Assembly (NCBI GenBank): GCA_001029635.1
Contig: CP011209.1
Location: forward strand, 551,774 to 615,773
Direction of reading: 5' to 3'
From: Candidatus Wolfebacteria bacterium GW2011_GWB1_47_1
Lineage (GTDB): Bacteria; Patescibacteriota; Minisyncoccia; UBA6257; UBA9933
DNA length: 64,000 nucleotides
Shown here: one piece after another, positions 1-64,000 of the stretch
Layout of the letters: the number at the start of each line of letters is the position of its first letter
How positions within the stretch are numbered: position 1 is the stretch's first letter
The notes under the pieces: model-generated
The model's input: the letters and a program-made list of their open reading frames with translations, nothing else
What the model was told of the DNA's origin: nothing
Database searches by the model: none
Translations under genes and position numbers: made by a program

Positions 1-712
1 TATCCTGATGCGATGTTATGAAGGACTTTTCCAAGTCGAAGCCGTTGAATTCGGTCGCATGGCGTGGTGTGGATGATGGCTCTGCGCGAAAGACCGGGCC
101 AATCTCGAACACCTTTTCAAATCCGCCCGCCATCGCCATTTGTTTGTAGAATTGTGGTGACTGTGCGAGATACGCCTTGCGCTCAAAGTATTGCACCTCA
201 AAGAGCTCTGCTCCGCCTTCGCTTGGCGTGGACATGAGCTTGGGCGAATGAATTTCAATGTACTCCTGTTCGGTGCAATATTCGATGAATGATCGTTCTA
301 GTTCCGTCCATACTTTAAAGAGCAGTGCTTTTTCGGGCTTGCGGATATCGAGGAAGCGCCAGTCGAGGCGGATCTGCTGATCGGTCGGCGCATCACTTTT
401 TTCGACGACCGGAATCGGAAGCTCTGGCTCTGCCATCGAGAGAATGGTTAATTCCGATACCTGTATTTCTACTCCGGAATGGGATTTTGTCTCTGTTGCA
501 ACTTGCCCCACTACCTCTATGACGCTTTCGAGTTGGATCGATCGCGCCGCCTCGAGCAGCTCGCCACTTATGACAAGCTGCGCGGTGCCGGTGATGTCCC
601 TAAGGACGATGAACATAATGCCCCCTTGGTCGCGAATGGCCTGTGCCCATCCGGCTAGTTTGACCGTCTGTCCGACACGGCCGCCGATCGCTGTACTATG
701 TATTCGTTCCAT
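1..712 (-). CDS. aspS: Aspartate--tRNA ligase, archaeal/eukaryal type (likely non-discriminating); 3' end runs off the window. Not in the ORF track because it is truncated at the edge
   Basis: Reverse-strand translation from ATG at 712 gives MERIHSTAIGGRVGQTVKLAGWAQAIRDQGGIMFIVLRDITGTAQLV..., an OB-fold anticodon-binding domain, then class II motif 2 FRAEPSSTPRHATEF (the FRAE..RH..EF form typical of type-2 AspRS); open to position 1. Confidence 0.8.
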   Translation of the reverse strand, partial: MERIHSTAIGGRVGQTVKLAGWAQAIRDQGGIMFIVLRDITGTAQLVISGELLEAARSIQLESVIEVVGQVATETKSHSGVEIQVSELTILSMAEPELPIPVVEKSDAPTDQQIRLDWRFLDIRKPEKALLFKVWTELERSFIEYCTEQEYIEIHSPKLMSTPSEGGAELFEVQYFERKAYLAQSPQFYKQMAMAGGFEKVFEIGPVFRAEPSSTPRHATEFNGFDLEKSFITSHQD

Positions 713-1177
713 ATATGTTTTATTGTATTGGTGAATATGTATTATTACGAGCGGGGCGTCCTTGTGCCTTCGTATATGCATCGCATGTATGCGTTCGACC
801 ATCGCATATTGTTTTTGGTTTTGTAAACAAAAACGCCCCCGCAAACAATCCACTAATGGATTATTTACAAGGGCGTGTTAAACGCGTTGCCACCTTGTAT
901 TCGTCCAACTGTTGCCAGTTGAACCTCGTAGACCGCTATCACGGTCATCTGCTATGACGGGCATACCCGAAGAGTTCTACTTGCCTGACGGCTTTCTTCT
1001 CTCAGCTCGGCTGTGTTTGCAGCGTCGACGCTTTACTGCAAGCGTACACCCCCTGTTTTATTTATGCAAGGGGCGGATGGGTGATTTTCGTTTGACTTTA
1101 TTGTCGATTTATTGCACAATCTTCCCAGATTGGGAACTGTGGTTTCTTTTAACAAATACACGTGGATGGGAGGGTGA

Positions 1178-1813
1178 ATGAAGACTAATAGGATCAATGC
1201 TGCATTGTATGCCGGATGTCTTCTGCATGCGATCATGCGAGCGAATGGAACGGTCGGTGTTTCGGTGCAGAAGGACGGGCAGATCCGTGGCTATGGAGAT
1301 GCTTCGTCTACGGCCGATGCGATGCTTAATGCCGACCGATATATCGAGACCGGCGGATGGTACAAGGAAGAAGGGTTGCGTCTACAGGGCGTAACGAGTG
1401 ACAATGCCGAAGATATCGCTGCGCGACTTGATGCATGGCAACCGCAACGTGCGCGCGCATTCATCGCGTGGCGCAACGGCGACAAGATCGCAGTTCGTTT
1501 GAGCGGCATGCATCGTGTCGTCGTACCTAATGATGTGCTCGAATCCGTCATGGACACGGGGTTCATGGCTACCTGGTCTTCGGATCGTGGGTATGTCTAC
1601 CGGACTGCTCCCGACCCGGAGCGGCCGATGGCTGGCTGCATCATGTCTGTGGTTTGTTCTAGCCCCAATAATTCGACCGGGGATGATGGGCTCGGGTGGC
1701 AATACCCGACCATGCAATTCGGAGTTGGCGCGGATTTTTGGGAAGCGTTGAGTGGCGCTTTGTCGAGCGAGGTGCACGAGGTGCCTTCTCCGCAGAGTGT
1801 TGTCGGCGCTTAG
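1178..1813 (+). CDS. hypothetical protein (211 aa), possible signal peptide
   Basis: ORF with GGGAGGGTGA SD 5 nt upstream; followed by tandem hairpin terminators; no recognizable motifs. Confidence 0.5.
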   Translation: MKTNRINAALYAGCLLHAIMRANGTVGVSVQKDGQIRGYGDASSTADAMLNADRYIETGGWYKEEGLRLQGVTSDNAEDIAARLDAWQPQRARAFIAWRNGDKIAVRLSGMHRVVVPNDVLESVMDTGFMATWSSDRGYVYRTAPDPERPMAGCIMSVVCSSPNNSTGDDGLGWQYPTMQFGVGADFWEALSGALSSEVHEVPSPQSVVGA

Positions 1814-1824
1814 CGTCGAAACGA

Positions 1825-1854
1825 GGCGCGCATGCCTAATGCGCGCCTTTTTTG
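1825..1854 (+). terminator. rho-independent terminator
   Basis: GGCGCGCATGCCTAATGCGCGCC hairpin followed by TTTTTTG. Confidence 0.7.
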
Positions 1855-1861
1855 TATATGC

Positions 1862-1890
1862 AAAATCCCGCCAGTGGCGGGATTTTTTGT
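1862..1890 (-). terminator. bidirectional hairpin terminator (serves 1917..2756 minus gene)
   Basis: AAATCCCGCCAGTGGCGGGATTTTTT palindrome with T-runs on both strands. Confidence 0.65.
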
Positions 1891-1916
1891 GCTATCCACG
1901 TAGCTATCCAATTCTA

Positions 1917-2756
1917 TTAGCGTAGGTTTTGCTGAAGGAATACTAGGGTCTTTTGCCAAGCATCCTTTGTTTCTTCTGGCGCGTAGCTTTGTCCGGATGG
2001 GTTTGCGAATGCATGACCCACTCCTGGGTAGATCGTGATCGAATTGCTGATGCCAAGTTCGTTGAGTATGGCTCGGAATTCGTTGACCGTCTTGGGTGAG
2101 ATACTTCGATCTTCTCCTGCAAAGATCCCGAGTACTGGCCATTTGATAGCGCGCAACGTTTCGATGTCGGTCACGACGTTGCCGTAATAGATGACGGTAG
2201 CATTGAGTTGCTCACCAGAAAGCGCAAGCTGGAGCGATTGTCCTCCACCAAAGCACCAGCCGAGCGAGGCCAGCTTTGTTGCGCCGTGGGCTCGCAGATA
2301 CGTTGCAGCGGCGCGCATGTTCTCTCGTCCTTTTGCCTGGTCGAATGCACTCGTTTGTTTGCGTGCCTCGTCTTGTGTGGTCGCTATGGTGCCAAAGAGA
2401 TCTACGGCCAGTACATGATACCCCTGTCCAGCAAGTTCTTGTGCGGTCGCGCGCATCGTGTCGTTGAGTCCCCACCATTCATGAATCATAATAATGCCTG
2501 GGTATATCCCGGGGGTTGCGGGGTGTGTATAGAATCCGCGAACTCCAGAGAAATACTCAACTGTTTCTGTTACGATGGGGAGTGCCTGATTGCCATGCAT
2601 CAGTGCTATATTTGCATCGCTTAATGATGTTGCCATAGGGGGTACATCGTGCACGTCTTGTGGGGCTTGTACGTTTCCGCGCCATAGGAGTAGGACAATG
2701 GCGATTACGAGGACGCCAAGGCCGATATGCATTGATAACTTGAAGTAATGCTTCAT
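1917..2756 (-). CDS. dienelactone hydrolase family alpha/beta hydrolase, N-terminal TM anchor
   Basis: 279 aa; HEWWGL, GWCFGG (nucleophile elbow) and GVGHAF motifs typical of the DLH family. Confidence 0.75.
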   Translation of the reverse strand: MKHYFKLSMHIGLGVLVIAIVLLLWRGNVQAPQDVHDVPPMATSLSDANIALMHGNQALPIVTETVEYFSGVRGFYTHPATPGIYPGIIMIHEWWGLNDTMRATAQELAGQGYHVLAVDLFGTIATTQDEARKQTSAFDQAKGRENMRAAATYLRAHGATKLASLGWCFGGGQSLQLALSGEQLNATVIYYGNVVTDIETLRAIKWPVLGIFAGEDRSISPKTVNEFRAILNELGISNSITIYPGVGHAFANPSGQSYAPEETKDAWQKTLVFLQQNLR

Positions 2757-2841
2757 TTTTTTGTTATATGAATAGGATAAAACTATCCGACTGTATTAAT
2801 GATACTCCTGTTGCTGTACATTATTCAACGTATATTGCGAA

Positions 2842-2864
2842 TAAAAAAAGCGCCCGATGGGCGC
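2842..2864 (-). terminator. rho-independent terminator of the transglycosylase gene
   Basis: minus strand reads GGCGCCCATCGGGCGC hairpin then TTTTTTT. Confidence 0.7.
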
Positions 2865-2874
2865 CTTTGGTGTG

Positions 2875-3942
2875 CTAGGTGTGGAGTACTTTCCATACTG
2901 CTTCGAACTCCTTCAGATAGGTTCGCGTTTCCGGCAGGACATGGGCTTCCCATGCGCCTGCGTGCTTGCGAATCGATCGGAGCGCTTTTGATGGGCCACC
3001 GTTGTATGCGGCGGCGAGATATTTGCCCATCGCCTCGGGATGCTTCTTGAGGAACTTCCGATGCGACTTGGGTAGATAGCTCAGGTCCGAGTCGAACAGC
3101 AGGAGAGTTGCCTTGGCGGCATTGATGTGGTTGTCCATACCGTCGCCGAAATTATCGATGAGCTCCGCTTGAGAATATCGGCGGTCTATTGCTGCGTACG
3201 TCCTGGGCATGAACTGGAACTGGCCACGCGCCCCCGCTTTCGAGATCGAATAGCGGTATGCGTTTTCGCGGTTCGTGGCCAGAATGACTAGTACCTCTCC
3301 GACAAGTTGTTCTACCGGGGTGCCGGCGTTGAAACGTGCGGGATCGATGTGTTCGATGATCGCGAGTGTCAGTGCTACGTCCTTGGGGATCGCGGAAGTG
3401 ACCTTCCCGCCGTAGGCGAGCGATCTGATCTTTTTGGCATCCAGATCGTGTTCCGCCTTTTCGAGCTTGTCTTTAAGGTAGATAAGACCTTCTTTCTGCA
3501 ACTTCGGCGAGTCGATACCCTTGGTGTATGGTGTATACGTTACCGCTTTGGTCTTGTTGTCTTGACGGACGACGCGCTTGAGTGCGAGCACCACATATCC
3601 CGAAGGGGACGTGATCTCGTAGTGCGTGTTGACCCCATTGAGCCTTGGGTATGTTACGTGGTAGCCCATAGGCGCTTGGGTGCCATTGGTGAGTGTGATG
3701 ATCTTGATCGCATCGTTATCTTTGCGAATCGCCAACAGAACGTCCTTTCCCGTGACACTTCTCGTCGAGAGAATTTCTCTTGCATCCATTGATCGGTTTT
3801 TCAGATATTGCTTGGCAAAGATGCCGAGAATACCCAAGAGAACGATCGTTGCAAGTACAGATACAGCCCTTCTGTTTCGCATTACATTACCTCCAAAAAA
3901 TTCGTAAAATGATGAACTGGTTATATAATGAACTAAAATCAT
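2875..3942 (-). CDS. membrane-anchored lytic transglycosylase (SLT domain)
   Basis: 355 aa; N-terminal TM; C-terminal GQFQFMPRTY...AAAYNGGP motif set characteristic of SLT/goose-lysozyme-like lytic transglycosylases. Confidence 0.6.
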   Translation of the reverse strand: MILVHYITSSSFYEFFGGNVMRNRRAVSVLATIVLLGILGIFAKQYLKNRSMDAREILSTRSVTGKDVLLAIRKDNDAIKIITLTNGTQAPMGYHVTYPRLNGVNTHYEITSPSGYVVLALKRVVRQDNKTKAVTYTPYTKGIDSPKLQKEGLIYLKDKLEKAEHDLDAKKIRSLAYGGKVTSAIPKDVALTLAIIEHIDPARFNAGTPVEQLVGEVLVILATNRENAYRYSISKAGARGQFQFMPRTYAAIDRRYSQAELIDNFGDGMDNHINAAKATLLLFDSDLSYLPKSHRKFLKKHPEAMGKYLAAAYNGGPSKALRSIRKHAGAWEAHVLPETRTYLKEFEAVWKVLHT

Positions 3943-4125
3943 TATTTTGTCAATTTTCCATCAAATGACGTAAAATTATTACTTACATGTATTGATTGTG
4001 TTTATGTTTCCAACGTGTAAATCCCCGGGCCAAACGTCCGGGGATAAAGTCATCTTTATCAACTTTTCTGTGCCGCGTAGCTTGTCTTGTGGTGCATTCT
4101 TGTGTCCGCGTGAACGATATTGTTC

Positions 4126-4587
4126 TTAGCGTGACGTATCAGTCCGTAGCTGTATTGATTGCGCCATAATGCTACCGTCAGCGTTGGCGGTTCCTATAGT
4201 GGTTACCTGTGTGCCGGTTGTCAGATCGGCGAGCGAGCCATCGATTGACTTCATGACCTTTGTCGCGTCCGACAAGAATACTATCCGTGATCCGCCGTCG
4301 CGAAGTTTTATCGTAATGCTTGCAGCGTCTTTAGAGAGAATTTCTCCTGCTATTAAACCGCCATTGTTCGTTCTCGTTGTTCCACTGGCGCGTTGTGTTC
4401 CCGCGAACCCTCCATTTACCATGCGCGCTTGGCGTTGTTCTTGCGTCATGTTGGCGAATGACTCATTTTGTTGAGGATTATTTGTGTTACTGCGCTCATA
4501 GCGCATACCTGCGTAGAACGATCCTGTTCCAACGATGATACTCGCCACAATAACTGGAATACATTTGCTAATCAATTGTTTTGTCAT
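4126..4587 (-). CDS. hypothetical membrane-anchored periplasmic protein (DUF5666-like), accessory to the adjacent ABC efflux genes
   Basis: 153 aa; N-terminal TM then Gly/Thr-rich beta-type domain; directly downstream of the FtsX permease on the same strand. Confidence 0.5.
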   Translation of the reverse strand: MTKQLISKCIPVIVASIIVGTGSFYAGMRYERSNTNNPQQNESFANMTQEQRQARMVNGGFAGTQRASGTTRTNNGGLIAGEILSKDAASITIKLRDGGSRIVFLSDATKVMKSIDGSLADLTTGTQVTTIGTANADGSIMAQSIQLRTDTSR

Positions 4588-4605
4588 ATTTTTTTGAGTT
4601 ACTTA

Positions 4606-5829
4606 TTATTCGTATCGTAATGCTTCGATCGGATTCAGACGTGCGGCGCGGCGTGCCGGATAATAGCCGAATACAATGCCGATCCCTGCTGACACGCCGA
4701 AGGCCAATGCCACGGAGGTGAACGTTACTTGTGTTTGCAGGAGGTTAAAGTAGGTAACTCCAAAGGAAACCATCCATCCTAGTAGTACCCCCACAAATCC
4801 TCCTATAAACGTAAGGATAATTGCTTCAATGAGAAATTGAAGGCTGATATCTCTTTTCTTTGCACCAATCGCTTTGCGCAGTCCAATTTCGCGCGTGCGT
4901 TCCGTTACTGTGGTTAGCATCATATTCATGATGCCAATACCACCGACGACGAGCGATATGCCCGCGATCGCTGCGAGCAGGATTGTGAATGTTTGGGTTA
5001 TGGTAGACGCAGTCGCGATGATATCCGCCTGGTTCATAATATTGAAATCTGCCAGAGTCATATCGCTTATATGGTGGCGTTCCATCAGAAGAACAGATAT
5101 CTGTTGTTGTATATCGGTCATCGACTCGGCGCTTTCTGCCTGCACGCTGATTGTGGTTACATACGTATCTCCTGCCAAAAATCGCTGCGCACTGGAAAGG
5201 GGAATGAAGATCGTGTCATCTGGGTTGCTGAATCCACTCCCTCCCTTTGTTTTTGCGATGCCGATCACCTTGAACTCGATGTTCTTAATACGTATCGTCT
5301 GTCCAACGGCATCGACTCCTTCGCCGAATAGATCATCCCTTGTTGTCGGGCCTAGTACAGCAACCTTAGAAAGACTGCGTACGTTTTGATCCGTGATAAA
5401 TGAACCAAAGTCGATTTCTATGTTTCGTATCGATAGGTATGCGGCGGTAGTACCGATGACCGATGTGTTCGTGTTCTTACCCTTGCTTGTGATCTGATAC
5501 CTCCCTGATATTTCCGGTGCAACTGCTTTCGCGAGGCTTACCTCCTTTATAATCGCATCGGCATCGCCCTGTGTAAGTGAGCGGGCCGATCCTCGCCCTG
5601 CACTTATCTGTGTTCCTGCTCCGCGTTGTTGTCCCGGCATGACGAGTACAAGATTCGAACCGATTGACTGAATACTTGATTGAATTGATCCTTGTGCTCC
5701 TTGTCCGATCGCCACCATGGCAATGACCGAACTGATGCCGATTATGATACCAAGCATTGTGAGTCCCGATCGTACCTTGTTTCCCGAGAGCGCAGAGTAG
5801 GTTTCTTCTATAATGTCAACTATGGTCAT
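4606..5829 (-). CDS. ABC transporter permease, MacB/FtsX family
   Basis: 407 aa; N-terminal TM, large periplasmic domain, C-terminal FtsX 3-TM bundle; overlaps the upstream ATPase gene by 14 nt. Confidence 0.85.
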
Positions 5830-6532
5830 GGGAGTGGATAATCCTTCTTTTATGTGTTTTGGTGTCTTCGACCAGTTGCCCGTCTTTTATGAACAGAATG
5901 CGCTCTGCGTGTTCTGCGAGTTCCCGTTCGTGCGTAATGAGGATAATTGTATGCCCGTGCTCCCTGTTCATTTTTTGGAATGTATCAATGACAATTTCTC
6001 CTGTTTTTGAATCAAGATTTCCCGTTGGTTCATCCGCCAAAATGAGCGACGGCTTATTGACCAATGCCCGGGCAATCGCAACGCGTTGAATCTGCCCACC
6101 TGAGAGCTGGTTCGACAAATGATTGTAGTGCTCTTCGGTGAGCCCTGCTGATTTCAGTGCCGCGCGCGCGCGTTTTTCACGTTCTTCGCGGTCGACGCCC
6201 GCGTACATGAGTGGAAGCATGACATTGCGCAGTACGGTCGCACGGGGGAGTAGGTTGAATGATTGAAATACGAATCCGATGCGATCCATGCGGATGTCTG
6301 CTAGTTCGTCGTCGGATAGCATGGATACATCCTTACCGTCTAAAATGTACTGGCCAGTTGTCGGAGTATCGAGTGCCCCTAGGATATGCATTAGGGTTGA
6401 TTTGCCCGACCCCGACGGACCCATGATTGCCACGAATTCCCCGTCCTGTATTTCAAAGCTTACGCCCTTCAACGCCTGAAAGGGGACTGCTCCCGATGTA
6501 TATGTTTTTGTGACGTTTTCGATCTTGATCAT
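5816..6532 (-). CDS. ABC transporter ATP-binding protein (MacB/LolD-type)
   Basis: Walker [10 protein letters not shown], signature [15 protein letters not shown], Walker [13 protein letters not shown]. Confidence 0.95.
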
Positions 6533-6539
6533 AATTGCA

Positions 6540-8318
6540 TTATCGGCTCATGCGCCCGCTCCCTGTCGGGAAGAGACTTGGAGCTGTTTGTGTGGTCGCG
6601 CTTGTTGTTGTGATTGTGCGCGTAATAATCTGGTCTCCTTCTTTGAGTCCGGAAACTATTTCCGTTGTTGTGTCATTTGCAATGCCGATCGTTACCGGCC
6701 TTCTTATTGGCGTTGCCGAAGCAATGACTCCCTGTGTTCCCGTTGCGTTTTCTAGTGGAACTTCGAATATCTCCACATAACTCAACTCTCCTTGTGTTTT
6801 TATGGCGCTATTGGGCACTGTGAGCACATCTTGCTTCATATCGATAATGATCGAAGCACTTACGCTCATACCCGGTTTAATGCGATCATCTTGCGTATCA
6901 AAACCAATCTTTACCGTATAGGTGACCACCCCTTGCGAAACCGTTCCTACGGTGTCGATCTCTGCGACCGAGCCACTGATACTCAGTTCTTCGACTGCGT
7001 CGAAATTTAGCGTAGTCTTTTGTCCAACTTTCACTTTTGCCACATCCACTTCGTTGAGTGAAATCTCGGCAATTTTCTGCTTTGTGATTAATGTCGCGAT
7101 CGATGTACCAGATGACAGTGTATCTGATCGTTTGACTGTTAGGGTCGCTATGGTTCCGGCAAATGGCGCGCGGATATAATAGTCGGCGAGCTTTTCGCGC
7201 GCATCCAACAATGCGTTCTCCCTTTGGCGAACGATCAGCTCCTGGGCTTGCAAATCAAGCTGATCGGTACCTGCCTTGAGATCGGCGATATATTCGGTCT
7301 TTTCCGCTATCGTGCGATCTGCGTTCGTGATCGCATCCTTGCTGTTCTTAATTGTGTTCTTTGTTGCGAGCAGATTCAGCAGATGGGTATTTGTCGTTCC
7401 CGTGTATGTATTGAGAGTTGACTTGTGAGCATCCACCGTAGCGGGGATGGTTGCATTTACGTTGTTTTTCGTTAGGGAGTCTTTTACGAAGTCAATGAGG
7501 TTGTTGCCGGTTTTTACCGCATCAGCGATTGTTCGTGTGGTCGTATATGTTTCGTCGACGAGTGTCTCCATTATTTGGGTGCTTGATGTTCTTGAAGCCG
7601 CCTTGTAGTTATCGAAATTCTTCGCGTATGTCGTTCGCGATGCATTATATCCCGCATAGAAATCGTTCTGATATTGGTTCGCTTTTTCGCGTTCGCCTAC
7701 TATTTGTAGTGATGTTTGGTTAATATACCAGTTGATGTTTGGCATTCCCTGGTCGATCGTCGCGTCGAAAAATATATCATCCAATCCGGTCATGATTGTT
7801 GGGAGATCGAGGAATGTGTTTGCGATCCCATTAAAACCGTCGTCGTATGCCTTCTTGAGGTCGTCTTCGGCGTTTTGTTTTGTCTGTTGTGCTTGAGCGA
7901 GCGCATTCTCCGCTTGGATCACCGAGAGATTATTAGCAGGTTTCTTGAGCTTTTCGAGGGACAGTTTTGCACTTTGGAGATTTACCTCCGCATCGCGCAC
8001 CACTTTTTGCGCTTCGCGTGCATCGAGCTGGGCGATGAGGGCACCTGTGCCAACTTCCTGCCCATTGACTACATTAATCGCGACAATATCGCCTGATGCG
8101 CGTGATTTGAGCTCTACCTGATTGGAAGCCGATACCTGTCCTGTTCCGCTGATCGACGTAATAATAGATCCCGTTTCTGTAAGCGCGGTTACATAGCGTG
8201 GTTCCGTACTGGTATCGGTTAGTTTGCCATACCCCCAATAGGCAAATAGCGCTAGTACGATAATACTTGTGACTGAGATTATTTTATGGGCTGAAATATA
8301 TTTTTTTATGTGTTGCAT
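6540..8318 (-). CDS. HlyD/MacA-family periplasmic adaptor with very long coiled-coil hairpin
   Basis: 592 aa; N-terminal TM, beta-barrel/lipoyl segments flanking a ~250 aa coiled coil; first gene of the adaptor-ATPase-permease operon. Confidence 0.7.
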   Translation of the reverse strand: MQHIKKYISAHKIISVTSIIVLALFAYWGYGKLTDTSTEPRYVTALTETGSIITSISGTGQVSASNQVELKSRASGDIVAINVVNGQEVGTGALIAQLDAREAQKVVRDAEVNLQSAKLSLEKLKKPANNLSVIQAENALAQAQQTKQNAEDDLKKAYDDGFNGIANTFLDLPTIMTGLDDIFFDATIDQGMPNINWYINQTSLQIVGEREKANQYQNDFYAGYNASRTTYAKNFDNYKAASRTSSTQIMETLVDETYTTTRTIADAVKTGNNLIDFVKDSLTKNNVNATIPATVDAHKSTLNTYTGTTNTHLLNLLATKNTIKNSKDAITNADRTIAEKTEYIADLKAGTDQLDLQAQELIVRQRENALLDAREKLADYYIRAPFAGTIATLTVKRSDTLSSGTSIATLITKQKIAEISLNEVDVAKVKVGQKTTLNFDAVEELSISGSVAEIDTVGTVSQGVVTYTVKIGFDTQDDRIKPGMSVSASIIIDMKQDVLTVPNSAIKTQGELSYVEIFEVPLENATGTQGVIASATPIRRPVTIGIANDTTTEIVSGLKEGDQIITRTITTTSATTQTAPSLFPTGSGRMSR

Positions 8319-8441
8319 ATACTACGATTGTTCTGTTGCTAGGTTGACGGCCTATATATGTTACTACGTACATGCAAGTATACTTCTTTCGTGGTCTGTA
8401 ACTGACATATGTCTGTAGTCGGTATATAATAGAAATATCTT

Positions 8442-9215
8442 ATGAACCATCAGCGAAACACTCTTGTTGAGTCCGCGGTCAAAGTCCTTGCATTTAGTTG
8501 GATCGCATGGTTTTTGTTTCCGGTTCTTTTCTTGATCGGATCGTTTATGTTTAAATTTTCTGCCATGCAGCCGATTCTTACGGATGACCGCTTTTGGTGG
8601 GCGTTTGGTATCAGCTTGATTTCCGCGTTCGTTGTCGTTGCGTTGACGGCTTTGTTTGTTGTCCCTATGGCATATTTTCTCGCGTACGGGGACTTTCGTG
8701 GGAAGAAGTTTTTAGAAACGCTTCTTATAGATATCCCTCAGACATTGCCACCGGTTGCGGTGGGTGTTATCTATGTATTTGCGTTCGGCGTTAATTCGCC
8801 GATCCATCTTGCGTTCACGTTCCTCGCCGTTGTCATTGCGAAGCTGATTGTATCGGCTCCGTTCGCACTTGGATATGTGTTGCGCAGGTTTCGTGAAATT
8901 CGCACATTGAAGATCGATCTGGTTGCGCGGTCATTGGGTGCGAATACGTATACCGTGATCTTCCGCGTATTGGTACCGATGGCGCGACAGGATATTATTG
9001 CGGGGTTGACGTTGGTATGGGCTCGGGCGATGGGTGAGTTTGGTGGCTCATTGATCTTTGCCGGGGTGGTTGCCTACAAAACCGAGATACTTCCGACGTA
9101 TGCGAATCGCGTTGTGCATGTGGATCCACTGCTTGCGTTGGGTGCAACCGCGATTATGGTCCTTTTTGCACTGGTCGCATTGACCGTAACCAGGACCGTG
9201 TTGATGAAAAAATGA
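8442..9215 (+). CDS. ABC importer permease (ModB/CysTW-like, molybdate/tungstate/sulfate class)
   Basis: 257 aa multi-TM; EAA-type loop ...ARSLGANTYTVIFRVLVPMARQDIIAG... Confidence 0.65.
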   Translation: MNHQRNTLVESAVKVLAFSWIAWFLFPVLFLIGSFMFKFSAMQPILTDDRFWWAFGISLISAFVVVALTALFVVPMAYFLAYGDFRGKKFLETLLIDIPQTLPPVAVGVIYVFAFGVNSPIHLAFTFLAVVIAKLIVSAPFALGYVLRRFREIRTLKIDLVARSLGANTYTVIFRVLVPMARQDIIAGLTLVWARAMGEFGGSLIFAGVVAYKTEILPTYANRVVHVDPLLALGATAIMVLFALVALTVTRTVLMKK

Positions 9216-9227
9216 ATTAAAACAACC

Positions 9228-9878
9228 ATGGCATTCTTGGAAATTAATAATCTGACAAAATCATACGGTGGACATCCTGTTTTGAAGCGACTTTCGCTAT
9301 CGATCGAGGAGGGCGAGATTGTTGCAATCATGGGCAAATCGGGCGTCGGCAAGACAACATTGTTGTCGTGCATTCTTGGATTCGAACAGGCGGATGCCGG
9401 CACGATCATATTGGACGGTAGTAATATCGTGGAGTACTCCATTGAGGACCGGCAATTGGCATATGTCCCTCAGGATTATGGGTTATTTCCTCACTTGTCG
9501 GTGCACGATAATATCGCTTTTGGCTTGATGGCACGCAAAGCATCTTTAGATGTGATCGATCGGCGCGTGCATGAACTATTACAGGTCGTTGATTTGCCAC
9601 AATCGATCGCGAAGCGGGATGTGCATACACTTTCTGGCGGAGAGCGGCAACGGGTTGCTTTGGCGAGGGCATTGGCGATTAAGCCACAGTTATTTTTATT
9701 TGATGAACCACTTTCTGCGGTCGATCAAGAGACTCGTAGGGATGTGGGGAATAGTCTGCGCGATCTTATTAAGCGACTTGGGATCTCTGCAGTCGTTATT
9801 ACGCACGATCCGAGTGATGCAGGAGTACTTGCCGATACGATCTATCGGTTAGAGGAGGGAATAGTGCGTAAAATATAA
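9228..9878 (+). CDS. ABC transporter ATP-binding protein (short, no C-terminal regulatory domain)
   Basis: Walker A GKSGVGKTT, signature LSGGERQRVALARAL, Walker B LFLFDEP. Confidence 0.85.
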   Translation: MAFLEINNLTKSYGGHPVLKRLSLSIEEGEIVAIMGKSGVGKTTLLSCILGFEQADAGTIILDGSNIVEYSIEDRQLAYVPQDYGLFPHLSVHDNIAFGLMARKASLDVIDRRVHELLQVVDLPQSIAKRDVHTLSGGERQRVALARALAIKPQLFLFDEPLSAVDQETRRDVGNSLRDLIKRLGISAVVITHDPSDAGVLADTIYRLEEGIVRKI

Positions 9879-10005
9879 GACCACACTTGACTATATTTGG
9901 CAATGGGTTTATGCTCTAGGCAGAACCAATTACATGTGAGGAGGTGAGTCGTTCGGCGGTTGTCATTAGGTTACATTCCTTAACCTCGAAAACCTGGAGG
10001 AAGTT

Positions 10006-10284
10006 ATGAAAGGGTATCATACTTGGAAGCCGATGCATGCGTATGTGGGCACTTGGACTGAACCGGGGACGAGTAAGTCCTATATGACTAACGTGCACGA
10101 TGTGCAGTGCACCGAATGTCATCGGATTGTTACGCTCCCGGTCATTCTCATGCCGGATGAGCTTGAGGGGTGCCTTGGGACTGCCGCGCGGCCGGTCAAA
10201 AAACGGGAGGAGGATCCTGTCGGATTTGACAAGGATGCGGATTACGGGGAGGGGGCTCGGAAGGTTCAACACCTACGGGTGTAA
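10006..10284 (+). CDS. small hypothetical protein (92 aa)
   Basis: TGGAGGAAGTT SD before ATG; own terminator downstream. Confidence 0.45.
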   Translation: MKGYHTWKPMHAYVGTWTEPGTSKSYMTNVHDVQCTECHRIVTLPVILMPDELEGCLGTAARPVKKREEDPVGFDKDADYGEGARKVQHLRV

Positions 10285-10307
10285 GGTGCTTCCTTCGCAC
10301 TATAGTA

Positions 10308-10337
10308 AGGCATGCTTCGCGGCATGCCTTTTTTTGT
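10308..10337 (+). terminator. rho-independent terminator
   Basis: AAGGCATGCTTCGCGGCATGCCTT hairpin + TTTTTTT. Confidence 0.75.
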
Positions 10338-10376
10338 TTGCCGATATAAGTGCGGTATACTGGCTGCATACTATTT

Positions 10377-10937
10377 ATGAACCAAGTACGGCGAACAATC
10401 ATATTATGCGATCGGCCAATAGACTATGATCTGAAAAAAAACAAGCGCGTAAAGCGCATGCGTTTTTCGGTTGGACCTGGGGGTTCGCTTGTCGTCACAA
10501 TCCCATATCGATTTCCTGAGCAACTAGTTGAACGATTTATGCATGAACATGCGCAGTGGATCATCACTCAAATCGAGCGGTTCCGACAACAAGGCGGGCG
10601 ATTAAGTCGATATGGGCGTGATCACTATCTCGAACATAAGGAAGCGGCTCGGCAATTGGCGCATGAACGACTTGCACATTTTAACCAGTTTTATGACTTT
10701 GATTATGGAGATATCAGTATTCGCGATCAAAAGACGCGTTGGGGGAGTTGTTCGCGTGCGGGCAATCTCAACTTCAATTATAAATTAGCGGTCGTGCCCG
10801 AACATATTGCTGACTATGTTATTGTACACGAATTATGTCACTGTAAAGAATTCAATCACTCCCCGCGATTTTGGAAATTAGTCGAGCAGACCATCCCTAA
10901 TCATAAAGAAATACGAAAACAGCTCCGATCATTTTGA
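10377..10937 (+). CDS. YgjP-like (DUF45/SprT-like) zinc metallopeptidase; start may be 10350
   Basis: HExxH in VIVHELCHCKEFNHSPRFWKLV, plus the family-typical N-terminus ...IDYDLKKNKRVKRMRFSV. Confidence 0.6.
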   Translation: MNQVRRTIILCDRPIDYDLKKNKRVKRMRFSVGPGGSLVVTIPYRFPEQLVERFMHEHAQWIITQIERFRQQGGRLSRYGRDHYLEHKEAARQLAHERLAHFNQFYDFDYGDISIRDQKTRWGSCSRAGNLNFNYKLAVVPEHIADYVIVHELCHCKEFNHSPRFWKLVEQTIPNHKEIRKQLRSF

Positions 10938-12083
10938 CCGGGGTTGTTTTTTGTCACGCATGACGTTCTTCGTGTGCTGTGCAAGTAGACTAAGCGCACC
11001 CTTGATCATTGCCGTGATAAACTCGATATTCGAATAGCGTGACCGGTAGCCTACCAGCTCCATAAATCCATGACCGGACACTTTTTTCTTCCCAACAGTC
11101 CCGGTTATCTGCGTTGGACCCTCCCAATAGTGCATGCCGGCAAAGAGCATTTCTTGGTTCTTTACTTGTGGTGTAATGAGAAGCGATATGTGCTCGTCCG
11201 GCAGTTCAATCTTCCACTCTAAAGGATACCTTGTCTTTGTCGTGCGGCTTGTCCAGTGAGCTATAGGCGTTAGTATTATGCGCTGTGCTTTTGTTTGTAT
11301 CCCGTCTGGACGTGAAATATGTCCATAGTCCGTTTCACCCGCTTCTGACATATGTTTAAAGCAGACGATATCCGTCTTATCGCTGAGCTGGATCGAGAAC
11401 CAGGACCAGCCATCTTTGGAGAAATGGGGATTCATCCATTGGTGGTCCATCCATGCAGTTCCTTTGATGGGAACCCATTTTTTGCCCGATCGGATCGATC
11501 CTTCGAGCGTAAGGCGGGGAATTGAATAATAATAGGTCGTATCATTACGCAGCGTCATGTAGCCGTTTTCTCCTAGCGATATAGGCGGTTTTGTCGCGAC
11601 CATGCGAATATCGAGTTGCTCGGCCTGTATCTCGTATGAGAAGGGTTCCGGTTCTGTGATTGTGGATTCGCGATCGCTTGCCGTCGGGATCGGGTTACTG
11701 TAATGCACATGCAGGAGTTTACGTTCGAAGCTGTCGTGCGTGACCAGTGCGGCGTAGTTGATATGGGGATATGCCTTTTTGCGGCTTACATCGGTGATGA
11801 CCGAATGTGAAAAATAAAATGGCATATGCGGTCCGATACCGCTGAGCGGTAGCTTGAATTTTTTGATGTCGGTGCGAAATAGACAATGCATAAATGCATA
11901 TTCGTTACCTTCCTTGTCTTTGCCGTTGCCATTCCAATACCACCACTCAACGCCGTGGTCGTGCTTCAGCTCATCTTTCGGGAATCGGAGCGGTTTATGC
12001 TTGGTGGTCATAATGTCTTTAGTATACCTGATTTGAGAGGAGTTTGGATATCCACTTGAAAGTCCTTTTTTAGAGGTATACAA
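10929..12083 (-). CDS. AttH/CrtC-like lipocalin-fold protein (hydroxyneurosporene synthase family)
   Basis: 384 aa; N-terminal FPKDELKHDHGVEWWYWNG...FRTD block matches the AttH/CrtC signature; AAGGACGAGGA SD; 9-nt convergent overlap with the previous gene. Confidence 0.5.
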   Translation of the reverse strand: MYTSKKGLSSGYPNSSQIRYTKDIMTTKHKPLRFPKDELKHDHGVEWWYWNGNGKDKEGNEYAFMHCLFRTDIKKFKLPLSGIGPHMPFYFSHSVITDVSRKKAYPHINYAALVTHDSFERKLLHVHYSNPIPTASDRESTITEPEPFSYEIQAEQLDIRMVATKPPISLGENGYMTLRNDTTYYYSIPRLTLEGSIRSGKKWVPIKGTAWMDHQWMNPHFSKDGWSWFSIQLSDKTDIVCFKHMSEAGETDYGHISRPDGIQTKAQRIILTPIAHWTSRTTKTRYPLEWKIELPDEHISLLITPQVKNQEMLFAGMHYWEGPTQITGTVGKKKVSGHGFMELVGYRSRYSNIEFITAMIKGALSLLAQHTKNVMRDKKQPRSK

Positions 12084-12134
12084 TTTAATTTCCTCGTCCT
12101 TAAAAAAGATGAATTCACTTAATTAACTATTTTT

Positions 12135-13769
12135 ATGAGCAAACCCCTCTTTTTTTCGACACTCAAGCTGAACTGGAAGTCAGGATTGACTGTTGCGTTG
12201 GTCGCATTACCGTTATCGCTTTCGCTCGGCGTTGCCGCCGGTGCAACACCATTGATGGGTGTCATCACCGCCATCTGGGCTGGACTTGTCGCCGCATTAT
12301 TTGGTGGTAGTAATTACAATGTTGTCGGTCCGACAGGAGCCTTGTCAGGTCTGTTAGCCACCTATGCGCTTATTCATGGTGCGGCTAGCCTGCCGTTTTT
12401 GGCAATCCTGAGCGGTTTCATCATTTTGCTTTTTTATGTGTTGCGATGGGAACGCTATATCGTGTTCATTCCTGCGAGCGTTGTGCATGGCTTTACGCTA
12501 GGTGTAGCGTTCATCATCGGATTGAATCAGCTTAATTTTGCGTTGGGATTAAAGGGGCTCCCAACTCACGAACGTTTCTTTGATAATGTACTTGAGTCCT
12601 TTGCGCATATTGGACAGACGAGCGGGGTCGCCGTTGTTTTGTTTGCCATCGCGCTCGCTGTGATTATTGCGTTGCGCATGTACGTACCACGCATTCCTGG
12701 CGCCATCGCCATTGCCCCGTTTGGTATTTTGATCGGATGGCTCGCCGAGCGTGGCATTGTTTCGTGGAATGTTCAGACGATCGCGTCAAAGTTTGGATCG
12801 ATTCCCAACCATATTGCCAGTATGCCGCATTTCTCATTGGATATGATCGGGCGACAGGCCGTTATTGCTGCACTTACGATTGCCGTTGTCGCTATCCTAG
12901 AGACCTTGATCTCCGCCAAGATTGCCGATGGGATGACCAAGACCAAATCAGATCAGCGCAAGGAAATGTTTGGACTTGGATTGGCAAATGTCGCCTCCGG
13001 ATTGTTTGGCGGGATTCCTGCGACCGCCGCACTTGCGCGCACGTCTCTTAATATCAAGAGCGGGGCGACGCATAAGATGTCCGCTGCTATTGCGGCGATT
13101 GGCGTTGTTATTATTGCGCTGGTCTTACTGAGTGGATTCCAATATCTACCACTCGCGTTCGTTGCCGCCATTCTTGTTTCGGTTGCATTGTTTATGGTGG
13201 AACGCGAGCAGTTTGTGCATCTGTATCATTTTGACAAGCGCGTGTTTGGACTTTCGTTCGTTGTGGCTGCCATCACGATCATCGAAGATCCGATCATGGG
13301 AATTCTTTTTGGATCGGTTATTGCATTGCTTATGTTTGTAAATACGCTTTCGTGGGCGCAGGGCGAGATCACCGTCAATAAGGGCGGAAAGATCGTTGGG
13401 CGGTATCGTTCTGACGAGTTGGAAACGCTCGAAGAGCATGGTGATGTTCTGGTCTATCGATTTGCTGGTCAGTTGACCTATATCAATGCGCAGGGACATC
13501 TTGAAGCATTGGCACAGATCAGTGATGAGACAAAGCAGGTGGTCCTTAGCTTCCGTAACCTGTTTTATATTGATATCGATGGTGTCGACGCTGTCGCAGA
13601 GATGATCGAGTTGCTCGAACAAAACGGCAAGACCGTGTATCTTTCCGGGGTGAATCGATTGGTCGGTGCAATGGTGAAGCGATCGGGATGGTATGGACAT
13701 CTCAAGGAGTCTGGGCGGATCTTTGAGTCTGCGTCTCAGGCGCTCAAGCAGCTTTCGGTTGACGCATAA
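12135..13769 (+). CDS. SulP-family anion transporter with C-terminal STAS domain
   Basis: 544 aa; multi-TM core plus C-terminal STAS-like segment (VLVYRFAGQLTYINAQ...). Confidence 0.85.
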   Translation: MSKPLFFSTLKLNWKSGLTVALVALPLSLSLGVAAGATPLMGVITAIWAGLVAALFGGSNYNVVGPTGALSGLLATYALIHGAASLPFLAILSGFIILLFYVLRWERYIVFIPASVVHGFTLGVAFIIGLNQLNFALGLKGLPTHERFFDNVLESFAHIGQTSGVAVVLFAIALAVIIALRMYVPRIPGAIAIAPFGILIGWLAERGIVSWNVQTIASKFGSIPNHIASMPHFSLDMIGRQAVIAALTIAVVAILETLISAKIADGMTKTKSDQRKEMFGLGLANVASGLFGGIPATAALARTSLNIKSGATHKMSAAIAAIGVVIIALVLLSGFQYLPLAFVAAILVSVALFMVEREQFVHLYHFDKRVFGLSFVVAAITIIEDPIMGILFGSVIALLMFVNTLSWAQGEITVNKGGKIVGRYRSDELETLEEHGDVLVYRFAGQLTYINAQGHLEALAQISDETKQVVLSFRNLFYIDIDGVDAVAEMIELLEQNGKTVYLSGVNRLVGAMVKRSGWYGHLKESGRIFESASQALKQLSVDA

Positions 13770-13776
13770 TGGAGTG

Positions 13777-13805
13777 AAAAAGGAGCATTCATGCTCCCTT
13801 TTTCG
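13777..13805 (+). terminator. rho-independent terminator
   Basis: AAAAAGGAGCATTCATGCTCCCTTTTTCG. Confidence 0.7.
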
Positions 13806-13843
13806 TTGCGAACCGAGGGGCGAGGTGGTATACTGAATCCACT

Positions 13844-14854
13844 ATGTTGGACAAACTAAAGACCATTAAAACGTCTTTCCAGCAAGATATCGCAGCCGCT
13901 GCAGATCTTGAACAATGGGAAGCCATGCGCGTGAAATACCTCGGCCGCAAGAGTCAGCTGAGCGAGGTCATGAGCATGATGAAGACCTTGTCTGCGGAAC
14001 AAAAGCGTGATATCGGAAAGCAGGCAAACGAAGTTCGCCTCTATTTGGAGGCAGTGTTAGAGGATATGCGCAATGCACTTGAAGCAAAGGGCGCGCATGC
14101 GAATCAGATCGATGTAACTCGACCAGGCGTTAAGACCACGGCGGGGCATTTGCATCCGTTGACTCGTGTCGAAGACGAGATCAAGCGGATCTTTTTGTCC
14201 ATGAATTTCTCCGTCGTCGAGGGTCCCGAGGTGGAGACCGAGCACTATAACTTTGACGCACTGAACATTCCTGCGAATCATCCGGCGCGCGAAATGTGGG
14301 ATACGTTTTGGGTAAAGCCTGGAAGCAAGACTGCCGGTGCGCCGCGTAATCTTTTGCGCACCCACACGAGCCCGATGCAGATCCGCTATATGGAAAAGCA
14401 CACTCCGCCGTTCCAGATCATTGTGCCGGGGCGTGTGTTTCGCTATGAAGCTACCGATGCTTCGCATGAGATAAACTTTTATCAGATGGAAGGTCTTATG
14501 GTCGGCCCCGATGTTTCGTTGGCAAATTTTAAATATATTATCGAGGAGTTCTTTAAGGAATTCTTTAATGATCCCGATATGCAGTTTCGATTTCGGCCGA
14601 GTTATTTCCCCTTCGTTGAGCCGGGGGTCGAGGTTGATATCAAGCGCAAAGGTGATTCAAAGTGGCTCGAGGTTATGGGGGCTGGTATGGTGCATCGCAA
14701 CGTGCTCAAGGCTGTAGGGTATGATCCAAACATTGTACAAGGATTTGCCTTTGGTATGGGTACGGATCGGCTTGCAATGCTTAAATATAAAATACCGGAT
14801 ATTAGATTCTTCTATAATGGGGATTTGCGGTTTATTAAACAATTCAAGAAATGA
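13844..14854 (+). CDS. pheS: phenylalanine--tRNA ligase alpha subunit
   Basis: 336 aa; class II motifs (FRYEATDASHEINFYQMEG, GAGMVHRNVL). Confidence 0.95.
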   Translation: MLDKLKTIKTSFQQDIAAAADLEQWEAMRVKYLGRKSQLSEVMSMMKTLSAEQKRDIGKQANEVRLYLEAVLEDMRNALEAKGAHANQIDVTRPGVKTTAGHLHPLTRVEDEIKRIFLSMNFSVVEGPEVETEHYNFDALNIPANHPAREMWDTFWVKPGSKTAGAPRNLLRTHTSPMQIRYMEKHTPPFQIIVPGRVFRYEATDASHEINFYQMEGLMVGPDVSLANFKYIIEEFFKEFFNDPDMQFRFRPSYFPFVEPGVEVDIKRKGDSKWLEVMGAGMVHRNVLKAVGYDPNIVQGFAFGMGTDRLAMLKYKIPDIRFFYNGDLRFIKQFKK

Positions 14855-14966
14855 CGATGCATATGCTTGACGGATCGCTAGCAACGACCCTAGTCACAAC
14901 ACCAAGTCTCGCCTTACATTTCATTTAATCGAGCGCGTCGGCATTAAATGTCATTATTTATCTCGT

Positions 14967-17000
14967 ATGAAATTCTCTTATACACTATTAAAACGATTAG
15001 TTCCTGAAATAAAAAATTCCAAGGCGCTTGAGCAGCAGCTTTCGTTGTATGCATTCGAAGTCGACAGTATCGAAGAAAAGACCTTCGACATCAAGCTGCC
15101 GGCGAACCGGTATGGGGATGCCGCATCACATTGGGGTATGGCTCAAGAAATCGCCGCGACTATGGGGGTGAAGTTTAGCGAGCAACGCACCATTGCAACG
15201 CTCCTTGCTAAATCCGTCGCAACGGGTGTTAAGATTCCGCTTTCTGTTTCTGTGCAGGATTCGGATCTTTGTCCGCGCTATGTCAGTGCGTATTGCGAGG
15301 ATGTGCGGATTACCGAATCGCCGAAGTGGATCAAAGACGTGTTGATCGAATGTGGTATGCGACCGATCAATGTCGTCGTCGATATTATGAACTATGTCAT
15401 GCTTGAAACGGGGCAGCCGTTGCACGCATTCGATTACGACAAGCTCGAAGGGCAGAAAATCGTCGTGCGTCGCGCCGAGAAGGGGGAGACCATTACGACA
15501 CTGGATGATCAGCATGTTTCGTTGACCCCCGATATACTGGTGATCGCCGACGCGAAGCGCCCCCTGGCTATCGCTGGTATTAAAGGTGGCAAACTTGCAG
15601 AAGTAGACAAACATACTAAGCGCATTGTAATTGAAGCGGCGAATTTTGACGCGGTCAGTATTTATAAAACTTCTCGCGCCACGGGAATCTTAACCGATGC
15701 ATCGTCGCGTTTTTCGCGCACCTTGAGTCCGGAGCTTGCAACGCTTGGTGTTATCCGTGCAAAAATGTTGTTGCAGGAGATTATGGGTATGACCCAGAAG
15801 GGGGCTATAGATATCTATCCCAAGAAGCAGTCGAAGACTATGCTCAAATTTGATCTTGTTGCCTGTAATCGATTTCTTGGTACGCGATTTGATGCAAAGA
15901 CCGTACGTACTTATTTTGAACTGCTTGGATTTGTTATTTCGACAATTGATAAAAAAACCCCGGTCGCCTCGGGAACTTTCTTTGTTACCGTTCCACCGCT
16001 GCGTACCGATATCGAGCATCCGCATGACCTCTACGAGGAAGTGGTTCGATTGCATGGTCTTGGAAACTTGCAGTCTGCTGCGCCACATATCCGATTGGTT
16101 CCTTCCGGATCTGAAGACGACATCACCCTGAAGGACACCGTTCGAAAGGTTCTTGTGTCTCTCGGTTTGGATGAGGTATATAATCATGCTTTTGTGAGCG
16201 AGCAGTTTGGTGGGCATGATTCGGATATTCGTGCGGAATTAATTGCATTGGAAAATCCGATTAGCAGAGAGTATACCTTTATGCGTCCTACGCTTGCCGC
16301 CGGGTTGTACAGTAATGTGGCTTCCAATAGTCGCTATTTCGACGCAGTGGGTATGTTCGAGATCGGGCGCGTATTTGCCCGGCACAAGAAGAATGTGCAA
16401 GAAAATAACATGCTTGGTATTGTGTTAGCCGCAAAAAATAAGGAGCAGTTCTTTGTGCTGAAGGGGTTGTTGCGCGAGGTGTTTAATCGTATTGGATTGC
16501 CCGATGTTGTCATGCGCGAGGATAGAGAACAGGAGCCTCGTTTTGCCGGCGCTTATAGTAACGATCGTGAAATGTTGTGCATTGAGTCTTCCGGTGAACA
16601 TATCGGGTATATGGCAAAGATGAAAGGACTTCCTGCAAAATGGCAGGGAGCTATCGTTGAACTGGATATGACAATATTGACGAAGCTGGTTGTTGCTGAG
16701 CATGAGTATCTGCCGTTACCCAAATATCCTTCCATTGTTCGTGATATTTCCGTTCTCGTTAGTGTTGATAAGAAAGTGGGGGATATTATGCAGACGATCT
16801 CGCAGGCAGATGTCCATATCATCGAAGATGTTGATCTGATTGATGAGTATGAAAACCCTGCATTGGATCGCAAACGTAGTTTGACGTTCCGCATTGTATT
16901 CCAGGCAGGCGATCGCACATTAACGGACACTGAAGTGAGTAAGGAAATGGAGGCTATAACGGCAATAGTAAAAAAATCATTTAGCGCAGAAATTCGATAA
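14967..17000 (+). CDS. pheT: phenylalanine--tRNA ligase beta subunit (compact form, 677 aa)
   Basis: B3/B4, B5 and FDX-ACB-like blocks; follows pheS; shorter than the canonical ~800 aa. Confidence 0.9.
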   Translation: MKFSYTLLKRLVPEIKNSKALEQQLSLYAFEVDSIEEKTFDIKLPANRYGDAASHWGMAQEIAATMGVKFSEQRTIATLLAKSVATGVKIPLSVSVQDSDLCPRYVSAYCEDVRITESPKWIKDVLIECGMRPINVVVDIMNYVMLETGQPLHAFDYDKLEGQKIVVRRAEKGETITTLDDQHVSLTPDILVIADAKRPLAIAGIKGGKLAEVDKHTKRIVIEAANFDAVSIYKTSRATGILTDASSRFSRTLSPELATLGVIRAKMLLQEIMGMTQKGAIDIYPKKQSKTMLKFDLVACNRFLGTRFDAKTVRTYFELLGFVISTIDKKTPVASGTFFVTVPPLRTDIEHPHDLYEEVVRLHGLGNLQSAAPHIRLVPSGSEDDITLKDTVRKVLVSLGLDEVYNHAFVSEQFGGHDSDIRAELIALENPISREYTFMRPTLAAGLYSNVASNSRYFDAVGMFEIGRVFARHKKNVQENNMLGIVLAAKNKEQFFVLKGLLREVFNRIGLPDVVMREDREQEPRFAGAYSNDREMLCIESSGEHIGYMAKMKGLPAKWQGAIVELDMTILTKLVVAEHEYLPLPKYPSIVRDISVLVSVDKKVGDIMQTISQADVHIIEDVDLIDEYENPALDRKRSLTFRIVFQAGDRTLTDTEVSKEMEAITAIVKKSFSAEIR

Positions 17001-17006
17001 GCATCT

Positions 17007-17423
17007 ATGGAACACATACCAAGCGGTTATAATTGGGATGCGCGCAGCCCTGAGCAGATAAAAAAGGAATTAGCAACCGAGGAACATATTCTTGTGTTTG
17101 ATCGGGAAGGGGCAACTTTCGAGGATCATTCATACATATTTGAGCCGATCATAGGCTATAAAGAGGATCTTGATCTTATCGAGGCTATGATTATGCGACG
17201 CGCGAGCCGACTTGCTGAGCTGCAACAAAAAGAGGTTTCTCATGATGGATCCTTTGGGGAAGTTATGGCTGGACTTGATCAGCAAATCCTATTCGTACAG
17301 CAGCAACTGGAATTTTGGAAGCATGCAAAGACACAGACGTCCTGGCTCTTTACCGAAGCCGTGCGTCGAAATGCAACGGAAAACGCCATACTTGGAGAAC
17401 TGACCGACGACATTGAACATTAA
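17007..17423 (+). CDS. hypothetical protein (138 aa)
   Basis: ORF only; co-directional between pheT and the Nudix gene. Confidence 0.4.
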   Translation: MEHIPSGYNWDARSPEQIKKELATEEHILVFDREGATFEDHSYIFEPIIGYKEDLDLIEAMIMRRASRLAELQQKEVSHDGSFGEVMAGLDQQILFVQQQLEFWKHAKTQTSWLFTEAVRRNATENAILGELTDDIEH

Positions 17424-17428
17424 TCGCT

Positions 17429-17839
17429 ATGCATTATAGTAAAACCGCCGGAGGGGTTGTCGTTAATCAACGAGATGAGGTGCTCGTGGTCAATCAAGGA
17501 GGTGTGCATTGGTCCCTGCCTAAAGGGCATATCGAGCCCGGCGAGGATGCTATTGTTGCTGCCCGCCGGGAGATCGGCGAGGAGTCGGGGATTGATGACT
17601 TGATTTTTATTAAAGAACTTGGCGCCTATGCGCGTTTTCGGATGAATTGGGACGGTAGTGACAATCTTGCGGAGCATAAGGAGATCGTAGTATTTTTGTT
17701 TCGTACGACACAAGTCGATCTTAATCCGCGAGACCCGGACAATCCGTCTGCAAAGTGGGTTGCCGTGCAGGAAGTTGCGAATATTTTGACACACCCTAGC
17801 GATAAAGAATTTTTTCTATCCATTATTGATCAACTATAA
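17429..17839 (+). CDS. NUDIX hydrolase
   Basis: Nudix box GHIEPGEDAIVAARREIGEESGI. Confidence 0.9.
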   Translation: MHYSKTAGGVVVNQRDEVLVVNQGGVHWSLPKGHIEPGEDAIVAARREIGEESGIDDLIFIKELGAYARFRMNWDGSDNLAEHKEIVVFLFRTTQVDLNPRDPDNPSAKWVAVQEVANILTHPSDKEFFLSIIDQL

Positions 17840-17868
17840 AAAAGAAGCCCCCGGGAGGGGGCTTTTGC
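17839..17868. terminator. bidirectional terminator between convergent genes
   Basis: AAGCCCCCGGGAGGGGGCTT hairpin with U-runs on both strands. Confidence 0.7.
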
Positions 17869-17884
17869 CGTGATGAAGCGGCAT

Positions 17885-18238
17885 CTAGTTGTTCCAGATG
17901 GTGTTGGCTATCTGTTGTACGATGAAGGGGTGTTCCTCGAGAAGAAATTGGTTTTCCAGGGGCTGATAGCCATCCCGAAAGAAACGCATCCTGCCGGTCT
18001 CCTTGTCGATCTCCAGGCGGGCGAGATACACGTCCTTTGCGCTGCTATGCGGGGGCGCCGGGGCATCCACGTCGATCCTCAGGATGGCGGGGTTTTTGGG
18101 GTCGTTAACCTGGTAAGAGACCCCGATCTTTCCGCACACATCGTGCGCGCGGGTGATCAAATCGTGACGGGCTGCTATGACCCGCTGCAATGTTGCCACT
18201 ATTCCTTCCGCTACATCTTCAGGAAACAGCTTCATCAT
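17885..18238 (-). CDS. hypothetical protein (117 aa)
   Basis: GGAGGTG SD; upstream promoter TTGACA-17-TATAAA at 18281..18309. Confidence 0.5.
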   Translation of the reverse strand: MMKLFPEDVAEGIVATLQRVIAARHDLITRAHDVCGKIGVSYQVNDPKNPAILRIDVDAPAPPHSSAKDVYLARLEIDKETGRMRFFRDGYQPLENQFLLEEHPFIVQQIANTIWNN

Positions 18239-18280
18239 GATGCACCTCCAGAGCGTGAGAGTGGGTTGTGTTCTATTTCT

Positions 18281-18309
18281 TTTATACTATGAATTATATC
18301 GGTTGTCAA
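18281..18309 (-). promoter_or_regulatory. sigma70-type promoter (TTGACA-N17-TATAAA)
   Basis: minus-strand TTGACAACCGATATAATTCATAGTATAAA. Confidence 0.6.
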
Positions 18310-18351
18310 AAAAACGGGACTTGCAGCCTTTTTGATTGTTGAGGGTATTAT

Positions 18352-18386
18352 AAAGACCATACGCATCATGCGTATGGTCTTTATGT
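18352..18386 (-). terminator. long palindromic hairpin terminator downstream of tRNA-Leu (bidirectional)
   Basis: AAAGACCATACGCATCATGCGTATGGTCTTT, 14-bp stem. Confidence 0.65.
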
Positions 18387-18389
18387 TTG

Positions 18390-18473
18390 TGCCCAGAGCC
18401 GGACTCGAACCGGCACGACTGTTGAGGTCAGGGGATTTTAAGTCCCCCGTGTCTACCATTCCACCATCCGGGC
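18390..18473 (-). tRNA. tRNA-Leu (anticodon TAA), type II with long variable arm; CCA not encoded
   Basis: GCCCGGATGGTGGAATGGTAGACACGGGGGACTTAAAATCCCC...GGTTCGAGTCCGGCTCTGGGCA; near-identical to E. coli tRNA-Leu(UAA) in acceptor, D and anticodon arms. Confidence 0.9.
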
Positions 18474-18496
18474 AGGATGAATCGGATATTTATTTG

Positions 18497-18568
18497 AGGC
18501 TCGGGCGGGAATCGAACCCGCGTATAAGAGTTTTGCAGACTCATGCCTTACCACTTGGCCACCGAGCC
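18497..18568 (-). tRNA. tRNA-Cys (anticodon GCA); CCA not encoded
   Basis: GGCTCGGTGGCCAAGTGGTAAGGCATGAGTCTGCAAAACTCT...GCGGGTTCGATTCCCGCCCGAGCCT; cloverleaf with anticodon loop CTGCAAA. Confidence 0.85.
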
Positions 18569-18613
18569 GTGACGCTCACTAGTATATCGCATAATGAGCG
18601 TTTACAGAAGGGA

Positions 18614-18970
18614 TCACTCGTCATCCGGTAAGCCTCCTTTTTCGATTTCCTCCATGAGGATCTTTTCTACCTTTTGTGCCTTATCCAATCCTGGATCATA
18701 TTCGAACCGGATGTAAGGAATGCTGCGCATGGAAAGCTTTCTGATCAAGATGTGTTGCAAGTGCCCCGCGTTCTTCTTGAATATATCCGAGACTTCCTTT
18801 GCCTTGGTCGACGGAAGCACACTGAACTTAACGTCTGCGAAATCGGAATCTTCGGATAGCTCAACGCCGGTGATGGTTACCAATGCCCCGTCGAATTCCA
18901 GTTCGCGCACAATAATATTGGACAGTTCTTCCTCTATTAAATTACTGAGCCGTTCTTTTCTGTACTTCAT
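18614..18970 (-). CDS. rbfA: ribosome-binding factor A
   Basis: MKYRKERLSNLIEEELSNIIVRELEFDGALVTITGVELSEDSDFADVKF... matches the RbfA KH-like fold pattern; immediately downstream of infB (29-nt overlap if this start is used). Confidence 0.8.
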   Translation of the reverse strand: MKYRKERLSNLIEEELSNIIVRELEFDGALVTITGVELSEDSDFADVKFSVLPSTKAKEVSDIFKKNAGHLQHILIRKLSMRSIPYIRFEYDPGLDKAQKVEKILMEEIEKGGLPDDE

Positions 18971-20420
18971 GTGATAATAGATCGCCAATCTGAATGTCGA
19001 CCGTTGATTCGAATACCATACCGAATTCCATCGGGAATTCAACCTGGGTTACATCGCGCTTGGATGTTTGGAGATTTGTCAGCTTGCCTGTTCCTAGGAC
19101 TTCACCTGCTCGCGTTACCGTTAACAGCGTATTGTTTTTTATGACACCATTGGCTATCTTTCCGCCGATGACCTGTTTCTTACCCTTCTGACTGTAGGTT
19201 GCCATGATCTCGGCGATACCGAGCGGCGCCGGTTCTTCAATCGCTTTGATCTCTTCTTCTATCGATTCCACGAGTTTATAGATAATGTTTCCCGTAATAA
19301 TGCGCACTTTTTTGATCTGTGCCATTTGTTCCGCTGATTTGGAAACCTTTGCGTTGAACCCGACGATAATCGCAGCTCCTGATTCGGCCGCTTTAATATC
19401 GGTGTCTGATATTTCTCCAACCGATTCTCCCATGACGCGGATATTCACCGTCGTTTGATTGAGACTCTTTACGATCGCGGCAAATGCTTCGAGTGATCCG
19501 CTTACGTCTGCCTTTAGAATGAGACGCAATTCAGGGTTACCTGTCTCCTTGATGAGCGACTTCTGCATCGTTGAAGGAATGATGAGCGCTCCCGCATTCT
19601 TGTCGCGCTGGACCAGTTCTATATCGCCGCTGACGAATTTTTCACCCACCTTCGGTAATGCTTCAAATCCCATGATGACGACCGGTGCCGATGGTTCCAG
19701 TTTATCCGCACGCTTGCCAAGGAAATCCTCAAGCATCTTTATCTTTCCGCATGCACTGTCGGTTTCAATGTTCTTGCCGAGTTTGAGCGTACCATTTTTC
19801 ACAATACCGGTCGCCATGATACCGCGTTGCTTATCGAGCTTCGCTTCCAGGATAATTCCTTCTGCGTTTGCATTTGGGTCATAGGTAAAGTTTTCAAGTT
19901 CTGCAGCAAGGAGCAATAGGTCAAGAAGCTCATCTACCCCCATGCCTTGCTTCGCAGAGATTTTCTGCCAGCTGATGTTCCCACCTGCCCCTTCCAAATA
20001 TACGCCATGCTGCATGAGACTTGCTTTGGTTTTTTCAATATCTGCGTTTGCCTTGTCGATCTTGTTGATTGCCACGACAAACGGGGTATTGCTGCTCATA
20101 AGCGTTTCAATTGATTCCTTCGTCTGTGGCTGTACACCATCGTCGGCGGCAACAATAAGAATCGCAAGATCTGCGACGTTTGCACCGCGAGTACGCATAT
20201 GGGAGAACGCTTCGTGCCCCGGCGTATCGATGAAGGTCATTTTTTTGCCGGCATGAACAATCTCGTATGCGCCAATGGCTTGGGTGATGCCCCCGGCCTC
20301 ACGGGCGGCAATCTGTGTTTTTTTGATGGTGTCGAGTAGGGTTGTTTTGCCGTGGTCTACGTGACCCATAACGACGACGATCGGAGGACGGGGAAGAACT
20401 TTGTTTTTGGAATTTGGCAT
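18942..20420 (-). CDS. infB: translation initiation factor IF-2 (compact 492 aa form: G domain to C2, no N-terminal extension)
   Basis: GHVDHGKTTLLD, DTPGHEAF, NKID G-motifs; in-frame stop immediately upstream excludes a longer N-terminus. Confidence 0.95.
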   Translation of the reverse strand: MPNSKNKVLPRPPIVVVMGHVDHGKTTLLDTIKKTQIAAREAGGITQAIGAYEIVHAGKKMTFIDTPGHEAFSHMRTRGANVADLAILIVAADDGVQPQTKESIETLMSSNTPFVVAINKIDKANADIEKTKASLMQHGVYLEGAGGNISWQKISAKQGMGVDELLDLLLLAAELENFTYDPNANAEGIILEAKLDKQRGIMATGIVKNGTLKLGKNIETDSACGKIKMLEDFLGKRADKLEPSAPVVIMGFEALPKVGEKFVSGDIELVQRDKNAGALIIPSTMQKSLIKETGNPELRLILKADVSGSLEAFAAIVKSLNQTTVNIRVMGESVGEISDTDIKAAESGAAIIVGFNAKVSKSAEQMAQIKKVRIITGNIIYKLVESIEEEIKAIEEPAPLGIAEIMATYSQKGKKQVIGGKIANGVIKNNTLLTVTRAGEVLGTGKLTNLQTSKRDVTQVEFPMEFGMVFESTVDIQIGDLLSHEVQKRTAQ

Positions 20421-20640
20421 AGGGATGAAATATTTAACGATAGGGAAATATGTGGGCGACTACTCCAGATGGACTAAAAGAGAGTAAAGGAGGTGTAAAT
20501 GCACTGTATTTTTACACCCAGTTTTCATACCATACCAAAAAAAGCCTTATAACGCAAGGGGAATTGCGATTGACTATTTTATCGAGATGGGGTATTGTAT
20601 TGCCAGTATCATTTCAACGTATGTATACAAGGAGGCGTTT

Positions 20641-21198
20641 GTGATCAAACCATTTACCCAAACTTTTGATCTCAATGAGTTGTTAAAAATTTATCCCGAG
20701 CTTACTCCGCATGCTACCGAAGAAGCCGTGTTGGTTCCCATCTTCCATGTGGTTGCTTGGCAGATCCGACTGCAACTTCTGCATCCGAGTTCTATTTTCC
20801 GGATCGGCACGAAGACAACGTATCTTTCCGAGACCGGCGAGTACGTCGTTGTAATGGATGGGAATGTCGTGTCTGTCGTCATGCGATGGATGAATGTGAA
20901 TAAGAGCAGCTTCGCCGATCTGACTAACGACGAGCGAGCTGAACTTCCTTGTCGGGGCGTCTTCCCGCCTTCTGCCATGCTTATGCTCAGGGAGCTGTCT
21001 ATTACCGGGCGCGATGAAGCAGCGGTTCGATGCGTTGCACATTTGTTTTGTCACTTTTTTGTTCGCCAGGTACTTTGCCAGTGTCAATTGCTCCCTGTCA
21101 TGAAAAATTTTGCACGAGAACTATTGAATGACCAGCCGTATCCGTGGTTCGCGCTTAAGCCGAGCGTTGCCGAGTTCTACGCCATAGTCGCTCCCTAA
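20641..21198 (+). CDS. hypothetical protein (~186 aa from GTG; ORF extends to 20587)
   Basis: AAGGAGG SD 5 nt before GTG 20641; own terminator at 21224. Confidence 0.45.
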   Translation: MIKPFTQTFDLNELLKIYPELTPHATEEAVLVPIFHVVAWQIRLQLLHPSSIFRIGTKTTYLSETGEYVVVMDGNVVSVVMRWMNVNKSSFADLTNDERAELPCRGVFPPSAMLMLRELSITGRDEAAVRCVAHLFCHFFVRQVLCQCQLLPVMKNFARELLNDQPYPWFALKPSVAEFYAIVAP

Positions 21199-21223
21199 TG
21201 CCGGGTGCGGTGACTGTGAGCGC

Positions 21224-21248
21224 AGGCGCCCTTCGAGGCGCCTTTTTT
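21224..21248 (+). terminator. rho-independent terminator (GGCGCC-type hairpin)
   Basis: AGGCGCCCTTCGAGGCGCCTTTTTT. Confidence 0.75.
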
Positions 21249-21448
21249 GCACCTGCTTAATCCATGCACTGAATTCTAGTTTGAACCGTGTGTCATTCCG
21301 AGCGAATTCGCCAGTAGGCGGAGTAGTCGAGGAATCCGTATTTGCATCACTACAGATCCCTCGGCAAGCTCGGGATGACATGTAACGATGGTATCTACGG
21401 TAATGTTAGAACCGTTGCAATTCAGAGTTGAATTCAAGGGTACAGTTA

Positions 21449-21477
21449 TTGACATCTATTTTAAAAATCATTATATT
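21449..21477 (+). promoter_or_regulatory. sigma70-type promoter TTGACA-N17-TATATT
   Basis: TTGACATCTATTTTAAAAATCATTATATT, 45 nt upstream of ATG 21522. Confidence 0.6.
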
Positions 21478-21521
21478 ATATTTAGTACTAATTATTCTAA
21501 AACGTAGTAAGGAGGTGGCTT

Positions 21522-22001
21522 ATGGGGGCAGAACTGTTTGAGCGTATGTCCGTCCGGGTCATTGCTGGAATCGATCCTGAAACGGGTAAGTTGATCCGCG
21601 CTAAAGGCTTGATCGCCGAGATCAAGACATCGGGAATCTGTACCTGTAAATACACTGTCAGCAAGCGCGAGATGTTCGGGTTCTATTATACCGAGACACT
21701 TGTATCCATCAGGGGGCCGGAGCTGGGTGGGTGGCTTGAGCGTATCGAGGTGATGCGCCCGCAGATTGCCGGTCGCGATATGGTCGAGCGGGCATTGCAT
21801 GCCGCAGGGAAGGCTTATCGCGCCGACGACAAGGATGTGATCGTGAAACTGGCCCGTGATCTTTGTCCCTGTGACGATACGTGTGGATCGCGTCAGCGGA
21901 TGCGTTTCGTCCGGGAGGCGCTTTGCGCGTATGCCGCAAGCCGGCGGGAATCAACGCTCCCCGAGATGATCCTCATGATCGAGGACTACCTTGCCCCGTA
22001 A
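21522..22001 (+). CDS. hypothetical Cys-containing protein (159 aa)
   Basis: perfect AAGGAGG SD; CTCK...CPCDDTC cysteine pairs; own promoter and terminator. Confidence 0.55.
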   Translation: MGAELFERMSVRVIAGIDPETGKLIRAKGLIAEIKTSGICTCKYTVSKREMFGFYYTETLVSIRGPELGGWLERIEVMRPQIAGRDMVERALHAAGKAYRADDKDVIVKLARDLCPCDDTCGSRQRMRFVREALCAYAASRRESTLPEMILMIEDYLAP

Positions 22002-22006
22002 CGAGA

Positions 22007-22036
22007 TGGGGCGCCTATAGGCGCCCCTTTTTTTGT
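22007..22036 (+). terminator. rho-independent terminator (GGCGCC-type hairpin)
   Basis: GGGGCGCCTATAGGCGCCCCTTTTTTT. Confidence 0.8.
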
Positions 22037-22106
22037 TGACACGCATTGCAGGAGCATTTATCGTAGAGGGTAGAACATGGTTGTATTAACGCATAGAGGG
22101 GGTTCT

Positions 22107-22586
22107 ATGAAAAAGTCTTACTTGGTGCGGGATTTTAGGGAAGAGAGTGGCCGATTGAGAGTTGCAGAAATCGCGTTTATACCTGTCTTTCATCTTGTAT
22201 GGCAGATGGCAGAAGATACCCTGTCTACCGATCAGTTTTCGAGCTTATCGGATCCGATATTCAGGGGTCACGAGGGGCACTTTAAAAAGGGTCGCTGGAA
22301 ATGCTTTTCCGATAGCTCGGAAGTCTTCATTACTCCGTATTACACAGACCTCAATATTAATATCGCTTCCGAGAGTATTATTCATATGGCTCATCGGATA
22401 GAGGTCGAGGGGATGGTTTCGGGTGCGGTGGAGAAGGCATTTTCTGCGATTGCGTTCTTTTTCAGGAAGCATGCGGCAGACAAGGCATTGTTTCATTTGT
22501 TGCACAAAAACGGGACGCAGGCGTTGGCACAGTACTGCTCCGATGTTTTACCGAGCGATGTCTGTCGGTTTTACAACCTCGGATAA
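22107..22586 (+). CDS. hypothetical protein (159 aa; ORF extends to 22077)
   Basis: GAGGGGG SD before ATG 22107; putative TTGACA-17-TATCGT promoter at 22037; own terminator. Confidence 0.5.
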   Translation: MKKSYLVRDFREESGRLRVAEIAFIPVFHLVWQMAEDTLSTDQFSSLSDPIFRGHEGHFKKGRWKCFSDSSEVFITPYYTDLNINIASESIIHMAHRIEVEGMVSGAVEKAFSAIAFFFRKHAADKALFHLLHKNGTQALAQYCSDVLPSDVCRFYNLG

Positions 22587-22593
22587 TACGCAC

Positions 22594-22622
22594 AAGGCGC
22601 CCTTGCGGGCGCCTTTTTTTAA
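22594..22622 (+). terminator. rho-independent terminator (GGCGCC-type hairpin)
   Basis: AAGGCGCCCTTGCGGGCGCCTTTTTTT. Confidence 0.8.
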
Positions 22623-22643
22623 AAAATACGATATACTCATCGC

Positions 22644-23144
22644 ATGAACGATATTATCGTGGACCCTTCGGGTATCATCTTGTTCGCCAATGGGCAATAT
22701 CGCTGCGCCATTGGGAAGGGTGGCTATACGCATGACAAAGAGGAGGGAGATGGAGCCACGCCGTTCGGGAGATTTTTATTGCGGGAAGTTTATTTTCGCG
22801 CTGATCGAGTGGCTCGACCCGAGACTCAACTTCCTGTGTTTTCACTCTGCCCTGATGATGGGTGGTGTGACGATATATCACACCCCCAATACAATACAAA
22901 AATTTCGCTCGCATTTGATGGGGGTCACGAGCATCTTTGGAAAGACGATCATATTTATGACGTTATTGTGGTCATCGGATACAACGACGATCCAATTATT
23001 GTCGGCAAGGGGAGTGCTATCTTTATGCATATTGCCCGACCCGACTATTCGCCAACCGAGGGCTGTGTTGCATTGGTACAGCAGGATCTTCTCAGCGTGT
23101 TGCGTGACTGTGTTCCCGGAACCGCAATTAGAATAGGTCTGTAA
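22644..23144 (+). CDS. L,D-transpeptidase-like catalytic domain protein (YkuD/YafK-like), no signal peptide evident
   Basis: C-terminal ...IFMHIARPDYSPTEGCVAL resembles the His...Ser-x-Gly-Cys catalytic block of the YkuD fold. Confidence 0.5.
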   Translation: MNDIIVDPSGIILFANGQYRCAIGKGGYTHDKEEGDGATPFGRFLLREVYFRADRVARPETQLPVFSLCPDDGWCDDISHPQYNTKISLAFDGGHEHLWKDDHIYDVIVVIGYNDDPIIVGKGSAIFMHIARPDYSPTEGCVALVQQDLLSVLRDCVPGTAIRIGL

Positions 23145-23155
23145 TAGGCCTATTG

Positions 23156-23626
23156 TTAGTAGTAATTACCAATAAAGGTTACCTGATATGCTCGTGGGTT
23201 TCGCGTTTGCAGGTCGACGAGCTTTTCTTTAATAACACCCATCTTTGATTGCGCGTGGATCACTTCTCCTGTTTCTTGAATATAGATACCAACATGGCCG
23301 ATATAGATATCCCTTTGATTATCGAACAGGCTCTCGTTGTAATGACCTTGGTCTCCTTTGAAGAAGAGGAGATCTCCAGTTTTTGCGTCGGATAGATTCT
23401 GTACCTCTGTATTATTGCGAAACGCGACCGAAGCTTGTGCTAGCGAAGAAAGGGGCAACTCTAGTGCTAGTGCCTTCTTGTAGACCCAGTATGTAAAAAA
23501 CGAACAATCAAAACCTTCTGGCTCCGTCTTGATATGCGCGTCTCGATATGCGCCATATTTATAAGGGAGTCCCAAATATTGCTCTGCTTTTTTTATTATT
23601 AATGCGCTTTTAATATGACGTTCCAT
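23156..23626 (-). CDS. NlpC/P60 (C40) family peptidoglycan endopeptidase
   Basis: GFDCSFFTYWVY (catalytic Cys) and IGHVGIY (His) motifs. Confidence 0.8.
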   Translation of the reverse strand: MERHIKSALIIKKAEQYLGLPYKYGAYRDAHIKTEPEGFDCSFFTYWVYKKALALELPLSSLAQASVAFRNNTEVQNLSDAKTGDLLFFKGDQGHYNESLFDNQRDIYIGHVGIYIQETGEVIHAQSKMGVIKEKLVDLQTRNPRAYQVTFIGNYY

Positions 23627-23743
23627 GACTTTTATTGTAGTTTGCTTTTGTTCATAAATGCAACAGCTCGCTTAGTTGCTTTATTGTCGCTCGGGTATTA
23701 TTCTCAATTCAGATATTATTATATATACATATAGGAGGTTATC

Positions 23744-24286
23744 GTGGAGGATATCGAGGAATATATCACGTACTCATTTCCGCTGTCTCGATCGCCCTCT
23801 TTTTGGGAGAGGGTAGCGTTTCGCATGTTGGTCTGTAAGGCTCATAATGAGAGTTTGTACCGAATCGGTCCCTTTTGGGCGTGCGAAAGCCCCGAATCGC
23901 ATATCGGGGCTTCTTGTTGGGCCGTCGATTTTCTGGCGCCGAATGGAGTTCCCGTGTTTGCGTCGGCTAACGGGGTCGTTGTTGCGGTAAAATTGGACTC
24001 TCGAGAAGGGGGGCGCGATGAACGCTTTGCCGATATGGCGAACTTCGTTGTTATCGATCACGGAGGAGAGTTTTCGCAGTACTGTCATCTCGCTCCCGCG
24101 GTACGGGGTATTTTTCGGAAAGGGCCTGTTCCGTTCGTGGGGAAGATGGTGCGCAGGGGAGAGTGTATTGGCCACGTTGGAAGAACCGGATGGACAACCA
24201 TCGATCACCTGCACTTCATGGTGTTTCGATGCGACGGAAGTCCTAAGGGATTTAACAGTGTGCGAGTACGCTTCTCTCGCTATTGA
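23744..24286 (+). CDS. M23/LytM family metallopeptidase (GTG start)
   Basis: AVDFLAPNGVPVFASANGVV ... GHVGRTGWTTIDHLHF (HxxxD and HxH zinc ligands); GGAGG SD. Confidence 0.8.
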   Translation: MEDIEEYITYSFPLSRSPSFWERVAFRMLVCKAHNESLYRIGPFWACESPESHIGASCWAVDFLAPNGVPVFASANGVVVAVKLDSREGGRDERFADMANFVVIDHGGEFSQYCHLAPAVRGIFRKGPVPFVGKMVRRGECIGHVGRTGWTTIDHLHFMVFRCDGSPKGFNSVRVRFSRY

Positions 24287-24358
24287 CATTTCTTATATAA
24301 TGTTGTATATAAGTATTAAGTATCATATACTTCTATATTTGTACGAAGGAGAAAAGTT

Positions 24359-24556
24359 ATGTTAATTGTTTCCCTGGTAGTGTTTTCCATTCTTTCATTG
24401 GTGCTCGCTAAGGTAACTGCTGCCCGCGCTAAGGAATATTCGACGAGTAATGAGATCGAGGTCCGACGGACCGCAATGAGCCTTAAGCTCGGAGTCTTCA
24501 TTCTGGTCGTATTGTCTTGCTGTGGCATAGGCCTCGCGTTTTCTCTGGTCTTTTAG
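24359..24556 (+). CDS. small 2-TM membrane protein (65 aa)
   Basis: AAGGAG SD, two hydrophobic helices, followed by a strong terminator. Confidence 0.45.
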   Translation: MLIVSLVVFSILSLVLAKVTAARAKEYSTSNEIEVRRTAMSLKLGVFILVVLSCCGIGLAFSLVF

Positions 24557-24587
24557 CCGAGAGCAAAAAGATCTTGTTTGAATCGCA

Positions 24588-24616
24588 TGGGCGCACACTT
24601 CGTGTGCGCTTTTTTA
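24588..24616 (+). terminator. rho-independent terminator
   Basis: GGGCGCACACTTCGTGTGCGCTTTTTT. Confidence 0.8.
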
Positions 24617-24699
24617 TATGAAGCATGCCCAGTCATCGCTCCCTTTACAAAATCCATCATTCTTTGTTATACTATCTAAACTGTGTTAACAGCATTCAT

Positions 24700-24771
24700 C
24701 GCGGGTTAGAGGAACGGTTACCTCGTAAGGCTCATAACCTTGAGAACCGGGTTCGACTCCCGGACCCGCAA
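24700..24771 (+). tRNA. tRNA-Met (CAT), initiator-like: C1:A72 mismatch, discriminator A; CCA not encoded
   Basis: CGCGGGTTAGAGGAACGGTTACCTCGTAAGGCTCATAACCTTGAGAACCGGGTTCGACTCCCGGACCCGCAA; acceptor end CGCGGG.../...CCCGCAA as in bacterial tRNA-fMet. Confidence 0.7.
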
Positions 24772-24795
24772 CAAGCGATCGGAACAGAAGAATAT

Positions 24796-24872
24796 GGCTG
24801 GGTAGCTCAGTTGGTTAGAGCGTAGCACTCATAACGCTAAGGTCGTGGGTCCGATCCCCACCCCAGCCACCA
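24796..24872 (+). tRNA. tRNA-Met (CAT), elongator; CCA encoded
   Basis: GGCTGGGTAGCTCAGTTGGTTAGAGCGTAGCACTCATAACGCTAAGGTCGTGGGTCCGATCCCCACCCCAGCCACCA; 5' half nearly identical to E. coli elongator tRNA-Met. Confidence 0.9.
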
Positions 24873-24875
24873 GTC

Positions 24876-24910
24876 ACACAAACACCGCCTTGAGGCGGTG
24901 TTTGTGTATA
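24876..24910 (+). terminator. 14-bp hairpin after the tRNA pair (terminator/processing stem)
   Basis: ACACAAACACCGCCTTGAGGCGGTGTTTGTGT; no long U-run. Confidence 0.5.
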
Positions 24911-24927
24911 TGCTATCGTATAGGTAT

Positions 24928-25779
24928 ATGGAGATATTGTTGTATATATTCGCATCGATTGCCGGCATCGCGCTTGTCGGATTTTTATATACTCAAAACA
25001 AGGACTTGGTGGTGTCCAGGCATCGATTAAGTTTCGAGTATCTGCCAAAGGAATTTGATGAATTCAAAATCGTGCATTTGTCGGATCTCCATAACAAGCG
25101 ATTTGGTGCGAGGCAAGCCCGACTAATCGAAGCGGTTCGTAAAGTAAAGCCGGATATTATCGTGATCACCGGTGATATCGTCGACTATCTTTTGTATCGA
25201 CCGGAACCTACGCTTAAGCTTGTTCGCGGATTGCGTGATGTTGCACCCATCTATTATGTATCAGGTAATCACGAATGGGCGCGACCGGAGTATCCTGCGT
25301 TTAAGGAGCAACTGATCGAGTCGGGTGTACACGTGTTGGATAATCGTGTTGCCGTGATTGATCGAGGCGGCAAAATGCTCGCGATCGCCGGCATTGATGA
25401 TTATGCGCGATATGGCAACCAACCCGATATTAAAAAGATCCTGCACCGCACGCTGACCGAGGTTCGTGATCAAGTGGACGAACGTGCGTTTAAGATTCTC
25501 CTCGTACACCGCCCCGAACTCTTGCGGGAGTATGTCGAGCATCACTTTAATTTGATCTTTGCCGGGCACGCACATGGCGGTCAGTGGAACCTACCAGGTC
25601 TTGGGCCGATCTACGCACCGGGGCAGGGACTCTTTCCTCGGCTCGTTTCGGGAATTCATCGGCGACACAACGTGCGCATCGTGATCAGCCGCGGCATCGG
25701 GAATAGTGGCATCCTTGCGTTCCAGCGTCTGTTCAATAAGCCCGAAGTGATCGTTGTTATATTGAATAAACCTTTGTAA
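24928..25779 (+). CDS. calcineurin-like metallophosphoesterase (YkuE-like) with N-terminal TM
   Basis: motifs VHLSDLHN, ITGDIV, GNHE, GHAHGGQ. Confidence 0.8.
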   Translation: MEILLYIFASIAGIALVGFLYTQNKDLVVSRHRLSFEYLPKEFDEFKIVHLSDLHNKRFGARQARLIEAVRKVKPDIIVITGDIVDYLLYRPEPTLKLVRGLRDVAPIYYVSGNHEWARPEYPAFKEQLIESGVHVLDNRVAVIDRGGKMLAIAGIDDYARYGNQPDIKKILHRTLTEVRDQVDERAFKILLVHRPELLREYVEHHFNLIFAGHAHGGQWNLPGLGPIYAPGQGLFPRLVSGIHRRHNVRIVISRGIGNSGILAFQRLFNKPEVIVVILNKPL

Positions 25780-25799
25780 CTGTGCTATACATAAACCAT

Positions 25800-27050
25800 A
25801 TGCGCCAATCACAACTGTTCACTAAAACACGAAAAGAAGCACCAAAAGACGAAGAATCAAAGAATGCCCAGCTGCTGATCCGCGCGGGGTATGTTGATAA
25901 ATTAATGGCAGGAGCCTATACCTTTTTGCCGCTTGGATTTCGCGTATTTAAAAACATCGAGAATATTATTCGCGAAGAAATGCAGGCTTTGGGCGCTCAG
26001 GAAATCCTCATGCCGTCATTGCAGCCGAAGGAAAATTGGGTAGCAACTGGACGATGGGATGCATTGGACAACTTATTCCGCTTCACAAGCCACTACTCAA
26101 AAAATGAGTACGCATTAGGAGCGACGCATGAGGAGATTATCTCTCCGTTGATGAAGGATTTTCTCTTTTCCTATAAAGATATGCCGGTTGGCGTGTTTCA
26201 GATTCAGAACAAGTTTCGTGACGAGAAACGCGCGAAGTCGGGATTGTTGCGCGGACGAGAATTTTTTATGAAGGACCTCTATTCGTTTCATGCGAACGAG
26301 GAGGATATGGATGCTTATTATCTCAAAGTGAAGGATGCCTATATCCGCATCTTCGAGCGAGCGGGGCTTGGTGATATCACCTATTTCACCTATGCGTCGG
26401 GAGGAACGTTTTCGAAATATTCACACGAGTTCCAGACATTAACCGATGCGGGTGAGGATATCATTTACATCTGCGATCATTGCAAAGTTGCCATCAATGA
26501 CGAGATTATCACGGAGCAATCGACTTGTCCCGAGTGCGGTAATGCCGATCTACGCAAGGAGAAGGCGGTCGAAGTTGGTAACATCTTCAAACTGAAAACA
26601 AAATACTCTTCTGTGTTTGGATTGAACTATAAGGATATGGAGAATGCCGAGTGTGCGGTTATCATGGGGTGTTATGGGATCGGATTGAATCGTCTTATGG
26701 GCACCATCGTCGAGGCGTATCATGATGAGTATGGTATCATCTGGCCAGAGAGTGTTGCGCCGTATCGCGTGCATTTGGTCAATCTGCATGTGCACAATGA
26801 GGAGACTTCCGCTTTTGCCGAAGAAATCTACGCTGCTTTACAGGGAGCGGGGGTTGCGGTATTATATGATGACCGTAGAGAAGCGGGTATCGGAGAAAAA
26901 CTGAAGGACAGTGACCTCATCGGAATTCCGTTGCGGGCCATTGTCAGTGAAAAGAACGGGGCACAGATCGAAGTAAAGAAGCGAAAGGAATCTGCAGCGC
27001 ACATGGTTACGAAGGAACAATTGCTTGGGTTGTTGGCGGCTAATAATTGA
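25800..27050 (+). CDS. proS: proline--tRNA ligase (compact, lacking the bacterial INS editing insertion)
   Basis: MRQSQLFTKTRKE... N-terminus parallels the E. coli MRTSQY start; class II motifs FRDE..R..GL.RGREF, GCYGIG; 417 aa. Confidence 0.9.
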   Translation: MRQSQLFTKTRKEAPKDEESKNAQLLIRAGYVDKLMAGAYTFLPLGFRVFKNIENIIREEMQALGAQEILMPSLQPKENWVATGRWDALDNLFRFTSHYSKNEYALGATHEEIISPLMKDFLFSYKDMPVGVFQIQNKFRDEKRAKSGLLRGREFFMKDLYSFHANEEDMDAYYLKVKDAYIRIFERAGLGDITYFTYASGGTFSKYSHEFQTLTDAGEDIIYICDHCKVAINDEIITEQSTCPECGNADLRKEKAVEVGNIFKLKTKYSSVFGLNYKDMENAECAVIMGCYGIGLNRLMGTIVEAYHDEYGIIWPESVAPYRVHLVNLHVHNEETSAFAEEIYAALQGAGVAVLYDDRREAGIGEKLKDSDLIGIPLRAIVSEKNGAQIEVKKRKESAAHMVTKEQLLGLLAANN

Positions 27051-27150
27051 TAGCGGGCCGTGAACCAATAACCGTGAGTGCGATATAGCCACTGTGGTTT
27101 ATTTTGAAAAATGACAGACGGAAATCATAATCAGTCAGTGAAATAAAGAA

Positions 27151-28194
27151 ATGGGATTGTTCAATTATTTTGTAAAGGATATCGGAATCGATCTGGGAAC
27201 TGCCAATTCGCTTGTATATATCAAGGAGCGTGGCATTATCATTAATGAGCCTTCGATCGCGGCGATGAATAACAAGACCGGGCAGGTGCTTGCTATCGGC
27301 GAAGAGGCTAAAAAAATGTTAGGGCGTACGCCCGCGCATATTACCGTCGTAAAGCCGCTCGTCAATGGAGTTATTTCTGACTTTGAAATGGCACAGGAGA
27401 TGTTGCGTTATTTTTTGAAGCGCGTAAACAACAATCGGATGTTCAGCTATCATCGTGCTGTCATCGGCATTCCGCCCAATTTGACCGAGGTGGAACGTAA
27501 GTCTGTTGAGGATGCCGCTATCAATGCGGGCGCGGCAAAGGCATTCCTTGTGGAGGAGCCGATCGCAGCGGCGCTGGGTGCGCGATTGCCGATTCAAGAA
27601 GCCATGGCCACCATGATTGTTGATATTGGAGGAGGTACGACTGACATTGCCATTATTTCGATGGGGAGTAGTGTCATCAGTCGCAGTTTGAAGGTTGCCG
27701 GCGATAAGTTGAACGATGATATTATCAAATTCGTTCGGGAAGAGTTCAAACTTATGATCGGCGAGCCAACCGCAGAAGAACTGAAAAAAACCATTGGCTC
27801 GGCCATTCCAATGGAAGAGCGCATGGAGCTTGCGATCCGCGGTCGTGATATGGGGACGGGATTGCCACGCGAGGTCATCGTAAAAAATACCCAGATCCGC
27901 GCCGCCATTGGTCGTTCATTGCGACAGATTGTCGAATGCGTTAAAGAGACTATTGAAAAGACTCCGCCCGAGCTGGTGGGTGATATCTATGAGCGCGGTA
28001 TCTATTTGTGTGGAGGCGGGAGTCTCTTGCGCGGCATCGATCAGCTCATTGAAAAAGAAGTGACAGTGCCGGTAACGGTTATCGACGACCCACTTACGGC
28101 GGTCGTGAGAGGAACCGGCGTTATCGCCGAGGATATCGATGCGTATGCACAGCTGTTTGTTACGTCGTTGAAGCCATTGGACATCAACATTTAA
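27151..28194 (+). CDS. mreB: rod shape-determining protein MreB
   Basis: GIDLGTANSLVYIKERG..., actin-fold phosphate motifs. Confidence 0.95.
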   Translation: MGLFNYFVKDIGIDLGTANSLVYIKERGIIINEPSIAAMNNKTGQVLAIGEEAKKMLGRTPAHITVVKPLVNGVISDFEMAQEMLRYFLKRVNNNRMFSYHRAVIGIPPNLTEVERKSVEDAAINAGAAKAFLVEEPIAAALGARLPIQEAMATMIVDIGGGTTDIAIISMGSSVISRSLKVAGDKLNDDIIKFVREEFKLMIGEPTAEELKKTIGSAIPMEERMELAIRGRDMGTGLPREVIVKNTQIRAAIGRSLRQIVECVKETIEKTPPELVGDIYERGIYLCGGGSLLRGIDQLIEKEVTVPVTVIDDPLTAVVRGTGVIAEDIDAYAQLFVTSLKPLDINI

Positions 28195-28195
28195 T

Positions 28196-28318
28196 AAAAT
28201 TCATTCTATTGGCCAATTACTTTGTTGCGGGCCCCTGTCGTCTCGGTCGGAGTACTATTCGTACACCTTCCTCGATAACTTTCCCGCGTCGCGTACTTTG
28301 CTCAATAGAATGAATTTT
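28196..28318 (+). ncRNA. copy A of a 3-member conserved structured intergenic element (candidate novel RNA motif)
   Basis: 16-bp outer stem AAAATTCATTCTATTGG/CAATAGAATGAATTTT enclosing the core TTGTTGCGGGCCCC..TCTCGGTCGG-[hairpin]-CCTTCCTCGATAACTTTCCCGCG; paralogous to 32546..32672 and 63373..63498. Confidence 0.55.
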
Positions 28319-28355
28319 AACTCTAAAAATAAGTTTTGTTATGTAGTTAAACGCC

Positions 28356-29042
28356 ATGAAAAGAATCGTTCTTATAAGTTTCACCGCAATTATTCTTATC
28401 GTAACATTCTTCTCGGGGATCTTTATTCCTAAGCGTGCATTTGTTGTCTCGGTTAATTTTGCGAAGCAATACTTGCGAACCGATTTCTACCAGGAAAACG
28501 TCCTCCTGAAGTTGCAAAACGAAAATCTGAAGGCGCAATTGCAGCGCGTGCAGGATGTTCCTGATGGTGGGGTAATATTCGATGAACATCGGTCTGATCG
28601 TATCGCGGCGAACGTCTTCTCTACATATCCGTTCAATATGAAGGATACAATCTCCGTCGATCGGGGATCGAGTGATGGTGTTGCCAATGCGATGGTTGCG
28701 ACGGTCGCGGATTCCATTCTGCTCGGGCAGGTGACCGGAGTACGTGAACATTCGTCGGTTGTGCGGACTATCTTTGATTCTCATTGGCAATTGCCGGTGC
28801 GGATCGGCCCAGATAATATTAATGGTCTTTTTGAAGGAGGGAATGATCCAAAGGTTGTCTTAGTCGAAAAGCAGATCAAGGTGGGTGATGGCGTCTTCTC
28901 TGCCGCGAAAGAATTTCCCATGGGGATCAAGATCGGGGAGATAAAGGAAATAAAGGAGGAAGCCGGAGGGATTTTTAAGGAGGCAACCATTCGAACTCCC
29001 TATAGTATCGGAGAAGTGCGGGCCATTTTTTTAGAACAATAA
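28356..29042 (+). CDS. mreC: rod shape-determining protein MreC
   Basis: N-terminal TM, coiled coil, beta-barrel domains; downstream of mreB. Confidence 0.75.
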   Translation: MKRIVLISFTAIILIVTFFSGIFIPKRAFVVSVNFAKQYLRTDFYQENVLLKLQNENLKAQLQRVQDVPDGGVIFDEHRSDRIAANVFSTYPFNMKDTISVDRGSSDGVANAMVATVADSILLGQVTGVREHSSVVRTIFDSHWQLPVRIGPDNINGLFEGGNDPKVVLVEKQIKVGDGVFSAAKEFPMGIKIGEIKEIKEEAGGIFKEATIRTPYSIGEVRAIFLEQ

Positions 29043-29068
29043 GGATGCTATTGTTCTGTAATGTTGCA

Positions 29069-29096
29069 TTGACAAGTATCCGTGTATTTTTATAAT
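29069..29096 (+). promoter_or_regulatory. sigma70-type promoter for grpE-dnaK (TTGACA-N16-TATAAT)
   Basis: TTGACAAGTATCCGTGTATTTTTATAAT. Confidence 0.6.
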
Positions 29097-29128
29097 CAAA
29101 ACAAAACTCTAGAAATAGTCACATTTGC

Positions 29129-29626
29129 ATGGAAGACACAACACAATATACAAACGGATCGGAGGATTCGAATAACCCTGTGGATAGTTCTCATACCGAC
29201 CAGCTTACTAAGGAGCGGGATGAATACCTCGATGGGTGGCAGCGTTCTCGTGCTGAATTGGTGAACTATAAAAAGGATGAAGCCAAGCGACTTGATGATA
29301 TGATGAAGCTCGCCAATGGTGCTCTTATCAGGGATCTGATTATGGTTATTGATAATTTCGAACTTGCCATCATGGCTATGGAGAAGCAGGGCAGCGTTGA
29401 AAAGGGAATTTATCTTATTAAGGCGCAGCTCGAAGATATCCTCAAGCAGTATGGACTCGAGAAGATGCCGATTACGGTTGGTGAACAATTTGATCCGACC
29501 AAACATGAAGCAGTCGCATCGATCGAATCGGAACTTTCCCCTGATTCCGTCGTTGAGGAAGTTGAGCGCGGCTATTATCTGCATGGCAAGCTTATCCGCC
29601 CCTCGCGCGTAAAGGTTGCGCGATGA
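29129..29626 (+). CDS. grpE: nucleotide exchange factor GrpE
   Basis: coiled-coil N-term + LIRDLIMVIDNFELA, four-helix bundle and beta-domain. Confidence 0.9.
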   Translation: MEDTTQYTNGSEDSNNPVDSSHTDQLTKERDEYLDGWQRSRAELVNYKKDEAKRLDDMMKLANGALIRDLIMVIDNFELAIMAMEKQGSVEKGIYLIKAQLEDILKQYGLEKMPITVGEQFDPTKHEAVASIESELSPDSVVEEVERGYYLHGKLIRPSRVKVAR

Positions 29627-29691
29627 TCGACGATCAACAACTTACGATAAAAATTCAAATAATTTTTCTAAAAAATATTTAATTAGTAATT

Positions 29692-31569
29692 ATGGCTAAA
29701 ATTCTTGGTATAGATTTAGGAACGACAAACTCCGCGATGGCCATCATTGAGGGTGGCGAACCGCGAGTATTGGAAAATCATGAAGGAAATAGAACAACTC
29801 CGTCGATCGTAGCGATCAGTAAGGCGAATGAACGGCTTGTTGGTTTATTGGCGAAGCGTCAAGGTGTTGTTAACCCGAAAAACACCATCTTTTCGGTAAA
29901 GCGTCTCATTGGGCGTAAGTTTACCGATCCGGAAGTGCAGCATGATAAGGCATGGTTGCCGTTTGAGATGCGCGCGTCGGAATCAGGTGGTGTCGAAGTA
30001 CAGATGGGGGATCGCTGGTACAAACCGGAAGAGATTTCCGCAATGATTCTCGCAAAATTAAAGGCTGACGCGGAAGCGAAGGTTGGAGAAACGATTAATG
30101 AAGTGGTCATTACCGTGCCTGCGTATTTTGACGATTCGCAGCGCCAGGCTACTAAAAACGCCGGTGAAATCGCGGGATTTACCGTGAAGCGTATTATTAA
30201 TGAACCGACGGCAGCAGCGCTCGCCTATGGCTTGAACAAGCAGAAAGCAGAAAAGATTGTAGTATATGATTTTGGTGGTGGAACGTTCGATGTGTCCGTG
30301 CTTGAGATCGGCGATGATGTTGTCGAAGTGTTGGCGACCGGCGGTGATACGCATTTGGGTGGCGATGACTTTGATAAGACGATCATCGAATATCTGGTAC
30401 AGGAATACAAAAAGCAGGATGGTATTGATCTTTCCGGAGATGCACTCGCATTGCAGCGCTTGAAGGAGGTTGCCGAGCGTGCAAAACATGAATTATCTAC
30501 CGCGTTCGAGACGGAAATCAATATTCCGTATATCACATCGGATGCATCGGGACCACGGCATTTTCTCATGAAGATGACCCGTGCAAAGCTCGAAGAACTC
30601 GTTGGTCCGCATATCGAGAAGTCTATCTCGATCGTACAAAAGATCGTCAAGGATGCTGGATTGCAGATCGGGGACATTAATGAAGTAGTCCTTGTCGGAG
30701 GGCAGATTCGAATGCCGAAGATCCATGAAGCGGTAAAGAACCTGTTTGGGAAAGAACCTCATAAGGGTATTAATCCGGATGAAGTTGTTGCGATCGGTGC
30801 CGCCGTGCAGGCGGGCATCTTCCAAGGCGATGTTAAGGACGTACTTTTGCTTGACGTCACGCCACTTTCGTTCGGAATCGAAACGATGGGCGGCGTGTTT
30901 ACTCCGTTGATCGAAAAGAACACGACTATCCCGACGCAGAAATCTCAGGTTTTTTCGACCGCTGCGGATAATCAGACTTCCGTTGAAATCCATATCCTGC
31001 AGGGTGAGCGCCCTATGGCATCTGATAACAAGACACTCGGCAAATTTATGCTTGATGGTATCCCGCCGGCACCGCGCGGCATTCCGCAGGTTGAGGTTTC
31101 TCTTGATATTGATGCGAATGGCATCCTGAACGTATCGGCCAAGGATAAGGCGACCGGCAAGGTGCAGTCCGTCCGCATCGAGGCGTCAACACAGCTATCC
31201 AAAGAAGAGATAGAAACGTTAAAGCAGGAGGCGGCCGTGCATGCTGAAGAAGATGCAAAAAAACGTCTTTTGATCGAAGCGCGTAACCATGCCGAACAAC
31301 TTGTTTATACTGCGGAAAAATCCCTCAAGGATGCGGGCGATAAGATCGGTGATGATATCAAAAGGTCAGTACAGGAGGCGATTGATGCGTTAAAGACTGT
31401 TAACAATAGCGATGACGCGGAAGCCATTGCGGCGAAAACTGAAGTGCTTTCGACCGAACTTCAAAAAATAGGTTCTGCGATGTATAATCAAGGAGATGCA
31501 TCATCACAGCCGAACGCGGCTGATGATACTCCTAACGAAGGAGAACCAACCACCAATGAATCCAATTGA
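29692..31569 (+). CDS. dnaK: molecular chaperone DnaK (Hsp70)
   Basis: [34 protein letters not shown] signatures. Confidence 0.98.
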
Positions 31570-32542
31570 TGTAAACAGGAATGTCGATATGATCGGCATA
31601 AAGGGATTGATAAAGATCGGGGCGCTTACATTTGTAGGCGTCCTTTTCGCACTTGGCTTTAGCTGGTTCTTTCGCTCTTTTTTGTTAGGGAGCGAATGGG
31701 GGCAACTCATCTGGAGCATGGCCTGCGCGATCGGCTATTTGGTTGTCTTCACCCTGCAAACATTCTTTATTCGCGCAAACACGCATTTTGCAGTCGCGTT
31801 TCTTTTGCAATGCATTGCCTTACTCGGATTCTTCATTACAATCACTACGCCCGTTATGATACTGTTTGCCGTGGTTTATGCATTACTTCTGAGTGCAAGC
31901 TTTGGCGGAAGGAAGATTTTGGAGAACACGCTTAAAATAGATTTTTGGAACATCAGCAAATTGATCGTACCTAAGGGGATCATCGCGTTGACACTTTTAA
32001 TCAGCGTATTTATTCCATTACATTTACAGGCGAACAAGGATGTGCTTCCGCTTTCAATAGCCACGTTCGACAAAGTCCTTGTCTCGAGTAATGTTTTTGT
32101 TAAGCGATTCTATCAGGATTATGATCCATCGAAGAGTGTCGAAGAAATCGCTCGAACTACGACGGAGCAGCAACTTGCCGCAATCCCACAGGCACAAAAT
32201 CTCAAACCGGTAGAGCGTGAGATTTTGATCAAGCGGGCCATGAACGATTTCTACGAGCAGATCTTCAGCTATACGGGCGTTACGATTAATCCTAAAGACC
32301 CATTTTCCAAAGCGGCCTATGGCATCCTAGAGGAGAAGTTTAACGGATTGAAGGACGAGGCAAAGCTATGGATCTATATCATATTTGGGAGTATCATCTT
32401 TATTTCGATCGCCAGTATCATGCTCCCGATCCGGATACTTGTCGGATTGCTTGCCTTCTTCTTTTATGAAACACTGCTTGCACTTGGGTTCGCGCATGTT
32501 ACGATAGAGAGTAGGCCTAAGGAGACAATTATATTAGACTGA
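31556..32542 (+). CDS. hypothetical polytopic membrane protein (328 aa) inserted between dnaK and dnaJ
   Basis: GAAGGAG SD; ATG 31556 overlaps the dnaK stop by 14 nt; multiple TM helices. Confidence 0.5.
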
Positions 32543-32545
32543 GTC

Positions 32546-32672
32546 AAAAAAACGAATAGGGACGGCGATTTACTGTATTGTGGGGTCCTATCAGCTTGGT
32601 CGGCGTATACGTAATACGACTCCCTCGCTGATTTTCCCACGCCTTGCAACTCATCCGTCCCCATTCGTTTTT
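32546..32672 (+). ncRNA. copy B of the conserved structured intergenic element
   Basis: outer stem AAAAACGAATAGGGACGG/CCGTCCCCATTCGTTTTT (one A:C mismatch); core GTATTGTGGGGTCC..GCTTGGTCGG-[hairpin]-CTCCCTCGCTGATTTTCCCACG. Confidence 0.55.
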
Positions 32673-32691
32673 ATTAGTAACGTATTATATT

Positions 32692-33801
32692 ATGAGTAAC
32701 GATTATTACAAAATTTTGGGCGTTGAAAAGGGCGCTTCCGATGACGATATCAAGAAGGCATATCGAAAACTCGCCCATCAATTTCATCCCGACAAAAAGG
32801 GCGGAGATGAGCAAAAGTTCAAGGAAATCAACGAGGCGTATCAGACCTTATCCAATAAAGATAAGCGTGCGCAGTATGATCGTTTCGGCAAGTCGTTTGA
32901 TGGGGGTGCGGGAGGGTCTGGTGGCTTTGGTGGCTTTAACCAGGGAGGTTTTGGGTTTGATTTTCAGGGTGGTGATTTTGGCGACCTGGGTGATATCTTC
33001 GAGGCTTTTTTTGAAGGCATGGGCGGACAGCAAAAGCGCCGTACGTATGCGCATGGGGCTGACATGGAGATGACGCAGGAGATTACACTTGAAGAGGCAT
33101 ACAAGGGGATCGAAAAAACGATCACTTACGCGCTTAATGTGCAGTGCGCTACTTGTAGCGGCCTTGGACATGATGCAAAGGCAACTTTTTCGCAGTGTAA
33201 GAAGTGTGACGGACGTGGCGAGGTCCGCGAGACACGCAGTACTTTTTTTGGTAATTTTGCCCAGGTGCGAACCTGCGCCGACTGTCATGGTGTTGGACAG
33301 ATACCCGACAAACGCTGTGTGTCCTGTGGCGGCACGGGTGTAACCAAGGGTAAAAAATCGATTACCGTCAAGATATTGCCGGGAGTTGGCGATGGTCAGA
33401 TTATTAAAATGACCGGCGGTGGGGAGGCTGGACAGCGAGGTTCCCAGGAGGGCGATCTTTATTTACATATTCGGGTCAAGCCGCACGCAACCTTTGTGCG
33501 TCAGGATGATCATCTCATCCTTGAGAAAGAAGTTACCCTAGTGGGGCTTCTTGCCTATTTTGCCGATGCCGATGCGCATCCGATATTCGCTCCGACCATT
33601 GCGGGCAAGCAGCAGAATCTTGCCATCCCGCGCGATTTCATGTTCAATAAGCCGCTAAAGATCGCAGGCGAGGGTATGCCGCATTTTAACCGTATGGGGA
33701 GAGGCGATCTGTATGTGCATTTTAAAATCGCCACGCCGCATAAGCTGAGTAAGGAGGCAAAGCGTCTGGTTAAGGAACTTATGCAGGATCTCGAGGCATA
33801 A
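32692..33801 (+). CDS. dnaJ: molecular chaperone DnaJ
   Basis: J-domain YYKILGV...HPDK, G/F-rich region, four CxxCxGxG zinc-finger repeats. Confidence 0.95.
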
Positions 33802-33827
33802 CGTATTCGAATCGCACTGACCTTCGT

Positions 33828-34286
33828 ATGAGAAAGGAAACACTCAGATTTATCGTCTTTATCGCAATTCTTTTTATTGCAAGCACTTTGCAGTTTTTGA
33901 GTGTATCTATTTTTGGGATCATTCCCAATTTTGTACTGGCTACGATCGTTGCCGCAACCTTGTTTCTGGGAGATGTTTGGCATGAACTTTTTTTAATCTC
34001 CGTTGCCCTATTTCTTTTGAAGTTTTCTCCTGTCATCGAGCGTGAAATGCTTGCGCTGTTTGCCGTGATGCTTCTCGTGATTGTTCTTGAGCGACGACTG
34101 CCATGGCATATGTTTATCAATGGGATTTTTTTGACGGTCTTTTCCGTCGCATCACTCTATATACTCATAGATGTTCGCTCGATTACCTCACTTATGTTCG
34201 CGCAGGAATTGGTGTATACTTTAGTATTAGTGTCAGTCATATATTATGGGCTCACTTCATTGCGCCTGTTTCGCAATACACGCTGA
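33828..34286 (+). CDS. hypothetical 4-5 TM membrane protein (152 aa)
   Basis: hydrophobic ORF immediately after dnaJ. Confidence 0.4.
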   Translation: MRKETLRFIVFIAILFIASTLQFLSVSIFGIIPNFVLATIVAATLFLGDVWHELFLISVALFLLKFSPVIEREMLALFAVMLLVIVLERRLPWHMFINGIFLTVFSVASLYILIDVRSITSLMFAQELVYTLVLVSVIYYGLTSLRLFRNTR

Positions 34287-34299
34287 CTTATCATCTGAT

Positions 34300-34965
34300 A
34301 TGGAAACCCAATATCACGAACTTACCGATGCATTGATTCAGGACGGCTACCTCAAGACAGGCGAGATTATTGAGGCATTTGAGCAGATCGATCGCGCTGA
34401 TTTTGTCCCCGAGGATCAGCGGGAATACGCATACGCCAATACACCATTGTCTATTGGTTTTAATCAAACCATTTCGCAGCCACTTTCCGTGGCTTTTATG
34501 CTTGAATTACTGGAAGTAAAACCGGGAGAGCGAGTTCTTGATATCGGTTCGGGTACCGGATGGCAGGCTGCCATTCTTGCTCAGATTGTCGGTAAAAAAA
34601 CGTCTGAAGGAGACGATGGAGAAGCATCGCGTGGTTCGGTTGTTGCCGTGGAACGGATTCCTGAACTGAAGACTGCATCCGAAGCAAGCCTTGATCGATA
34701 TGGATTCATCGGGCAGGGAGTTGTGACTGTTGTATTGGGTGATGGGACTAAAGGATATAAAAAATCTGCCCCTTACGATAAGATCATTGCCGCTGCGAGT
34801 TCCGAGGGCGATGTTCCAGTCGCATGGAAGCGTCAGCTTAAGATCGGTGGACGCATCGTTGCCCCTGTTGGCAGTAGTATCGTCGTCATCGATAAGATCT
34901 CAAAAACAAAATATACAAAGAAAGAACATTTTGGATTCAGCTTCTCACCGCTAACCGTTTCCTGA
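34300..34965 (+). CDS. pcm: protein-L-isoaspartate O-methyltransferase
   Basis: TISQPLSVAFMLELLEV..GERVLDIGSGTGWQAAILA SAM-binding motif. Confidence 0.85.
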   Translation: METQYHELTDALIQDGYLKTGEIIEAFEQIDRADFVPEDQREYAYANTPLSIGFNQTISQPLSVAFMLELLEVKPGERVLDIGSGTGWQAAILAQIVGKKTSEGDDGEASRGSVVAVERIPELKTASEASLDRYGFIGQGVVTVVLGDGTKGYKKSAPYDKIIAAASSEGDVPVAWKRQLKIGGRIVAPVGSSIVVIDKISKTKYTKKEHFGFSFSPLTVS

Positions 34966-34989
34966 TTATATTTACACTCGTCAATCGCC

Positions 34990-37900
34990 ATGGAAAAAAA
35001 GAACCTCTCACCAAAATCACATCTTGAATTATTGATTCCCGATAAGAAGCATAAAAAGCAGAAGGAAGATGCTGTTCCGCATGGATTCACCGAGGAAGAT
35101 ATTATCCGCAATGAAGCATGGCATGGCAAAAATCCTGCAACTCAGGGAGCCGAGCTACCAAAGCATCGCGCAACGGTGTATTCGTTTGAAGAGACCCGTA
35201 TCCGAAAGACGGCAAATGAATCGCACAATTCTCAAGGGACTGAAGGAGGTGAGCAACGACTACTACAAGAAGAACGGACGATGACCACAGTCGAGCTTCG
35301 CGAGGCGCGTGAAGGCGAGGAGCAACAGATCAAAGAGATTGCTCAACGTGTTTTTGAAGGACGCATGCGGGGTGATGCCACGGAAACGATCGATGCGATG
35401 TTGGCCGAAAAGGGTATCAAGCCGTGGTCTCCCGAGGCTGAGGAGTTCATGCGTAAATGGGATTGGGAGCAGGCCGAAAAGGCGTTTGCCGAACTTGCCC
35501 GTAATCGAGAAGAAGCCGTGCTTGCAGTCAATGAGCCTGAACCCAAAAAGCATATCGAGTTACAGGAATACCAGGAAAAATATGTTGACGGGAAATTTGA
35601 AGCATTCAATATCAACCTGAAAAAGCTTCCGCAGGAGCTTAAGGATGAATTCGAAACGTTGACGTATGGACAGCGGCTATTGTTGGCGGAGAATCTCCAG
35701 CAGCTAACACTTGGACGTATTCAAGAGGAAGCGCAGGATCGGTATCAGAAAGCGATTTTGGAAGCGACATTGTTAACGTCAAAATTATTGGGAAGGGTTT
35801 GGCAGGGTGTCAGTAAGAAGTACCAGATCGCGAAGCATGAGCAGTCGACTGCCCTTGATATCAAACAAGGAGGATTAGCATATCATGGTGAATTACTTAA
35901 ACAGCTTATCGACGGAACAAAGCGTACCGGGCTCGATGCGGTTGAAGGGAAGGGTGGCATGTTGGAGCTTCAATACGTTGAGCCACATCCGTTGATGACC
36001 GAGCGTCAAAAGGAGGAGACGAAGGAATTTAATCGGGTTGCGACTCTGTACGGTAAGATTCCCTATGAATGGTCCCTTGCAACGGCAACTTCTTTGCAGA
36101 AGCAAGAATATGAACGGGTTGCCGGGCAGTTTGAAAAGGCAAAAGAACATATTCTAAGAACTGAGCAGGGAATCATTGGCGATGAGCAGACACTTTTGTT
36201 TGTTGCCGACATGGAACATAAAATTCGTTTGAATCAGTTTTTAAACACGCATCCTGACGCGGAGAAGCAGATTGCATCGATCGAATCGGATACGCTATGG
36301 AAGAAGGTGATTGGGAATGTTGCTACCGAGCGAGGAATTTATTTTGGTGCCGGTGTTGCGGCCCGAACATCTGCGATCGGATTGTTTGGCGCGGTTGGTC
36401 TTCCGCTTGCGGCCGTTGGTATGGGGGGCTGGATGGCGCGAAAGCGTGCGGCTGAAATGTTGCGCGACCGCGAACAGGCGGCACGCAAAGGGAAAAGGGA
36501 TATTTCGCGAGACACCAGGACGGTTATGGGAACTGCCAGTACTATGGCGGACAAGATCGATACATTGTTAAAAAAGATCGAGAGCGAAAGTAATGAAGAA
36601 AAACGTGCACAGCTTGTTGCGCTGCTTGATGTCCGATTAATGCATACGGAAGGCAAGGTACGAAAAGGAGCGGTCGACTTTGGTGGACGGGATCATCGTA
36701 TCATCAACCAATATCATTTGAGTGATGCGCTTACCCGAGCGAGTGCGTTTTTGTCTGTCCGCGATGCCGAACTTGGTACTACTCCGGAAACATTTAAGAA
36801 AGATATCGAGCAAGCATTACGCGTCATTGCTCAATCAAAAAATGAAAAGATCTCCCAGGCACAGAAGGATTATTTACGCAAGCAAATGATCTATGGTGCG
36901 GGGTTGGGTATTGGATTCTTTTCTGCCGGCCGGTATGCGCAAGAAATTGTCCATGCCGCCGGTGATCTGGTCAGCCCGTCTGAGGCTCACGCCAGTGCGG
37001 GCGCAGGAGCTTCGCAGTGGGAAGTTCTCGCGCATCAGAAAAATACCCCAGCTGTTTTCGGTGGTCAGGATGCGTTACGTACTACTGCACTTAAAAATAT
37101 CAATGAGATTGCCATCGCAGGGGTACACGAGCGTGGTCCTATCGTATTGGATATTGGTACGCGCGGGCCCGAAGGTGCGTTTATTGATGAGCTGAAGAAA
37201 CATCCGGAAATTGTCGAGCGATTGGGAATTAAAGATATTGGCGGTGAGGCTCATGATGCGTGGACGGAATTCGCAAAGCAGCAATTAAGCAATCCAGATA
37301 CACTCGAACAATTAAAGAAGTTGGGTTATTCGGCGGACGAAAAAGGATACGCCGACATGATGCATCGGATCGCAAAGGGCAAGATTCTCCTCGAAGAGCG
37401 CGATGGAAAACTGCTTATGCATATGGATGAGCATACGGAATATCTCAAGTCACGGCCCAAAGGGACGATGCTTAAAGAAGTTATTGCTCCTCGAGAAGCA
37501 GTGCCGGCTGATATCCCGAACGAGCCACAGATCCTTGACGAGCTTCTTTCTGCCAGTACGCAGACGATCCCGATGTCCGAAGAACATATTGCCTCCGAGA
37601 ACATTGTGGAAGAAATTCCTAATCCACAGGAGGATGCGGCTGAAACGATCCGGAGGCAGCCGAGCGAGGGGATTCTTTCATTGTTAGGCAGTACCCCGCG
37701 TCCATCTGTCGAGGTGTTTGTCGATGGACAATTCGGTTTAGATGGTGCGGAATATGGCGCGATCAAGAGAGTAAAAGTAGAGACGTTACTAAAGCAAATC
37801 CCTTCGCGTGACGAAGCGTGGGCGATCTGGAGGGGCGATGTTCCGGGTAAAGAGATAACGCTTCCGCATGATGGGATCTATGGCGCGGTTGAGTTCAAAA

Positions 37901-38526
37901 AGCATATTGATCTTGCAGAGCATATTCGGGGGTTGCATCCCGACGATGCCGAAATGCAAGGGGATGTAGATGCATTTATGAAGGCTGCAATTCGCAATAC
38001 ATCACCTAATGAACCCGAACAAGTACTTGAAGCGCGCGAAGTTATCGGGGATACGCTTCCGGTATCCGAAGTGACTAAAGAAGGAGGCATACTGCCTGAT
38101 TCATCATATGTGGATGTTATGCCTGAAGCGATCTCTGTAGCTAAGCCGATTGGTGTGGAGGATATACCGACCGTACCTCAGGTACTGGAAGATGTTTCGA
38201 CCGAACCACAGCCTATGGACGCCATTCCGGGTGTTGAAAAAATGATCGATTCGAATCGATTGGCATTACTCGAAGACGATATTTATAACAGCAAGATGCC
38301 GGTGCAAAAGATTATTACGCATTACAAGGTGGGGAATATTACTGCGGAAGACCTGCAAAATTTCTATAGTCAAAAAGTTGCGGGTGGGGCAAAGTCATCC
38401 CCGGAACTTATCGATGGTATGCGAACCACAATGCGGCATGCCGCAGGAGAGGGAACTCCTCAACAGCAGCTTATGGCAAAACGCACGCTTGAATTAATTA
38501 TTAGGCGCTTACAAGGTATTACATAA
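34990..38526 (+). CDS. giant acidic hypothetical protein (1178 aa) with central TM segments, no recognizable domains
   Basis: single uninterrupted ORF; E/K-rich coiled-coil-like N-terminal third; hydrophobic segments near aa 470-500 and 640-660. Confidence 0.7.
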   Translation: MEKKNLSPKSHLELLIPDKKHKKQKEDAVPHGFTEEDIIRNEAWHGKNPATQGAELPKHRATVYSFEETRIRKTANESHNSQGTEGGEQRLLQEERTMTTVELREAREGEEQQIKEIAQRVFEGRMRGDATETIDAMLAEKGIKPWSPEAEEFMRKWDWEQAEKAFAELARNREEAVLAVNEPEPKKHIELQEYQEKYVDGKFEAFNINLKKLPQELKDEFETLTYGQRLLLAENLQQLTLGRIQEEAQDRYQKAILEATLLTSKLLGRVWQGVSKKYQIAKHEQSTALDIKQGGLAYHGELLKQLIDGTKRTGLDAVEGKGGMLELQYVEPHPLMTERQKEETKEFNRVATLYGKIPYEWSLATATSLQKQEYERVAGQFEKAKEHILRTEQGIIGDEQTLLFVADMEHKIRLNQFLNTHPDAEKQIASIESDTLWKKVIGNVATERGIYFGAGVAARTSAIGLFGAVGLPLAAVGMGGWMARKRAAEMLRDREQAARKGKRDISRDTRTVMGTASTMADKIDTLLKKIESESNEEKRAQLVALLDVRLMHTEGKVRKGAVDFGGRDHRIINQYHLSDALTRASAFLSVRDAELGTTPETFKKDIEQALRVIAQSKNEKISQAQKDYLRKQMIYGAGLGIGFFSAGRYAQEIVHAAGDLVSPSEAHASAGAGASQWEVLAHQKNTPAVFGGQDALRTTALKNINEIAIAGVHERGPIVLDIGTRGPEGAFIDELKKHPEIVERLGIKDIGGEAHDAWTEFAKQQLSNPDTLEQLKKLGYSADEKGYADMMHRIAKGKILLEERDGKLLMHMDEHTEYLKSRPKGTMLKEVIAPREAVPADIPNEPQILDELLSASTQTIPMSEEHIASENIVEEIPNPQEDAAETIRRQPSEGILSLLGSTPRPSVEVFVDGQFGLDGAEYGAIKRVKVETLLKQIPSRDEAWAIWRGDVPGKEITLPHDGIYGAVEFKKHIDLAEHIRGLHPDDAEMQGDVDAFMKAAIRNTSPNEPEQVLEAREVIGDTLPVSEVTKEGGILPDSSYVDVMPEAISVAKPIGVEDIPTVPQVLEDVSTEPQPMDAIPGVEKMIDSNRLALLEDDIYNSKMPVQKIITHYKVGNITAEDLQNFYSQKVAGGAKSSPELIDGMRTTMRHAAGEGTPQQQLMAKRTLELIIRRLQGIT

Positions 38527-38534
38527 ACCTTAAA

Positions 38535-38572
38535 AAGGAGTCCGTCTGGTTGACGAGCTCCTTTTTATTTTT
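38535..38572 (+). terminator. hairpin + T-run terminator
   Basis: GGAGTCCGTCTGGTTGACGAGCTCC then TTTTTATTTTT. Confidence 0.5.
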
Positions 38573-38662
38573 CTTGACATATTTATAAAAATATGTTAAA
38601 TAATACGAGGTACTTCACAAGAATTATTCAACCAATTAACTAACGGAATATAGGGGGCTCAG

Positions 38663-39697
38663 ATGAAGCGATGGATGTTGCTCGTGGTATTGGCTGCCGT
38701 TTGTGGGGGATGTGCAAGCGTTCCCAAAACGGTCTCGTACACGGACTATGTATGGACGGAGGTGGAAGAACAACAGCCTCCGATCCAGACTATCGTTCCA
38801 AACGATGACTTCGTACCCGTAGAGGCTGAAGTCGTCCAACCGGTAAAAGAAACCGTGACGCAGGCTATTATGCCTACCGAATTTCCCGAGCCGAAAAAGG
38901 ACCGAAAGTATCACCGGATTGGAGGCCCGAATGCCTTCAATACAAACCGGGCGCCCAAGCCGGATGAGATCCGAATTGTGCTTTCCAAAGATGCGTTCGC
39001 GATCATCGACGATCGTAACAACAAGCTTTGGCAGGCATGGCTTCGCGCGGGGACGTGGACATACGCCGCACCGACCAGTGACCCTAATTTTTATCGGGTT
39101 ACCTGGGTCGAGGAGTGTGGTAATAGTGTCCTCAACCCCGACCACATCGCGATCTATGTCCGAGTACGGCGTGAACGCGCTGTACAGCAACCGGTGGAAA
39201 AGAAGGTGGCTGTTGCGCCATTCAAGCTGGTGCAGGTCCCTCAACCGCCGAAGAAGCGGTGGGTTTCGACGCCGGTCACGCGTACGCGTGAACTGACCTG
39301 TCGTGAACGCAAGTCCGGCTGGGGATCTGTGATCGGCGGAGCTCTGGGAGTGGGTGTAGGTATTCTAACCCGCAATAAGGGAATCGCCGCCGTGGCTGGC
39401 GCCGGGGGTACGCTCATCGGCAGCTGGATCGATGGGGGATGTGTAGATTCTGGCGAAGCGGCCCAGGCCATCGGCTTTGGGGCTCTTGGCTACGGACTTA
39501 CCAAGGAGAAAGTTCGACATCACCAGCCGGCGTCGCCATCCTCAGGTGGCCCCGCGCCTCCACCTCCGAATGGACCTTCCATTCCGCCTTCATCGGGCGG
39601 TGGCGGTCCCGCTCCGCTTCCGGCAAACGGCCCGGCCTACTTCAACGGGGGCGCGCCTATCGCTCCTGCCGGACCCACCTTTCTTCCGTTTAATTGA
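38663..39697 (+). CDS. putative lipoprotein with glycine-zipper 2TM domain and Pro/Gly-rich C-terminal tail
   Basis: signal peptide ...LAAVCGGCAS; GSVIGGALGVGVGILTRNKGIAAVAGAGGTLIGSWIDGG glycine zipper; low-complexity PAPPPPNGPSIPPSSGGGGPAP tail. Confidence 0.6.
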   Translation: MKRWMLLVVLAAVCGGCASVPKTVSYTDYVWTEVEEQQPPIQTIVPNDDFVPVEAEVVQPVKETVTQAIMPTEFPEPKKDRKYHRIGGPNAFNTNRAPKPDEIRIVLSKDAFAIIDDRNNKLWQAWLRAGTWTYAAPTSDPNFYRVTWVEECGNSVLNPDHIAIYVRVRRERAVQQPVEKKVAVAPFKLVQVPQPPKKRWVSTPVTRTRELTCRERKSGWGSVIGGALGVGVGILTRNKGIAAVAGAGGTLIGSWIDGGCVDSGEAAQAIGFGALGYGLTKEKVRHHQPASPSSGGPAPPPPNGPSIPPSSGGGGPAPLPANGPAYFNGGAPIAPAGPTFLPFN

Positions 39698-39709
39698 TTT
39701 ATTCTATCG

Positions 39710-39748
39710 TGAGGCGAGTCTTGCGCTTGCCTCACGCTTCTTTTTAAG
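39710..39748 (+). terminator. hairpin terminator
   Basis: GTGAGGC-N13-GCCTCAC then GCTTCTTTTT. Confidence 0.5.
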
Positions 39749-39863
39749 GACCGTATCATTAGATAGGGACTTTCAAAAGGGGTGTTATCGTCATCCGCAT
39801 GCATGTGTATATACTTGCATGAATCATATTCATATATTATTTTATCAGCTTAGTATCATTCAT

Positions 39864-41357
39864 ATGACCACCATCATAAAAAAAATAACGGTCGTATTCC
39901 TTGCATTGTTTATGGTTGCCGGAATGGCCGCTCCGTCTGCGACCGCACTTGCGGCGACATTTAACAATGACAGCCGCGATTATGCAACGTTGCAGGTTTC
40001 AAACTACACCCGTAACCCGGGCAGCAATAGTAATTGGTCTAACTCCGTATCCGCAAGCGCAGGCGAAGTCGTCAGCTTCCTGGTGTATTACCACAACACT
40101 GCATCCGACACGGCAAGCAACACCCGTATCCGCGTGCAACTTCCGTCGGGAGCATTTACGAACCGTACGGTTACTGGAGAGGTTTTTTCCTTAACTACTT
40201 CTACCGTAAATGGTTCCGCATCAATCAATCTGTCGTCAAATCAGACGCTGACTTTTATTCCAGGAAGCGTGAGTTGGTATCCGAACCAGTCAACCGTTTC
40301 TCAAACATTGCCGAACGGACAGAACGGCAGTGAAATCGTCTCCTCCAATGGTGTTCTTATTGGAGATATTGCAGGAGGATGGGGTGCGCAAGGATATATT
40401 GTATTTCGCGCGCAGGTGAGTTCCGGTAGTCAGTCGATAGTAGTCAATTCCTCGACTAATGCGCGTAGTCCGTATGTCACCACACGCGCAGCTTCTTCTG
40501 TGTCCCGTTCAAGCGTATTATTGCGTGGGGCAATAAACCCTAACGGGACACTTACTACTGGATGGTTTGAATATGGTGTGACTCCTTCTCTTGGTAGAAC
40601 GACAATCGTTCAGCCTATGGGGCAATCTCAGTACTCGAACGCGTATTCTTCCGTTTTGAGCGGCTTGCAGGCAGGTACGACCTATTATTATCGGGCTGCT
40701 GCTCAGAATTCCTATGGCACGGCGCGCGGGCATATCCTTAGCTTTACGACATCGGGAGGTGTAGTTGCGCAGATTGCTCCGCGCACAATCGTTCAACGTA
40801 CTGCAACCGTTCGTTCGGAAGCGGTCACTATAGGGGATGATGCATTGATCATACTTGATCCATCTATTGATGTCGTTCGGCCTAATGCTGGAGACACGAT
40901 CACCTATACGATCATCTATAAAAACAAAACTAATACGGCATTGCGCGATGCACAATTGAGTATCGTTCTTCCGGAAGATATTGTGTATAGAGAAGCTTCC
41001 GTCGATCCAACCTCGGTTACTGATGGGCAAATCGCATTTAATCTCGGCACTATTGCTGCCCGAGAATCCGGATCCATTGATATTACTTTAATGATAAGCG
41101 AGGCGGTGCGTGCGAATGATTCTTTTTCGATCAATGCATTATTGGATTACGCCAATGGACGTGGCGATATGCAAACGGTAAGCGCCTATCTTGTATTCTT
41201 GGTAAATGATGGAACTGCCGGGTTAGCATCACTTTCGAGCGTTTTCGGGGGGTTGCTTGATAACTGGTTCATTGATCTGGTCCTCGGATTGATCATCGGA
41301 TTTGGTATCTATCATTTCTTCGTTCGACAGAAAGATGAAGTGCTATTGGTAAAATAA
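39864..41357 (+). CDS. secreted cell-surface repeat protein, paralog A (signal peptide, DUF11/CARDB-like N-domain, two ~104-aa repeats, DUF11-like domain, C-terminal TM anchor)
   Basis: MTTIIKKITVVFLALFMVAGMAAPSATALA signal; the ORF-track start 39477 is rejected because paralog alignment fixes ATG 39864; C-terminal WFIDLVLGLIIGFGIYHFFVRQK. Confidence 0.8.
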   Translation: MTTIIKKITVVFLALFMVAGMAAPSATALAATFNNDSRDYATLQVSNYTRNPGSNSNWSNSVSASAGEVVSFLVYYHNTASDTASNTRIRVQLPSGAFTNRTVTGEVFSLTTSTVNGSASINLSSNQTLTFIPGSVSWYPNQSTVSQTLPNGQNGSEIVSSNGVLIGDIAGGWGAQGYIVFRAQVSSGSQSIVVNSSTNARSPYVTTRAASSVSRSSVLLRGAINPNGTLTTGWFEYGVTPSLGRTTIVQPMGQSQYSNAYSSVLSGLQAGTTYYYRAAAQNSYGTARGHILSFTTSGGVVAQIAPRTIVQRTATVRSEAVTIGDDALIILDPSIDVVRPNAGDTITYTIIYKNKTNTALRDAQLSIVLPEDIVYREASVDPTSVTDGQIAFNLGTIAARESGSIDITLMISEAVRANDSFSINALLDYANGRGDMQTVSAYLVFLVNDGTAGLASLSSVFGGLLDNWFIDLVLGLIIGFGIYHFFVRQKDEVLLVK

Positions 41358-41368
41358 TATGTTTCCCA

Positions 41369-41402
41369 TAAAACAGCTCCTCTCGGGTGAGCTGTTTTAG
41401 CT
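41369..41402 (+). terminator. rho-independent terminator
   Basis: AAAACAGCTCCTCTCGGGTGAGCTGTTTTA. Confidence 0.65.
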
Positions 41403-41464
41403 AAAAGGGGGTCGATTATTGTTTTAATAACATCCTCGCAAGCTAATCAATAAAAATCATCATC

Positions 41465-42688
41465 ATGACATTTATCATCAAAAAAATATCCAGCGCATTT
41501 CTTGTTTTACTGGTAATCGTAGGAGTGGTCGCTCCGTCCGCGACCGCACTTGCCGCGACCTTCAACAATGACAGCCGCGATTATGCAACGTTGCAGGTTT
41601 CAAACTACACCCGCAATCCGGGCAGCAGCGCCAATTGGTCCAACTCCGTATCCGCAAACGAAGGCGAAGTAGTCAGCTTCCTCGTGTATTACCACAACAC
41701 CGCATCCGATACGGCAAACAATACCCGCATCCGCGTGAAACTTCCGTCGGGAATGTTTACGAATTCGTCCATCCAGGGAGATGTTTGGGCAAATAACGAA
41801 TCTGCTGTTGCCGGCACTGCATCGGTCAGTCTGTCGTCAAATCAGACACTAACTTTCATCCCGGGAAGTGTTGTATGGTATCCGAACCAGTCAACCGTTT
41901 CGCAGACATTACCAAACGGACAGAATGGCAGTGAAATTGTTTCTTCCAATGGCCTTATCATCGGTGATATCGCTAGTGGATGGGATGCACAGGGATATAT
42001 CGTATTTCGCGCGCAGGTGAGCTCGACTCCTACTGGATCGTTGGCAACCGTTACAACACAGAGTGCAAGTTCGCTTGCACAGCGATCCGCTACCATATCC
42101 GCACTTATTGATGCAAATGGGGCAAACACGTCGACTTGGTTCGAATATGGTACCGCACCATCATTCGGCTCTATAACTGCTGAGCAGACGATTGGATCAA
42201 GTGCTTCCGGTTCTAATATTACCGCATATCTTACTAATCTTTCCCCTAATACTACATATCATTATCGTGCCGTTGCTCGCAATGCCCATGGGATAGCCCA
42301 TGGAGTTACGTTACAATTTTCTACGCTAGTAGCCGGTGCACAGGCGACTGCCGTCACTAATGGAACAAATGATATTACCGGATCATCTGCTACGATAACG
42401 GGGGCTGTTAATCCGAACAATGCAAATACCGCCGTTTGGTTTGAATATGGGACTAGTGCATTGTTCGGTCGTGTTGACGGTAGTCGATCGATCGGCTCTG
42501 GAAGTGCCTCGGTCGAGCTCACTTTTTTGCTTACCGGACTAACTCCGCGAACCTTGTATTATTATAGAGTTGTTGCCCAGAATTCTTACGGAACGACGTA
42601 TGGTTCTACTATATATTTCACAACAAAGGCGGATGGACCTGTTCCTCCTGTTGTGAATGGACCGAGCATTATGCCAAGTTCATACTAA
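41465..42688 (+). CDS. secreted repeat protein, paralog B (same N-domain, three repeats, no C-terminal DUF11/TM anchor)
   Basis: N-terminal ~190 aa almost identical to A/C at DNA level; ends ...KADGPVPPVVNGPSIMPSSY without the anchor module. Confidence 0.75.
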   Translation: MTFIIKKISSAFLVLLVIVGVVAPSATALAATFNNDSRDYATLQVSNYTRNPGSSANWSNSVSANEGEVVSFLVYYHNTASDTANNTRIRVKLPSGMFTNSSIQGDVWANNESAVAGTASVSLSSNQTLTFIPGSVVWYPNQSTVSQTLPNGQNGSEIVSSNGLIIGDIASGWDAQGYIVFRAQVSSTPTGSLATVTTQSASSLAQRSATISALIDANGANTSTWFEYGTAPSFGSITAEQTIGSSASGSNITAYLTNLSPNTTYHYRAVARNAHGIAHGVTLQFSTLVAGAQATAVTNGTNDITGSSATITGAVNPNNANTAVWFEYGTSALFGRVDGSRSIGSGSASVELTFLLTGLTPRTLYYYRVVAQNSYGTTYGSTIYFTTKADGPVPPVVNGPSIMPSSY

Positions 42689-42699
42689 TCAAACGCAAA

Positions 42700-42735
42700 A
42701 AAGAGCATATCAGTGCTCTTTTTTGCGCTTGCGTG
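42700..42735 (+). terminator. rho-independent terminator
   Basis: AAAAAGAGCATATCAGTGCTCTTTTTT. Confidence 0.7.
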
Positions 42736-42772
42736 AAGAGGGGATTTTAGAGATGCGTTTTAGGACACTAAT

Positions 42773-42801
42773 TGACAAAACAGTACGATTTAGTATATAA
42801 T
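42773..42801 (+). promoter_or_regulatory. consensus sigma70 promoter TTGACA-N17-TATAAT with ~100-nt leader
   Basis: TTGACAAAACAGTACGATTTAGTATATAAT. Confidence 0.65.
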
Positions 42802-42899
42802 ACTTATAAGTGATCAATATTCAGATTTTGATCAGGGACGGTAACGATGAATGGATTTAGTTATCCATTTTGAAATAGTAATATTAGTATCATATCCAT

Positions 42900-45332
42900 A
42901 TGACCACCATCATCAAAAAAATAACCATCGCATTCCTTGCCTTACTGGTAATCGTAGGAGTGGTCGCTCCATTTGCTAACGTTTTTGCCGCGACCTTCAA
43001 CAATGACAGCCGCGATTATGCAACGTTGCAGGTTTCAAACTACACCCGCAATCCGGGCAGCAGCGCCAATTGGTCCAACTCCGTATCCGCAAACGAAGGC
43101 GAAGTAGTCAGCTTCCTCGTGTATTACCACAACACCGCATCCGATACGGCAAGCAACACCCGTATCCGCGTGCAACTTCCGTCGGGAGCATTTACCAATG
43201 TGTCCATTCAGGGAGATGTTTGGGCACATAACGGATCTGCTGTTGCCGGCACTGCATCGGTCAGTCTGTCGTCAAATCAGACACTAACTTTCATCCCGGG
43301 AAGTGTTGCATGGTATCCGAACCAGTCAACCGTTTCTCAAACATTGCCGAACGGACAGAACGGCAGTGAAATTGTTTCTTCCAATGGCCTTATCATCGGT
43401 GATATCGCTAGTGGATGGGATGCACAGGGATACATCGTATTCCGTGCGCAGGTGAGCTCGAATACCGTTAATCCGCCGCAACAGAACGGATCAGCTCCGT
43501 TTGTTTCGACTAATACCGCATCAGCTATTCAGCAGGATCGCGCGACTGTTCAAGGAACCGTCAATCCAAATAATGCAAATACGAATGCTTGGTTCGAATA
43601 TGGAACGACGCAGTCTTTTGGAAACACGACCGGATATCAGGTTATCGGCCTAGGCAATTCCAGTACGAATGCCGTGGGGTACTTCTACAATCTGAATCAG
43701 AATACAACCTATTATTATCGTATTGTCGCCCAAAATGCTTATGGGACGACGTATGGAAACATATTAAGCTTCACAACGCAGGGTTCCACGACTGGCACCG
43801 GCAGCGCACCGTATGCCACAACGCATTCGGCGTATTCTGTCGCACAGAATTCCGCGACGTTACAGGGTGCTGCTAATCCGAATGGGCTTGCCACTACGGC
43901 TTGGTTCGAATATGGAACGACGCAGTCTTTTGGAAACACGACCGGATATCAGACTATTGGTTTAGCGAATTCAGCCTCCACTATTTCCGGATATCTTTCG
44001 AATCTGTCTTCCAATACAACGTATTACTATCGCATTGTCGCACAAAATGCCTATGGGACGACGTATGGGAATACATTGAATGTTATGACACAGCAGTCCT
44101 ACGGAGGAGGCAATAATGGCTCTGTTCCTACTGCCTATACTAATACGGTTTCGGCTTCAGGGGTAAACTCAGCAACATTTAGCGGTTCAGTCAATCCAAA
44201 TGGTAACTATACCAATGCATGGTTTGAATATGGTCTAAGCCAGTCATTGGGGTATACGATTGGGTATCAGGCGCTTGGGTCAAGTAGTTACGCTTCTGCT
44301 ATTACGGCGAATGTGTATAATCTTGCACCGAACACAGCCTACTATTATCGAGCCGTTGCGCAAAATTCTTACGGGACAAACTATGGGACCATTCTAACCT
44401 TTACTACAAGCGGTTCTTCGATCAATAATGCAAGCAAGGCTCCTTATGTTACGAGCCGGGCCGTGCAATCTGTTTTTCGTAATTCCGCATTGATCAACGG
44501 TAATGTTAATCCTAATGGATCACTTACTACCGCATGGTTTGAGTGGGGTGTTACTGCTTCGTTGGGTAGCCGGACCATGATCCAGCCTGTCGGTATGGCA
44601 AACTATTCAGATAGTTATTCCGCTGTGTTGAGTGGATTGTTGCCTGGGACCGATTACTATTATCGGGCTGTTGCACAGAATGCCTATGGGACGACGTACG
44701 GAACTATTCTTACATTTACAACCTCGGCGCAAACTATCGTTCCGGTCGTCGTGAATAATAAGACTACCGAGCCGCGCGTGGTCGTCCAACAGATTACGGG
44801 ATCATCTGCGGTTGAACAGACCGTCATTTTAACTCCCTCGATTGACAAGAGCGATCCGCGAGCAGGGGATGCTGTTAAGTATTCTATTCAATATCGCAAT
44901 GAAGGAGCAAGTGCGATCACTGGAGCAACCGTGAAGATTCTTCTTCCTAGTGAGGTGGAATATGACAGCGCTACGATGAAGCCGAGTTTTGTTGAAGATA
45001 ATGAACTCACCTTCGACTTGGGTACAATCAAGGGTCATAGCCAGGGGGTCATCACGATTAAAGCAACTATCGATACTGCTGTCGATGCGGATAGCGCATT
45101 GATGTTCAGTGCGACATTAAACTATACCGATGCAAAGAAGCAGTTCCAATCTACGAGTGCCTATTTGACCGTCATGGTCGAAGTAGGTTCTGCGGGATTA
45201 GCTTCGCTCTTTGGCGTATTCGGTACGTTATTAAATAATTGGTTTGTTGATCTCGTACTCGGTCTCTTGATCGGATTCGGTATTTACCACTTCTTTGTCC
45301 GACAAAAGGAGGAAGAAGCTCTGATCAAATAA
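42900..45332 (+). CDS. secreted cell-surface repeat protein, paralog C (six ~104-aa repeats, DUF11-like domain, C-terminal TM anchor)
   Basis: 810 aa; repeats each contain NPNG..T.AWFEYG...TTYYYR.VAQN.YGTTYG; C-term WFVDLVLGLLIGFGIYHFFVRQKEEEALIK. Confidence 0.85.
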   Translation: MTTIIKKITIAFLALLVIVGVVAPFANVFAATFNNDSRDYATLQVSNYTRNPGSSANWSNSVSANEGEVVSFLVYYHNTASDTASNTRIRVQLPSGAFTNVSIQGDVWAHNGSAVAGTASVSLSSNQTLTFIPGSVAWYPNQSTVSQTLPNGQNGSEIVSSNGLIIGDIASGWDAQGYIVFRAQVSSNTVNPPQQNGSAPFVSTNTASAIQQDRATVQGTVNPNNANTNAWFEYGTTQSFGNTTGYQVIGLGNSSTNAVGYFYNLNQNTTYYYRIVAQNAYGTTYGNILSFTTQGSTTGTGSAPYATTHSAYSVAQNSATLQGAANPNGLATTAWFEYGTTQSFGNTTGYQTIGLANSASTISGYLSNLSSNTTYYYRIVAQNAYGTTYGNTLNVMTQQSYGGGNNGSVPTAYTNTVSASGVNSATFSGSVNPNGNYTNAWFEYGLSQSLGYTIGYQALGSSSYASAITANVYNLAPNTAYYYRAVAQNSYGTNYGTILTFTTSGSSINNASKAPYVTSRAVQSVFRNSALINGNVNPNGSLTTAWFEWGVTASLGSRTMIQPVGMANYSDSYSAVLSGLLPGTDYYYRAVAQNAYGTTYGTILTFTTSAQTIVPVVVNNKTTEPRVVVQQITGSSAVEQTVILTPSIDKSDPRAGDAVKYSIQYRNEGASAITGATVKILLPSEVEYDSATMKPSFVEDNELTFDLGTIKGHSQGVITIKATIDTAVDADSALMFSATLNYTDAKKQFQSTSAYLTVMVEVGSAGLASLFGVFGTLLNNWFVDLVLGLLIGFGIYHFFVRQKEEEALIK
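43589..44212 (+). repeat. two adjacent 312-nt intragenic tandem repeat units (two protein repeats) with long identical stretches
   Basis: TTGGTTCGAATATGGAACGACGCAGTCTTTTGGAAACACGACCGGATATCAG occurs at 43589 and again at 43901. Confidence 0.8.
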
Positions 45333-45356
45333 ACGATTTGCACAACCATTACAATC

Positions 45357-45385
45357 CCCGCTAAAGCGGGGATTTTCGGACGCAA
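45357..45385 (+). terminator. hairpin terminator
   Basis: AATCCCCGCTAAAGCGGGGATTTTC. Confidence 0.6.
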
Positions 45386-45456
45386 TTTCTTGACTTATGC
45401 CTCATCTTATTGTTAAATATCTTTAGTACAAATTCATTCCAAAAGGGGGTGGGAGT

Positions 45457-46053
45457 ATGGTGATTCGAATTGCAATTGTTGTTTTGGCGCTGTTCTGGAT
45501 GATGCTCATCGCGACTTCATCGCAGGCGGGATCGGTCGCTAGCAAGCAGCCGACGTACGAGATTGTGGTTTCATTCTCCGATTTCACGTTGCATGTTTTT
45601 GATCGCAATGGCGACGAGGTTTTCATGGCTCCGGTCGCACTACCGCAGCGCACACCGGCACTGCCTGTTGAAGGCAATGTGATTGCCATCGACCGCAATC
45701 CATGGTGGTTTCCACCTCCGGGAGTAAAGGCTCATGTGCTCAAGACTCAGAAGAAGGTTTTGCCTGCACGAGTGCCTCCTGGACCCCACAATCCTATGGG
45801 GCTTGCCAAGTTTTCCTTCCGGTTTTTTACGCCAGGAGCCGAGCAGCTCAGTAAGGTGCATGGCACCAACAAGCCCGATTCCATTGGGACACGAGCGAGC
45901 ATGGGATGTATCCGCATGCACAATACGGACGTTGTTGCGCTGTGCGACCTCATTGAACCGAAGTTCAAGGCTGGTGAGAGGATTGCCATTAGCTACGTCA
46001 GGGATCTTGAGGATGTAGTCGGCGATCATAGCACGGTTGTCGACAGTCGATGA
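45457..46053 (+). CDS. L,D-transpeptidase (YkuD domain) with N-terminal signal/TM
   Basis: catalytic block HGTNKPDSIGTRASMGCIRMHNTDV; GGGTGGGAG SD. Confidence 0.8.
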   Translation: MVIRIAIVVLALFWMMLIATSSQAGSVASKQPTYEIVVSFSDFTLHVFDRNGDEVFMAPVALPQRTPALPVEGNVIAIDRNPWWFPPPGVKAHVLKTQKKVLPARVPPGPHNPMGLAKFSFRFFTPGAEQLSKVHGTNKPDSIGTRASMGCIRMHNTDVVALCDLIEPKFKAGERIAISYVRDLEDVVGDHSTVVDSR

Positions 46054-46072
46054 TCCGGCGCATGCACGATGA

Positions 46073-46107
46073 TGATAGGCGGGAGAGTATCCCGCCTATT
46101 TTTTTTT
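46073..46107 (+). terminator. rho-independent terminator
   Basis: ATAGGCGGGAGAGTATCCCGCCTAT + TTTTTTTTT. Confidence 0.8.
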
Positions 46108-46143
46108 GAAAGCATTCATTATTTGTAGTATAGTGACTTTATT

Positions 46144-46845
46144 ATGCGATTACATCGATTTATCGGCGATTTTGATTGCGCCCAATCATCCCTATTACTC
46201 GTTGATCCTGATGTCGTCAATCAGATCTTGCGTGTACTGCGTCTTGGCGTTGGTGATCGGCTCATATTGGGCGACGGGAATGGCAATGAATGCATCGTTG
46301 AGATAACCGATCGACAAAAGAACGCACTTGCTGTGGCGGTCATTGAGCGGCTCGTTAACACGAATGACCCTGTTGTTACAGGTGTCTTGTATTGCGCCAT
46401 TTTTAAGCGCGAGAATTTTGAACTGGTCGTGCAAAAAGCGACCGAGATCGGGATAGCAGAGATCGTTCCGGTACTCACTCAACGTACAATCAAGCTAGAC
46501 ATCAAAGAAGAACGTCTTCGTAAGATTATTGCGGAAGCTGTCGAGCAGTCTGGTCGCGCTCGCGTCCCAGTACTGCATACCCCTATGACCCTGGAGTTCG
46601 CGTTGGCCGATGCAAAGCGGAATGACATTAATCTCTTTTTTGATCTAAGCGATACTCCTGTTACAGATGTTTCATTGCATGGGTATATGCGTCGTGGCAT
46701 GTTCGTCGGACCTGAGGGTGGGTGGACGGAGGATGAGACGGAAAAGGCGCGTGTGGCGGGTTGTTCTATTGTTTCTTTTGGCGCGTTGACGTTCCGTGGA
46801 GAAACTGCAGCCATCATTGCTTCATATGTAGGCACCCGTGATTGA
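46144..46845 (+). CDS. rsmE: 16S rRNA (uracil1498-N3)-methyltransferase RsmE
   Basis: PUA-like N-term and SPOUT C-term with FVGPEGGWTEDE motif. Confidence 0.8.
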   Translation: MRLHRFIGDFDCAQSSLLLVDPDVVNQILRVLRLGVGDRLILGDGNGNECIVEITDRQKNALAVAVIERLVNTNDPVVTGVLYCAIFKRENFELVVQKATEIGIAEIVPVLTQRTIKLDIKEERLRKIIAEAVEQSGRARVPVLHTPMTLEFALADAKRNDINLFFDLSDTPVTDVSLHGYMRRGMFVGPEGGWTEDETEKARVAGCSIVSFGALTFRGETAAIIASYVGTRD

Positions 46846-46909
46846 CCCTGTTTTGCGTATCCCGTATACTACCGATAGTATCTTTATGATAAGCGTCTAT
46901 GGAGGTGTT

Positions 46910-47110
46910 ATGCTACTATTGCGATTTGATCTAACAGACGAGGAGATTGCTGAGCAACGCGATGTATGGGGATATTCATATCATTTGAATCCTGCGGCCC
47001 AATCCCATCGCCGCGAAGGACTCGCATTCATTCGGCGCTGCTACTATGCGCTCATTGCTACTTTTTTGCTTTCGATCGGCATGATCGTGTGGCTTACACT
47101 GGCTTTTTGA
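46910..47110 (+). CDS. small hypothetical protein with C-terminal TM (start uncertain; ORF extends to 46838)
   Basis: GGAGGTG SD 4 nt before ATG 46910. Confidence 0.35.
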   Translation: MLLLRFDLTDEEIAEQRDVWGYSYHLNPAAQSHRREGLAFIRRCYYALIATFLLSIGMIVWLTLAF

Positions 47111-47193
47111 ATGGCTCACCTGTAAAGGGGCCATTTTTTTGTATACTCCACTACCTTGCGTTTCATGGTAGAATGTTCTATATATAGTGCGCT

Positions 47194-49038
47194 ATGGGAA
47201 TCTTTAAACTCACATCTGAATATAAGCCGTCAGGGGACCAACCGGAAGCGATCAAGCAATTGATCGCCGGTTTGGATCGGGGTGATCGGTATCAGACCCT
47301 TTTGGGGGTTACCGGTTCAGGGAAGACCTTCACGGTCGCTAATCTGATTCAACATTACAACAAGCCGGTTCTTGTGATTGCGCCAAATAAGGCCCTCGCT
47401 GCCCAGCTCTATCGTGAGTACAAGAATTTTTTCCCCAATCATTCGGTTAATTATTTTGTTTCGTACTATGATTACTATCAGCCCGAGGCATATATGCCAG
47501 GTACCGATACCTATATCGAGAAGGAGGCAATGATCAATCAGGAAATCGATCGATTGCGTCATCAGGCTACTTCGGCACTGTTGACCCGCAAAGATGTTAT
47601 CGTGGTAGCATCTATCTCATGTATTTACGGACTCGGCGTTCCCTTGAATTATTTTGCGTCTGCCATTCATTTATCTGTTGGGCAGTCTATTACTCGCAGC
47701 GATCTGATCGGGCAGTTGATCAAGATTCAATTTACCCGTACGCCAGGAGTGCTGAAACGCGGAGAATTCCGTGTGCGTGGAGATGTATTTGAGATCTTGC
47801 CCGCATCTGAGACGATGTCCTATTCTATCGAATTGGGGGCGGACCAGACCATTAAGGATATTGCAATCATCGACCCAATGACGCGGACCATGATCGATCA
47901 TCCACAGGATATCGCGCTTTTTCCTCCGAAACACTTTATTTCCAGTGCGCCTGAGATTGCCCGCGCTGTACAGGATATTCGCGTCGAGTTAGAGGATCGA
48001 TTGGAATATTTCAACAAGAATAAGCTGTATCTCGAGGCTGAGCGGCTTGAGCGCCGCGTGCGTTACGATATGGAAATGCTTAAGAGTCTTGGTTTTTGTC
48101 ATGGTGTTGAGAACTATTCGCGCCACCTGAGTGGCAAGCTTGCGGGAGAAGCACCCGATACCTTGCTTGATTATTTTCCGAAGAAGGATGGCAAGCCTGA
48201 TTATTTACTTGTCATGGATGAATCGCATATTGGCGTACCGCAAGCGCGGGGCATGTATGCGGGAGATCGAAGTCGTAAAGACACATTGGTAAAGTATGGA
48301 TGGCGTTTGCCGTCCGCCATGGATAATCGACCACTCAAATTTGATGAATTTGAAAAACGTATCGGGCAGACGGTTTTTGTATCTGCCACGCCGGGTGATT
48401 GGGAATTAGAGCATTCAAAAATCGTCGCCGAGCAGGTCATCCGCCCGACCGGATTGATCGATCCACCGATTGAAGTACGGCCTGTGTTCGACAAGGAAAA
48501 GAATCGTAGTCAGATCACCGATGTCATCGAGGAGCTGTATGGCGTTGTAAATAGAGGCGAACGCGGCCTTGTGATTACGCTCACTAAAAAGCAAGCGGAA
48601 GATCTTAATGATCATTTAACAAATGAAGGGTTTAAATCACGCTATATCCACTCCGAGGTTAAGACATTGGAGCGAACCGAGATATTGATGGATTTTCGAA
48701 GAGGAGAATTTGATGTATTGATCGGCGTGAATCTGTTGCGTGAAGGATTAGATCTTCCCGAGGTTACCTTAGTCGCCATCCTTGATGCAGATCGTGAAGG
48801 ATTTCTGCGTAGTGAAACATCACTTATCCAGACAATGGGACGCGCCGCGCGCAATGTGAGCGGTACGGTTATTCTGTATGCAGACAAGGTTACCGGCTCG
48901 ATGCAACGAGCTATGGACATTGTCAATAAACGAAGGAAATTGCAGGAGGCATACAACAAGAAGCATGGCATTACGCCAAAAACGATCATCAAGACGATTG
49001 AGCGTATGCTGGATTTTAGCGGCTCTGTGGATGGTTGA
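47194..49038 (+). CDS. uvrB: excinuclease ABC subunit B
   Basis: GVTGSGKTF Walker A, helicase motifs, beta-hairpin region; 614 aa. Confidence 0.95.
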   Translation: MGIFKLTSEYKPSGDQPEAIKQLIAGLDRGDRYQTLLGVTGSGKTFTVANLIQHYNKPVLVIAPNKALAAQLYREYKNFFPNHSVNYFVSYYDYYQPEAYMPGTDTYIEKEAMINQEIDRLRHQATSALLTRKDVIVVASISCIYGLGVPLNYFASAIHLSVGQSITRSDLIGQLIKIQFTRTPGVLKRGEFRVRGDVFEILPASETMSYSIELGADQTIKDIAIIDPMTRTMIDHPQDIALFPPKHFISSAPEIARAVQDIRVELEDRLEYFNKNKLYLEAERLERRVRYDMEMLKSLGFCHGVENYSRHLSGKLAGEAPDTLLDYFPKKDGKPDYLLVMDESHIGVPQARGMYAGDRSRKDTLVKYGWRLPSAMDNRPLKFDEFEKRIGQTVFVSATPGDWELEHSKIVAEQVIRPTGLIDPPIEVRPVFDKEKNRSQITDVIEELYGVVNRGERGLVITLTKKQAEDLNDHLTNEGFKSRYIHSEVKTLERTEILMDFRRGEFDVLIGVNLLREGLDLPEVTLVAILDADREGFLRSETSLIQTMGRAARNVSGTVILYADKVTGSMQRAMDIVNKRRKLQEAYNKKHGITPKTIIKTIERMLDFSGSVDG

Positions 49039-49079
49039 CAAACCGTATCTCTAGTGTCATAACTAATCACTTACCTACC

Positions 49080-51584
49080 ATGGAAGATAAAATCAGTATA
49101 AAAGGAGCTCGGGTGCATAACCTGAAAAATATCGATCTGGAAATACCCAAGAATAAACTTGTGGTATTTACCGGTGTTTCGGGAAGCGGCAAATCGTCGC
49201 TTGCTTTTGACACCATCTTTGCCGAAGGGCAACGCCGATATATTGAGTCATTGTCTCCGTATGCGCGACAATTTTTAGGACAGATGGAGCGCGCCGATGT
49301 TGACGAGATCGTCGGTCTTTCTCCGGCCATTGCCATCGATCAGCGAGCACTTTCGCATAATCCGCGATCTACCGTAGGAACGTTGACCGAGATCTATGAC
49401 TATTTGCGCATTTTATTTGCGCGTTTAGGGGATGTGCATTGTCCGCATGACGATACCAAAATTGAAAAATTGTCCGTCGATGAAATGATCGATATCATTG
49501 TTGGTCGCGCCAAGAAGGCGAAGCAGAGCGTGGTCACAGTTATGTCTCCTGTGGTGCGTGGACGCAAAGGGGAGTACTATCAGCAGCTGTATGATTATCT
49601 CGGGCTTGGTTATGCACAGGTGCGCGTTGACGGCGTCATGCACTCGTTGCATGATAAGATTGAACTTTCCCGCTATAAGGAACATTCTATCGATCTGGTC
49701 ATCGACAAGATTCTTATAACCGATATATCCCGTTTGCATGAAGCGGTCGAGGGCGCGCTCGATCAGAGTAAGGGATTAGTGACGGTGTTGATGGGCGAGC
49801 AGTCCGATACTCCCGATGAGTTTATGCTTTCTTCAAAATGGACCTGCCCAGTCGATAATTTTGTCTTTCCGGATATTGAGCCTCGATTATTTTCGTTCAA
49901 TAGCCCGCATGGTATGTGCGAAACCTGCTCGGGTCTAGGGAAGACTGATCTTTTTTTGAAGACCGTTTGCCCTGACTGTAAAGGTAAACGGTTGCGGCCG
50001 GAGGCACTATCTATTCGCATCAATGGAAAGAACATCTACGAAGTTGCTTCGATGACTAACGCGGATTCACATGCGTTTTTTGCGGAGTATGAAAAAAAGA
50101 TGACCGAGCGCGAGATCACCATCGCGGCAAACGTGGTTAAGGAGGTAAAGGATCGGCTGCAATTCTTGCTCGAAGTGGGACTTGATTATTTGACTATGAC
50201 TCGTGAAGCGGAAACACTTTCCGGTGGTGAGGCTCAGCGTATCAGGCTTTCTTCCCAGATCGGTTCCCAACTTTCCAATACATTGTATGTCCTTGATGAG
50301 CCTACAATCGGTTTACATGAACGTGATACCGATCGATTAGTGGGTATTTTAAAAAAGCTCAAGGCGCAAAACAATACCGTGATCATCGTGGAGCACGATG
50401 AACTAACTATTCTGGAGTCGGACTATCTTGTCGACTTCGGGCCGTTTGCTGGAAAGCACGGCGGGGAGATCGTTGCACAAGGAGAGACGGCAACACTACT
50501 TAAAAATCCGGGGGACATGAATTCGATGACCGTACAGTATCTGCGTGAGGAGCGGAAGATTGCAGTACCACAGCGCCGGGACAAGACGACCGAGAAGCTT
50601 TCTATTATTGGCGCAACTGCGCATAACCTCAAGAACGTGAACGTGGATATTCCGCTTCGTAAATTTGTTTGCGTGACCGGTGTTTCGGGAAGCGGGAAGT
50701 CAACGCTTATTCAGGATGCGTTGTATGAAAATCTTAATCTGTTGAAGGCGCGTATGGATGAGCCGCTTACCGGCGTTGCCGACATCACCGGCTCTGATTA
50801 TATTGATCGGGTTGTTGCCGTTGACCAAGCGCCAATCGGACGCACGCCCCGTTCGAATCCTGCGACGTATACCGGCATCCTGACTCCAATTCGTGAATTC
50901 TATGCGCAGCTGCCCGAAGCGCGCGAACGGGCATATACGGCTTCACGTTTTTCATTCAATGTTGCCGGAGGGCGATGTGAATCATGCCAGGGTGCCGGGC
51001 ATAATCTTATCGAGATGCACTTTTTGCCGCCTGTCTTGGTTGAGTGCGAGGTTTGTCATGGCAAGCGATACAATCGGGAAACGTTGCAGGTGAAGCACAA
51101 TAAAAAGAACATCAGCGATGTGCTTGCCATGACGATCGACGAAGGTGTGGAATTTTTTGACGGCATTTGGCAGATTACCGATAAGTTGAAGATTCTTCAG
51201 TCTGTTGGACTTGGGTATCTGCAACTTGGTCAGAGCGCGACAACTCTTTCGGGAGGGGAAGCGCAGCGCATTAAGCTGGCTCGTGAGTTGACCCATCCGC
51301 TCGGCAAGCGCGTACTGTATCTTTTGGATGAACCAACCGTCGGATTGCATTATTACGATGTTGAATTATTATTGACCGTCTTGAATAAGTTGGTTGATAA
51401 GGGGCATTCTGTCGTAGTCATCGAGCATAATATGCACCTCATCAAGTCGGCAGATTATGTCATAGATCTCGGCCCCGAGGGTGGTGCGCGTGGTGGAGCT
51501 ATCGTTGCAAAGGGAACCCCGGAGGAGGTTGCGGACAATACACATAGTATTACGGGGAGTTATCTCAAACATTTTCTGAAATAA
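49080..51584 (+). CDS. uvrA: excinuclease ABC subunit A (compact, ~835 aa)
   Basis: two ABC modules ([14 protein letters not shown]; [11 protein letters not shown]), zinc-finger cysteines, LSGGEAQRI signatures. Confidence 0.95.
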
Positions 51585-51588
51585 GGCC

Positions 51589-52815
51589 GTGATATGCTAT
51601 CATAACCCTATGATCGCATCACTCAAGAAACGGTATCTCGAAAGCAATGTGACGCAAGGATTTGTCGCGCTTTATACCGGCAAGACCATTTCGAACATCG
51701 CCATTAGTTTATTCGGCATGTTTCTGCCGATATTCCTCTATAAGCTCTATGGAGGGGATTTTAATTTTGTCGCACTTTATTTTTTAGTAGGATATTTATT
51801 GTACGGATTTTCCATTCCGTTCGGCGCATTCTTTTTGAACCATCACGGATTTAATCGGTCATTGCGTTTGAGTACGTTCTTCGGTGCCAGCACCTTTGTG
51901 CTGCTCTATTTTGTCACTCCCGCAAATGCCTGGTATTTGATACCCGTCCAAATCCTGGCGACGACAATCTATCGTTTGTTGTTCTGGCTTCCGTATCATG
52001 TTGATTTTGCGGAATTTTCAGATGCGAACAAACGTGGCTCCGAGATTGGCGTATTCGAGGCAACGCTCAATATTATTGGCGTTGTGACTCCGTTACTTGC
52101 GGGATTTATTATTACGCAATATGGCTTTGGCGTCCTGTTTATTATTGCGACAATGATCTTCTTGTTGTCGCTGATCCCATATCATTTTATCCCTGAGATA
52201 AGGGAGAAATTCACTTGGACGTACCGGCAAACCGTGCGCCAGCTTTTCGCCAAAAAGCATCGGGGAATTACGCTGGCATTTATGGCTGACGGAGCTGAAG
52301 AAGTTGTTGGGTTTATTGTGTGGCCGATTGTTATCTACGAGCTGCTTAAGGGGAATATTTTGCAGATCGGTATTATCTCGACCATCGTGGTTGGCAGCAC
52401 AATCGTACTGCAATTGTTTGTTGGGCGACATTCAAACGAACGAGCGACGCAGGAGCGCATCTTGCGGTATGGTAGTTTCTTTGCATCGCTTGCCTGGTTG
52501 TTGAAAATCTTTGTCATTACGGCACTTCAGATATTCGTCGTCGATGCCTATCATAAGTTGACTAAGATCATGATGCGCATACCATTTGCGGCGATGACAT
52601 ATGAGCTGGTTGCTGATCGTGGACATTATATTGATGAACATACGGTATTATATGAAATGGCCATCAATATGGGGCGTGTTGCCATGATTAGCATTATTCT
52701 CGTAATGACGTTATTCATGCCTCTGCAATGGACGTTCATTTTTGGAGCGATCGCTTCCATTCTGCTCAATTTTCTTCGGGTGCGTCATTCCAAATTTACC
52801 CCGCATCGACGCTAA
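51589..52815 (+). CDS. MFS-type transporter (12 TM predicted)
   Basis: 408 aa hydrophobic protein with two six-helix halves; start may be 51608. Confidence 0.6.
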   Translation: MICYHNPMIASLKKRYLESNVTQGFVALYTGKTISNIAISLFGMFLPIFLYKLYGGDFNFVALYFLVGYLLYGFSIPFGAFFLNHHGFNRSLRLSTFFGASTFVLLYFVTPANAWYLIPVQILATTIYRLLFWLPYHVDFAEFSDANKRGSEIGVFEATLNIIGVVTPLLAGFIITQYGFGVLFIIATMIFLLSLIPYHFIPEIREKFTWTYRQTVRQLFAKKHRGITLAFMADGAEEVVGFIVWPIVIYELLKGNILQIGIISTIVVGSTIVLQLFVGRHSNERATQERILRYGSFFASLAWLLKIFVITALQIFVVDAYHKLTKIMMRIPFAAMTYELVADRGHYIDEHTVLYEMAINMGRVAMISIILVMTLFMPLQWTFIFGAIASILLNFLRVRHSKFTPHRR

Positions 52816-52840
52816 ACGTAATATACTATCCACATTCACG

Positions 52841-52867
52841 CATGTACGTCTTGCGATGACGTACATG
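52841..52867. repeat. perfect 10-bp inverted repeat (REP-like variant) at the island boundary
   Basis: CATGTACGTC-TTGCGAT-GACGTACATG. Confidence 0.5.
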
Positions 52868-52963
52868 TAAAAAAAGCCGGGCATAATGCCCGGCTTTACG
52901 ATCATTTAAGGATGTCTTGCGTCGGCGCATAGCGACATCGCTGTCCAAAACGCGACATTTATT

Positions 52964-52988
52964 TTTCCGTCATCGAATGACGGAAAAT
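52964..52988. repeat. REP-like palindrome, 5' flank of the RAYT gene
   Basis: TTTTCCGTCATCGAATGACGGAAAA. Confidence 0.75.
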
Positions 52989-53007
52989 CCATGCTATACT
53001 GTAATAT

Positions 53008-53694
53008 ATGGCTGATTTATATCATGTATTAAATAGGGGGGTTGATAAGAAGAAAATTTTTATAGATGATCAGGACCATTTTCGATTCGTCCATGATCTC
53101 TACGAATTTAATGACGTCGAATCCGCTGATTACATAAGAAATAGCAGGAAGCTTTTTATTAAAGCTAATTTTCCGTCATTCGATGACGGAAAATTAGAAG
53201 AGAGGCAGTCATTAGTGCATGTTCATGCATTTTGTTTAATGCCCAATCACTACCATTTACTACTTAGTCCTGTGGTTGAGGGAGGGATTCCAAAGTTTAT
53301 GAAGAAGTTGAACATGGGGTACTCGCGGTATTTCAATGAGCGGTATGAGCGGAAGGGGACATTGTTTGAAGGAAGATATAAATCAGTTCCAGTGGCGGCG
53401 CAAGCACACTTTATTCATCTGCCATACTATATTCACTTGAATCCATTAGACATGTTCGACTATGGATGGCGGGATCACGCAGTACATAACCATGCCGATG
53501 CAATGCACTATCTTGAGCAGTATCGTTGGTCGAGTCATCTGGATTATCTTGGCAAGAAAAATTTCCCTTCGGTCACACAGCGGGATTTCCTGCTTGAGTT
53601 TTTTGGAGGGCATGAGGGGTATGCGCGGGCACTTGATCGATGGGTGAGGGATATTAGTGTCGGGGATATCCAAGATGTTTTGTTGGAAATATAA
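53008..53694 (+). mobile_element. IS200-like HUH (Y1) tyrosine transposase of the REP-associated (RAYT) type, 228 aa
   Basis: YHVLNRG N-terminus, HUH motif LMPNHYHLLL, catalytic Tyr in EGRYKSV; flanked by inverted REP palindromes. Confidence 0.75.
53168..53192. repeat. REP-like palindrome copy inside the RAYT ORF (in-frame, encodes NFPSFDDGK)
   Basis: TTTTCCGTCATTCGATGACGGAAAA, same orientation as the 3' flank copy. Confidence 0.7.
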
Positions 53695-53720
53695 TATTCC
53701 GTCATTCGATGACGGAATAT
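53694..53720. repeat. REP-like palindrome, 3' flank of RAYT, inverted relative to the 5' copy
   Basis: ATATTCCGTCATTCGATGACGGAATAT immediately after the stop codon. Confidence 0.75.
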
Positions 53721-53734
53721 TGGTATTGGGAATA

Positions 53735-53762
53735 AAAAAGCCGGGCTTGGAGCTCGGCTTTG
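53735..53762 (-). terminator. terminator hairpin (variant of the island terminator)
   Basis: AAAAAGCCGGGCTTGGAGCTCGGCTTT. Confidence 0.6.
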
Positions 53763-53766
53763 TGTT

Positions 53767-54156
53767 TTAGTGCGTGTCGGTTGGTAGTTCGTTTTTGTGT
53801 GGAGTGGGAATATCCTTGTAAATGCCGATCGCCATCACTGCCCATATGAGTGCATTGAGCAGGTGCGCGTATTCGAACAAGAGAGGGATCCCGATCGCCG
53901 CATATACGAGTGATACACAGCAGGCCGCTGTTATCATGAGTGCGAAATCCAGCTTGTATTCGTTTTTGGCAAATCCTTTCCAGACAAAGGCCATGAGCGT
54001 CAGCCAATACGCAATGCTCAGCCATCCGACAATTAATAGCGTGCGTGTCTCGCTATTTACTACTTCGAGCATGATCCCTAATTCTGCGAATGTCATCGCT
54101 ATACTGATGAAGAGTGCAGCAATGCTGATCTTACCCGTTGTTCCTTTGCCTGCCAT
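53767..54156 (-). CDS. small 4-TM membrane protein (129 aa), paralog of 54285..54644
   Basis: AAGGAGG SD; own TTGACA-17-TATAAA promoter and terminator. Confidence 0.55.
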   Translation of the reverse strand: MAGKGTTGKISIAALFISIAMTFAELGIMLEVVNSETRTLLIVGWLSIAYWLTLMAFVWKGFAKNEYKLDFALMITAACCVSLVYAAIGIPLLFEYAHLLNALIWAVMAIGIYKDIPTPHKNELPTDTH

Positions 54157-54197
54157 ATGGGCCTCCTTGCATTGCGCGCTATATAGTTACTTTTATT

Positions 54198-54226
54198 TTT
54201 ATATTGTTTTTTTATAAAAATGTCAA
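54198..54226 (-). promoter_or_regulatory. sigma70 promoter TTGACA-N17-TATAAA
   Basis: minus strand TTGACATTTTTATAAAAAAACAATATAAA. Confidence 0.65.
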
Positions 54227-54232
54227 TTTATG

Positions 54233-54263
54233 CGTAAAAAAGCCGGGCATAATGCCCGGCTTT
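54233..54263 (-). terminator. island terminator copy (GCCGGGCATAATGCCCGGC)
   Basis: hairpin then T-run on minus strand. Confidence 0.75.
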
Positions 54264-54284
54264 GCGATGGGTGGATGATCCTCT

Positions 54285-54644
54285 TCATATCGCGAGGATC
54301 TTCCTGTAGACAACGTGGAGTATCGCGTACCACAGGAAGCCATTTGCCATGTTGCCGATCTCCCAGAGAATCGGGATGTGTACGAGCGCGCAGAGAATCG
54401 GCATTGCACCAATCAGCGTGACGATAACCACCGGCGCGATATTCGCGATATTCTCGGCAAGTGCGAACCATCCGTAGATGAGAAAGATCATCCAGAGGAC
54501 TGCGCTGGACCACAGTGAATATTGTGCAGGCACATCTTTCAACGTGAGTACCCCCGAGATAAGGCCCATACTAAATAGTACTTGTATAACGCCCATCATC
54601 AGTACGCCCGTGCAAAACATCGCTTGCTTCATTTCCCACTTCAT
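54285..54644 (-). CDS. small 4-TM membrane protein (119 aa)
   Basis: GGAGGACA SD; own TTGACA-17-TATAAA promoter at 54687..54715. Confidence 0.55.
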   Translation of the reverse strand: MKWEMKQAMFCTGVLMMGVIQVLFSMGLISGVLTLKDVPAQYSLWSSAVLWMIFLIYGWFALAENIANIAPVVIVTLIGAMPILCALVHIPILWEIGNMANGFLWYAILHVVYRKILAI

Positions 54645-54686
54645 CTGTGTCCTCCGTTATGCGATATAGTAGAATAGCTGATTTTT

Positions 54687-54715
54687 TTTATATCACATAC
54701 CATTTCTTGTGTCAA
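54687..54715 (-). promoter_or_regulatory. sigma70 promoter TTGACA-N17-TATAAA
   Basis: minus strand TTGACACAAGAAATGGTATGTGATATAAA. Confidence 0.6.
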
Positions 54716-54726
54716 CTTTATTTCTT

Positions 54727-54755
54727 AAAAAAAGCCGGGCATAATTGCCCGGCTT
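54727..54755 (-). terminator. island terminator copy (GCCGGGCATAATTGCCCGGC)
   Basis: hairpin then T-run on minus strand. Confidence 0.75.
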
Positions 54756-54781
54756 GGATAGCTTGCGAGTGTAGGAGTGAA

Positions 54782-55099
54782 TTACCGCGACGTTTCGAAG
54801 ATGGAGAGGAACTCCTCGGTATGTTCGATGAGACCCTCTAGGTTTTCGCGTATGATGCGGGATCCTCCTTGAATCCCGTCCAGGTCATGCGGCTGGAAGC
54901 TGGTCTGCTTGCTGAGATAGGAGATGACGCTTGCCGCCATGTCGGTGACGCAGGCATGGTGACCATCGTCAGGGCTTTCCCACACCCGGTTGCTCGCGCT
55001 GAGCCCCTTCAGTTTCTGTAGGAGCGCCGCAGTGAATGCGTAGTTGAATCCCGTGATGGTTTCTTCCGGACTAATGCATAGTTGCATTTTTTGTTTCAT
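54782..55099 (-). CDS. hypothetical cytoplasmic protein (105 aa)
   Basis: CAGGAGGCAAAA SD; own promoter at 55137..55165. Confidence 0.5.
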   Translation of the reverse strand: MKQKMQLCISPEETITGFNYAFTAALLQKLKGLSASNRVWESPDDGHHACVTDMAASVISYLSKQTSFQPHDLDGIQGGSRIIRENLEGLIEHTEEFLSIFETSR

Positions 55100-55136
55100 T
55101 TTTGCCTCCTGAGTAAGTTGTATTTGATCTAAATGT

Positions 55137-55165
55137 ATAATATACTATTTTCATAAAAATGTCAA
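55137..55165 (-). promoter_or_regulatory. sigma70 promoter TTGACA-N17-TATTAT; its -35 overlaps the uvrC start codon
   Basis: minus strand TTGACATTTTTATGAAAATAGTATATTAT; on the + strand TGTATAAT (extended -10) lies 18 nt before the uvrC ATG. Confidence 0.6.
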
Positions 55166-56325
55166 TTTTATCCGATCACGTAAAATCGTTCCCCGATAGT
55201 TCTGGGGTATACCGATTCCTTGATGCACAAGGGGGGATTTTATATATCGGCAGGGCTACATCGCTGCGGAAACGGGTGAGTAATTATTTTACCAATCGGA
55301 TCGATGCGCGCATCGCAGAGATGGTGTCGCTTGCCGCTGATATCCGCTATGAACAGACCGATACGGTACTTGAGGCGATCATTCTTGAGGCTAATCTCAT
55401 CAAGAAGTATTGGCCTAAATATAACGTCAAAGACAAGGACAATCGTTCGTTTTTGTACATCGTTATTCCAAAAACGGATTATCCGAAGCCGCTTGTCGTG
55501 CGCCATCGCGAATTGGAAAAGTTTTCCGCGATCAAGGCAGATATCTTTGGTCCGTATCAGAGCATAACATTGATCAAAAATGCTCTGAAGATTATCCGTC
55601 GCATCTTCCCGTATAGTACGTGCGTGCCTAATGTTGGCAAGCCTTGCTTCGACCATCAAATCGGATTGTGCCCGGGTATTTGTGTTGGCGCCATTACAAA
55701 GAAGGATTATCAGAAGAACATCAAGAGCGTTATACTGCTCTTGAGCGGGAAGAAAGAATTACTCCTCAAACGACTTGCCAAGGAGTACCCAGAAAAGGCT
55801 GTAAGTCTGCGACATATTCAAGATGTTTCATTAATCACGCGGGATGAGCTGGTACAGGAAGTGCCTGGAGCGCATCGTATTGAAGGATATGACATCTCCC
55901 ATCTTACAGGCAAAGAAACCTACGGATCTATGGTTGTGTTTACCGATGGAGAAGCGGATAAAGAGCAGTATCGCTTGTTTGCCGTCAGGGATGCGGCGGC
56001 GAGCGATGACCTGCATGCATTGGAGGAAGTGGTAACCCGACGATTTCGTCATGATGAATGGGATCTGCCCGATCTAATCATGATTGACGGGGGGCGACCT
56101 CAGGTGGACCATATCGCGGGCGTTTTCCGCACATATAATATTACAGTGCCTATGGTGGGTATTTCGAAATACAGTGGAGATGCTCTGGTGTTTCCGCTTG
56201 GCACCAAGCAGTCTGTACGGGCCCTTGCGGAGACCTTGAAGCCAGTCCTATTGCGTGTTCGGGACGAAGCGCATCGATTTGCGCTGCGCTCGAGTCGACG
56301 CAAACGGGACAGCCGTATGCGATGA
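55159..56325 (+). CDS. uvrC: excinuclease ABC subunit C, compact form (GIY-YIG + Cys motif + RNase H-like endonuclease domain; no C-terminal HhH)
   Basis: GVYRFLDAQGGILYIGRA (GIY-YIG), CFDHQIGLCPGIC, IEGYDISHLTG...IDGGRPQV...DEAHRFA. Confidence 0.8.
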   Translation: MSILSDHVKSFPDSSGVYRFLDAQGGILYIGRATSLRKRVSNYFTNRIDARIAEMVSLAADIRYEQTDTVLEAIILEANLIKKYWPKYNVKDKDNRSFLYIVIPKTDYPKPLVVRHRELEKFSAIKADIFGPYQSITLIKNALKIIRRIFPYSTCVPNVGKPCFDHQIGLCPGICVGAITKKDYQKNIKSVILLLSGKKELLLKRLAKEYPEKAVSLRHIQDVSLITRDELVQEVPGAHRIEGYDISHLTGKETYGSMVVFTDGEADKEQYRLFAVRDAAASDDLHALEEVVTRRFRHDEWDLPDLIMIDGGRPQVDHIAGVFRTYNITVPMVGISKYSGDALVFPLGTKQSVRALAETLKPVLLRVRDEAHRFALRSSRRKRDSRMR

Positions 56326-56356
56326 GCACAGGGTTGTTTTGTGATATACTATAACC

Positions 56357-56809
56357 ATGCATACATCAATGGAATATTCACAGATCACAGACCAGATCTA
56401 TATTGGAACGAATTTTTGTTGCGAAACTCATTTTGACCCGGAGTTACTCAAGAAGGGGGTTACGTATGATCTTAGCCTTGAAGTCGAGCGAGTCGATGCG
56501 CCAACCGGTGGTGCGGCATACTTATGGCTACCCGTGCCTGATATGCATGCTCCGACTCCGCAGCAATTTTCGATGGGTGTGTCATTTATCAAAACTGCCG
56601 TTCAGTCGGGCCGTAAGATTTATGTTCACTGCAAGAACGGACACGGAAGATCTCCAGTCATGGTTGCCGCATATCTCGTCACGACCGGGTTATCTGCCGA
56701 TGATGCAGTTGCATTAATCAAGCAAAAGCGTCCAGAAATCCATCTGCAAGATGTACAAATGGAGGGGCTTAGGCAATTTGAACAAACCTATCGCTCACAA
56801 AACGCATAA
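56357..56809 (+). CDS. dual-specificity/tyrosine protein phosphatase
   Basis: CX5R P-loop VHCKNGHGRS. Confidence 0.8.
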   Translation: MHTSMEYSQITDQIYIGTNFCCETHFDPELLKKGVTYDLSLEVERVDAPTGGAAYLWLPVPDMHAPTPQQFSMGVSFIKTAVQSGRKIYVHCKNGHGRSPVMVAAYLVTTGLSADDAVALIKQKRPEIHLQDVQMEGLRQFEQTYRSQNA

Positions 56810-56817
56810 TCAATTTT

Positions 56818-57639
56818 ATGAAACTGTTTTTACAAAAAAAGAAACCTACAATCGGTCTCGCATTGGGGAGTGGCGGGGCGCATGGGCTTGTTCATATCGG
56901 TATCATCAAGACGCTGCTTGAAAATGATATTCCCATTGATTATATTGCAGGTTCAAGTATCGGGGCGGTCGTTGGTGGTCTCTATGCCGTACACAAAGAC
57001 ATCGATGCCGTTGAGCGTTTCGCATTGACGAGTGATCTCGCTCGTATTTCCCATTTTATCCTCGATCTTTCTGCCAAAGGGGGTATTTTGAGTGGGGATG
57101 CCATAGAGCGTCTTTTACGCCAGGAGCTTGATGGTGCCAGGTTCGAAGACTTACATATTCCGTTTGCCGCTGTTGCGACTGATATTCGTACCGGAAAAGC
57201 CGTTGTTATGCAAAGCGGGGATGTTACAATTGCGCTTCGCGCGAGTATGTCCGTCCCACTTGTTTTTGAGCCGGTCATTCAGGGCTCCCGTACGCTTGTC
57301 GATGGGGGATTGGTCATGCCTGTTCCGGTTGAATTAGTGCGTTCCATGGGTGCGGACATCGTTATTGCCGTTAATCTGGATACGCCGTGTCTGCATGGCG
57401 ATCATACTGATAATCCGAATCTTATGATGATTGCAGATATGACTATGGAGATCCTACGCAACAATCTCGGCGCAACCCAGGCGCAGGCGGCTGACATTGT
57501 TGTTTCTCCTCAATTTGATAAAAAGGTGCTTGTCGGATGGGAAGAATTCCTTCATGCGAAGGATCTGATTGCTCGAGGACAGGATGCCATGGAAGCAGCG
57601 TTGCCACAGGTTCGTACCATGTTATCAAAGATTAAATAA
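56818..57639 (+). CDS. patatin-like phospholipase
   Basis: GSGGAHG oxyanion motif, GSSIG (GxSxG), DGG catalytic Asp. Confidence 0.85.
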   Translation: MKLFLQKKKPTIGLALGSGGAHGLVHIGIIKTLLENDIPIDYIAGSSIGAVVGGLYAVHKDIDAVERFALTSDLARISHFILDLSAKGGILSGDAIERLLRQELDGARFEDLHIPFAAVATDIRTGKAVVMQSGDVTIALRASMSVPLVFEPVIQGSRTLVDGGLVMPVPVELVRSMGADIVIAVNLDTPCLHGDHTDNPNLMMIADMTMEILRNNLGATQAQAADIVVSPQFDKKVLVGWEEFLHAKDLIARGQDAMEAALPQVRTMLSKIK

Positions 57640-57682
57640 CCTGATACAATAGAACCAATTAATAATCATATATAATTTATCT

Positions 57683-58240
57683 ATGTTTACCACCACTAAT
57701 GTTATCCTGTTTCTCGTCGCCCTGCTTGCTATTTGGGTGATCACCATATTTAACGGCCTTATTCGTAGCCGATTTCGTGTACGAGAGGCATGGTCGGATA
57801 TTGAAGTGCAGTTGAAGCGTCGGTATGACCTTATTCCTAACCTTGTTGATACCGTAAAAGGGTATATGACTCATGAAAAGGATGTGTTTGAGAAGGTTAC
57901 CCAGGCGCGTGCGCAGTCGTTGTCCGCGCAAGGACATACCGAGAAGGGAGCCGCCGAAGGGGAATTGACTTCAACGCTAAAGACATTGTTTGCTGTTTCG
58001 GAAAACTATCCTGAGTTGAAGGCCAATACGAATTTCATGGAGTTGCAGCGTGAATTGTCCGATACGGAAAATAAGATTCAAGCTGCGCGTCGATTCTATA
58101 ATGGAAACGTCCTGGACTACAATACTCGAATCCATGTGTTCCCGACTAACCTTATCGCCGGGCTGTTTCATTTTATTAAGGAAGAATTCTTCCAGCTTGA
58201 TAGTGAGGCAGCAAGAGAACCTGTCGCAGTTAAGTTTTAA
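57683..58240 (+). CDS. LemA family membrane protein
   Basis: N-terminal TM + conserved LemA core (VQLKRRYDLIPNLV...ENYPELKANTNF...ARRFYNGNV). Confidence 0.9.
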   Translation: MFTTTNVILFLVALLAIWVITIFNGLIRSRFRVREAWSDIEVQLKRRYDLIPNLVDTVKGYMTHEKDVFEKVTQARAQSLSAQGHTEKGAAEGELTSTLKTLFAVSENYPELKANTNFMELQRELSDTENKIQAARRFYNGNVLDYNTRIHVFPTNLIAGLFHFIKEEFFQLDSEAAREPVAVKF

Positions 58241-58374
58241 TATAAAATATAAAAATATAACATTGTTTTGTTTATGAAAATCTCAAAGAATTTCCAGAAG
58301 GCAGTTGTCATTATTGTCGGTATTATTACCATTGTCGGCATGACGGGTATGTTTTAACGGATAACCCATCATTT

Positions 58375-59049
58375 ATGGAATTATTGCATCTCACTACTTC
58401 CGATGTCGTAAAACTCACCGCGAATTATTTTCCGGTCGATCGTAAAAAATATCCCAACCCAAAAGGTTGGGTTGTTTTCTTGCATATGATGCCCGCGACC
58501 AAGGAATCGTGGAACGTGTTAGCCGATCAGTTGCAGCAGTATGGGTATGCGGGGATTGCGATCGATTTGCGCGGTCACGGGTCTTCGGACGGAGGCCCTC
58601 AAGGATTTATGGAATTTAGCGATGCCGAGCATCAGGATAGTGTTCGCGATATTGATGCGGCCATCGACTTACTTACTGCGATCGGTGCCCGACGTGAGCG
58701 AATTATCCTTATCGGAGCATCGATCGGCGCAAACCTGGCCTTACAATATGTTGTACGCCATCGCGATCTCAAAAAATGCGTGTTGCTTTCTCCCGGGCTT
58801 GATTACCATGGCATCTTGGCGAAGCCGCTTATCGAAGCACTAACCGAAGATAAACAGCTCCTCATCATTGGATCGCATGATGATGATCGCGTCATCGATA
58901 ATGCTGCCGATATTACAACGCTATGGGGTTCTATTCCGCATGGCGTAATCGCACAAAAGGAGTTAGTTGAAACCGGAGGACATGGTAGCACAATACTAAC
59001 CCATCATCCTGAACTCATTGAAACAATCATTACATTTATTACATCATGA
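58375..59049 (+). CDS. alpha/beta hydrolase
   Basis: HGSSDG region, nucleophile elbow GASIGAN, C-terminal His in GGHGS. Confidence 0.75.
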   Translation: MELLHLTTSDVVKLTANYFPVDRKKYPNPKGWVVFLHMMPATKESWNVLADQLQQYGYAGIAIDLRGHGSSDGGPQGFMEFSDAEHQDSVRDIDAAIDLLTAIGARRERIILIGASIGANLALQYVVRHRDLKKCVLLSPGLDYHGILAKPLIEALTEDKQLLIIGSHDDDRVIDNAADITTLWGSIPHGVIAQKELVETGGHGSTILTHHPELIETIITFITS

Positions 59050-59696
59050 CAAAGAAAGATTATTTGCTTGGCGTTGTGGCAGGATTACTTATCGGATTGC
59101 TCGCTATGCCTGCCCTGTCTGCCGGGCTGACCGTATCGCTGTATAATTCCATTCGTATATTCATTATCCCTTTCTTTTTACTGGGTACTCCGTTGGGATT
59201 ATACGTGGCAGCTTTGCTTGGTAAGAAGATCCCTGCCGTATGGCAGATCGGCAAGTTTGGTGTTATTGGTATATTAAACACACTTGTCGATCTTGGTGTC
59301 CTTGCGGCAATCGCTTCCTTTGTCAATTCGCGCTATGGGGTTGAGTCGGATTATATCATTGGAATGATCGGCACGTGGACGGTTACGATCTATACTATGT
59401 ATAAGGCAATCTCCTTTGTGGTTGCGAATATCAATAGCTATCTATGGAACAAGTATTGGACGTTTGCCGTCGGTGTCGCACAGAAGACAAAGGCTGAATA
59501 TCTTCAGTTCTTCATTATTAGTATCGTTGGGTTCGTTATCAATGTTGCCGTATCTTCCGTTGCATTTGTATTTGCCTTGGGCTTAGAAGGTTTGACTTCT
59601 GGGCAAGCGGGATCGATTGGCGCATTAACAGGAACAGTACTAGGCCTCCTATGGAATTTCGTGGGATATAAATTTATCGTATTTAAAAATAAATAA
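59046..59696 (+). CDS. GtrA-like membrane protein with N-terminal extension
   Basis: KFGVIGILNTLVDLGVL ... NSYLWNKYWTF pattern of the GtrA family; 4-nt overlap with the upstream gene. Confidence 0.55.
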   Translation: MTKKDYLLGVVAGLLIGLLAMPALSAGLTVSLYNSIRIFIIPFFLLGTPLGLYVAALLGKKIPAVWQIGKFGVIGILNTLVDLGVLAAIASFVNSRYGVESDYIIGMIGTWTVTIYTMYKAISFVVANINSYLWNKYWTFAVGVAQKTKAEYLQFFIISIVGFVINVAVSSVAFVFALGLEGLTSGQAGSIGALTGTVLGLLWNFVGYKFIVFKNK

Positions 59697-59699
59697 CGA

Positions 59700-59735
59700 A
59701 AAAAATTCATGCGTTGCATGAATTTTTTTATTTTT
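59700..59735 (+). terminator. rho-independent terminator
   Basis: AAAAAAATTCATGCGTTGCATGAATTTTTTT. Confidence 0.75.
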
Positions 59736-60010
59736 TTAAAAAAAATAATTAAAAATAAAATATAAAAATAATTTTTTGAAAAATTTGAGTTATCCACATT
59801 GTAAAAATATTTTTTTTATTACAAAATTAAAGTATAAGAAAAATAAATAAACAAAAGTAAAAAATATTTTTATCTTTTATTTATTTTTTTTATTGCTTGG
59901 TCATCGATTTAAAATATATTTGATTGGTCGACAAATTTATTTTGAATATAAAAACAAATAATATTTTTCATTTATGCATCTCGATGCATTCATGAAATTA
60001 CAACATCACT
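59736..60010. promoter_or_regulatory. ~275-bp extremely AT-rich tract with one perfect DnaA box (TTATCCACA at ~59789) upstream of the KA-repeat micro-protein gene
   Basis: base composition far below window average, A/T homopolymer runs, consensus DnaA box. Confidence 0.5.
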
Positions 60011-60166
60011 ATGGCAGTAAAGAAAGCCGCCAAAAAGGCAGTGAAGAAGGCCGTTAAGAAGGTAGCCAAAAAGGCAGTGAAGAAGGCCGTTAAGAAGGTA
60101 GTGAAGAAGGCCGTTAAGAAGGTAGCTAAAAAGAAAGTTGCCAAGAAAGTTGCAAAGAAGAAATAA
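60011..60166 (+). CDS. 51-aa Lys/Ala-repeat basic protein (histone H1-like / HC-like nucleoid-type protein); absent from the ORF track (<60 aa)
   Basis: translation MAVKKAAKKAVKKAVKKVAKKAVKKAVKKVVKKAVKKVAKKKVAKKVAKKK; 27-nt tandem DNA repeats; strong terminator immediately downstream. Confidence 0.6.
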   Translation: MAVKKAAKKAVKKAVKKVAKKAVKKAVKKVVKKAVKKVAKKKVAKKVAKKK

Positions 60167-60171
60167 ATCTT

Positions 60172-60210
60172 TTTAAAGATCGCCCTGGAGTCTTTCCAGG
60201 GCGGTTTTTT
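60172..60210 (+). terminator. rho-independent terminator
   Basis: CGCCCTGGAGTCTTTCCAGGGCG + GTTTTTTT. Confidence 0.8.
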
Positions 60211-60338
60211 TATGGTAGTATTCTGATATATAGGAAAGGGGAATTAACCATCAAAACCTTCGTATTTTGGGAGTCATGTGGCGATGCTAGTCGGCATGCG
60301 CATGTACTTCGTCCTAATTCGATCGTTTTGTCAATTGC

Positions 60339-60689
60339 ATGCAAATCATTATAAAAACAACGCAGGTCGAGCTTACTGAGGCATTGACTCAGTATGTCGA
60401 GGAGCGTATCGGGGGATTGGAAAAATACATTGGACGTTTTGAGGAGGAGGGTTCTGCTGTCGCGCGTGTCGAGCTTGCGCGCACTACACAGCACCATCGT
60501 CACGGGGATGTCTTTAGTGTTGAAGTCAATTTGCAGATCGCAGGGGAAGTGATTCGCGCATCGCGTGATGGGGAAGAGATGTATGCGACGATCGATGAAG
60601 TGAAGGATATTCTCAAAGCAGAGATCCAAAAATTTAAAGATCTGCATGTCGAAAAGCCCATCTCCGACGCCCAGCGAGGGGAAGTGTAA
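60339..60689 (+). CDS. hpf: ribosome hibernation promoting factor / RaiA (short form)
   Basis: MQIIIKTTQVELTEALTQYVEERIGGLEKY... matches the HPF/YfiA beta-alpha-beta-beta-beta-alpha pattern. Confidence 0.85.
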   Translation: MQIIIKTTQVELTEALTQYVEERIGGLEKYIGRFEEEGSAVARVELARTTQHHRHGDVFSVEVNLQIAGEVIRASRDGEEMYATIDEVKDILKAEIQKFKDLHVEKPISDAQRGEV

Positions 60690-60816
60690 GTAATATAGCT
60701 CGTAGGCGAAATGCGGGGAGCAGTTAATGCTTCCTGTATTCATTTCCGCATAAGAAAGATACGCATGTATAGATTCCTCCGTCAATCGGTGGACGAGAAT
60801 AATAGTAAACGCATTT

Positions 60817-63369
60817 ATGTTCGACTTTTTGAAAACAATTTTTGGAAAATACGACTTCGACCCTATAGTCGCCGAGGTCGCCGAATGGGAGGGAGACGTA
60901 AAACAGCTTTCTGTGGATGCATTGCGGGAGCGTAGTAGTGCATTGCGTACCCGGATCATTGAAGGGGGTGTTACGGTTGATGGAGCGCTTCCTGAAGCGT
61001 TTGCTTTGATTCGTGAGGCTGCCCGTCGCACGCTTACTATGCGTCACTTTGACGTACAATTGATCGGTGGCATGGTGCTTCATCAGGGAAAGATTGCCGA
61101 GATGCGAACCGGAGAAGGGAAGACCCTTATGGCAACCGCCCCGGTTTACCTCAATGCATTGACTGGAAAGGGTGTGCATGTTGTTACTGTGAACGATTAT
61201 TTGGCACGTCGTGATGCCGTGTGGATGGGGCAAATTTATCAGGCATTAGGCATGACCGTTGGTTGCCTTACGCATGATGCCGCTTTCGTATATGATCCAT
61301 CGTTTGTTGCGCCGAAGGAAGATTTGGCAGAAGCGGCAGCGGAGGCCGATGAAACGCGTGACACCTTGGGAAGCTTTAAGGTGGTTCAGGAATTTTTGCG
61401 GCCCATTTCTCGTAAAGAGGCGTATCAGCTTGATATTCTCTATGGTACAAATCATGAATTTGGATTTGATTATTTGCGCGACAACCTGGCTTATCGGGCT
61501 GAAGACCAGGTACAACGCGGACATCATTACGCAATCATCGACGAAGTTGATAGCATTTTGATCGATGAAGCACGGACGCCGCTGATCATTGCCGCACCCG
61601 ACACCGAATCGAGTGAATACTATAAGATTTTTGCGCGTATTGCGACGATGCTTTCCAAGGAAGACTACGAGATTGATGAAAAGGCCCGTAGCGTTTCCAT
61701 TAATGATAGTGGCATCTCTAAGGTTGAAAATGCGCTTAGTATTAAGAATATTTATAATCCGGAAAATTTCCAGCTCGTCCATTATTTGGAGGAGTCATTG
61801 AAGGCGCAGACCTTATTTCATAAGGATAAGCAGTATGTGATCAAGGGAGGTGAAGTTATTATCGTTGATGAGTTTACCGGGCGCATGATGCCAGGACGCC
61901 GTTATTCGGGCGGATTACATCAGGCAATCGAAGCAAAGGAAGGAGTACAGATTCAGCAGGAGTCAAAGACGTATGCGCAGATTACGTTGCAGAATTATTT
62001 CCGTCTCTATGAGCGCATCGGAGGTATGACCGGAACGGCCCAGACATCGGCTGAGGAATTCCATAAAGTATATGATCTTGAGGTCGTGAGCATTCCGACG
62101 AACAAGCCGCCTATGCGCAAGGACATGAGTGATGTTATCTTTAAGACGAAGGTGGAGAAGTATCATGCGGTTGTTGCCGATATTAAGCAGCGGTATGCCG
62201 AAGGACAGCCGGTTCTCGTTGGTACTGCTTCCATTGAGAATAATGAGTTGGTTTCACATTTACTCGCTCAGGCACATGTGCCTCATCAGTTACTTAATGC
62301 AAAGAACCATGAGCGCGAAGGAGAGATTATTGCCCAGGCGGGGCGTTTGAAGGCTGTTACAGTCGCCACCAACATGGCAGGACGTGGCGTTGATATTATC
62401 TTGGGAGGTAATCCGCCAACCGTTGAAGAAGGGGAGCAGGTACGTGCATTGGGAGGTTTGCATGTAATCGGTACCGAGCGGCATGAAGCACGTCGTATTG
62501 ACAACCAGCTTCAGGGGCGCTCAGGGCGTCAAGGCGATCCAGGCTCTTCTCATTTTTATCTTTCATTGGAAGATGATTTGCTTCGCATCTTTGGAGGGGA
62601 TCGGGTAAAAGGATTTATGGAGACGTTGAAATTTCCCGAGGGGGAGCCGATCGAATCCAAGATCATTTCTCGCGTCGTCAACGAGGCACAAAAAAAGGTT
62701 GAAGGATTAAATTTCGATGCGCGCAAGCATTTGCTCGAATACGATGACGTACTCAACAAGCAGCGTTCATTACTGTACAGACAACGTCAGGAGGTGCTTG
62801 GTGGTACTGCAAAGCAGGCTGCTATTGATACGGTTAGCAAGGTCTATGATCTACTTGCGGCACAGGCGATAGAACGCCCTGCATTGGAAGAGATTTTGAC
62901 CAATGCCGAGATTGTCACCACTGACGAGATTAAGGATATTGATAATCTAAAGGAATATTTAAACGCTAAGATTGAGCGCCTGATTGAACCGGCGGGGGAA
63001 ATGGATGTGCGTATGCGGTTACTTTCGATTATTGATCGATTATGGATGGGTCACCTTGAAAATCTTGAGGATCTTCGCGAATCCGTCCGCATGCGCGCCT
63101 ATGCGCAGCATGATCCGTTGGTCGAATATCGACGCGAGAGCTATCACTTGTTTCAAGATCTGATCCGTAATTACGATGATTGGATCTTCTATAACATTTG
63201 GAAGATATTGCCACAGCTTGCAACAACTACGGAGTCTCCGGTAATCGCATTGGATACTTCCGTTGTCGAGGATATGTCGGGCAAGATTGGCCGCAACGAT
63301 CTATGCTATTGCGGATCGGGAAAGAAATTCAAGAAGTGTCATGGTGGGAAGGAGTTACATACTGCATAA
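60817..63369 (+). CDS. secA: preprotein translocase ATPase SecA with C-terminal zinc-binding motif
   Basis: MRTGEGKTLMAT Walker A, DEVDSILIDEARTPLII, C-terminal CYCGSGKKFKKCHG. Confidence 0.97.
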   Translation: MFDFLKTIFGKYDFDPIVAEVAEWEGDVKQLSVDALRERSSALRTRIIEGGVTVDGALPEAFALIREAARRTLTMRHFDVQLIGGMVLHQGKIAEMRTGEGKTLMATAPVYLNALTGKGVHVVTVNDYLARRDAVWMGQIYQALGMTVGCLTHDAAFVYDPSFVAPKEDLAEAAAEADETRDTLGSFKVVQEFLRPISRKEAYQLDILYGTNHEFGFDYLRDNLAYRAEDQVQRGHHYAIIDEVDSILIDEARTPLIIAAPDTESSEYYKIFARIATMLSKEDYEIDEKARSVSINDSGISKVENALSIKNIYNPENFQLVHYLEESLKAQTLFHKDKQYVIKGGEVIIVDEFTGRMMPGRRYSGGLHQAIEAKEGVQIQQESKTYAQITLQNYFRLYERIGGMTGTAQTSAEEFHKVYDLEVVSIPTNKPPMRKDMSDVIFKTKVEKYHAVVADIKQRYAEGQPVLVGTASIENNELVSHLLAQAHVPHQLLNAKNHEREGEIIAQAGRLKAVTVATNMAGRGVDIILGGNPPTVEEGEQVRALGGLHVIGTERHEARRIDNQLQGRSGRQGDPGSSHFYLSLEDDLLRIFGGDRVKGFMETLKFPEGEPIESKIISRVVNEAQKKVEGLNFDARKHLLEYDDVLNKQRSLLYRQRQEVLGGTAKQAAIDTVSKVYDLLAAQAIERPALEEILTNAEIVTTDEIKDIDNLKEYLNAKIERLIEPAGEMDVRMRLLSIIDRLWMGHLENLEDLRESVRMRAYAQHDPLVEYRRESYHLFQDLIRNYDDWIFYNIWKILPQLATTTESPVIALDTSVVEDMSGKIGRNDLCYCGSGKKFKKCHGGKELHTA

Positions 63370-63372
63370 TTT

Positions 63373-63498
63373 AATAATCTTTCAATTTGGCGAATTGCTT
63401 TGTTGCGGGCCCCGATTGTCTCGGTCGTCGTACGCGTAAGTACGACTTCCTCGACAATCTTCCCGCACCTCGCACCTCATCCAAATTGAAAGATTATT
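63373..63498 (+). ncRNA. copy C of the conserved structured intergenic element
   Basis: perfect 18-bp outer stem AATAATCTTTCAATTTGG/CCAAATTGAAAGATTATT; core TTGTTGCGGGCCCCGATTGTCTCGGTCG-[TCGTAC..GTACGA]-CTTCCTCGACAATCTTCCCGCAC. Confidence 0.55.
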
Positions 63499-63514
63499 TT
63501 CATTCGATACTATT

Positions 63515-63964
63515 ATGACAATCAATAAAGATCTTTATTTTGTTGCGGTAAAAGTATTTTTACAGGATCAAGAGGGGAGGTTATTAATTACCAAAGATCG
63601 CTTCGATGCTTGGGATATACCCGGCGGGAGGTTGCGGGAAATGGATTTTGTAACGCCCCTTGAAGCTGTTATTGAGCGAAAGATGCTTGAGGAGCTTGGT
63701 GAATCGGTTCGATATGATCTAGGTGATCCTGTGATTTTTATGCGCCATGAGCGGGATGAATTACTACCTTCCGGAGAGCGGGAAAAGCGAAGGATCTTCG
63801 CTGTTGGGTATCGTGCAACGTATCGTGGCGGGGAGATCGTTTTGGGAGGAAATCATGAGCAATACGAATGGGTATCTCTGGACACATTTGTTCCCGAACG
63901 TTATTTTACCGGAGGCTGGTTGCGGGGAATAAAGGAATTTATTGAGAAGGTTAAAATTAGTTAA
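63515..63964 (+). CDS. Nudix-fold protein with degenerate Nudix box
   Basis: PGGRLREMDFVTPLEAVIERKMLEELGE approximates GX5EX7REUXEEXGU. Confidence 0.45.
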   Translation: MTINKDLYFVAVKVFLQDQEGRLLITKDRFDAWDIPGGRLREMDFVTPLEAVIERKMLEELGESVRYDLGDPVIFMRHERDELLPSGEREKRRIFAVGYRATYRGGEIVLGGNHEQYEWVSLDTFVPERYFTGGWLRGIKEFIEKVKIS

Positions 63965-63967
63965 CAT

Positions 63968-64000
63968 GATGATCGCCGAAAGGCGATCATTATGTTAATG
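63968..64000 (+). terminator. hairpin terminator
   Basis: ATGATCGCCGAAAGGCGATCAT. Confidence 0.55.

Follow-up and report, generated by a model that had tools for sequence, protein, structure and literature searches.

Three long hairpins in a 64,000-nt stretch of the genome of Candidatus Wolfebacteria bacterium GW2011_GWB1_47_1 (here called the window) turned out to be members of a real family of palindromic mobile elements, of which the literature that we searched holds no description in Patescibacteria. The finding is solid and had previously gone unnoticed; the kind of element is familiar and its function is putative. The family moves rarely and is gained and lost at orthologous sites, and purifying selection has preserved its ~95-nt centre long after insertion.

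Three copies of a long hairpin in the window

The first-pass annotation, made from the letters alone, had described three intergenic loci, after mreB, before dnaJ and after secA, that share a core within unrelated outer stems. On inspection of the sequence, all three loci were present where it had placed them, and the flanking genes, mreB/mreC, dnaJ, and secA with a NUDIX gene, agreed with its account (Table 1). Each copy is ~125 nt long and combines a ~95-nt core common to all three with 16–18-bp outer stems of unrelated sequence; a MAFFT alignment bore this organization out, with a mean column identity of 76% in the core. Copy A begins right after the mreB stop codon (28192–28194) and ends 36 nt before mreC, copy B lies between the ORF of a 348-aa membrane protein (stop at 32542) and dnaJ (ATG at 32692), and copy C is followed after 16 nt by the NUDIX gene (ATG at 63515). 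The gene order around the first two copies is mreB–copy A–mreC–grpE–dnaK–membrane protein–copy B–dnaJ.

Table 1 Positions of the hairpin elements, their parts and the adjoining genes in the window
Feature	Position	Strand	Remarks
mreB	27151–28194	+	Pfam MreB_Mbl; stop codon abuts copy A
Copy A, complete hairpin element	28195–28319	+	Inverted repeat and covariance-model match
Copy A, outer arms	28195–28216/28298–28319		22 nt, 91% complementary (inverted-repeat search)
Copy A, covariance-model match	28201–28314		109.9 and 107.7 bits
Copy B, complete hairpin element	32548–32672	+	Inverted repeat and covariance-model match
Copy B, outer arms	32548–32565/32655–32672		18 nt, 94% complementary (inverted-repeat search)
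Copy B, covariance-model match	32554–32667		102.4 and 101.6 bits
dnaJ	32692–33801	+	Pfam DnaJ, DnaJ_C, DnaJ_CXXCXGXG; start 19 nt past copy B
secA	60817–63369	+	Pfam SecA domains; stop 3 nt 5′ of copy C
Copy C, complete hairpin element	63373–63498	+	Inverted repeat and covariance-model match
Copy C, outer stem 5′ arm AATAATCTTTCAATTTGG	63373–63390	+	Pairs with 63481–63498; locus-specific sequence; 18 nt, 100% complementary (inverted-repeat search)
Copy C, outer stem 3′ arm CCAAATTGAAAGATTATT	63481–63498	+	Pairs with 63373–63390
Copy C, covariance-model match	63379–63493		115.3 and 116.2 bits
Copy C, conserved helix GCGGG	63405–63409	+	Pairs with CCCGC 63462–63466; GTGGG/CCCAC in copy B
Copy C, variable inner stem GATTGTC	63414–63420	+	Pairs with GACAATC 63453–63459
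Copy C, conserved block TC-GG-TC	63421–63426	+	Opposite TT-CC-TC 63447–63452
Copy C, apical hairpin GTCGTAC-GCGTAA-GTACGAC	63427–63446	+	Helix 6
Conserved-loop sequences of the element			CGAGGAAG/CGACCGAG

Each of the three copies folds into a single long hairpin, at z-scores between −6 and −10 relative to dinucleotide-shuffled sequences, and covariance models built from related copies scored them at 102–116 bits (E of 1e-23 to 1e-26). The same models found no fourth copy in the 64-kb window, also when run with the filters off. The helix changes quoted in the annotation (GCGGG/CCCGC against GTGGG/CCCAC, GATTGTC/GACAATC against ATCAGC/GCTGAT, and three different apical hairpins) are all there. 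Its two "invariant single-stranded" blocks, TCGGTCG and CTTCCTCG, exist as well, but they are not invariant, copy B having TTGGTCG and CTCCCTCG, and they are single-stranded only in part, as their GG and CC pair and leave two 2×2 internal loops.

Other gene ends in the window carry plain, perfect hairpins of 15–18 bp with loops of 1–6 nt, four of which start at a stop codon or within 6 nt of one, and these are built like the outer stems of the element. In the window, A-runs and T-runs flank the outer stems of the copies, several members of the family having no T-run, and a scan with a consensus terminator, which cannot score loops of ~90 nt, found nothing.

A covarying family in the sampled Patescibacteria

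An exact-pattern scan over one genome per species gave 14 stretches, of which 12 were genuine, all in MAGs named as CPR (three Wolfebacteria, Kaiserbacteria, Lloydbacteria, Paceibacterota and one Saccharibacteria). The other two, L013 (Aulosira) and L014 (Poriferisocius), match the pattern only, the rest of the element being missing by inspection; chance matches of this kind are to be expected, given the pattern's information content, and both were left outside the model searches. Metagenomes yielded 32 further stretches to the pattern scan. The covariance-model search that the annotation had proposed, run over the genome and metagenome stretches, returned 45 matches and extended the family to 35 distinct copies, adding divergent second and third copies overlooked by the pattern. 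All distinct copies lie on contigs of the Patescibacteria/CPR type except the weakest match, L028, whose membership is doubtful (34.8 bits, a GC content of 0.64 and a position beside a glutamine synthetase-like ORF) and which was excluded from the counts; L044, a partial match of 15 bits, was rejected. As far as sampled, the family is restricted to Patescibacteria/CPR. An origin from phages or plasmids was rejected, with no exact pattern match on viral contigs and no blastn match in phage or plasmid records.

Rfam 15, searched with the whole window at gathering thresholds, matched only four tRNAs. Permissive scans (E ≤ 10) gave one spurious plant microRNA match for copy A (15 bits, the cut-off being 99) and nothing for the expanded variant L041; the Rfam comparison, likewise suggested in the annotation, thus matched no family at either level. 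ARAGORN, applied to eight loci, detected no tRNA or tmRNA adjoining an element.

The element measures ~115–135 bp, or about 190 bp with an expansion, and has the architecture of a rod-like imperfect hairpin. The outermost part is a locus-specific stem of 13–25 bp, inside which follow a short helix with a frequent U·G pair (on the − strand of the window), a UGC/GCA helix, a GYGGG/CCCRC helix and a variable stem of 6–7 bp. Innermost come a strictly conserved GG/CC pairing (helix 5, paired in 100% of cells) between two 2×2 loops, which read as tandem G·A/A·G and A·A/A·G on the opposite strand, and then the apical hairpin with its GUAY/RUAC stem. In the metagenomic copies L041 and L043, a two-hairpin segment of ~75 nt is inserted at one fixed internal loop.

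Over the 35 distinct sequences, in an alignment fitted to the model, 91.9% of the pair cells held standard pairs, as against 32–44% when the 3′ partners were slid by 1–3 columns; double changes were found in 37 of 39 helix pairs, and the observed values were reached by none of 500 shuffles. An independent MAFFT/RNAalifold analysis of 15 copies recovered the same fold with compensatory changes in 26 of the 39 pairs. Examples are column pair 29/90 in the GCGGG/CCCGC helix (CG in 12 and UA in 3 sequences of the 15-copy alignment), the variable inner stem (helix 4), changed on both sides in all six pairs, and column pair 72/81 of the apical hairpin (CG in 20, UA in 15). The proposal of a conserved, covarying structured family without an Rfam match therefore holds in both alignments.

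A small ORF inside the element (ATG in GGATGA; 30 aa in L002 and about 33 aa in copy C when translated by hand) was considered and rejected as coding because copy A has no ATG, loops of differing length put the frame out of register and the helices covary, the covariation itself arguing against coding. Intergenic copies do not preserve a reading frame, copy C having a TGA stop in the frame used in trxB.

Mobility of the element

The view that the loci are an RNA motif rather than a transposon proved half right, as the family also behaves as mobile DNA in its presence and absence at sites, its shared stems, an insertion at rarA and an in-frame copy. At the mreB site, orthologues of copy A are present in L005, L006 and L056 and absent in L049; copy B has orthologues in L049 and L056. 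The MreB of L049 is 93% identical to that of the window and 96–97% identical to those of L005/L006, which in turn share 94–95% with the window. The mreB–mreC gap of L049 is only 31 nt long and holds a seeming remnant of the 3′ arm of copy A; this site, the only orthologous one without the element, resembles an imprecise deletion. No copy was found in 142 kb from relatives with 70–82% MreB identity.

In one metagenome, the same outer stem, TAGGACCTACGCAAATAG, was found at four sites (L038, L037, L015/L016 and L041), and the outer stem of L043 is a close variant of it. These copies are nearly identical over the whole hairpin and follow unrelated genes (a pilin gene, rarA and gyrB, plus the fourth site), and among the loci collected the shared end motif occurred solely within the elements themselves. 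Direct repeats of 5–6 bp, TTTATT and TTTCA, flank two of the four young insertions. Terminal inverted repeats are present in every copy and are shared only within this lineage, being 21–42% identical elsewhere. The RarA protein of L015 ends in ...KKYFS, with the TAG stop supplied by the end of the element; removal of the element and of one TTTCA gives ...KYFSQ and then a stop codon. This reconstruction of the frame before insertion is consistent, since RarA homologues run past the L015 stop point, extending 1–5 residues beyond the conserved KKY(F/L) (for example, ...KKYLQ and ...KKYLP). The element thus occasionally moves whole, with a putative target duplication of 5–6 bp. Insertion into the loop of a pre-existing terminator was rejected, as the young copies bring their own outer stem and lie beside plain terminators, not inside them, and the element-free site of L049 has no hairpin.

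A thioredoxin-reductase-type gene of L019 and L030 holds the element in frame, as an open insertion of 37 aa immediately ahead of the motif GVWAAGD; PDB homologues have 6 residues here, compared with 46 in the L019/L030-type enzyme. The outer stems of these two copies differ and both still pair, which indicates that nucleic-acid pairing has been maintained at a cost to the peptide. A profile built from both encoded peptides matched no proteins, revealing no other in-frame host gene, and widespread in-frame translation was rejected.

The family is small and non-coding, with three copies in the window and two to three strict matches in other MAGs, as in miniature elements of the MITE type, and an in-frame insertion with the frame kept open, as in Rickettsia palindromic elements (RPE), is provided by L019/L030. 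Copy number per genome is low (2–3 strict matches). Neither a transposase nor a parent insertion sequence was found among the neighbours of the copies, which are annotated in part. Overall, the element is rarely mobile and is tolerated almost only at gene boundaries.

Selection on the core

At the four-fold degenerate sites of mreB, the window shares only 44% identity with L005 or L049, a value near saturation. Against this background, orthologous copies A of the window and L005/L006 agree at 75–79% of outer-stem, 87% of paired-core and 78–80% of unpaired-core positions. Between the paralogs within the window the corresponding values are 25–38%, 67–78% and 54–67%, and between copy C and the Saccharibacteria copy L004 they are 42%, 78% and 69%, so that L004 is as near to copy C as are its paralogs in the window. 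Outer stems are 21–42% identical between paralogs, versus 67–78% for the paired core columns. The functional constraint claimed in the annotation is upheld in that the ~95-nt core of orthologues (~80–87% identity against 44% at the four-fold sites) is under purifying selection, and the core has a role that depends on its sequence.

The copies could instead be ordinary intrinsic terminators or neutral palindromes in which quasipalindrome correction by template switching mimics covariation; templated correction of this kind can indeed imitate compensatory change. The window's numerous plain, perfect hairpins at the ends of genes and the perfect, locus-specific outer stems fit such an origin, but correction would erase mismatches, and the same asymmetric, mismatched loops recur in 35 copies across CPR classes. 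As these mismatched loops are conserved, neither a recent origin nor templated palindrome correction is sufficient. Moreover, unpaired core columns are 54–80% identical compared with 44% at neutral sites, and a common core of ~95 nt cannot arise separately at each terminator. This reading is disfavoured and highly improbable.

Position and orientation relative to genes

At ~20 of 23 independent sites, an upstream gene on the same strand ends 1–11 nt before the element, and this adjacency to a stop codon persists where the downstream gene is convergent. The upstream genes, assigned by Pfam or by eye, are mreB, ftsA, ftsZ, secA, secG, gyrB, rplJ and rplL, and further ssb, rpsR, efp, pilC, pilin genes, rarA, a gene for an ABC-2 permease and nusG (the last by eye). 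What the sites have in common is the upstream gene's stop codon and not the gene that lies downstream, and neighbours that span division, secretion, ribosome, replication, pili and chaperones do not fit a riboswitch or a gene-specific leader.

The element sits in the orientation described in the annotation, on the + strand downstream of a + gene, as a strong bias but not as a rule, three of the ~23 sites being inverted: L002, between a dksA-like gene and comM; L020, between mraZ and rsmH and overlapping the rsmH start codon; and the site inside the thioredoxin-reductase-type gene. In L018, L033, L037 and L038, which hold paired copies, the copies always point the same way. The position supports the suggested co-transcription with the upstream gene. 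The + strand of the window is G-rich throughout and probably the leading strand, and the directions of replication and transcription are not separable inside the window. An orientation set by replication was rejected, the L002 copy being inverted relative to the local GC skew, too.

The folded strand

The + orientation given in the annotation corresponds to the transcribed strand, judging from the position after same-strand genes. Counts of wobble pairs do not point to the + strand as the one that folds. In 13 of 15 copies the better fold belongs to the strand complementary to the mRNA, and on that strand G·U pairs outnumber A·C pairs by 67 to 24 over all distinct copies, by 45 to 14 over 24 independent loci and, over the same loci without the conserved pair, by 30 to 13 (p = 0.014). 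The excess is carried largely by those few copies in which the complementary strand is the sense strand (9 G·U to 0 A·C), and without the three sense-oriented sites the bias of 21 to 13 is not significant. A purely sense-RNA function would not predict the better fold and the G·U excess of the complementary strand.

Promoters resembling those of sigma-70 face all three window copies on the − strand. Family-wide, such an antisense promoter was found in 5 of 35 copies, with about 2.4 expected, and an independent antisense RNA gene was rejected in view of this count and of the orthologues L005 and L006, which have no such promoter. No conserved promoter or IHF site exists across the family.

These strand data bear on the idea that the element is a single-stranded-DNA site on the strand complementary to the mRNA, acting as a recombination, transposition or priming signal comparable to the bottom strands of integron attC sites or the ends of IS200/IS605, the RNA folding being a by-product. 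Wobble-compatible pairs and folding energy favour the non-coding strand, the orientation is strongly polar relative to the genes, the + strand of the window being G-rich and probably leading, and pairing is kept within a coding sequence while the encoded peptide is altered. However, for genes co-oriented with replication the fork exposes the coding-sense strand, which is the one that folds less well, and the L002 copy runs counter to gene direction as well as to local GC skew. HUH single-strand transposases make no target duplications, and among the neighbours of the copies, which are partly annotated, we noticed no gene for a recombinase or transposase. The wobble bias, moreover, loses significance (21 versus 13) once the three sense-oriented sites are left out. 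We consider a single-stranded-DNA site improbable.

Proposed function

With a probability of roughly 0.55, we interpret the element as a palindromic repeat of the ERIC/RPE/MITE kind that is co-transcribed and acts as a 3′-end or intercistronic hairpin, its loops binding a putative factor. It would land, or survive, mostly 1–11 nt past a stop codon and in one orientation, a placement from which it follows that it would be transcribed as the 3′ end or the intercistronic spacer of the upstream mRNA. The transcribed element would then fold as a rod-like hairpin and work like the plain terminator-type hairpins of 15–18 bp. By analogy, it may serve as a barrier to 3′-end exonucleases, a partial terminator or a processing site for a double-strand RNase; roles as 3′-end or intercistronic hairpins are documented for ERIC, Correia and REP sequences (PMC10969869). 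A terminator or stabiliser role is one that we only infer, since the U-run is not universal and the terminator scan finds nothing. The invariant internal loops could be a docking site for a host RNA-binding protein or for a mobilising enzyme.

Against this interpretation stand the outer stems, the would-be terminal repeats, which differ completely between copies within one genome, a divergence that a sequence-specific transposase would not tolerate. Low copy number and the 142 kb of relatives without a copy are unlike typical high-copy repeats, and target duplications are discernible at only two of the four young insertions.

Alternatively, the element may be a dedicated structured ncRNA, for example, a protein-binding small RNA, whose mobility is incidental. 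Such an RNA would have no promoter of its own and would ride on well-expressed mRNAs, the copies in a genome being redundant genes, and a double-strand-specific RNase would excise it through the outer stem, whatever the sequence of that stem, in the manner of rRNA precursors. The core is kept from Parcubacteria to Saccharibacteria at a plateau of ~65–80% that is regardless of phylogenetic distance, with neutral sites saturated; the outer stems retain pairing and not sequence, the upstream genes are mostly housekeeping genes that are expected to be well expressed, and loss of one copy is tolerated. The optional ~75-nt expansion at a fixed internal loop (L041, L043) is of a kind seen in structured RNAs, and the invariant loops are purine-rich motifs of the tandem G·A type on one strand. 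That purine-rich, better-folding strand, however, lies antisense to the mRNA that carries the element at ~20 of 23 sites, while antisense promoters adjoin all three window copies but only 5 of 35 in the family. Related genomes that lack the element over 142 kb would be odd for an essential RNA, and the in-frame copy inside a coding sequence and the evidence for target duplication likewise speak against a dedicated RNA. We regard this alternative as possible, though on balance unlikely.

A broader and more doubtful proposal is that the ~95-nt rod is a new, CPR-specific class of functional nucleic-acid module that spread in a structure-directed manner without conserved ends and has been under selection since before the split of Parcubacteria and Saccharibacteria, whether as a protein-binding or catalytic RNA or as a hairpin in the template-strand DNA. 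Its internal loops are symmetric and purine-rich on one strand (tandem G·A, A·A/A·G and GAAA/GGGG). If such a module exists, it would act on expression of core genes (mreB, ftsAZ, secA, ribosomal operons) in bacteria that have very few known regulators.

The CPR/Patescibacteria make up a large, mostly uncultured share of bacterial diversity and have tiny genomes; to our knowledge, descriptions of regulatory RNAs or mobile repeats from them are almost lacking. The family provides a marker of CPR genome dynamics, with gain, loss and one in-frame insertion, and it is a source of annotation errors, as in L056, where the gene caller ran mreC across the element. Should the partner of the palindromic repeat be a host factor at mRNA 3′ ends, it would offer an experimental handle on gene expression in CPR bacteria.

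Comparison with known systems

Integron attC sites are, like the element, imperfect hairpins directly after an ORF in a fixed orientation, with the mRNA-complementary strand better structured. They have conserved RYYYAAC/GTTRRRY ends (R″/R′ boxes), a variable centre and a cassette array beside an integrase gene. In the element, conservation is reversed, the neighbours are essential housekeeping genes and no integrase was seen.

REP/BIME sequences share with it the nature of extragenic palindromes at gene 3′ ends, where REPs stabilise the upstream mRNA. A REP at most ~15 nt from the stop codon can reportedly lower translation of the upstream gene (a finding attributed to Liang, Rudd and Deutscher, 2015), and this placement parallels the start of the element 1–11 nt past stop codons. 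REPs are 20–40 bp long with a conserved GTAG head, are mobilised by RAYT and make no target duplication, whereas the element is one long hairpin with a conserved centre; the alignments contain no GTAG head and no gene was flanked by inverted copies, as a REP or REPIN would require.

Correia elements and other MITEs resemble it as small, non-coding inverted-repeat hairpins with a short target duplication, which in the element is putative. Correia elements are co-transcribed with neighbouring genes, and RNase III cuts their hairpins at the inverted repeats (PMC10969869). In contrast, the terminal inverted repeats of MITEs are conserved and match a parent insertion sequence, while those of the element vary and no parent was found, and, unlike Correia elements, the family has no conserved promoter or IHF site.

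The closest analogues appear to be ERIC and the Rickettsia palindromic elements. Longer ERIC variants that arose from insertions at fixed internal sites are known and parallel the expansion in L041/L043. RPEs are likewise hairpin repeats of ~100–150 bp in a reduced genome, and they are found both in intergenic regions and in frame inside protein genes, where they add a peptide segment (PMC10969869), as the thioredoxin-reductase copies in L019/L030 do; dozens of genes carry RPEs in frame, compared with one such site for the element. ERIC is an imperfect palindrome of ~127 bp in transcribed intergenic regions and at gene 3′ ends, with conserved sequence, copies retained at orthologous sites, a copy number that varies among lineages and intragenic exceptions, in all of which the element resembles it, and its effect on the upstream mRNA is set by orientation and RNase cleavage (PMC10969869). 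ERIC differs in its hosts, Gammaproteobacteria instead of CPR bacteria, and the element has no demonstrated sequence relation to it, is far lower in copy number (about 2–3) and has locus-specific hairpin ends with only the centre conserved. A conserved centre with free ends, maintained across classes, is rare for a palindromic repeat and points to a putative partner that would recognise a defined set of internal loops.

Element copies within and beside genes

In two of the genome and metagenome stretches used for comparison (L019 and L030), the element lies in frame in a thioredoxin-reductase/AhpF-type gene, to which it contributes 37 residues immediately upstream of the GVWAAGD motif, and the hairpin closes at its outer end through base pairs between the flanking codons for Q-T-P and G-V-W. 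The public mreC call of L056, a close relative of the window in the mreB-dnaJ region, starts 8 nt past the mreB stop and reads through the element (2495-3331); at 278 aa, versus 224-228 aa in relatives, it is likely an annotation artefact due to the repeat. In the inverted copy between mraZ and rsmH (L020), the rsmH start codon appears to lie inside an outer-stem arm, in which case the hairpin would occlude the translation start of rsmH.

The copies of L041 and L043 carry a nested ~75-nt segment (ACTACATGGGCTGTACACCTTTTGG...CAAAAGGTCTTGCGGAATGGGTCCCTCCCCATTCCTC), which occupies the identical internal loop in both and forms two additional hairpins. The segment is an optional domain of the structure or, alternatively, a further small element that has inserted into this one.

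Between dnaK and dnaJ, a 348-aa ORF (31496-32542), conserved in position in L056 and in another close relative, L049, had no Pfam match; judging by its hydrophobic stretches, it may encode a membrane protein. The end of dnaK overlaps with the start listed for this ORF, and the true start therefore probably lies further downstream.

Sequence context in the window

The GC skew of the + strand was positive in all 4-kb bins except 40001-44000 (-0.02), including 1-8 kb, where the - strand holds most long ORFs; thus, the window probably belongs to a single replichore with + as the leading strand. We also noticed an extremely A+T-rich stretch (59690-59980), packed with overlapping inverted repeats, that begins where the ORF with its stop at 59696 ends; model matches there have a GC of 0.18-0.23. 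Because the skew does not change sign in the window, this stretch is probably not a replication origin.

On the - strand, a sigma-70-like promoter match faces each window copy (A, B and C); neither the orthologous copies nor the element family as a whole conserve this feature. Seven plain, almost perfectly palindromic hairpins (stems of 15-23 bp, loops of 1-6 nt) start 0-6 nt from a stop codon in four cases and lie downstream of tRNA genes in two. The outer stems of copies A, B and C are similar to these hairpins, which look like the standard bidirectional terminators of the genome.

Positions of promoter-like sites, plain hairpins and element copies
Feature	Position	Strand	Remark
Promoter match ATAACA-17-TAAAAT	window 28314-28342	-	facing copy A
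Promoter match TTGTAA-16-TATAAT	window 32684-32711	-	facing copy B
Promoter match TTGTCA-17-AATAAT	window 63493-63521	-	facing copy C
Plain hairpin	window 1819-1853
Plain hairpin	window 18350-18384
Plain hairpin	window 24876-24907
Plain hairpin	window 38531-38567
Plain hairpin	window 42690-42731
Plain hairpin	window 59690-59738
Plain hairpin	window 63961-63998		overlapping NUDIX gene end
Element copy	L019:2657-2772		in frame
Element copy	L030:1079-1192		in frame
Element copy	L020:331-448		inverted
Element copy	L041:3411-3608		nested segment
Element copy	L043:6673-6860		nested segment

Follow-up and report, generated by a model that had tools for sequence, protein, structure and literature searches.

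Stem-loops located between cistrons set differential expression within operons, the REP sequence in malEFG being an example. ERIC elements are transcribed together with the genes on either side, many of them lie at a 3′ gene end near the stop codon, and they alter the stability of the upstream mRNA in an orientation-dependent manner by unmasking an RNase E site (PMC2229807, PMC10969869). The Correia (NEMIS) elements of Neisseria are MITE-like hairpin repeats with TA ends that are transcribed into long stem-loops; these are cut by RNase III, and the stability of the neighboring transcript is changed (PMC2229807, PMC10969869). REP/BIME/REPIN sequences are found after genes and between co-directional or convergent ORFs, are transcribed, and have been proposed to be mRNA stabilizers (PMC3733652), and RUP is a pneumococcal MITE mobilized by IS630-Spn1, such elements duplicating TA (PMC2229807).

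Here we describe a hairpin element from a 64-kb stretch of Candidatus Wolfebacteria DNA, the whole of which is referred to below as the window. The copy studied, copy B, resembles ERIC (also called IRU) in that it belongs to a dispersed, multi-copy, MITE-like family and is an imperfect palindrome of about 125 nt (127 bp in ERIC). A literature search yielded no specific description of a hairpin repeat of Patescibacteria.

Results

Copy B is an extended hairpin with two homologs in the window

RNA and DNA folding indicated that positions 32546 to 32672 form one single, extended and irregular hairpin. The minimum free energy of the plus-strand RNA was −50.8 kcal/mol, compared with −31.5 ± 3.3 kcal/mol for dinucleotide shuffles (z = −5.9), none of the 200 of which folded as well as the native sequence. 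The minus-strand RNA gave −58.7 kcal/mol (z = −7.6), and DNA parameters yielded a z score of about −5 on either strand. The covariance-model score of copy B was 145 bits. Standard pairs were found at 17 of the 18 positions of the basal stem and at 41 of the 44 consensus pairs overall, the exceptions being two A·C pairs (32558/32662 and 32572/32647) and one G·A pair (32603/32619). In the apical motif, two 2 × 2 pyrimidine internal loops flank a GG/CC step and a GUA/UAC stem, and copy B is terminated by a U-run beyond the stem, UUUUUAUU.

Repeat finding and alignment revealed three copies of the element in the window (A, B and C; Table 1), all in the plus orientation. Copy A occupies the mreB–mreC spacer, outside the heat-shock operon and not beside hrcA or grpE. 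We used the three copies to build a covariance model (R1); run with filters off, it detected no fourth true copy in the window, its other matches being weak, ordinary small hairpins. Pairwise identity was 56% for B and A, 62% for B and C, and 66% for A and C. The outer 18-bp stems were 37 to 49% identical, near random for their composition, and the cores were 62 to 73% identical; that is, the basal stem changes in sequence from copy to copy while its pairing is kept, and a core of about 90 nt is conserved. Double (compensatory) changes were found in 19 of the 44 pairs from these three copies alone. These results agree with the first-pass annotation, which had described a structured element in three copies, with copy B as the most diverged of them and its helices preserved through compensatory substitutions: A, B and C are homologous, copy B folds with a z score near −6, and its identity to the other two copies is the lowest. 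Two further candidate features, a promoter inside the 3′ arm of copy B and a small minus-strand ORF at 32464–32664, were rejected on sequence grounds.

Table 1. Positions of copy B, its parts, the other two copies and the neighboring genes (window coordinates)
Feature	Position	Strand	Remarks
Copy A	28195..28319	+	between mreB (27151-28194) and mreC (28356-29042)
Promoter-like site, perfect TTGACA-16-TATAAT	29069..29096	+	ahead of grpE; consensus match only
grpE	29129-29626		upstream of dnaK
dnaK	29692-31569		between grpE and gene X
Gene X, conserved uncharacterized multi-pass membrane protein	31556..32542	+	between dnaK and dnaJ
TGA stop codon of gene X	32540..32542	+	5 nt ahead of stem
Copy B, whole element	32546..32672	+	extended hairpin of about 125 nt; from folds, covariance model and pair list
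Basal 18-bp stem, 5′ arm	32548..32565	+	pairs with 32655-32672; inverted repeat I15; sequence copy-specific
Conserved core	32566..32654	+	GGCGAUUU...CAUCC-type; internal helices and apical stem
Core helix	32567-32573/32646-32652	+	pair list, family covariation
Core helix	32579-32584/32636-32641	+	contains conserved U·G 32579/32641
Core helix	32590-32595/32627-32632	+	pair list, family covariation
Apical signature, CUUGGUCGGCGUAUACGUAAUACGACUCCCUCG-type motif	32596..32626	+	pattern scans, alignments
Basal stem, 3′ arm	32655..32672	+	followed by UUUUUAUU-like tail at 32668-32675
dnaJ	32692..33801	+	ATG 19 nt past element
Copy C	63373..63498	+	between secA (60817-63369) and NUDIX gene (63515-63964)

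The window also contains repeats of other kinds. Between 52870 and 54760, a canonical terminator, AAAAAAGCCGGGCATAATGCCCGGCTTT, occurs four times and a second hairpin, TTTCCGTCATTCGATGACGGAAAAT, three times, at intervals of about 500 to 860 nt, a pattern suggestive of small paralogous gene units arrayed in tandem. Long direct repeats at 39864–44727, which fall into several families (up to 300 nt, 62–92% identity, spacing about 300–1600 nt), encode WFEYG...YYYR-type modules and probably belong to one or more very large repeat-domain surface proteins. The region 59680–59980 is extremely AT-rich and full of overlapping inverted repeats, and the gene start at 59989–60156 carries nine 12-nt repeats and encodes an AKKAVKK-type lysine/alanine-rich (histone H1-like) protein.

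Copy B lies between gene X and dnaJ, where relatives carry, lack or replace it

Copy B separates grpE, dnaK and the membrane-protein gene X from dnaJ, the gene order given by the first-pass annotation. The product of gene X had no Pfam match, and 26 homologs were found in Wolfebacteria-like genomes. The longest ORF of X shares 74 nt with the 3′ end of dnaK (window 31496–31569), and the called dnaK and X genes of relatives overlap by 4 to 35 nt, which suggests tight translational coupling. Judged by its consensus match, the promoter-like site ahead of grpE is likely to be the start of the transcript that carries copy B.

Contigs carrying X homologs were found by protein search and then fetched, so that this sample is independent of the DNA pattern of the element. 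The order mreC–grpE–dnaK–X–dnaJ was conserved among them. The X–dnaJ spacer contained the element in three relatives (L192, L184 and L190; R1 scores of 97–111 bits) and was empty in three others (L186, L188 and L189), where it measured 22 to 60 nt, or 22 to 31 nt in the narrower of two estimates. Such short spacers imply co-transcription of X and dnaJ, and copy B therefore appears to interrupt a co-transcribed grpE–dnaK–X–dnaJ unit. Two more relatives (L187 and L191) had unrelated simple hairpins in place of the element. In L185, a variant was found with the same basal and lower helices and a different, longer apex; at 3996–4235 of this contig (equivalent to about 9000–9230 of L194), the apex is replaced by about 110 nt including a perfect 14-bp hairpin, CGTCGGTGCCGTT...AACGGCACCGACG, which may be a nested insertion.

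The mreB–mreC spacer gave a similar picture. The element was present in the window and in L060/L074 and L194, and other Wolfebacteria have an ortholog of copy A at this site; in L193, the interval from the stop codon to the conserved ACTCTAAAAA leader contained nothing but a 25-nt mini-hairpin. The loop of this mini-hairpin (4793–4817), CTGTACAT, shares seven of eight bases with the apical CTGTACAC of L074 and could be a deletion remnant or a chance match (rough p about 0.05). The element is dispensable at these sites and is gained and lost like a mobile insertion. Since it is absent from the X–dnaJ spacer in three relatives and replaced in two, it is not a dedicated dnaK/dnaJ regulator.

Where the element is present, its core sequence and pairing are under purifying selection. 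Orthologous B copies were 61 to 67% identical, compared with 30 to 51% at 4-fold sites of X, which are near saturation, and their 3′ flanks could not be aligned at all. Their basal stems had 14 to 18 of 18 positions paired, and an independent MAFFT/RNAalifold analysis of four orthologous B copies recovered the same helices, with compensatory changes at 19 of 42 pairs. Together, these comparisons show that selection acts on both the core sequence and the pairing.

The element belongs to a covarying family placed in the sense orientation behind genes

We searched for the family using an 18-base apical signature (GGTCGnnGTA-loop-TACnnCTnCCTCG) in one genome per species, and scanned metagenomes with a stricter form of it. 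About 90 matches were expected by chance in the genome collection, and many of the actual matches are chance ones inside coding regions. Full-length matches with R1 scores of 65 to 126 bits were found in Wolfebacteria, Kaiserbacteria, other Paceibacterota and related MAGs, the family being common in Wolfebacteria, Kaiserbacteria and other Paceibacteria. A pattern scan of viral contigs gave no match. Rfam 15 returned no gathering-score match in the window or in 15 related loci other than tRNAs and one 23S rRNA, and nothing relevant at E values up to 10 for copy B and two GC-rich relatives.

In 26 family copies, aligned by fitting to the covariance model and thus leaning toward the structure, 91.8% of the cells were paired, compared with 67.4% after partners were shuffled (0 of 500 shuffles as high) and 37 to 46% when partners were slid by one to three columns. 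Double changes were found in 38 of the 44 pairs, the basal helix covaried at all 18 of its pairs, and the U·G pair was kept in 23 of the 26 copies. Element length was nearly constant at 122 to 127 nt. The family thus displays the covariation and strand-specific placement expected of a conserved structured RNA, with the covariation taken from a model-fitted alignment and the wobble pairs picking no strand.

Among the approximately 21 complete, non-redundant copies, 19 had the stop codon of a same-strand long ORF between −5 and +5 nt from the stem base. The orientation of the element matched the strand of the upstream gene in 19 of 19 copies, and none of the approximately 21 lay in a divergent spacer. 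The next same-strand gene mostly starts 16 to 54 nt past the element; copies before convergent genes, with no downstream cistron, exist too. Genes upstream of copies encode MreB, FtsA, FtsZ, SecA, SecG, a pilin-like protein, X, a PcsB-like M23 peptidase, ABC-2 permeases, a CAP-domain protein and a TPP enzyme, and one Wolfebacteria contig has copies after both ftsA and ftsZ (L004/L104, adjacent stretches). Copy density was three per 64 kb in the window and reached four per 10.5 kb in L131. The products of mreB, ftsA, ftsZ, secA, secG and the pilin-like gene are typically needed in excess over those of their downstream neighbors, which fits a role in differential expression within operons.

Stop codons are also close to the ordinary gene-end hairpins of the window, which start at −7 to +8 nt. 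The element therefore shares the niche of simple hairpins, and it is the strand rule (19 of 19) that is the informative part of its placement. The gene- or tRNA-end hairpins at 18350–18384, 24876–24907, 42690–42731, 63961–63998 and 38525–38571 are near-perfect 15- to 18-bp palindromes with tiny loops, often including the stop codon and often missing a clear U-tract, an unusual style of terminator. These native stop-codon palindromes, along with the small hairpins at the empty sites of L193 and L187, prompted the idea that the core had been inserted into a pre-existing gene-end palindrome. This is less likely because element length is nearly constant (122–127 nt); compared by eye, the L193 and L187 hairpins matched basal stems at 7 of 13 and 7 of 11 positions, within chance.

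The chemistry of pairing did not favor the sense strand. Setting aside the conserved U·G, we counted 20 G·U and 28 A·C pairs in the stems, and the antisense strand folded better by about 7.7 kcal/mol on average (in 20 of 23 copies). Pairing is thus no guide to the strand, and the assignment of the element to sense RNA rests on gene context. Shine–Dalgarno-like 4-mers numbered 63 on the antisense strand versus 16 on the sense strand; one possible reading is that the strand rule arose because antisense copies are selected against in mRNA, not because the sense strand has a selected function.

Longer hairpin repeats in other lineages share the apical motif

The same apex tips longer hairpin repeats (160–200 nt) in other lineages: a Myxococcota MAG with at least eight near-identical copies, a Clostridiales MAG, Parcubacteria/Taylorbacteria, Propionibacteriales (including a Microlunatus isolate), Fibrobacteria and Selenomonas sp. 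F0473. Phyla sharing the motif include Patescibacteria, Myxococcota, Actinomycetota and Firmicutes. A CGUY (5′ arm)/CCUYG (3′ arm) pair with the U·G, which lies outside the search pattern, was present in 31 of 60 hairpin-class matches versus 3 of 26 non-hairpin matches, and two of these three are misclassified family members.

Relatives in Myxococcota, Parcubacteria and the Clostridiales MAG have terminal inverted repeats ending in TA or TAG. These ends are conserved as C-TA-GGAGCC...GGCTCC-TA-G in Myxococcota (terminus GGAGCCTGACCCAAGATGG) and as TA-GAACTC...GAGTTC-TA in a Parcubacteria subfamily (terminus GAACTCATTTCAAAACCCTACC), and long ORFs on both flanks, whichever the orientation, use the resulting TAG or TAA as their stop codon. 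This Parcubacteria subfamily (about 190 nt; L156, L174, L098 and others) has an extra side hairpin in the 5′ arm, whose stem covaries across species (ATGG/CCAT, ACAG/CTGT, ATAC/GTAT); its overall shape resembles a three-way junction and is more elaborate than a plain MITE hairpin. L160 carries an extra 21-nt GC-rich palindrome, CCTGCCTACCGGCAGGCAGG, in its 3′ arm, whereas the near-identical L122 and L180 do not; here a small palindrome has inserted into the element. Relatives outside mRNA 3′ ends were seen at 5601–5702 of L153 and at about 760–970 of L148, one of them having tRNA genes on one side and a 23S rRNA gene on the other, the second directly following a tRNA gene.

The shared apical motif, conserved ends and terminal TA/TAG of the longer repeats point to a MITE-like origin, and the window family is probably related by descent to these MITE-like hairpin repeats. 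Like MITEs, the window family is small (122–127 nt), non-coding and multi-copy (three in 64 kb), with presence or absence at two orthologous spacers. Conserved terminal inverted repeats are seen only in the related subfamilies of other lineages and not in A, B and C. Comparison of filled and empty orthologous sites (X–dnaJ and mreB–mreC) revealed no clear repeat that would represent a target-site duplication, and the ends of the relatives are palindromic (CTAG/TAA), which makes the length of a TA duplication ambiguous. Evidence for a MITE origin of the window family is therefore indirect, its terminal inverted repeats being unconserved and a clear target-site duplication being absent. The 1.4 Mb of fetched loci contained no transposase flanked by solo termini, which would have been a sign of an autonomous partner, and a search there for separated termini returned nothing but the small elements with their paired ends. 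A blastn search of plasmids with the Myxococcota variant gave no match.

Discussion

The placement and evolution of copy B suggest, with a probability of roughly 0.5, that it is an ERIC/Correia-like palindromic repeat retained as an intercistronic mRNA hairpin that tunes processing or stability. We favor this reading because of the sense placement within operons, the excess-needed upstream genes, the interchangeability with simple hairpins, the constant size and the precedents in other bacteria. Copies would have become fixed directly past stop codons and been retained through the effect of the transcribed hairpin. Copy B would be transcribed within the grpE–dnaK–X–dnaJ message and fold into a rod consisting of the 18-bp basal stem followed by the irregular conserved upper part. 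This hairpin would block 3′-to-5′ exonucleases; it may also act as an RNase III site, the 18-bp basal duplex and the next helices being long enough for a double-strand-specific ribonuclease, or as a leaky terminator. The upstream dnaK–X segment and the downstream dnaJ segment would then gain different stabilities or amounts.

From this we infer an effect on mRNA fate and the dnaK/dnaJ ratio. The first-pass annotation had proposed that copy B may modulate this ratio, for example by partial termination or mRNA stabilization. The part of that proposal that holds is that the element is structured, conserved and situated inside the operon; its dispensability at this site speaks against a modulation specific to dnaK and dnaJ. 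The annotation also left out of account that the element belongs to a dispersed repeat family with MITE-like relatives, and its proposal is plausible as a single outcome of something more general. Leaky termination by copy B is possible given its UUUUUAUU end, but a U-tract past the stem is missing in about half of the family, so that intrinsic termination is not a conserved property of the family.

An unlikely alternative is that the element is a purely selfish MITE or palindromic repeat without host function, whose positions merely reflect tolerated insertions in a compact genome and whose hairpin reflects the requirements of the element itself or palindrome processes at the DNA level. Its patchy presence in the X–dnaJ and mreB–mreC spacers would fit, as would the related subfamilies with inverted termini, TA/TAG ends and many near-identical copies per genome; the position at stop codons is not special, being shared with ordinary hairpins, and G·U and A·C mismatches are equally common. 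However, substitutions accumulate more slowly in orthologous copies than at 4-fold sites, and pairing is kept past neutral saturation. Moreover, the basal stems are unconserved in sequence and hence not transposase-binding terminal repeats, although their length and pairing are kept, and orientation follows the upstream gene in 19 of 19 copies, whereas the MITE-like relatives occur in both orientations.

The retained-hairpin reading leaves the fixed pyrimidine mismatches and the U·G unexplained, as these exceed the needs of a generic barrier hairpin, and they keep open a specific recognition function in RNA or single-stranded DNA. The element may be a recognition element of a new kind whose core is bound by a conserved protein or the ribosome. 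As candidate roles, it could couple or shunt translation between the stop codon and the following start, or sense temperature in the heat-shock operon. We regard this reading as quite unlikely. It would account for the conservation of the core sequence and mismatches in the family and across phyla, for the enrichment of the CGUY...CCUYG motif (31/60 versus 3/26) and for the lack of matching Rfam families, and the hairpin base indeed brings the stop codon (0–5 nt) close to the next start (mostly 16–54 nt). Conversely, the reading has no known candidate partner to point to, orthologous sites can do without the element, the L185 ortholog has a different apex on a retained basal stem, and copies occur before convergent genes, with one relative after a tRNA gene. 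The heat-shock operon, moreover, contains just one of the three window copies.

That copy B is an ordinary, complete intrinsic terminator with an unusually long stem seems improbable. Its position directly past a gene, the UUUUUAUU following its 3′ arm and the U-runs that end several Wolfebacteria copies are what such a terminator would show, but about half of the family has no U-tract, copies A and B are situated within operons, with no promoter-like site in the spacer for the genes downstream, and canonical terminators with a GC-rich stem and U-tract are present at operon ends in the same genomes. A terminator scan made no call for copy B, and the family does not fit the definition of an intrinsic terminator, a GC-rich stem with a short loop and an immediate U-tract. 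Very improbable is a single-stranded-DNA site, attC-like or a target of an HUH or tyrosine transposase, folded from one strand during replication. In its favor, both strands fold under DNA parameters, conservation of mismatches is also a feature of attC sites and IS200/IS605 ends, RNA is not favored by the pairing chemistry, and gene orientation is possibly confounded with replication direction. Against it, the ends of A, B and C have no RYYYAAC/GTTRRRY boxes and their neighbors are housekeeping genes, on which grounds an attC site was rejected; the copies are dispersed and form no cassette array, the Pfam annotations of the flanking genes checked included neither an integrase nor a transposase, and conservation is central here, the opposite of attC, which conserves its outer R″/R′ boxes around a variable center.

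A tentative and rather unlikely extension is that the apical module of about 60 to 90 nt is itself a functional unit of a cross-phylum class, recognized by a conserved ribonuclease, the ribosome or a recombinase. The module consists of CUCGGUCGnnGUA-loop-UACnnCUYCCUCG with the flanks GUUGCG and CGCGCCUUGC, fixed pyrimidine mismatches and a fixed U·G. If this is true, it would represent an unrecognized cross-phylum class of cis-acting elements beside stop codons rather than a lineage-specific MITE. The cross-phylum apical motif is absent from Rfam and could become an Rfam family.

The genomes of Patescibacteria are tiny and leave hardly any intergenic DNA to spare, and very little is known about post-transcriptional regulation in these bacteria. 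Here, 125 nt per site are spent inside core operons (mreBC, ftsAZ, sec and dnaK–dnaJ). Because of its compensatory evolution and its lock to the sense strand, the element is a good candidate for a general means of setting how much neighboring cistrons produce relative to each other, and it would offer a clean case of a mobile-looking palindromic element kept for its RNA structure.

Compared with the known systems, the element has no visible sequence relationship to ERIC, which occurs in another host phylum. Copies of ERIC share conserved terminal inverted repeats and are found in both orientations, whereas the termini of the window family are copy-specific with only the core conserved, and the window subfamily occurs in the sense orientation alone. 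The 26-bp terminal inverted repeats conserved in Correia elements, like their IHF sites and promoter pieces, are not evident here. REPs are 20 to 40 bp long, GC-rich, GTAG/CGTC-tagged and RAYT-linked (PMC3733652). The copy B element, at 125 nt, has arms that are not internally palindromic and a different composition, and no RAYT was found; it is thus not a REP or REPIN. The Parcubacteria and Myxococcota subfamilies resemble RUP in having inverted termini flanked by TA, whereas no IS630-like partner was identified and the window copies show no clear duplication. As in malEFG-type arrangements, the hairpin lies directly past the more abundant upstream cistron inside an operon; malEFG-type hairpins are simple, whereas the window element has a conserved, mismatch-rich core common to many loci and phyla. 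The family of copy B is best classed as an undescribed member of the transcribed palindromic repeats (MITE/ERIC/Correia/REP-like), and its unusual features are a conserved core combined with freely varying yet covarying termini, an orientation that is strictly sense and an apical motif that several phyla have in common.

What the first reader, a model, noticed from the sequence alone, without database searches (positions are those of the whole stretch)
39864..45332. Tandem array of three paralogous secreted repeat proteins with mosaic conservation (gene conversion / variable surface family)
Genes A (39864-41357), B (41465-42688) and C (42900-45332) each have their own promoter and terminator. 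Each encodes a signal peptide plus a ~190-aa N-terminal domain that is nearly identical at DNA level, with identical runs over 150 nt. The copies then differ in the number of ~104-aa repeats (2, 3 and 6). Each repeat carries NPNG..T.AWFEYG....TTYYYR.VAQN.YGTTYG. A and C end with a diverged DUF11/CARDB-like domain but a strongly conserved C-terminal TM tail. Homogenized ends with a variable middle is the signature of ongoing recombination or concerted evolution in a surface or antigenic protein family.
Basis: partly seen in the sequence, partly recalled or inferred. Interest (0 to 1): 0.68.

Follow-up and report, generated by a model that had tools for sequence, protein, structure and literature searches.

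The report
Three surface-protein paralogs with homogenised heads
A groundwater Candidatus Wolfebacteria genome has triplicated a normally single-copy cell-surface protein gene, and gene conversion keeps only the outermost (N-terminal) domain alike in the three copies; this is a familiar evolutionary pattern seen here in a poorly known bacterial group.

Summary
The three genes exist at the stated coordinates: A 497 aa, B 407 aa, C 810 aa. Several details in the finding are wrong. FN3-like repeat counts are 1, 2 and 4, not 2, 3 and 6. Only B and C share an exact run over 150 nt (168 nt); A-C share 62 nt and A-B 50 nt. The C-terminal TM tail is conserved as protein (70%) but not as DNA (65% nt, 37% at third positions, synonymous sites saturated). 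So only the 5' ~560 nt are homogenised.

- **Architecture:** signal peptide, a 158-aa N-domain, FN3 stalk, DUF11/CLIPPER domain, TM anchor. B lacks the last two. The N-domain has no Pfam family but is a divergent CLIPPER-like beta-sandwich.
- **Origin:** nine related loci carry one gene in the same synteny. C is the orthologue; A and B are old duplicates.
- **Gene conversion:** N-domain dS is 0.12 (B-C) and 0.66 (A-C) against saturation elsewhere. Domain trees disagree, and informative sites cluster (p<=2e-4).
- **Selection:** dN/dS of 0.16-0.24 gives no sign of diversifying (antigenic) selection on the N-domain.
- **Assembly:** assemblies of the same population differ only inside the homogenised tract, so its fine mosaic is assembly-sensitive.

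This is a new member of a known kind. The adhesin-like function is inferred, not shown.

The parts
39864..41357 (+). Gene A (497 aa): signal peptide, N-domain, 1 FN3-like repeat, strongly diverged DUF11/CLIPPER domain, C-terminal TM tail. GenBank AKM78351.1 is annotated 15 codons longer.
41465..42688 (+). Gene B (407 aa): signal peptide, N-domain, 2 diverged FN3-like repeats and a short Pro-rich end. It has no CLIPPER domain and no TM anchor, so it is predicted to be released. AKM78352.1.
42900..45332 (+). Gene C (810 aa): signal peptide, N-domain, 4 FN3-like repeats, CLIPPER domain, TM tail. It is the orthologue of the single-copy gene found in related genomes. AKM78353.1.
39954..40427 (+). 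N-domain of A (aa 31-188). It is a beta-sandwich (pLDDT 96) with no Pfam family and is distantly CLIPPER-like.
41555..42028 (+). N-domain of B. It is 95% nt-identical to that of C, with dS 0.12.
42990..43463 (+). N-domain of C.
41550..41717 (+). The 168-nt tract of B that is exactly identical to C 42985-43152. Draft assemblies carry deletions or paralog switches here.
42985..43152 (+). The 168-nt tract of C that is exactly identical to B 41550-41717.
40275..40336 (+). A 62-nt tract of A exactly identical to C 43311-43372, where B differs at 5 sites. It is a candidate A/C conversion tract.
40473..40769 (+). The single FN3-like repeat of A. It is closest to repeat 4 of C (60% aa).
42059..42634 (+). 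The two FN3-like repeats of B, only 39-55% aa-identical to any repeat of A, C or the orthologue O3.
43509..44747 (+). The four FN3-like repeats of C (period 312-318 nt). Repeats 1 and 2 share a 74-nt tract at 91% identity (43587-43660 and 43899-43972).
40848..41201 (+). DUF11/CLIPPER domain of A. It is 34-38% aa-identical to that of C and falls outside all orthologues in the domain tree.
44790..45149 (+). DUF11/CLIPPER domain of C, 60-66% aa-identical to those of the orthologues.
41175..41354 (+). C-terminal tail of A (AGLASL...DLVLGLIIGFGIYHFFVRQK...), modelled as helix-turn-TM helix. Synonymous sites are saturated against C.
45150..45329 (+). C-terminal tail of C, the same conserved motif.
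41369..41399 (+). Terminator-like hairpin after A (-14.8 kcal/mol).
42690..42731 (+). Terminator-like hairpin after B (-23.1 kcal/mol).
45353..45374 (+). Terminator-like hairpin after C; the folded 53-nt segment 45333-45385 that contains it has a minimum free energy of -17.5 kcal/mol.
42772..42801 (+). Perfect sigma-70 consensus (TTGACA-18-TATAAT) upstream of C.

Best explanation
**What it is.** The locus is a lineage-specific tandem triplication of a gene that is single-copy and syntenic in related Wolfebacteria and Paceibacteria (dnaK-dnaJ-PCMT-large protein-~300-390-aa protein-[gene]-YkuD-rsmE-uvrB-uvrA).

**The protein.** It is a type-I cell-surface protein, in this order:
- a Sec signal peptide;
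- a distal 158-aa CLIPPER-like beta-sandwich 'head' (the N-domain);
- a stalk of FN3-like domains;
- a membrane-proximal DUF11/CLIPPER domain;
- a highly conserved C-terminal TM helix.

**The three copies.** C (4 FN3) is the orthologue. A (1 FN3, very diverged CLIPPER) and B (2 FN3, no CLIPPER, no anchor) are old duplicates.

**The mechanism.** Homologous, non-reciprocal recombination (gene conversion) between the direct repeats has repeatedly overwritten only the first ~560 nt (signal peptide plus head). It happened most recently between B and C, and in short tracts with A. The tract stops at the head/linker boundary.

**The outcome.** One head specificity is displayed on stalks of different length (A short, C long) and in a released form (B).

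**Shown:** gene structure, domain content, single-copy synteny in relatives, the age difference between the 5' and 3' parts, and purifying selection on the head.

**Inferred:** surface location, an adhesin-like role (binding to a host cell, partner or matrix), and that selection rather than neutral conversion keeps the heads alike.
For: **Genes and domains**
- Gene coordinates and translations.
- Pfam: DUF11 is above its cut-off in A and C. The FN3-type families Pur_ac_phosph_N and fn3 are above cut-off in B and C.
- AF2 model of A has pLDDT 84: three beta-sandwich domains plus helices 452-464 and 468-496.
- The head alone models at pLDDT 95.9, pTM 0.91.
- The head profile aligns to the family's own CLIPPER profile: hhalign probability 96.5%, E 7e-10, with a ~45-aa insertion.
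- The head family has 1094 representative clusters, and in the 150 best-scoring of them the match nearly always begins at about residue 25-60, directly after the signal peptide.

**Single copy in relatives**
- Loci L003/L008, L006/L010, L009, L011, L012, L013, L031 and L032 each carry one gene.

**Age contrast**
- N-domain dS is 0.12 (B-C), 0.66 (A-C) and 0.75 (A-B). A-C dS is 1.8 in FN3 and saturated in CLIPPER and tail.
- C against orthologue O3 is saturated in every segment including the N-domain. That rules out an intrinsic synonymous constraint on the head.

**Incongruent trees**
- The head tree gives (A,(B,C)). In the CLIPPER tree C sits with the orthologues and A is outermost.
- B's FN3 repeats are only 39-55% identical to any other repeat.

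**Mosaic**
- Clusters of sites where one of B/C equals A lie at nt 1-9, 254-291 and 438-462. Permutation p<=2e-4.

**Selection**
- Head dN/dS is 0.16-0.24.

**Known role of the domain**
- CLIPPER/DUF11 domains are typical of fibrillar-adhesin stalks (PMC12617251).
Against: - There is no experimental or expression evidence.
- The head has no significant structural neighbour in the PDB (best E 0.037) or in BFVD, so a binding function is only an analogy.
- A conserved, single-copy, syntenic gene next to an L,D-transpeptidase could equally be a structural envelope component.
- Part of the fine mosaic inside B and C is assembly-sensitive. L033 is identical to the window over 14.4 kb except for 32 sites, all in the B and C heads and all swapping B/C states.
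- Draft L002 has deletions inside the identical tract.
Confidence: 0.72

Rival explanations
1. Recent duplication without gene conversion. The three genes arose recently, and the stalk and CLIPPER parts then diverged very fast under relaxed or positive selection while the head stayed constrained.
For: A's CLIPPER domain has a very high dN (0.82 against C), compared with 0.28 for C against its orthologue. No A- or B-type copy was seen in nine related loci.
Against: Synonymous sites are saturated in the A-C CLIPPER and tail (pS 0.76-0.81) but not in the head (pS 0.44, and 0.11 for B-C). Fast protein evolution does not saturate synonymous sites. The head also shows clustered mosaic tracts.
Confidence: 0.07
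2. Assembly artefact. The near-identity and mosaic of the heads, or the array itself, come from short-read mis-assembly or consensus collapse among paralogs.
For: - Draft L002 equals the window except for 43-bp and 30-bp deletions inside the 168-nt identical tract.
- L014 is a de Bruijn loop contig with a 127-nt end overlap that joins the 5' end of C to the body of B.
- Cluster members from more than 15 assemblies differ only in aa 1-145, by deletions or block swaps of paralog states.
- In L033 the B and C heads are identical from nt 25 to about nt 533.
Against: - The A-B-C order, with three different gene bodies and unique intergenic regions, is the same in the finished genome, L002 and L033.
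- The exact B and C proteins of the window recur in several other deposited records under separate accessions: 7 and 5 contigs.
- The variant clusters downstream of the 168-nt tract are under 125 nt apart, so they can be phased by single reads.
- The B-C difference count does not depend on phasing, and the contrast with the 3' parts remains.
Confidence: 0.1
3. Contingency or antigenic-variation locus. Recombination among the copies generates surface diversity to escape phage, host or predator recognition.
For: - These are surface proteins in tandem with recombining 5' parts.
- Assemblies of the same population carry different B/C (and once A/C) head combinations, which could be real segregating recombinants.
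- An A8 run lies in the signal-peptide codons of A (39878-39885).
Against: - Conversion here reduces diversity rather than creating it: the heads become alike.
- Head dN/dS is 0.16-0.24.
- There are no promoterless cassettes, and all three genes have their own starts and terminator-like hairpins.
- The substitution spectrum is transition-dominated, not DGR-like.
- Relatives keep a single conserved copy.
Confidence: 0.08
4. Structural envelope or lattice component (S-layer-like, or a self-assembling fibre) rather than an adhesin. The heads stay identical because they contact each other: homotypic head-head packing, or donor-strand-type assembly with B as the unanchored subunit.
For: - The gene is conserved, single-copy and syntenic next to a YkuD L,D-transpeptidase.
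- The mature N-terminus (AATFN.D..D) and the TM tail are nearly invariant across the family.
- Weak fold hits include the RbmA biofilm scaffold and S-layer domains.
Against: No significant structural or sequence match to any S-layer, TasA or pilin family. The AF2 model packs the N-terminal strand onto its own domain. Nothing here tests oligomerisation.
Confidence: 0.2

Closest known systems
Fibrillar adhesins with DUF11/CLIPPER (CnaA-like) stalk domains (Costa et al. 2025, PMC12617251)
   Same: Signal peptide, a distal non-repeat domain, a stalk of tandem Ig-like domains, a PF01345 domain above the Pfam cut-off, and a C-terminal anchor. The head itself is a distant CLIPPER relative (hhalign 96.5%).
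   Different: - The proteins are much shorter, with one CLIPPER domain per protein rather than a CLIPPER array, and the stalk is made of FN3-like domains.
- The anchor is a conserved TM helix, not LPXTG, OmpA or an archaeosortase signal.
- By eye the isopeptide Lys/Asp/Asn triad is not evident (for example '..ILLP'/'..IVLP' where the catalytic Asp is expected). This was not tested rigorously.
- No known adhesive domain is present.
Concerted evolution by gene conversion in paralogous bacterial surface-protein genes (e.g. Helicobacter pylori babA/babB, Staphylococcus sdrC/D/E, streptococcal Alp/Rib family, Neisseria opa); from my own knowledge, not tested here
   Same: Paralogs share homogenised segments next to divergent segments. 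Recombination tracts end at domain borders. Repeat number differs between copies.
   Different: Here only the 5' head is homogenised and it is under purifying selection. There is no evidence of expression switching or immune or phage pressure. The organism is an uncultured CPR bacterium in which the ancestral state is a single conserved gene.
Vibrio cholerae RbmA (tandem FN3 biofilm scaffold) and other multi-Ig surface proteins
   Same: They are the top Foldseek matches of the full-length model (E ~1e-7), consistent with an array of beta-sandwich domains.
   Different: The matches reflect a generic Ig/FN3 array (TM 0.2-0.35, about 10% identity). There is no sequence relationship and no match for the head alone at E<1e-3.
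TasA/camelysin-type secreted fibre subunits (a lead from memory: the mature N-terminus 'A-F-N-D' resembles 'AATFNND')
   Same: A conserved mature N-terminus directly after the signal-peptide cleavage site, and a beta-sandwich body.
   Different: No Pfam or NCBIfam hit to Peptidase_M73 or the SipW-type signal. No TasA structure appears among the 50 best Foldseek PDB matches.

Membership tests
DUF11 / CLIPPER domain (PF01345) | Match to the Pfam HMM above the gathering score | tested here: met
   A scores 31.9 bits and C 37.5 bits against a cut-off of 24.6. B has none. TIGR01451 also hits A above its cut-off.
DUF11 / CLIPPER domain (PF01345) | Intramolecular Lys-Asn isopeptide bond with a catalytic Asp (present only in a subset of the family) | not tested
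By eye the Asp before 'LP' is replaced (A ..SIVLP, C ..KILLP), so the bond is probably absent.
Fibronectin type III-like repeat | Match to FN3-type Pfam models above cut-off, and a beta-sandwich model | tested here: met
   - Pur_ac_phosph_N scores 40.0 bits (B) and 44.5 bits (C) against a cut-off of 30.
- fn3 scores 32.9 bits (B) and 25.3 bits (C) against a cut-off of 25.
- A's single repeat is below the cut-offs (19.3 bits) but is 60% identical to C repeat 4.
- The AF2 model gives a 7-strand sandwich at residues 204-296.
Fibrillar adhesin (operational definition: secreted, adhesive domain, repeated stalk, anchor) | Signal peptide, tandem stalk domains and a cell anchor | tested here: met
   Signal peptide by inspection. 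Stalk of 1-4 FN3 plus CLIPPER. TM helix by hydropathy (peak 1.7-1.8) and in the AF2 model. B lacks the anchor.
Fibrillar adhesin (operational definition) | A recognised adhesive or ligand-binding domain, or demonstrated binding | not testable with these tools
   The head has no Pfam or NCBIfam family and no PDB neighbour at E<1e-3. Binding would need an experiment.
Gene conversion / concerted evolution among paralogs | Paralogs more alike than orthologues in one segment only, with lower synonymous divergence there | tested here: met
   - Head aa identity is 84% (A-C) and 95% (B-C), against 66-75% to orthologues.
- CLIPPER aa identity is 34-38% for A-C, against 60-66% for C to orthologues.
- dS is 0.12-0.75 in the head and saturated elsewhere.
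Gene conversion / concerted evolution among paralogs | Mosaic tracts: non-random clustering of phylogenetically informative sites | tested here: met
   The runs test and the maximum-run permutation give p<=2e-4. Caveat: the assignment of some clusters to B or to C differs between assemblies.
Antigenic / phase-variation (contingency) locus | Diversifying selection or hypervariable segments in the exchanged region | tested here: not met
   Head dN/dS is 0.16-0.24. The exchanged region is the most conserved part.
Antigenic / phase-variation (contingency) locus | Silent donor cassettes, invertible promoters or long simple-sequence tracts | tested here: not met
   All three copies are complete ORFs with terminator-like hairpins. 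TRF finds no significant tandem repeats. The only candidates are A7-A8 runs in the signal-peptide codons.
Diversity-generating retroelement target | Adenine-specific differences between repeat copies | tested here: not met
   Differences are transition-dominated, and A-site differences make up 9-32% in either direction.
Known C-terminal sorting signals (LPXTG/sortase, PEP-/PGF-/GlyGly-CTERM and similar) | Match to an NCBIfam sorting-domain model, or an LPXTG-type motif before the TM helix | tested here: not met
   No NCBIfam hit in the tail at E<=1. No LPXTG. The conserved motif is AGLASL...DLxLGLLIGFGIYHFFVRQK.

The most novel reading that the evidence does not exclude
The 158-aa head is a widespread, unannotated recognition or assembly module of Patescibacteria surface proteins (about 1100 representative clusters; in the 150 best-scoring the match nearly always sits directly behind the signal peptide). 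This Wolfebacteria population would then be actively shuffling and homogenising it among three scaffolds of different reach, one of them soluble. On this reading the different B/C (and A/C) head combinations seen in different assemblies are real segregating recombinants. The locus would be a natural experiment on how an episymbiotic CPR bacterium tunes host or partner attachment.
Probability: 0.15. Interest if true: 0.55.

Novelty: new member of a known kind. Interest (0 to 1): 0.3.

Why it matters
CPR/Patescibacteria are thought to live attached to other cells, yet their surface proteins are almost entirely uncharacterised.

This locus points to a conserved, syntenic surface protein of Wolfebacteria and Paceibacteria. 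It also defines its head as a separate domain family, distantly CLIPPER-like and without a Pfam entry. That gives a concrete candidate for localisation and binding studies.

The evolutionary pattern (tandem duplication plus domain-restricted gene conversion) is textbook and not surprising in itself.

The practical lesson concerns assembly. MAG assemblies of this region disagree exactly within the homogenised tract, so allele-level conclusions from short-read CPR genomes need read-level checks.

Tried and rejected
**Searches that led nowhere**
- A k-mer-seeded homology search with the head alone found a single hit, which wrongly suggested rarity. The exhaustive profile search then found 1094 clusters.
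- PDB sequence searches with A and with C's CLIPPER domain gave nothing significant.
- Foldseek of the full model returned only generic Ig arrays. The head alone gave no hit at E<1e-3 in the PDB or BFVD.
- The genome contigs and metagenome-contig scans returned only distant single-copy relatives. No independent close relative of A was found.
- Literature searches for CPR or Wolfebacteria surface, FN3 or S-layer proteins returned nothing relevant.

**Ideas considered and rejected**
- DGR mutagenesis: rejected on the substitution spectrum.
- Known sortase- or exosortase-type signals: rejected.
- P0029/L014 looked like a natural C-5'/B-3' recombinant. It is a de Bruijn loop contig with a 127-nt end overlap, so it was rejected as evidence of recombination.
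- L002 looked like a strain with a frameshifted B and a shorter C. It is the same genome with deletions inside the identical tract.
- The DUF7619 hit suggested a named family for the head. In homologues that model hits the C-terminal CLIPPER domain instead.

Full report
**1. What is in the sequence**

They are AKM78351.1-AKM78353.1 of a 984,447-bp Candidatus Wolfebacteria (Patescibacteria/CPR) genome from groundwater. GenBank starts A 15 codons earlier. The alignment with B, C and the orthologues supports the start at 39864.

- **N-terminus.** Each protein begins with a Sec-type signal peptide (MT.IIKKI..., cleavage after ALA or VFA). A 158-aa N-domain follows and aligns without gaps.
- **Repeats.** The motif and the ~100-106-aa period are as described.
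- **Pfam.** The repeats match FN3-type families (Pur_ac_phosph_N, fn3, PhoD_N). DUF11 (PF01345, now called CLIPPER) scores above its cut-off in A and C only.
- **B's end.** B stops shortly after its second repeat and has neither the CLIPPER domain nor the TM tail.
- **Transcription signals.** Each gene is followed by a stable hairpin plus U-run. Only C has a convincing promoter match, and promoter-like sites are no more frequent than in shuffles.

**2. DNA similarity**

| Comparison | Result |
|---|---|
| B-C N-domain, nt identity | 95% |
| A against B or C N-domain, nt identity | 80-82% |
| Longest exact run, B-C | 168 nt (41550-41717 = 42985-43152) |
| Longest exact run, A-C | 62 nt |
| Longest exact run, A-B | 50 nt |
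| A-C tail, protein identity | 70% |
| A-C tail, nt identity | 65% |
| A-C tail, third-position identity | 37% |
| A-C tail, longest exact run | 8 nt |

Similarity stops about 10 nt upstream of the ATG and at about nt 560, the domain/linker border. The tail is therefore held by selection on the protein, not by homogenisation.

**3. Evolution**

*Single copy in relatives.* Related genomes were reached through homologues, their contigs and a genome scan. In all of them the synteny is dnaK-dnaJ-PCMT-(large protein)-(~300-390-aa protein)-[one surface-protein gene]-YkuD-rsmE-uvrB-uvrA. The single gene has 3, 4 or 8-9 FN3 repeats. No related locus has an array.

*C is the orthologue.* It is 63-68% identical over its full length to P0003, P0005 and P0007. 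Its repeats 3 and 4 pair with the corresponding repeats of the Wolfebacteria GWE2_44_13 orthologue.

*Synonymous divergence (Nei-Gojobori):*

| Segment | Pair | dS |
|---|---|---|
| N-domain | B-C | 0.12 |
| N-domain | A-C | 0.66 |
| N-domain | A-B | 0.75 |
| FN3 | A-C | 1.8 |
| CLIPPER and tail | A-C | saturated |
| Every segment, including the N-domain | C-orthologue | saturated |

The last row shows that the N-domain has no intrinsic synonymous constraint.

*Other lines of evidence:*
- The domain trees disagree. The N-domain tree gives (A,(B,C)). In the CLIPPER tree C sits among the orthologues and A falls outside everything.
- B's FN3 repeats are only 39-55% identical to any other repeat.
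- Among 131 variable sites in the first 560 nt, sites where one of B/C matches A form tight clusters (nt 1-9, 254-291, 438-462). Permutation p<=2e-4.
- Within C, repeats 1 and 2 share a 74-nt tract at 91% identity.
- Substitutions are transition-dominated, not adenine-specific, so a DGR is excluded.
- N-domain dN/dS is 0.16-0.24.

*Conclusion.* These are old duplicates whose 5' 560 nt have been repeatedly overwritten by gene conversion, under purifying selection on the head.

**4. Assembly caveat**

- Draft L002 (GW2011_GWB1_47_243) is 100% identical to the window over 18.5 kb, except for 43-bp and 30-bp deletions inside the 168-nt identical tract.
- L014 is a 1562-bp loop contig with a 127-nt end overlap that joins the 5' end of C to the body of B.
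- Cluster members from at least 15 assemblies differ from the window only in aa 1-145, by deletions or block swaps of paralog states.
- L033, a 585-kb scaffold from another Rifle sample, differs at 32 sites in 14.4 kb. All 32 are in the B and C heads, all swap B/C states, and they make the two heads identical.

The array and the strong B-C similarity are reproducible. Which variant cluster belongs to which paralog cannot be settled without reads, nor whether real recombinants segregate in the population.

**5. What the protein is**

- **Full-length model.** AF2 models A as three beta-sandwich domains plus a C-terminal helix-turn-TM helix (pLDDT 84).
- **Head model.** The head alone models at pLDDT 95.9 and has no significant PDB or BFVD neighbour.
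- **Head family.** Profile-profile comparison shows the head is a divergent relative of the family's own CLIPPER domain, with a ~45-residue insertion (96.5%, E 7e-10). It forms a large unannotated family of 1094 representative clusters. In the 150 best-scoring of them the match nearly always sits directly after the signal peptide.
- **Known role of CLIPPER.** CLIPPER/DUF11 domains are CnaA-like domains typical of fibrillar-adhesin stalks (PMC12617251).
- **Tail.** The tail (AGLASL...DLxLGLLIGFGIYHFFVRQKEEE) is the most conserved part across orthologues. It matches no known sorting signal.

**6. Interpretation**

The best-supported reading is a type-I anchored, adhesin-like surface protein family. 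One head specificity is displayed on a short stalk (A) and a long stalk (C), and in a released form (B). Gene conversion keeps the heads alike.

Surface location and binding are inferred by analogy. A structural or self-assembling role is a serious rival. The 'antigenic variation' reading is not supported.

**7. Novelty**

Domain-restricted concerted evolution among tandem surface-protein paralogs is well known. This case is new in its organism and protein family, not in its mechanism.

Noticed in passing
window 34990-38526 and 38663-39697: Two genes without any Pfam hit sit immediately upstream of the surface-protein gene, both here and in related genomes (as 896-1178-aa and 293-394-aa genes). 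One encodes a 1178-aa protein. The other encodes a 344-aa protein with an N-terminal Cys-containing signal, a Gly-rich hydrophobic segment and a Pro/Gly-rich end. They may be functional partners of the surface protein.
   Followed up: partly
window 41175-41354 and 45150-45329; homologues P0003-P0014: The C-terminal tail motif DLxLGLLIGFGIYHFFVRQKEEE is more conserved across orthologues (72-84% aa) than the extracellular domains. It matches no known sorting-signal model. It may be a specific membrane interaction or sorting element of Patescibacteria.
   Followed up: partly
window 39878-39885 (A); the equivalent sites in B and C: A has an A8 homopolymer in the Lys-Lys codons of its signal peptide; B and C have A7. 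This is a weak candidate for slipped-strand frameshifting. No variant lengths were seen in the cluster members examined.
   Followed up: no
GenBank records KKU36523.1, KKU73738.1 and others: Draft MAG annotations name A and C 'Peptidase M23'. Pfam finds no M23 domain in either, so the name looks like an annotation error that has been propagated.
   Followed up: yes
window 43587-43660 and 43899-43972: Inside gene C, FN3 repeats 1 and 2 share a 74-nt tract at 91% identity that includes a long exact run, while the rest of the repeats are about 68% identical. This suggests conversion between repeats within the gene.
   Followed up: partly
window 53008-53694: An IS200-like Y1 transposase (PF01797) lies between the MFS transporter and uvrC. 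The related locus L003 has MFS, a 120-aa ORF and uvrC there. Two small hydrophobic minus-strand ORFs follow at 53.7-54.7 kb.
   Followed up: no
window 58001-60000: G+C drops to 0.39 against 0.45-0.52 elsewhere. The region holds an alpha/beta-hydrolase gene (58375-59049) and a GtrA-like membrane protein gene (59046-59696).
   Followed up: no
window 24700-24872 and 18389-18568: Two adjacent tRNA-Met(CAT) genes on the + strand, and a tRNA-Leu(TAA)/tRNA-Cys(GCA) pair on the - strand.
   Followed up: no
L014 (JGI 3300024999) and L002 (LCOE01000002.1): Public contigs of this locus contain assembly artefacts caused by the 168-nt B/C repeat. L014 is a loop contig with a k=127 end overlap. L002 has 43-bp and 30-bp deletions that create a false frameshift in B and a false 800-aa version of C.
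   Followed up: yes

Follow-up and report, generated by a model that had tools for sequence, protein, structure and literature searches.

A variable slot between uvrA and uvrC in a Candidatus Wolfebacteria genome, its three layers, and the probable local copying of a resident gene's signals

The uvrB-uvrA-uvrC cluster of a groundwater Candidatus Wolfebacteria genome contains a variable slot between uvrA and uvrC. The slot covers about 3.5 kb and consists of three layers, namely a resident gene for a 105-aa protein, an inserted MFS gene, and a species-specific segment of about 1.84 kb (roughly 52870-54709). It is probable, though well short of certain, that this lineage-specific slot was built in three steps, with local copying of signals that belonged to the resident gene. 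Positions refer to the window, which is the whole stretch of 64 kb that was analyzed. Between the MFS_1 gene and uvrC, the window carries a Y1_Tnp gene and minus-strand ORFs of 129, 119, and 105 aa, arranged together with their signals as follows.

51589-52815, plus strand: MFS transporter gene (Pfam MFS_1, 6e-14)
52840-52870, no strand assigned: Hairpin A, just past the MFS stop, core CGTCTTGCGATGACG, -16.9 kcal/mol
52873-52897, minus strand: T1, a hairpin of the terminator family with U7 on the minus strand
52962-52988, no strand assigned: left REP-like hairpin, TTCCGTCAT-CGA-ATGACGGAA, in the opposite orientation to the other two copies
53008-53694, plus strand: gene for a Y1 (HUH) transposase, IS200/RAYT-like, 228 aa (Pfam Y1_Tnp, 7.6e-10)
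53167-53196, no strand assigned: third REP-like hairpin, in frame within the transposase ORF, -19.4 kcal/mol
53693-53721, no strand assigned: right REP-like hairpin, directly past the transposase stop
53737-53761, minus strand: T2, a diverged copy (76%) and predicted terminator of the 129-aa gene, -12.4 kcal/mol, then U6
53767-54156, minus strand: 129-aa ORFan with four transmembrane (4-TM) helices, paralogue of the 119-aa protein
54198-54226, minus strand: P129, with TTGACA (54226-54221), 17 nt, and TATAAA (54203-54198)
54239-54263, minus strand: T3, predicted terminator of the 119-aa gene, -19.6 kcal/mol, then U6
54285-54644, minus strand: 119-aa ORFan, 4-TM, paralogue of the 129-aa protein
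54687-54715, minus strand: P119, with TTGACA (54715-54710), 17 nt, and TGA-TATAAA (54692-54687)
54732-54755, minus strand: T4, predicted terminator of the 105-aa gene, -19 kcal/mol, then U7
54782-55099, minus strand: gene for an acidic soluble protein of 105 aa, of a Wolfebacteria-only family next to uvrC
55137-55165, minus strand: P105, with TTGACA (55165-55160), 17 nt, and TATTAT (55142-55137), 11/12 matches
55159-56325, plus strand: uvrC, short 388-aa form with GIY-YIG and RNase H-like domains, starting with ATGTCAA

Each of the three small genes displays the sequence features of a monocistronic minus-strand unit with its own promoter, Shine-Dalgarno (SD) site, and terminator, which confirms what the earlier note had claimed for them. 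The 129-, 119-, and 105-aa genes are each preceded by TTGACA-N17-TATAAA/TATTAT, and P129, P119, and P105 are predicted promoters of the sigma-70 type, judged by their hexamers and a spacing of 17 +/- 1 nt. The SD sites are AAGGAGG, GGAGGA, and AGGAGG, each located 5 nt upstream of the ATG, and strong SD sites are uncommon in the window, where they occur at about 6 of about 60 genes. T2-T4 are predicted Rho-independent terminators, which combine a GC-rich stem-loop with a U-tract in a post-stop position, 6-26 nt past the stops of the 129-, 119-, and 105-aa genes. From these features, we infer three insulated monocistronic units whose transcription and translation signals are unusually strong for this genome. 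Their products would be a soluble protein linked to uvrC and a pair of small membrane proteins with N-in/C-in topology.

The terminators belong to one repeat family, which is described by the pattern AAGCCGGGC-N3-8-GCCCGGCTT. The exact 19-mer GCCGGGCATAATGCCCGGC occurs twice, at 52876 and 54242, and T4 represents a third copy with a 1-nt insertion. Minus-strand folds of T1, T3, and T4 reach -19 to -20 kcal/mol and are followed by U6-7. The hairpin shared in three copies and one variant, as previously described, corresponds to T1, T3, and T4 and to the 76% variant T2. The chance expectation of such copies is zero, and none was found elsewhere within the 64 kb. About 10 further terminator-like hairpins are present in the window, and their stems all differ from the T family. 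A scan of a metagenome collection that does not include this genome returned 25 unrelated single matches, and with Rfam the region matched nothing but sRNA models below threshold, through the terminator stem. Over 33 nt, T1 and T3 share 97% identity; they lie in direct orientation and flank 1,366 bp. T1 is probably bidirectional and is predicted to serve the MFS gene as well. Hairpins homologous to T4 were found 3' of the 105-family gene in L121 (CAGCCGGGCTCACGCCCGGCTG), L126, and L001, and T4 is taken to be the ancestral member of the family.

The promoters present a mixed picture. P129 and P105 are identical at 25 of 29 nt, with a maximum of 23 in 100 shuffles, and P129 is read as a copy of the promoter of the 105-aa gene. 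P119 has only the hexamers and the spacing in common with the other two, and the near-identity proposed for all three promoters thus holds for P129 and P105 and fails for P119. The -35 region of P119 has a counterpart beside the terminator of the sister strain, where a T-run and ATAAAATTGACA directly follow the terminator and are collinear with T4 and the P119 -35 region. The terminators and one promoter appear as copies of the resident gene's own signals, contrary to the suggestion that the cassette signals were imported.

The family of the 105-aa protein comprises 7 protein clusters with 24-61% identity, is found in Wolfebacteria only, and is located between uvrA or MFS and uvrC at every locus. 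The -35 hexamer of P105 is the reverse complement of the uvrC start (ATGTCAA) and overlaps uvrC codons 1-2 and the first base of codon 3, and its -10 element overlaps a plus-strand TATAAT. TTGACAT over the uvrC ATG was found at 13/13 family loci vs 2/79 other loci. P105 is conserved across 7 lineages, and the 105-aa gene has a dN/dS of 0.18 against the sister-strain allele. The gene is accordingly regarded as an old, position-fixed resident that is not part of a mobile module. The protein was modeled by AF2 with a pLDDT of 79 and gave no fold match, and a PDB sequence search gave no match either. These results define an uncharacterized Wolfebacteria family that is strictly linked to uvrC and has its promoter embedded in the uvrC start codon, and the protein is thereby a candidate for a regulatory or accessory part in excision repair. 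Given the overlap of the two -10 elements, we would guess that it has a modulating or accompanying role in nucleotide-excision repair or uvrC expression. In L013, the promoter and the position are kept, but the occupant is an unrelated 120-aa ORF; the possibility that this ORF is a diverged relative within the 105-aa family was rejected at an hhalign probability of 1.4%.

Comparison with relatives separates the layers of the slot. The gap between uvrA and uvrC is <=131 nt in 30 of 70 patescibacterial species, and in the other 40 it measures 311-3289 nt with variable content. The uvrA|uvrC junction is thus a recurrent site of gene turnover in Patescibacteria, occupied by diverse content in 40/70 species. 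The MFS gene lies beside the small gene in L001, L013, L121, and L126 and is absent in L078, L118, L125, and most Patescibacteria, a distribution that marks the MFS gene itself as an insertion in a Wolfebacteria sub-clade. The earlier view of an island that splits uvrA and MFS from uvrC is therefore correct in that uvrA and uvrC are contiguous in the 30 species, and it is wrong in its placement of MFS, which belongs to the inserted material. Contiguous assemblies of L001-6 (the sister strain), L126, L121, and L013 run from MFS through a hairpin and the small gene to uvrC, and the transposase and the 4-TM genes are missing from all four. By parsimony across these four lineages, the direction of change is inferred to be a gain. 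The notion of a single integrated accessory module is supported only insofar as these lineages lack the transposase and the 4-TM genes, and it does not extend to the 105-aa resident. Compared with the sister strain, the nucleotide identity is 100% at the uvrC 5' end and 90.8% at the uvrA 3' end, and the amino-acid identity is 66.7% for MFS and 61% for the small gene. The divergence is mosaic, with flanks that are 91-100% identical vs about 68% in the interior. Neither a tRNA nor an integrase was found in the slot region.

The transposase matches Pfam Y1_Tnp with 39.4 bits against a cut-off of 23, and its translation contains the HUH motif NHYHLL and the tyrosine motif YYIHLNP. A PDB sequence search with it gave no match. 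The extended -10 (TGCTATACT) lies just 7 nt upstream of the ATG, which suggests that the transposase mRNA is leaderless. The gene is flanked by the inverted hairpins at 52962-52988 and 53693-53721, which are 96% complementary, and the third REP-like hairpin belongs to a 51-nt copy of the 3' end of the transposase gene plus hairpin. All three copies of this hairpin within the 64 kb are located at the transposase gene, and none was found in related loci. The core of Hairpin A is 2 mismatches away from the REP-like core, and its 12-mer also occurs at the homologous place in L013. The transposase has no second copy in the window, and it is absent in relatives together with the 4-TM genes.

In REP/RAYT units (REPtrons), a single-copy Y1 HUH transposase is flanked by inverted REP hairpins (PMC3116915, PMC3337134, PMC5581495, PMC3733652). 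The present unit resembles them in its Y1_Tnp protein with HUH and YxxxNP motifs, its single copy in 64 kb, and its near-identical inverted hairpins. However, the transposase scores 33.7 bits with the NCBIfam RAYT model (NF047646, REP_Tyr_transpos), below the cut-off of 80, dispersed REP copies are lacking in the 64 kb and in any related locus, the hairpin has no GTAG tag and holds CGTC/GACG in its stem, and a third hairpin lies inside the transposase ORF. The RAYT identity assigned earlier is only partly verified, with the Y1/HUH motifs and the inverted flanking hairpins in its favor and the low score against it. IS200-type elements (IS200/IS605 family, tnpA only) are matched by a unit of about 760 bp (52962-53721) with a Y1 transposase alone and structured ends. 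Unlike in these elements, no second copy was seen, and one hairpin sequence, present in inverted copies, forms both ends in place of a distinct left and right end. Classical TnpA is shorter than the 228-aa transposase of this locus.

The 129- and 119-aa proteins were described as paralogous, and this relationship is supported by a gapless alignment at an identity of 17-22%; the Smith-Waterman score is 95, and shuffled sequences reached at most 73 (z = 7.7-9.3). Both contain four hydrophobic helices at regular spacing, with positive charge biased toward the inside, and sequence inspection located their K/R residues at the N-terminus, in loop 2, and at the C-terminus. An N-in/C-in topology is predicted for both 4-TM proteins. 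A dual-topology heterodimer was considered for the pair and rejected, as the charge bias is the same in both. The AF2 model of the 129-aa protein shows four helices with a pLDDT of 61, and Foldseek matches to the 4-TM model were meaningless. Among 1.84 billion representative proteins, the 129-aa protein matched only its own copies, and among 5.8 billion clusters, the sole match of the 119-aa protein was itself. A check of their origin revealed no similarity of the 4-TM genes to the MFS gene or other window genes. Searched against Pfam, NCBIfam, PHROGs, and PADLOC, the three small proteins had no significant match; the best PHROG match was to a family of unknown function (E 0.0097), and PADLOC returned nothing below E 0.018. 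Both 4-TM products are probably proteins of the envelope that are specific to this lineage.

A length of about 120 aa, four TM helices, and adjacent paralogue pairs are also found in SMR/EmrE, CrcB/Fluc, holins, and bacteriocin immunity proteins. However, the present pair has no match in Pfam, NCBIfam, PHROG, or PADLOC. The same topology is predicted for the two paralogues, unlike in dual-topology SMR/CrcB pairs, and the neighbors are uvrC, MFS, and the transposase, with no lysin or toxin gene. A holin or immunity role, which had been offered as an example, thus found no match in these databases, in viral contigs, or by fold. On the scale of the locus, conserved uvrA/uvrC flanks, a lineage-specific interior, mosaic divergence, and a transposase are shared with strain-variable islets and integration hotspots. 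The slot differs from those in its size of only 3.5 kb, in the lack of a tRNA or integrase, and in having a conserved occupant family, that of the 105-aa protein, interlocked with the uvrC start. The likeness to integron cassette arrays is formal only, with short single-gene units in the same orientation and hairpin repeats beside a DNA-strand-transfer enzyme. In contrast to integrons, each unit has a promoter, the repeats are perfect 25-nt terminators with U-tracts instead of attC, the enzyme is an HUH transposase where integrons use a tyrosine recombinase, the units number only two or three, and the region has no integrase.

Together with these data, a history in three steps can be proposed. 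An old gene for an acidic cytoplasmic protein would have been divergent from uvrC and would have ended in a GC-rich hairpin with a U-tract. In a sub-clade, MFS would then have been inserted between uvrA and the small gene, and both genes would converge on one terminator. In this species only, about 1.84 kb would have been added at the terminator, consisting of the transposase with its own inverted hairpins and the two 4-TM genes. The new genes would have had no signals of their own; a putative copy of the resident terminator closes each of them, and a copy of the resident promoter would drive the 129-aa gene. Since the copied terminators and promoter are those of the resident gene, the "cloning" of signals would be a local duplication or recombination at the hairpin. 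The paralogues are 17-22% identical and the terminators 97%, a difference that a single simple duplication does not account for; the terminator identity would require gene conversion or a later spread of the hairpin.

It is rather unlikely that the transposase and the small genes were acquired horizontally as one module that brought its own promoter-gene-terminator cassettes, for example of immunity or holin-like type. The insert is lacking in four related lineages, a Y1 transposase adjoins the genes, the T1/T3 direct repeats surround 1,366 bp, and Y1_Tnp genes also occupy the uvrA|uvrC slot in L025 and L026, all of which would suit such an acquisition. The composition is divided on this point: windows around the transposase deviate in tetranucleotides, though only at the 89th-95th percentile, and the transposase GC3 is 0.43 vs 0.52, but the small genes are unremarkable in GC and tetranucleotides (41st percentile), on the compositional check that the earlier note had proposed. 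The module would also have to account for a 105-aa gene and promoter that appear to be ancient residents and for terminators homologous to the resident one in relatives that do not have the insert. No 4-TM homologue was found in the searched protein collections, and viral contigs contain no relatives of these proteins, so that no donor is visible, and matches to holin, immunity, or defense families are equally lacking. A multi-cassette array ancestral to the window and its sister group, which relatives lost by deletion between hairpins, is judged quite improbable. The collinear T-run and ATAAAATTGACA of the sister strain argue for it, since this remnant may have been left behind when a cassette was deleted, and direct hairpin repeats would favor deletion. 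Against this, the MFS stop lies about 10-60 nt from the terminator in L126, L121, and L013, with no TTGACA remnant, a single gain is the more parsimonious course when the alternative is four independent losses, and no 4-TM homologue survives in the collections searched.

There is very little likelihood that the 129- and 119-aa ORFs are no real genes and arose by chance in a spacer rich in repeats, whose signals would serve other roles, such as insulation of MFS and uvrC. Their lack of homologues, the low AF2 confidence, and a codon score of about 0.09-0.10, which is at the low end for the genome (an antisense 131-aa ORF scores 0.054), are what would be expected of chance ORFs. However, the annotated frames of the small genes have the best codon-usage score among six frames, and both ORFs are framed exactly by promoter, SD at 5-nt spacing, ATG, stop, and terminator. 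The regular helices with their positive-inside bias in both proteins and the gapless paralogue alignment also oppose chance. Stepwise building with local copying of resident signals accordingly remains the preferred reading. It would provide a small-scale case of ORFans made expressible by copying a neighbor's promoter and terminator, a possible wiring route in tiny CPR genomes. A more far-reaching idea, which we hold to be highly improbable, is that the terminator hairpin and the adjacent UP/-35 module form a portable "expression shell" that captures or gives birth to ORFs and would thereby be a minimal system for building cassettes in a reduced CPR genome. Recombination at the hairpin would then equip new ORFs with promoter, SD, and terminator, possibly with the help of the HUH transposase acting on single-stranded hairpins. 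The retained promoter and position with an unrelated ORF in L013 are in keeping with this idea. Current understanding is unchanged by these results; the slot is real but fairly ordinary and of modest interest.

Two further candidates were examined beside the 4-TM genes. The "120-aa variant" of the 119-aa gene in L012 was traced to a run of N in the scaffold. P0004, which joins a pilin N-terminus to the C-terminus of the 129-aa protein, is most likely an assembly chimera; on one flank of a short word that the two have in common, its contig matches the window at 100% identity.

The locus between uvrA and uvrC is a real but composite feature with three components: a conserved small gene linked to uvrC, an MFS gene from an older insertion, and a young addition peculiar to this species. 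The young addition comprises a Y1 transposase gene and two ORFans for membrane proteins, which use the terminator and promoter of the resident 105-aa gene in the form of local copies. Small variable islets that combine an IS200/RAYT-like gene with ORFans are a known kind of element, and this is a fresh example with two modest peculiarities: expression signals that were cloned locally, and a promoter that lies within the start codon of uvrC. The functions of the small proteins can only be inferred. By its 105-aa protein, the organism is Candidatus Wolfebacteria bacterium GW2011_GWE1_48_7. The following arrangement is identical in 24 contigs from independent assemblies.

47194-49038, uvrB, upstream of uvrA
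49035-51584, uvrA, between uvrB and the MFS gene
51589-52815, MFS gene (Pfam MFS_1, 6e-14)
52840-52870, hairpin 3' of the MFS stop codon
52873-52897, terminator hairpin T1
53008-53694, Y1 transposase gene (Pfam Y1_Tnp, 7.6e-10)
53737-53761, T2, between the transposase and 129-aa genes
53767-54156, minus strand, 129-aa gene, before T3
54239-54263, T3
54285-54644, minus strand, 119-aa gene, after T3
54732-54755, T4, between the 119-aa and 105-aa genes
54782-55099, minus strand, 105-aa gene
55159-56325, uvrC (388 aa; TIGR00194, 1e-91), next after the 105-aa gene

Species-representative genomes were scanned with UvrC, which yielded 80 patescibacterial loci. uvrA and uvrC are neighbours in 70 of these, with a gap of at most 131 nt in 30 loci and of 311-3289 nt, filled with varied genes, in 40. 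Slot contents elsewhere include EamA transporters with an MGMT-type DNA-binding protein, Germane/Gmad2 proteins, and DUF3800 with Fic. On these counts the ancestral cluster is uvrB-uvrA-uvrC, with a variable slot that recurs at the uvrA|uvrC junction. The inserted material includes the MFS gene. An earlier note had described an accessory island that splits uvrA and the MFS gene from uvrC; uvrA and uvrC are indeed contiguous in many relatives (30/70), but the MFS gene appears to be inserted itself and does not belong to the uvrA side. Y1_Tnp (IS200-like) genes occupy the slot of two other species (L025, 7400-7915, plus strand; L026, 7349-7915, minus strand); they are unrelated to the window protein and have in common with it only the HUH and tyrosine motifs. 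In another patescibacterial group (L034, L038, L043, L046, L071, L076, L085), the slot holds an EamA transporter and, at most of these loci, a protein of ~100 aa that consists of the O6-methylguanine-DNA-methyltransferase DNA-binding domain. This is a further case of a small gene related to DNA repair directly 5' of uvrC. The window has a short UvrC of ~380-390 aa (GIY-YIG and RNase H-like domain, without the C-terminal HhH region), and this length is constant across all 80 loci (L013-L092).

The 105-aa gene is an old, conserved, uvrC-linked resident. In a profile search its family came to seven protein clusters (24-61% identity), all on Wolfebacteria-like contigs. Among the loci recovered, the family gene lies between uvrA and uvrC in L078, L118-120 and L125, and between the MFS gene and uvrC in L001-6, L121 and L126; in every one it is transcribed divergently from uvrC. 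The base after its -35 element TTGACA is always T, and the resulting TTGACAT reads ATGTCAA, the start of uvrC, on the opposite strand. This overlap occurs in 13/13 family loci vs 2/79 other patescibacterial uvrC starts. The minus-strand -10 element (55142-55137) also shares bases with a plus-strand TATAAT that lies close upstream of uvrC, so the two promoters likely compete. Comparison with the sister allele gave a dN/dS of 0.18. The AF2 model of the protein, with three helices and a small sheet, is confident (pLDDT 79) and had no match in PDB or BFVD. In L013, promoter and position are kept, but the 120-aa ORF has no detectable relation to the family.

Contiguous sister-strain contigs (six independent assemblies, L001-6) carry uvrA, the MFS gene, the hairpin, a 102-aa gene and uvrC, and nothing more; L126, L121 and L013 likewise lack the transposase and 4-TM genes (those of the 129- and 119-aa proteins, with four predicted transmembrane helices). 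Collinearity with the sister strain places the extra DNA at ~52870-54709, between T1 and the -35 element of the 119 promoter, and the transposase and 4-TM genes appear specific to the window species. Between the two strains, the first 113 nt of uvrC are 100% identical and the last 261 nt of uvrA 90.8% (97.7% at the amino-acid level), whereas amino-acid identity is only 66.7% for MFS and 61% for the small gene. The sister MFS is no closer to the window than that of species whose UvrC is 80-86% identical. The flanks are therefore far slower to evolve or recombine than the interior of the slot. All eight sister-strain contigs (L001-L008) end within or just past the first 113 nt of uvrC and inside the last 261 nt of uvrA; the breaks coincide with very high identity to the window strain, a pattern typically left when an assembly graph collapses where strains vary.

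By codon usage, the annotated small-gene frames outscore the five alternatives. As had been noted, the 129- and 119-aa proteins are paralogous: they give a gapless alignment whose Smith-Waterman score, 95, exceeds the shuffle maxima, which were 63-73 (z = 7.7-9.3). A word-indexed search of 5.8 billion clusters and an exhaustive HMMER search of 1.84 billion representatives returned only the proteins themselves, and viral contigs contained no homologues. The suggested holin-like or immunity role has no support from PHROG, PADLOC or fold searches or from viral contigs. In L127 (JGI Ga0103682_10005220, 6001-6372), a 123-aa "protein" has the final 67 residues of the 129-aa protein behind an N-terminus that resembles a type IV pilin. 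Its contig matches the window at 100% identity on one side of a short word common to both, so an assembly chimera is probable.

The terminator hairpin claimed for these genes, in three copies and one variant, is a family of four: two of the copies are exact, a third has a 1-nt insertion and the fourth is a 76% variant. Its 19-mer has an expectation of 0 chance copies, the family is absent from the rest of the 64 kb, and ~10 other terminator-like hairpins in the window have unrelated stems. T1, T3 and T4 fold at -19 to -20 kcal/mol and T2 at -12.4; all four have a U6-7 run on the minus strand and are oriented as small-gene terminators, with T1 also facing the MFS gene. T1 and T3 (97% identity over 33 nt) form a direct repeat on either side of 1,366 bp of DNA with the transposase, T2 and the 129 gene plus its promoter. 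Because the terminator 3' of the family gene is homologous across lineages (CAGCCGGGC-TCAC-GCCCGGCTG in L121; GCCGG...CCGGC then T6 in L126 and L001), T4 would be ancestral and T1-T3 local copies. The paralogues are ~20% identical vs 97% for the hairpins, so later hairpin conversion or re-spreading must be assumed. In L013 (species GWE2_44_13), ~770 nt of GC-rich, structured-looking non-coding DNA (2967-3732) separates uvrB from uvrA; it contains a hairpin of the same general family, AAAAAGCCGGGAAAATCCCGGCTTT, and has no Rfam match at the gathering threshold.

All three small genes have TTGACA, a 17-nt spacer and TATAAA or TATTAT. The earlier note called the promoters near-identical, which holds for 129 and 105 (25/29 nt; maximum 23 in 100 dinucleotide shuffles) but not for 119, where only hexamers and spacing are in common. 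The sequence of the 129 promoter was copied from the resident one and even retains its CAT, which in the resident promoter is complementary to the uvrC ATG. The reported strong SD is present 5 nt upstream of the ATG in each small gene. Such SDs are rare (~6 of ~60 window genes in a crude survey); most window genes have no Shine-Dalgarno site, and three of the six or so with a strong one belong to this region. Many window genes have a -10-like element a few bases upstream of the ATG. In several it is an extended -10 (TGnTAnnnT) only 6-7 nt upstream (e.g. 52989-53007, 51570-51610, 56335-56356), which suggests leaderless mRNAs.

The transposase, previously named a RAYT, has HUH and tyrosine motifs and passes the Pfam Y1_Tnp cut-off. 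It is bracketed by REP-like hairpins, TTCCGTCAT-N3-ATGACGGAA, which share one sequence but point in opposite directions, an arrangement described for RAYT genes (PMC3116915, PMC3337134). It scores below the NCBIfam RAYT cut-off. The hairpin has three copies, all at the gene (one in frame within the ORF); the rest of the window and the related loci have none. It is therefore filed as RAYT/IS200-like, as a putative member only. The in-frame copy (53145-53196, ~residues 47-63) repeats 51 nt of the transposase 3' end with the hairpin. It leaves the ORF intact, and in the mRNA the predicted folding energy of this hairpin is -19.4 kcal/mol. The hairpin 3' of the MFS stop (core CGTCTTGCGATGACG) differs from the transposase-flanking core by 2 mismatches and is kept at the same place in L013 (7480-7510), where the transposase is absent. 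The stems contain CGTC/GACG, reminiscent of "CGTC-tagged" REPs, which are said to have no dedicated transposase (PMC3733652).

Compositional deviation, proposed as a check on the island, reaches the 89th-95th percentile of tetranucleotide distance in windows over the MFS 3' end and transposase; windows over the small genes are ordinary (41st percentile). GC is 0.45-0.50 across the region. GC3 is low in the transposase (0.43) and raised in the 119 and 105 genes (0.67 and 0.69 vs 0.52 +/- 0.04); since the old resident shares this rise, it is not a sign of foreign origin. The strongest tetranucleotide outlier of the window is the very AT-rich stretch at 59400-60300, between the GtrA-like and ribosome-hibernation-factor genes, where GC falls to 0.21.
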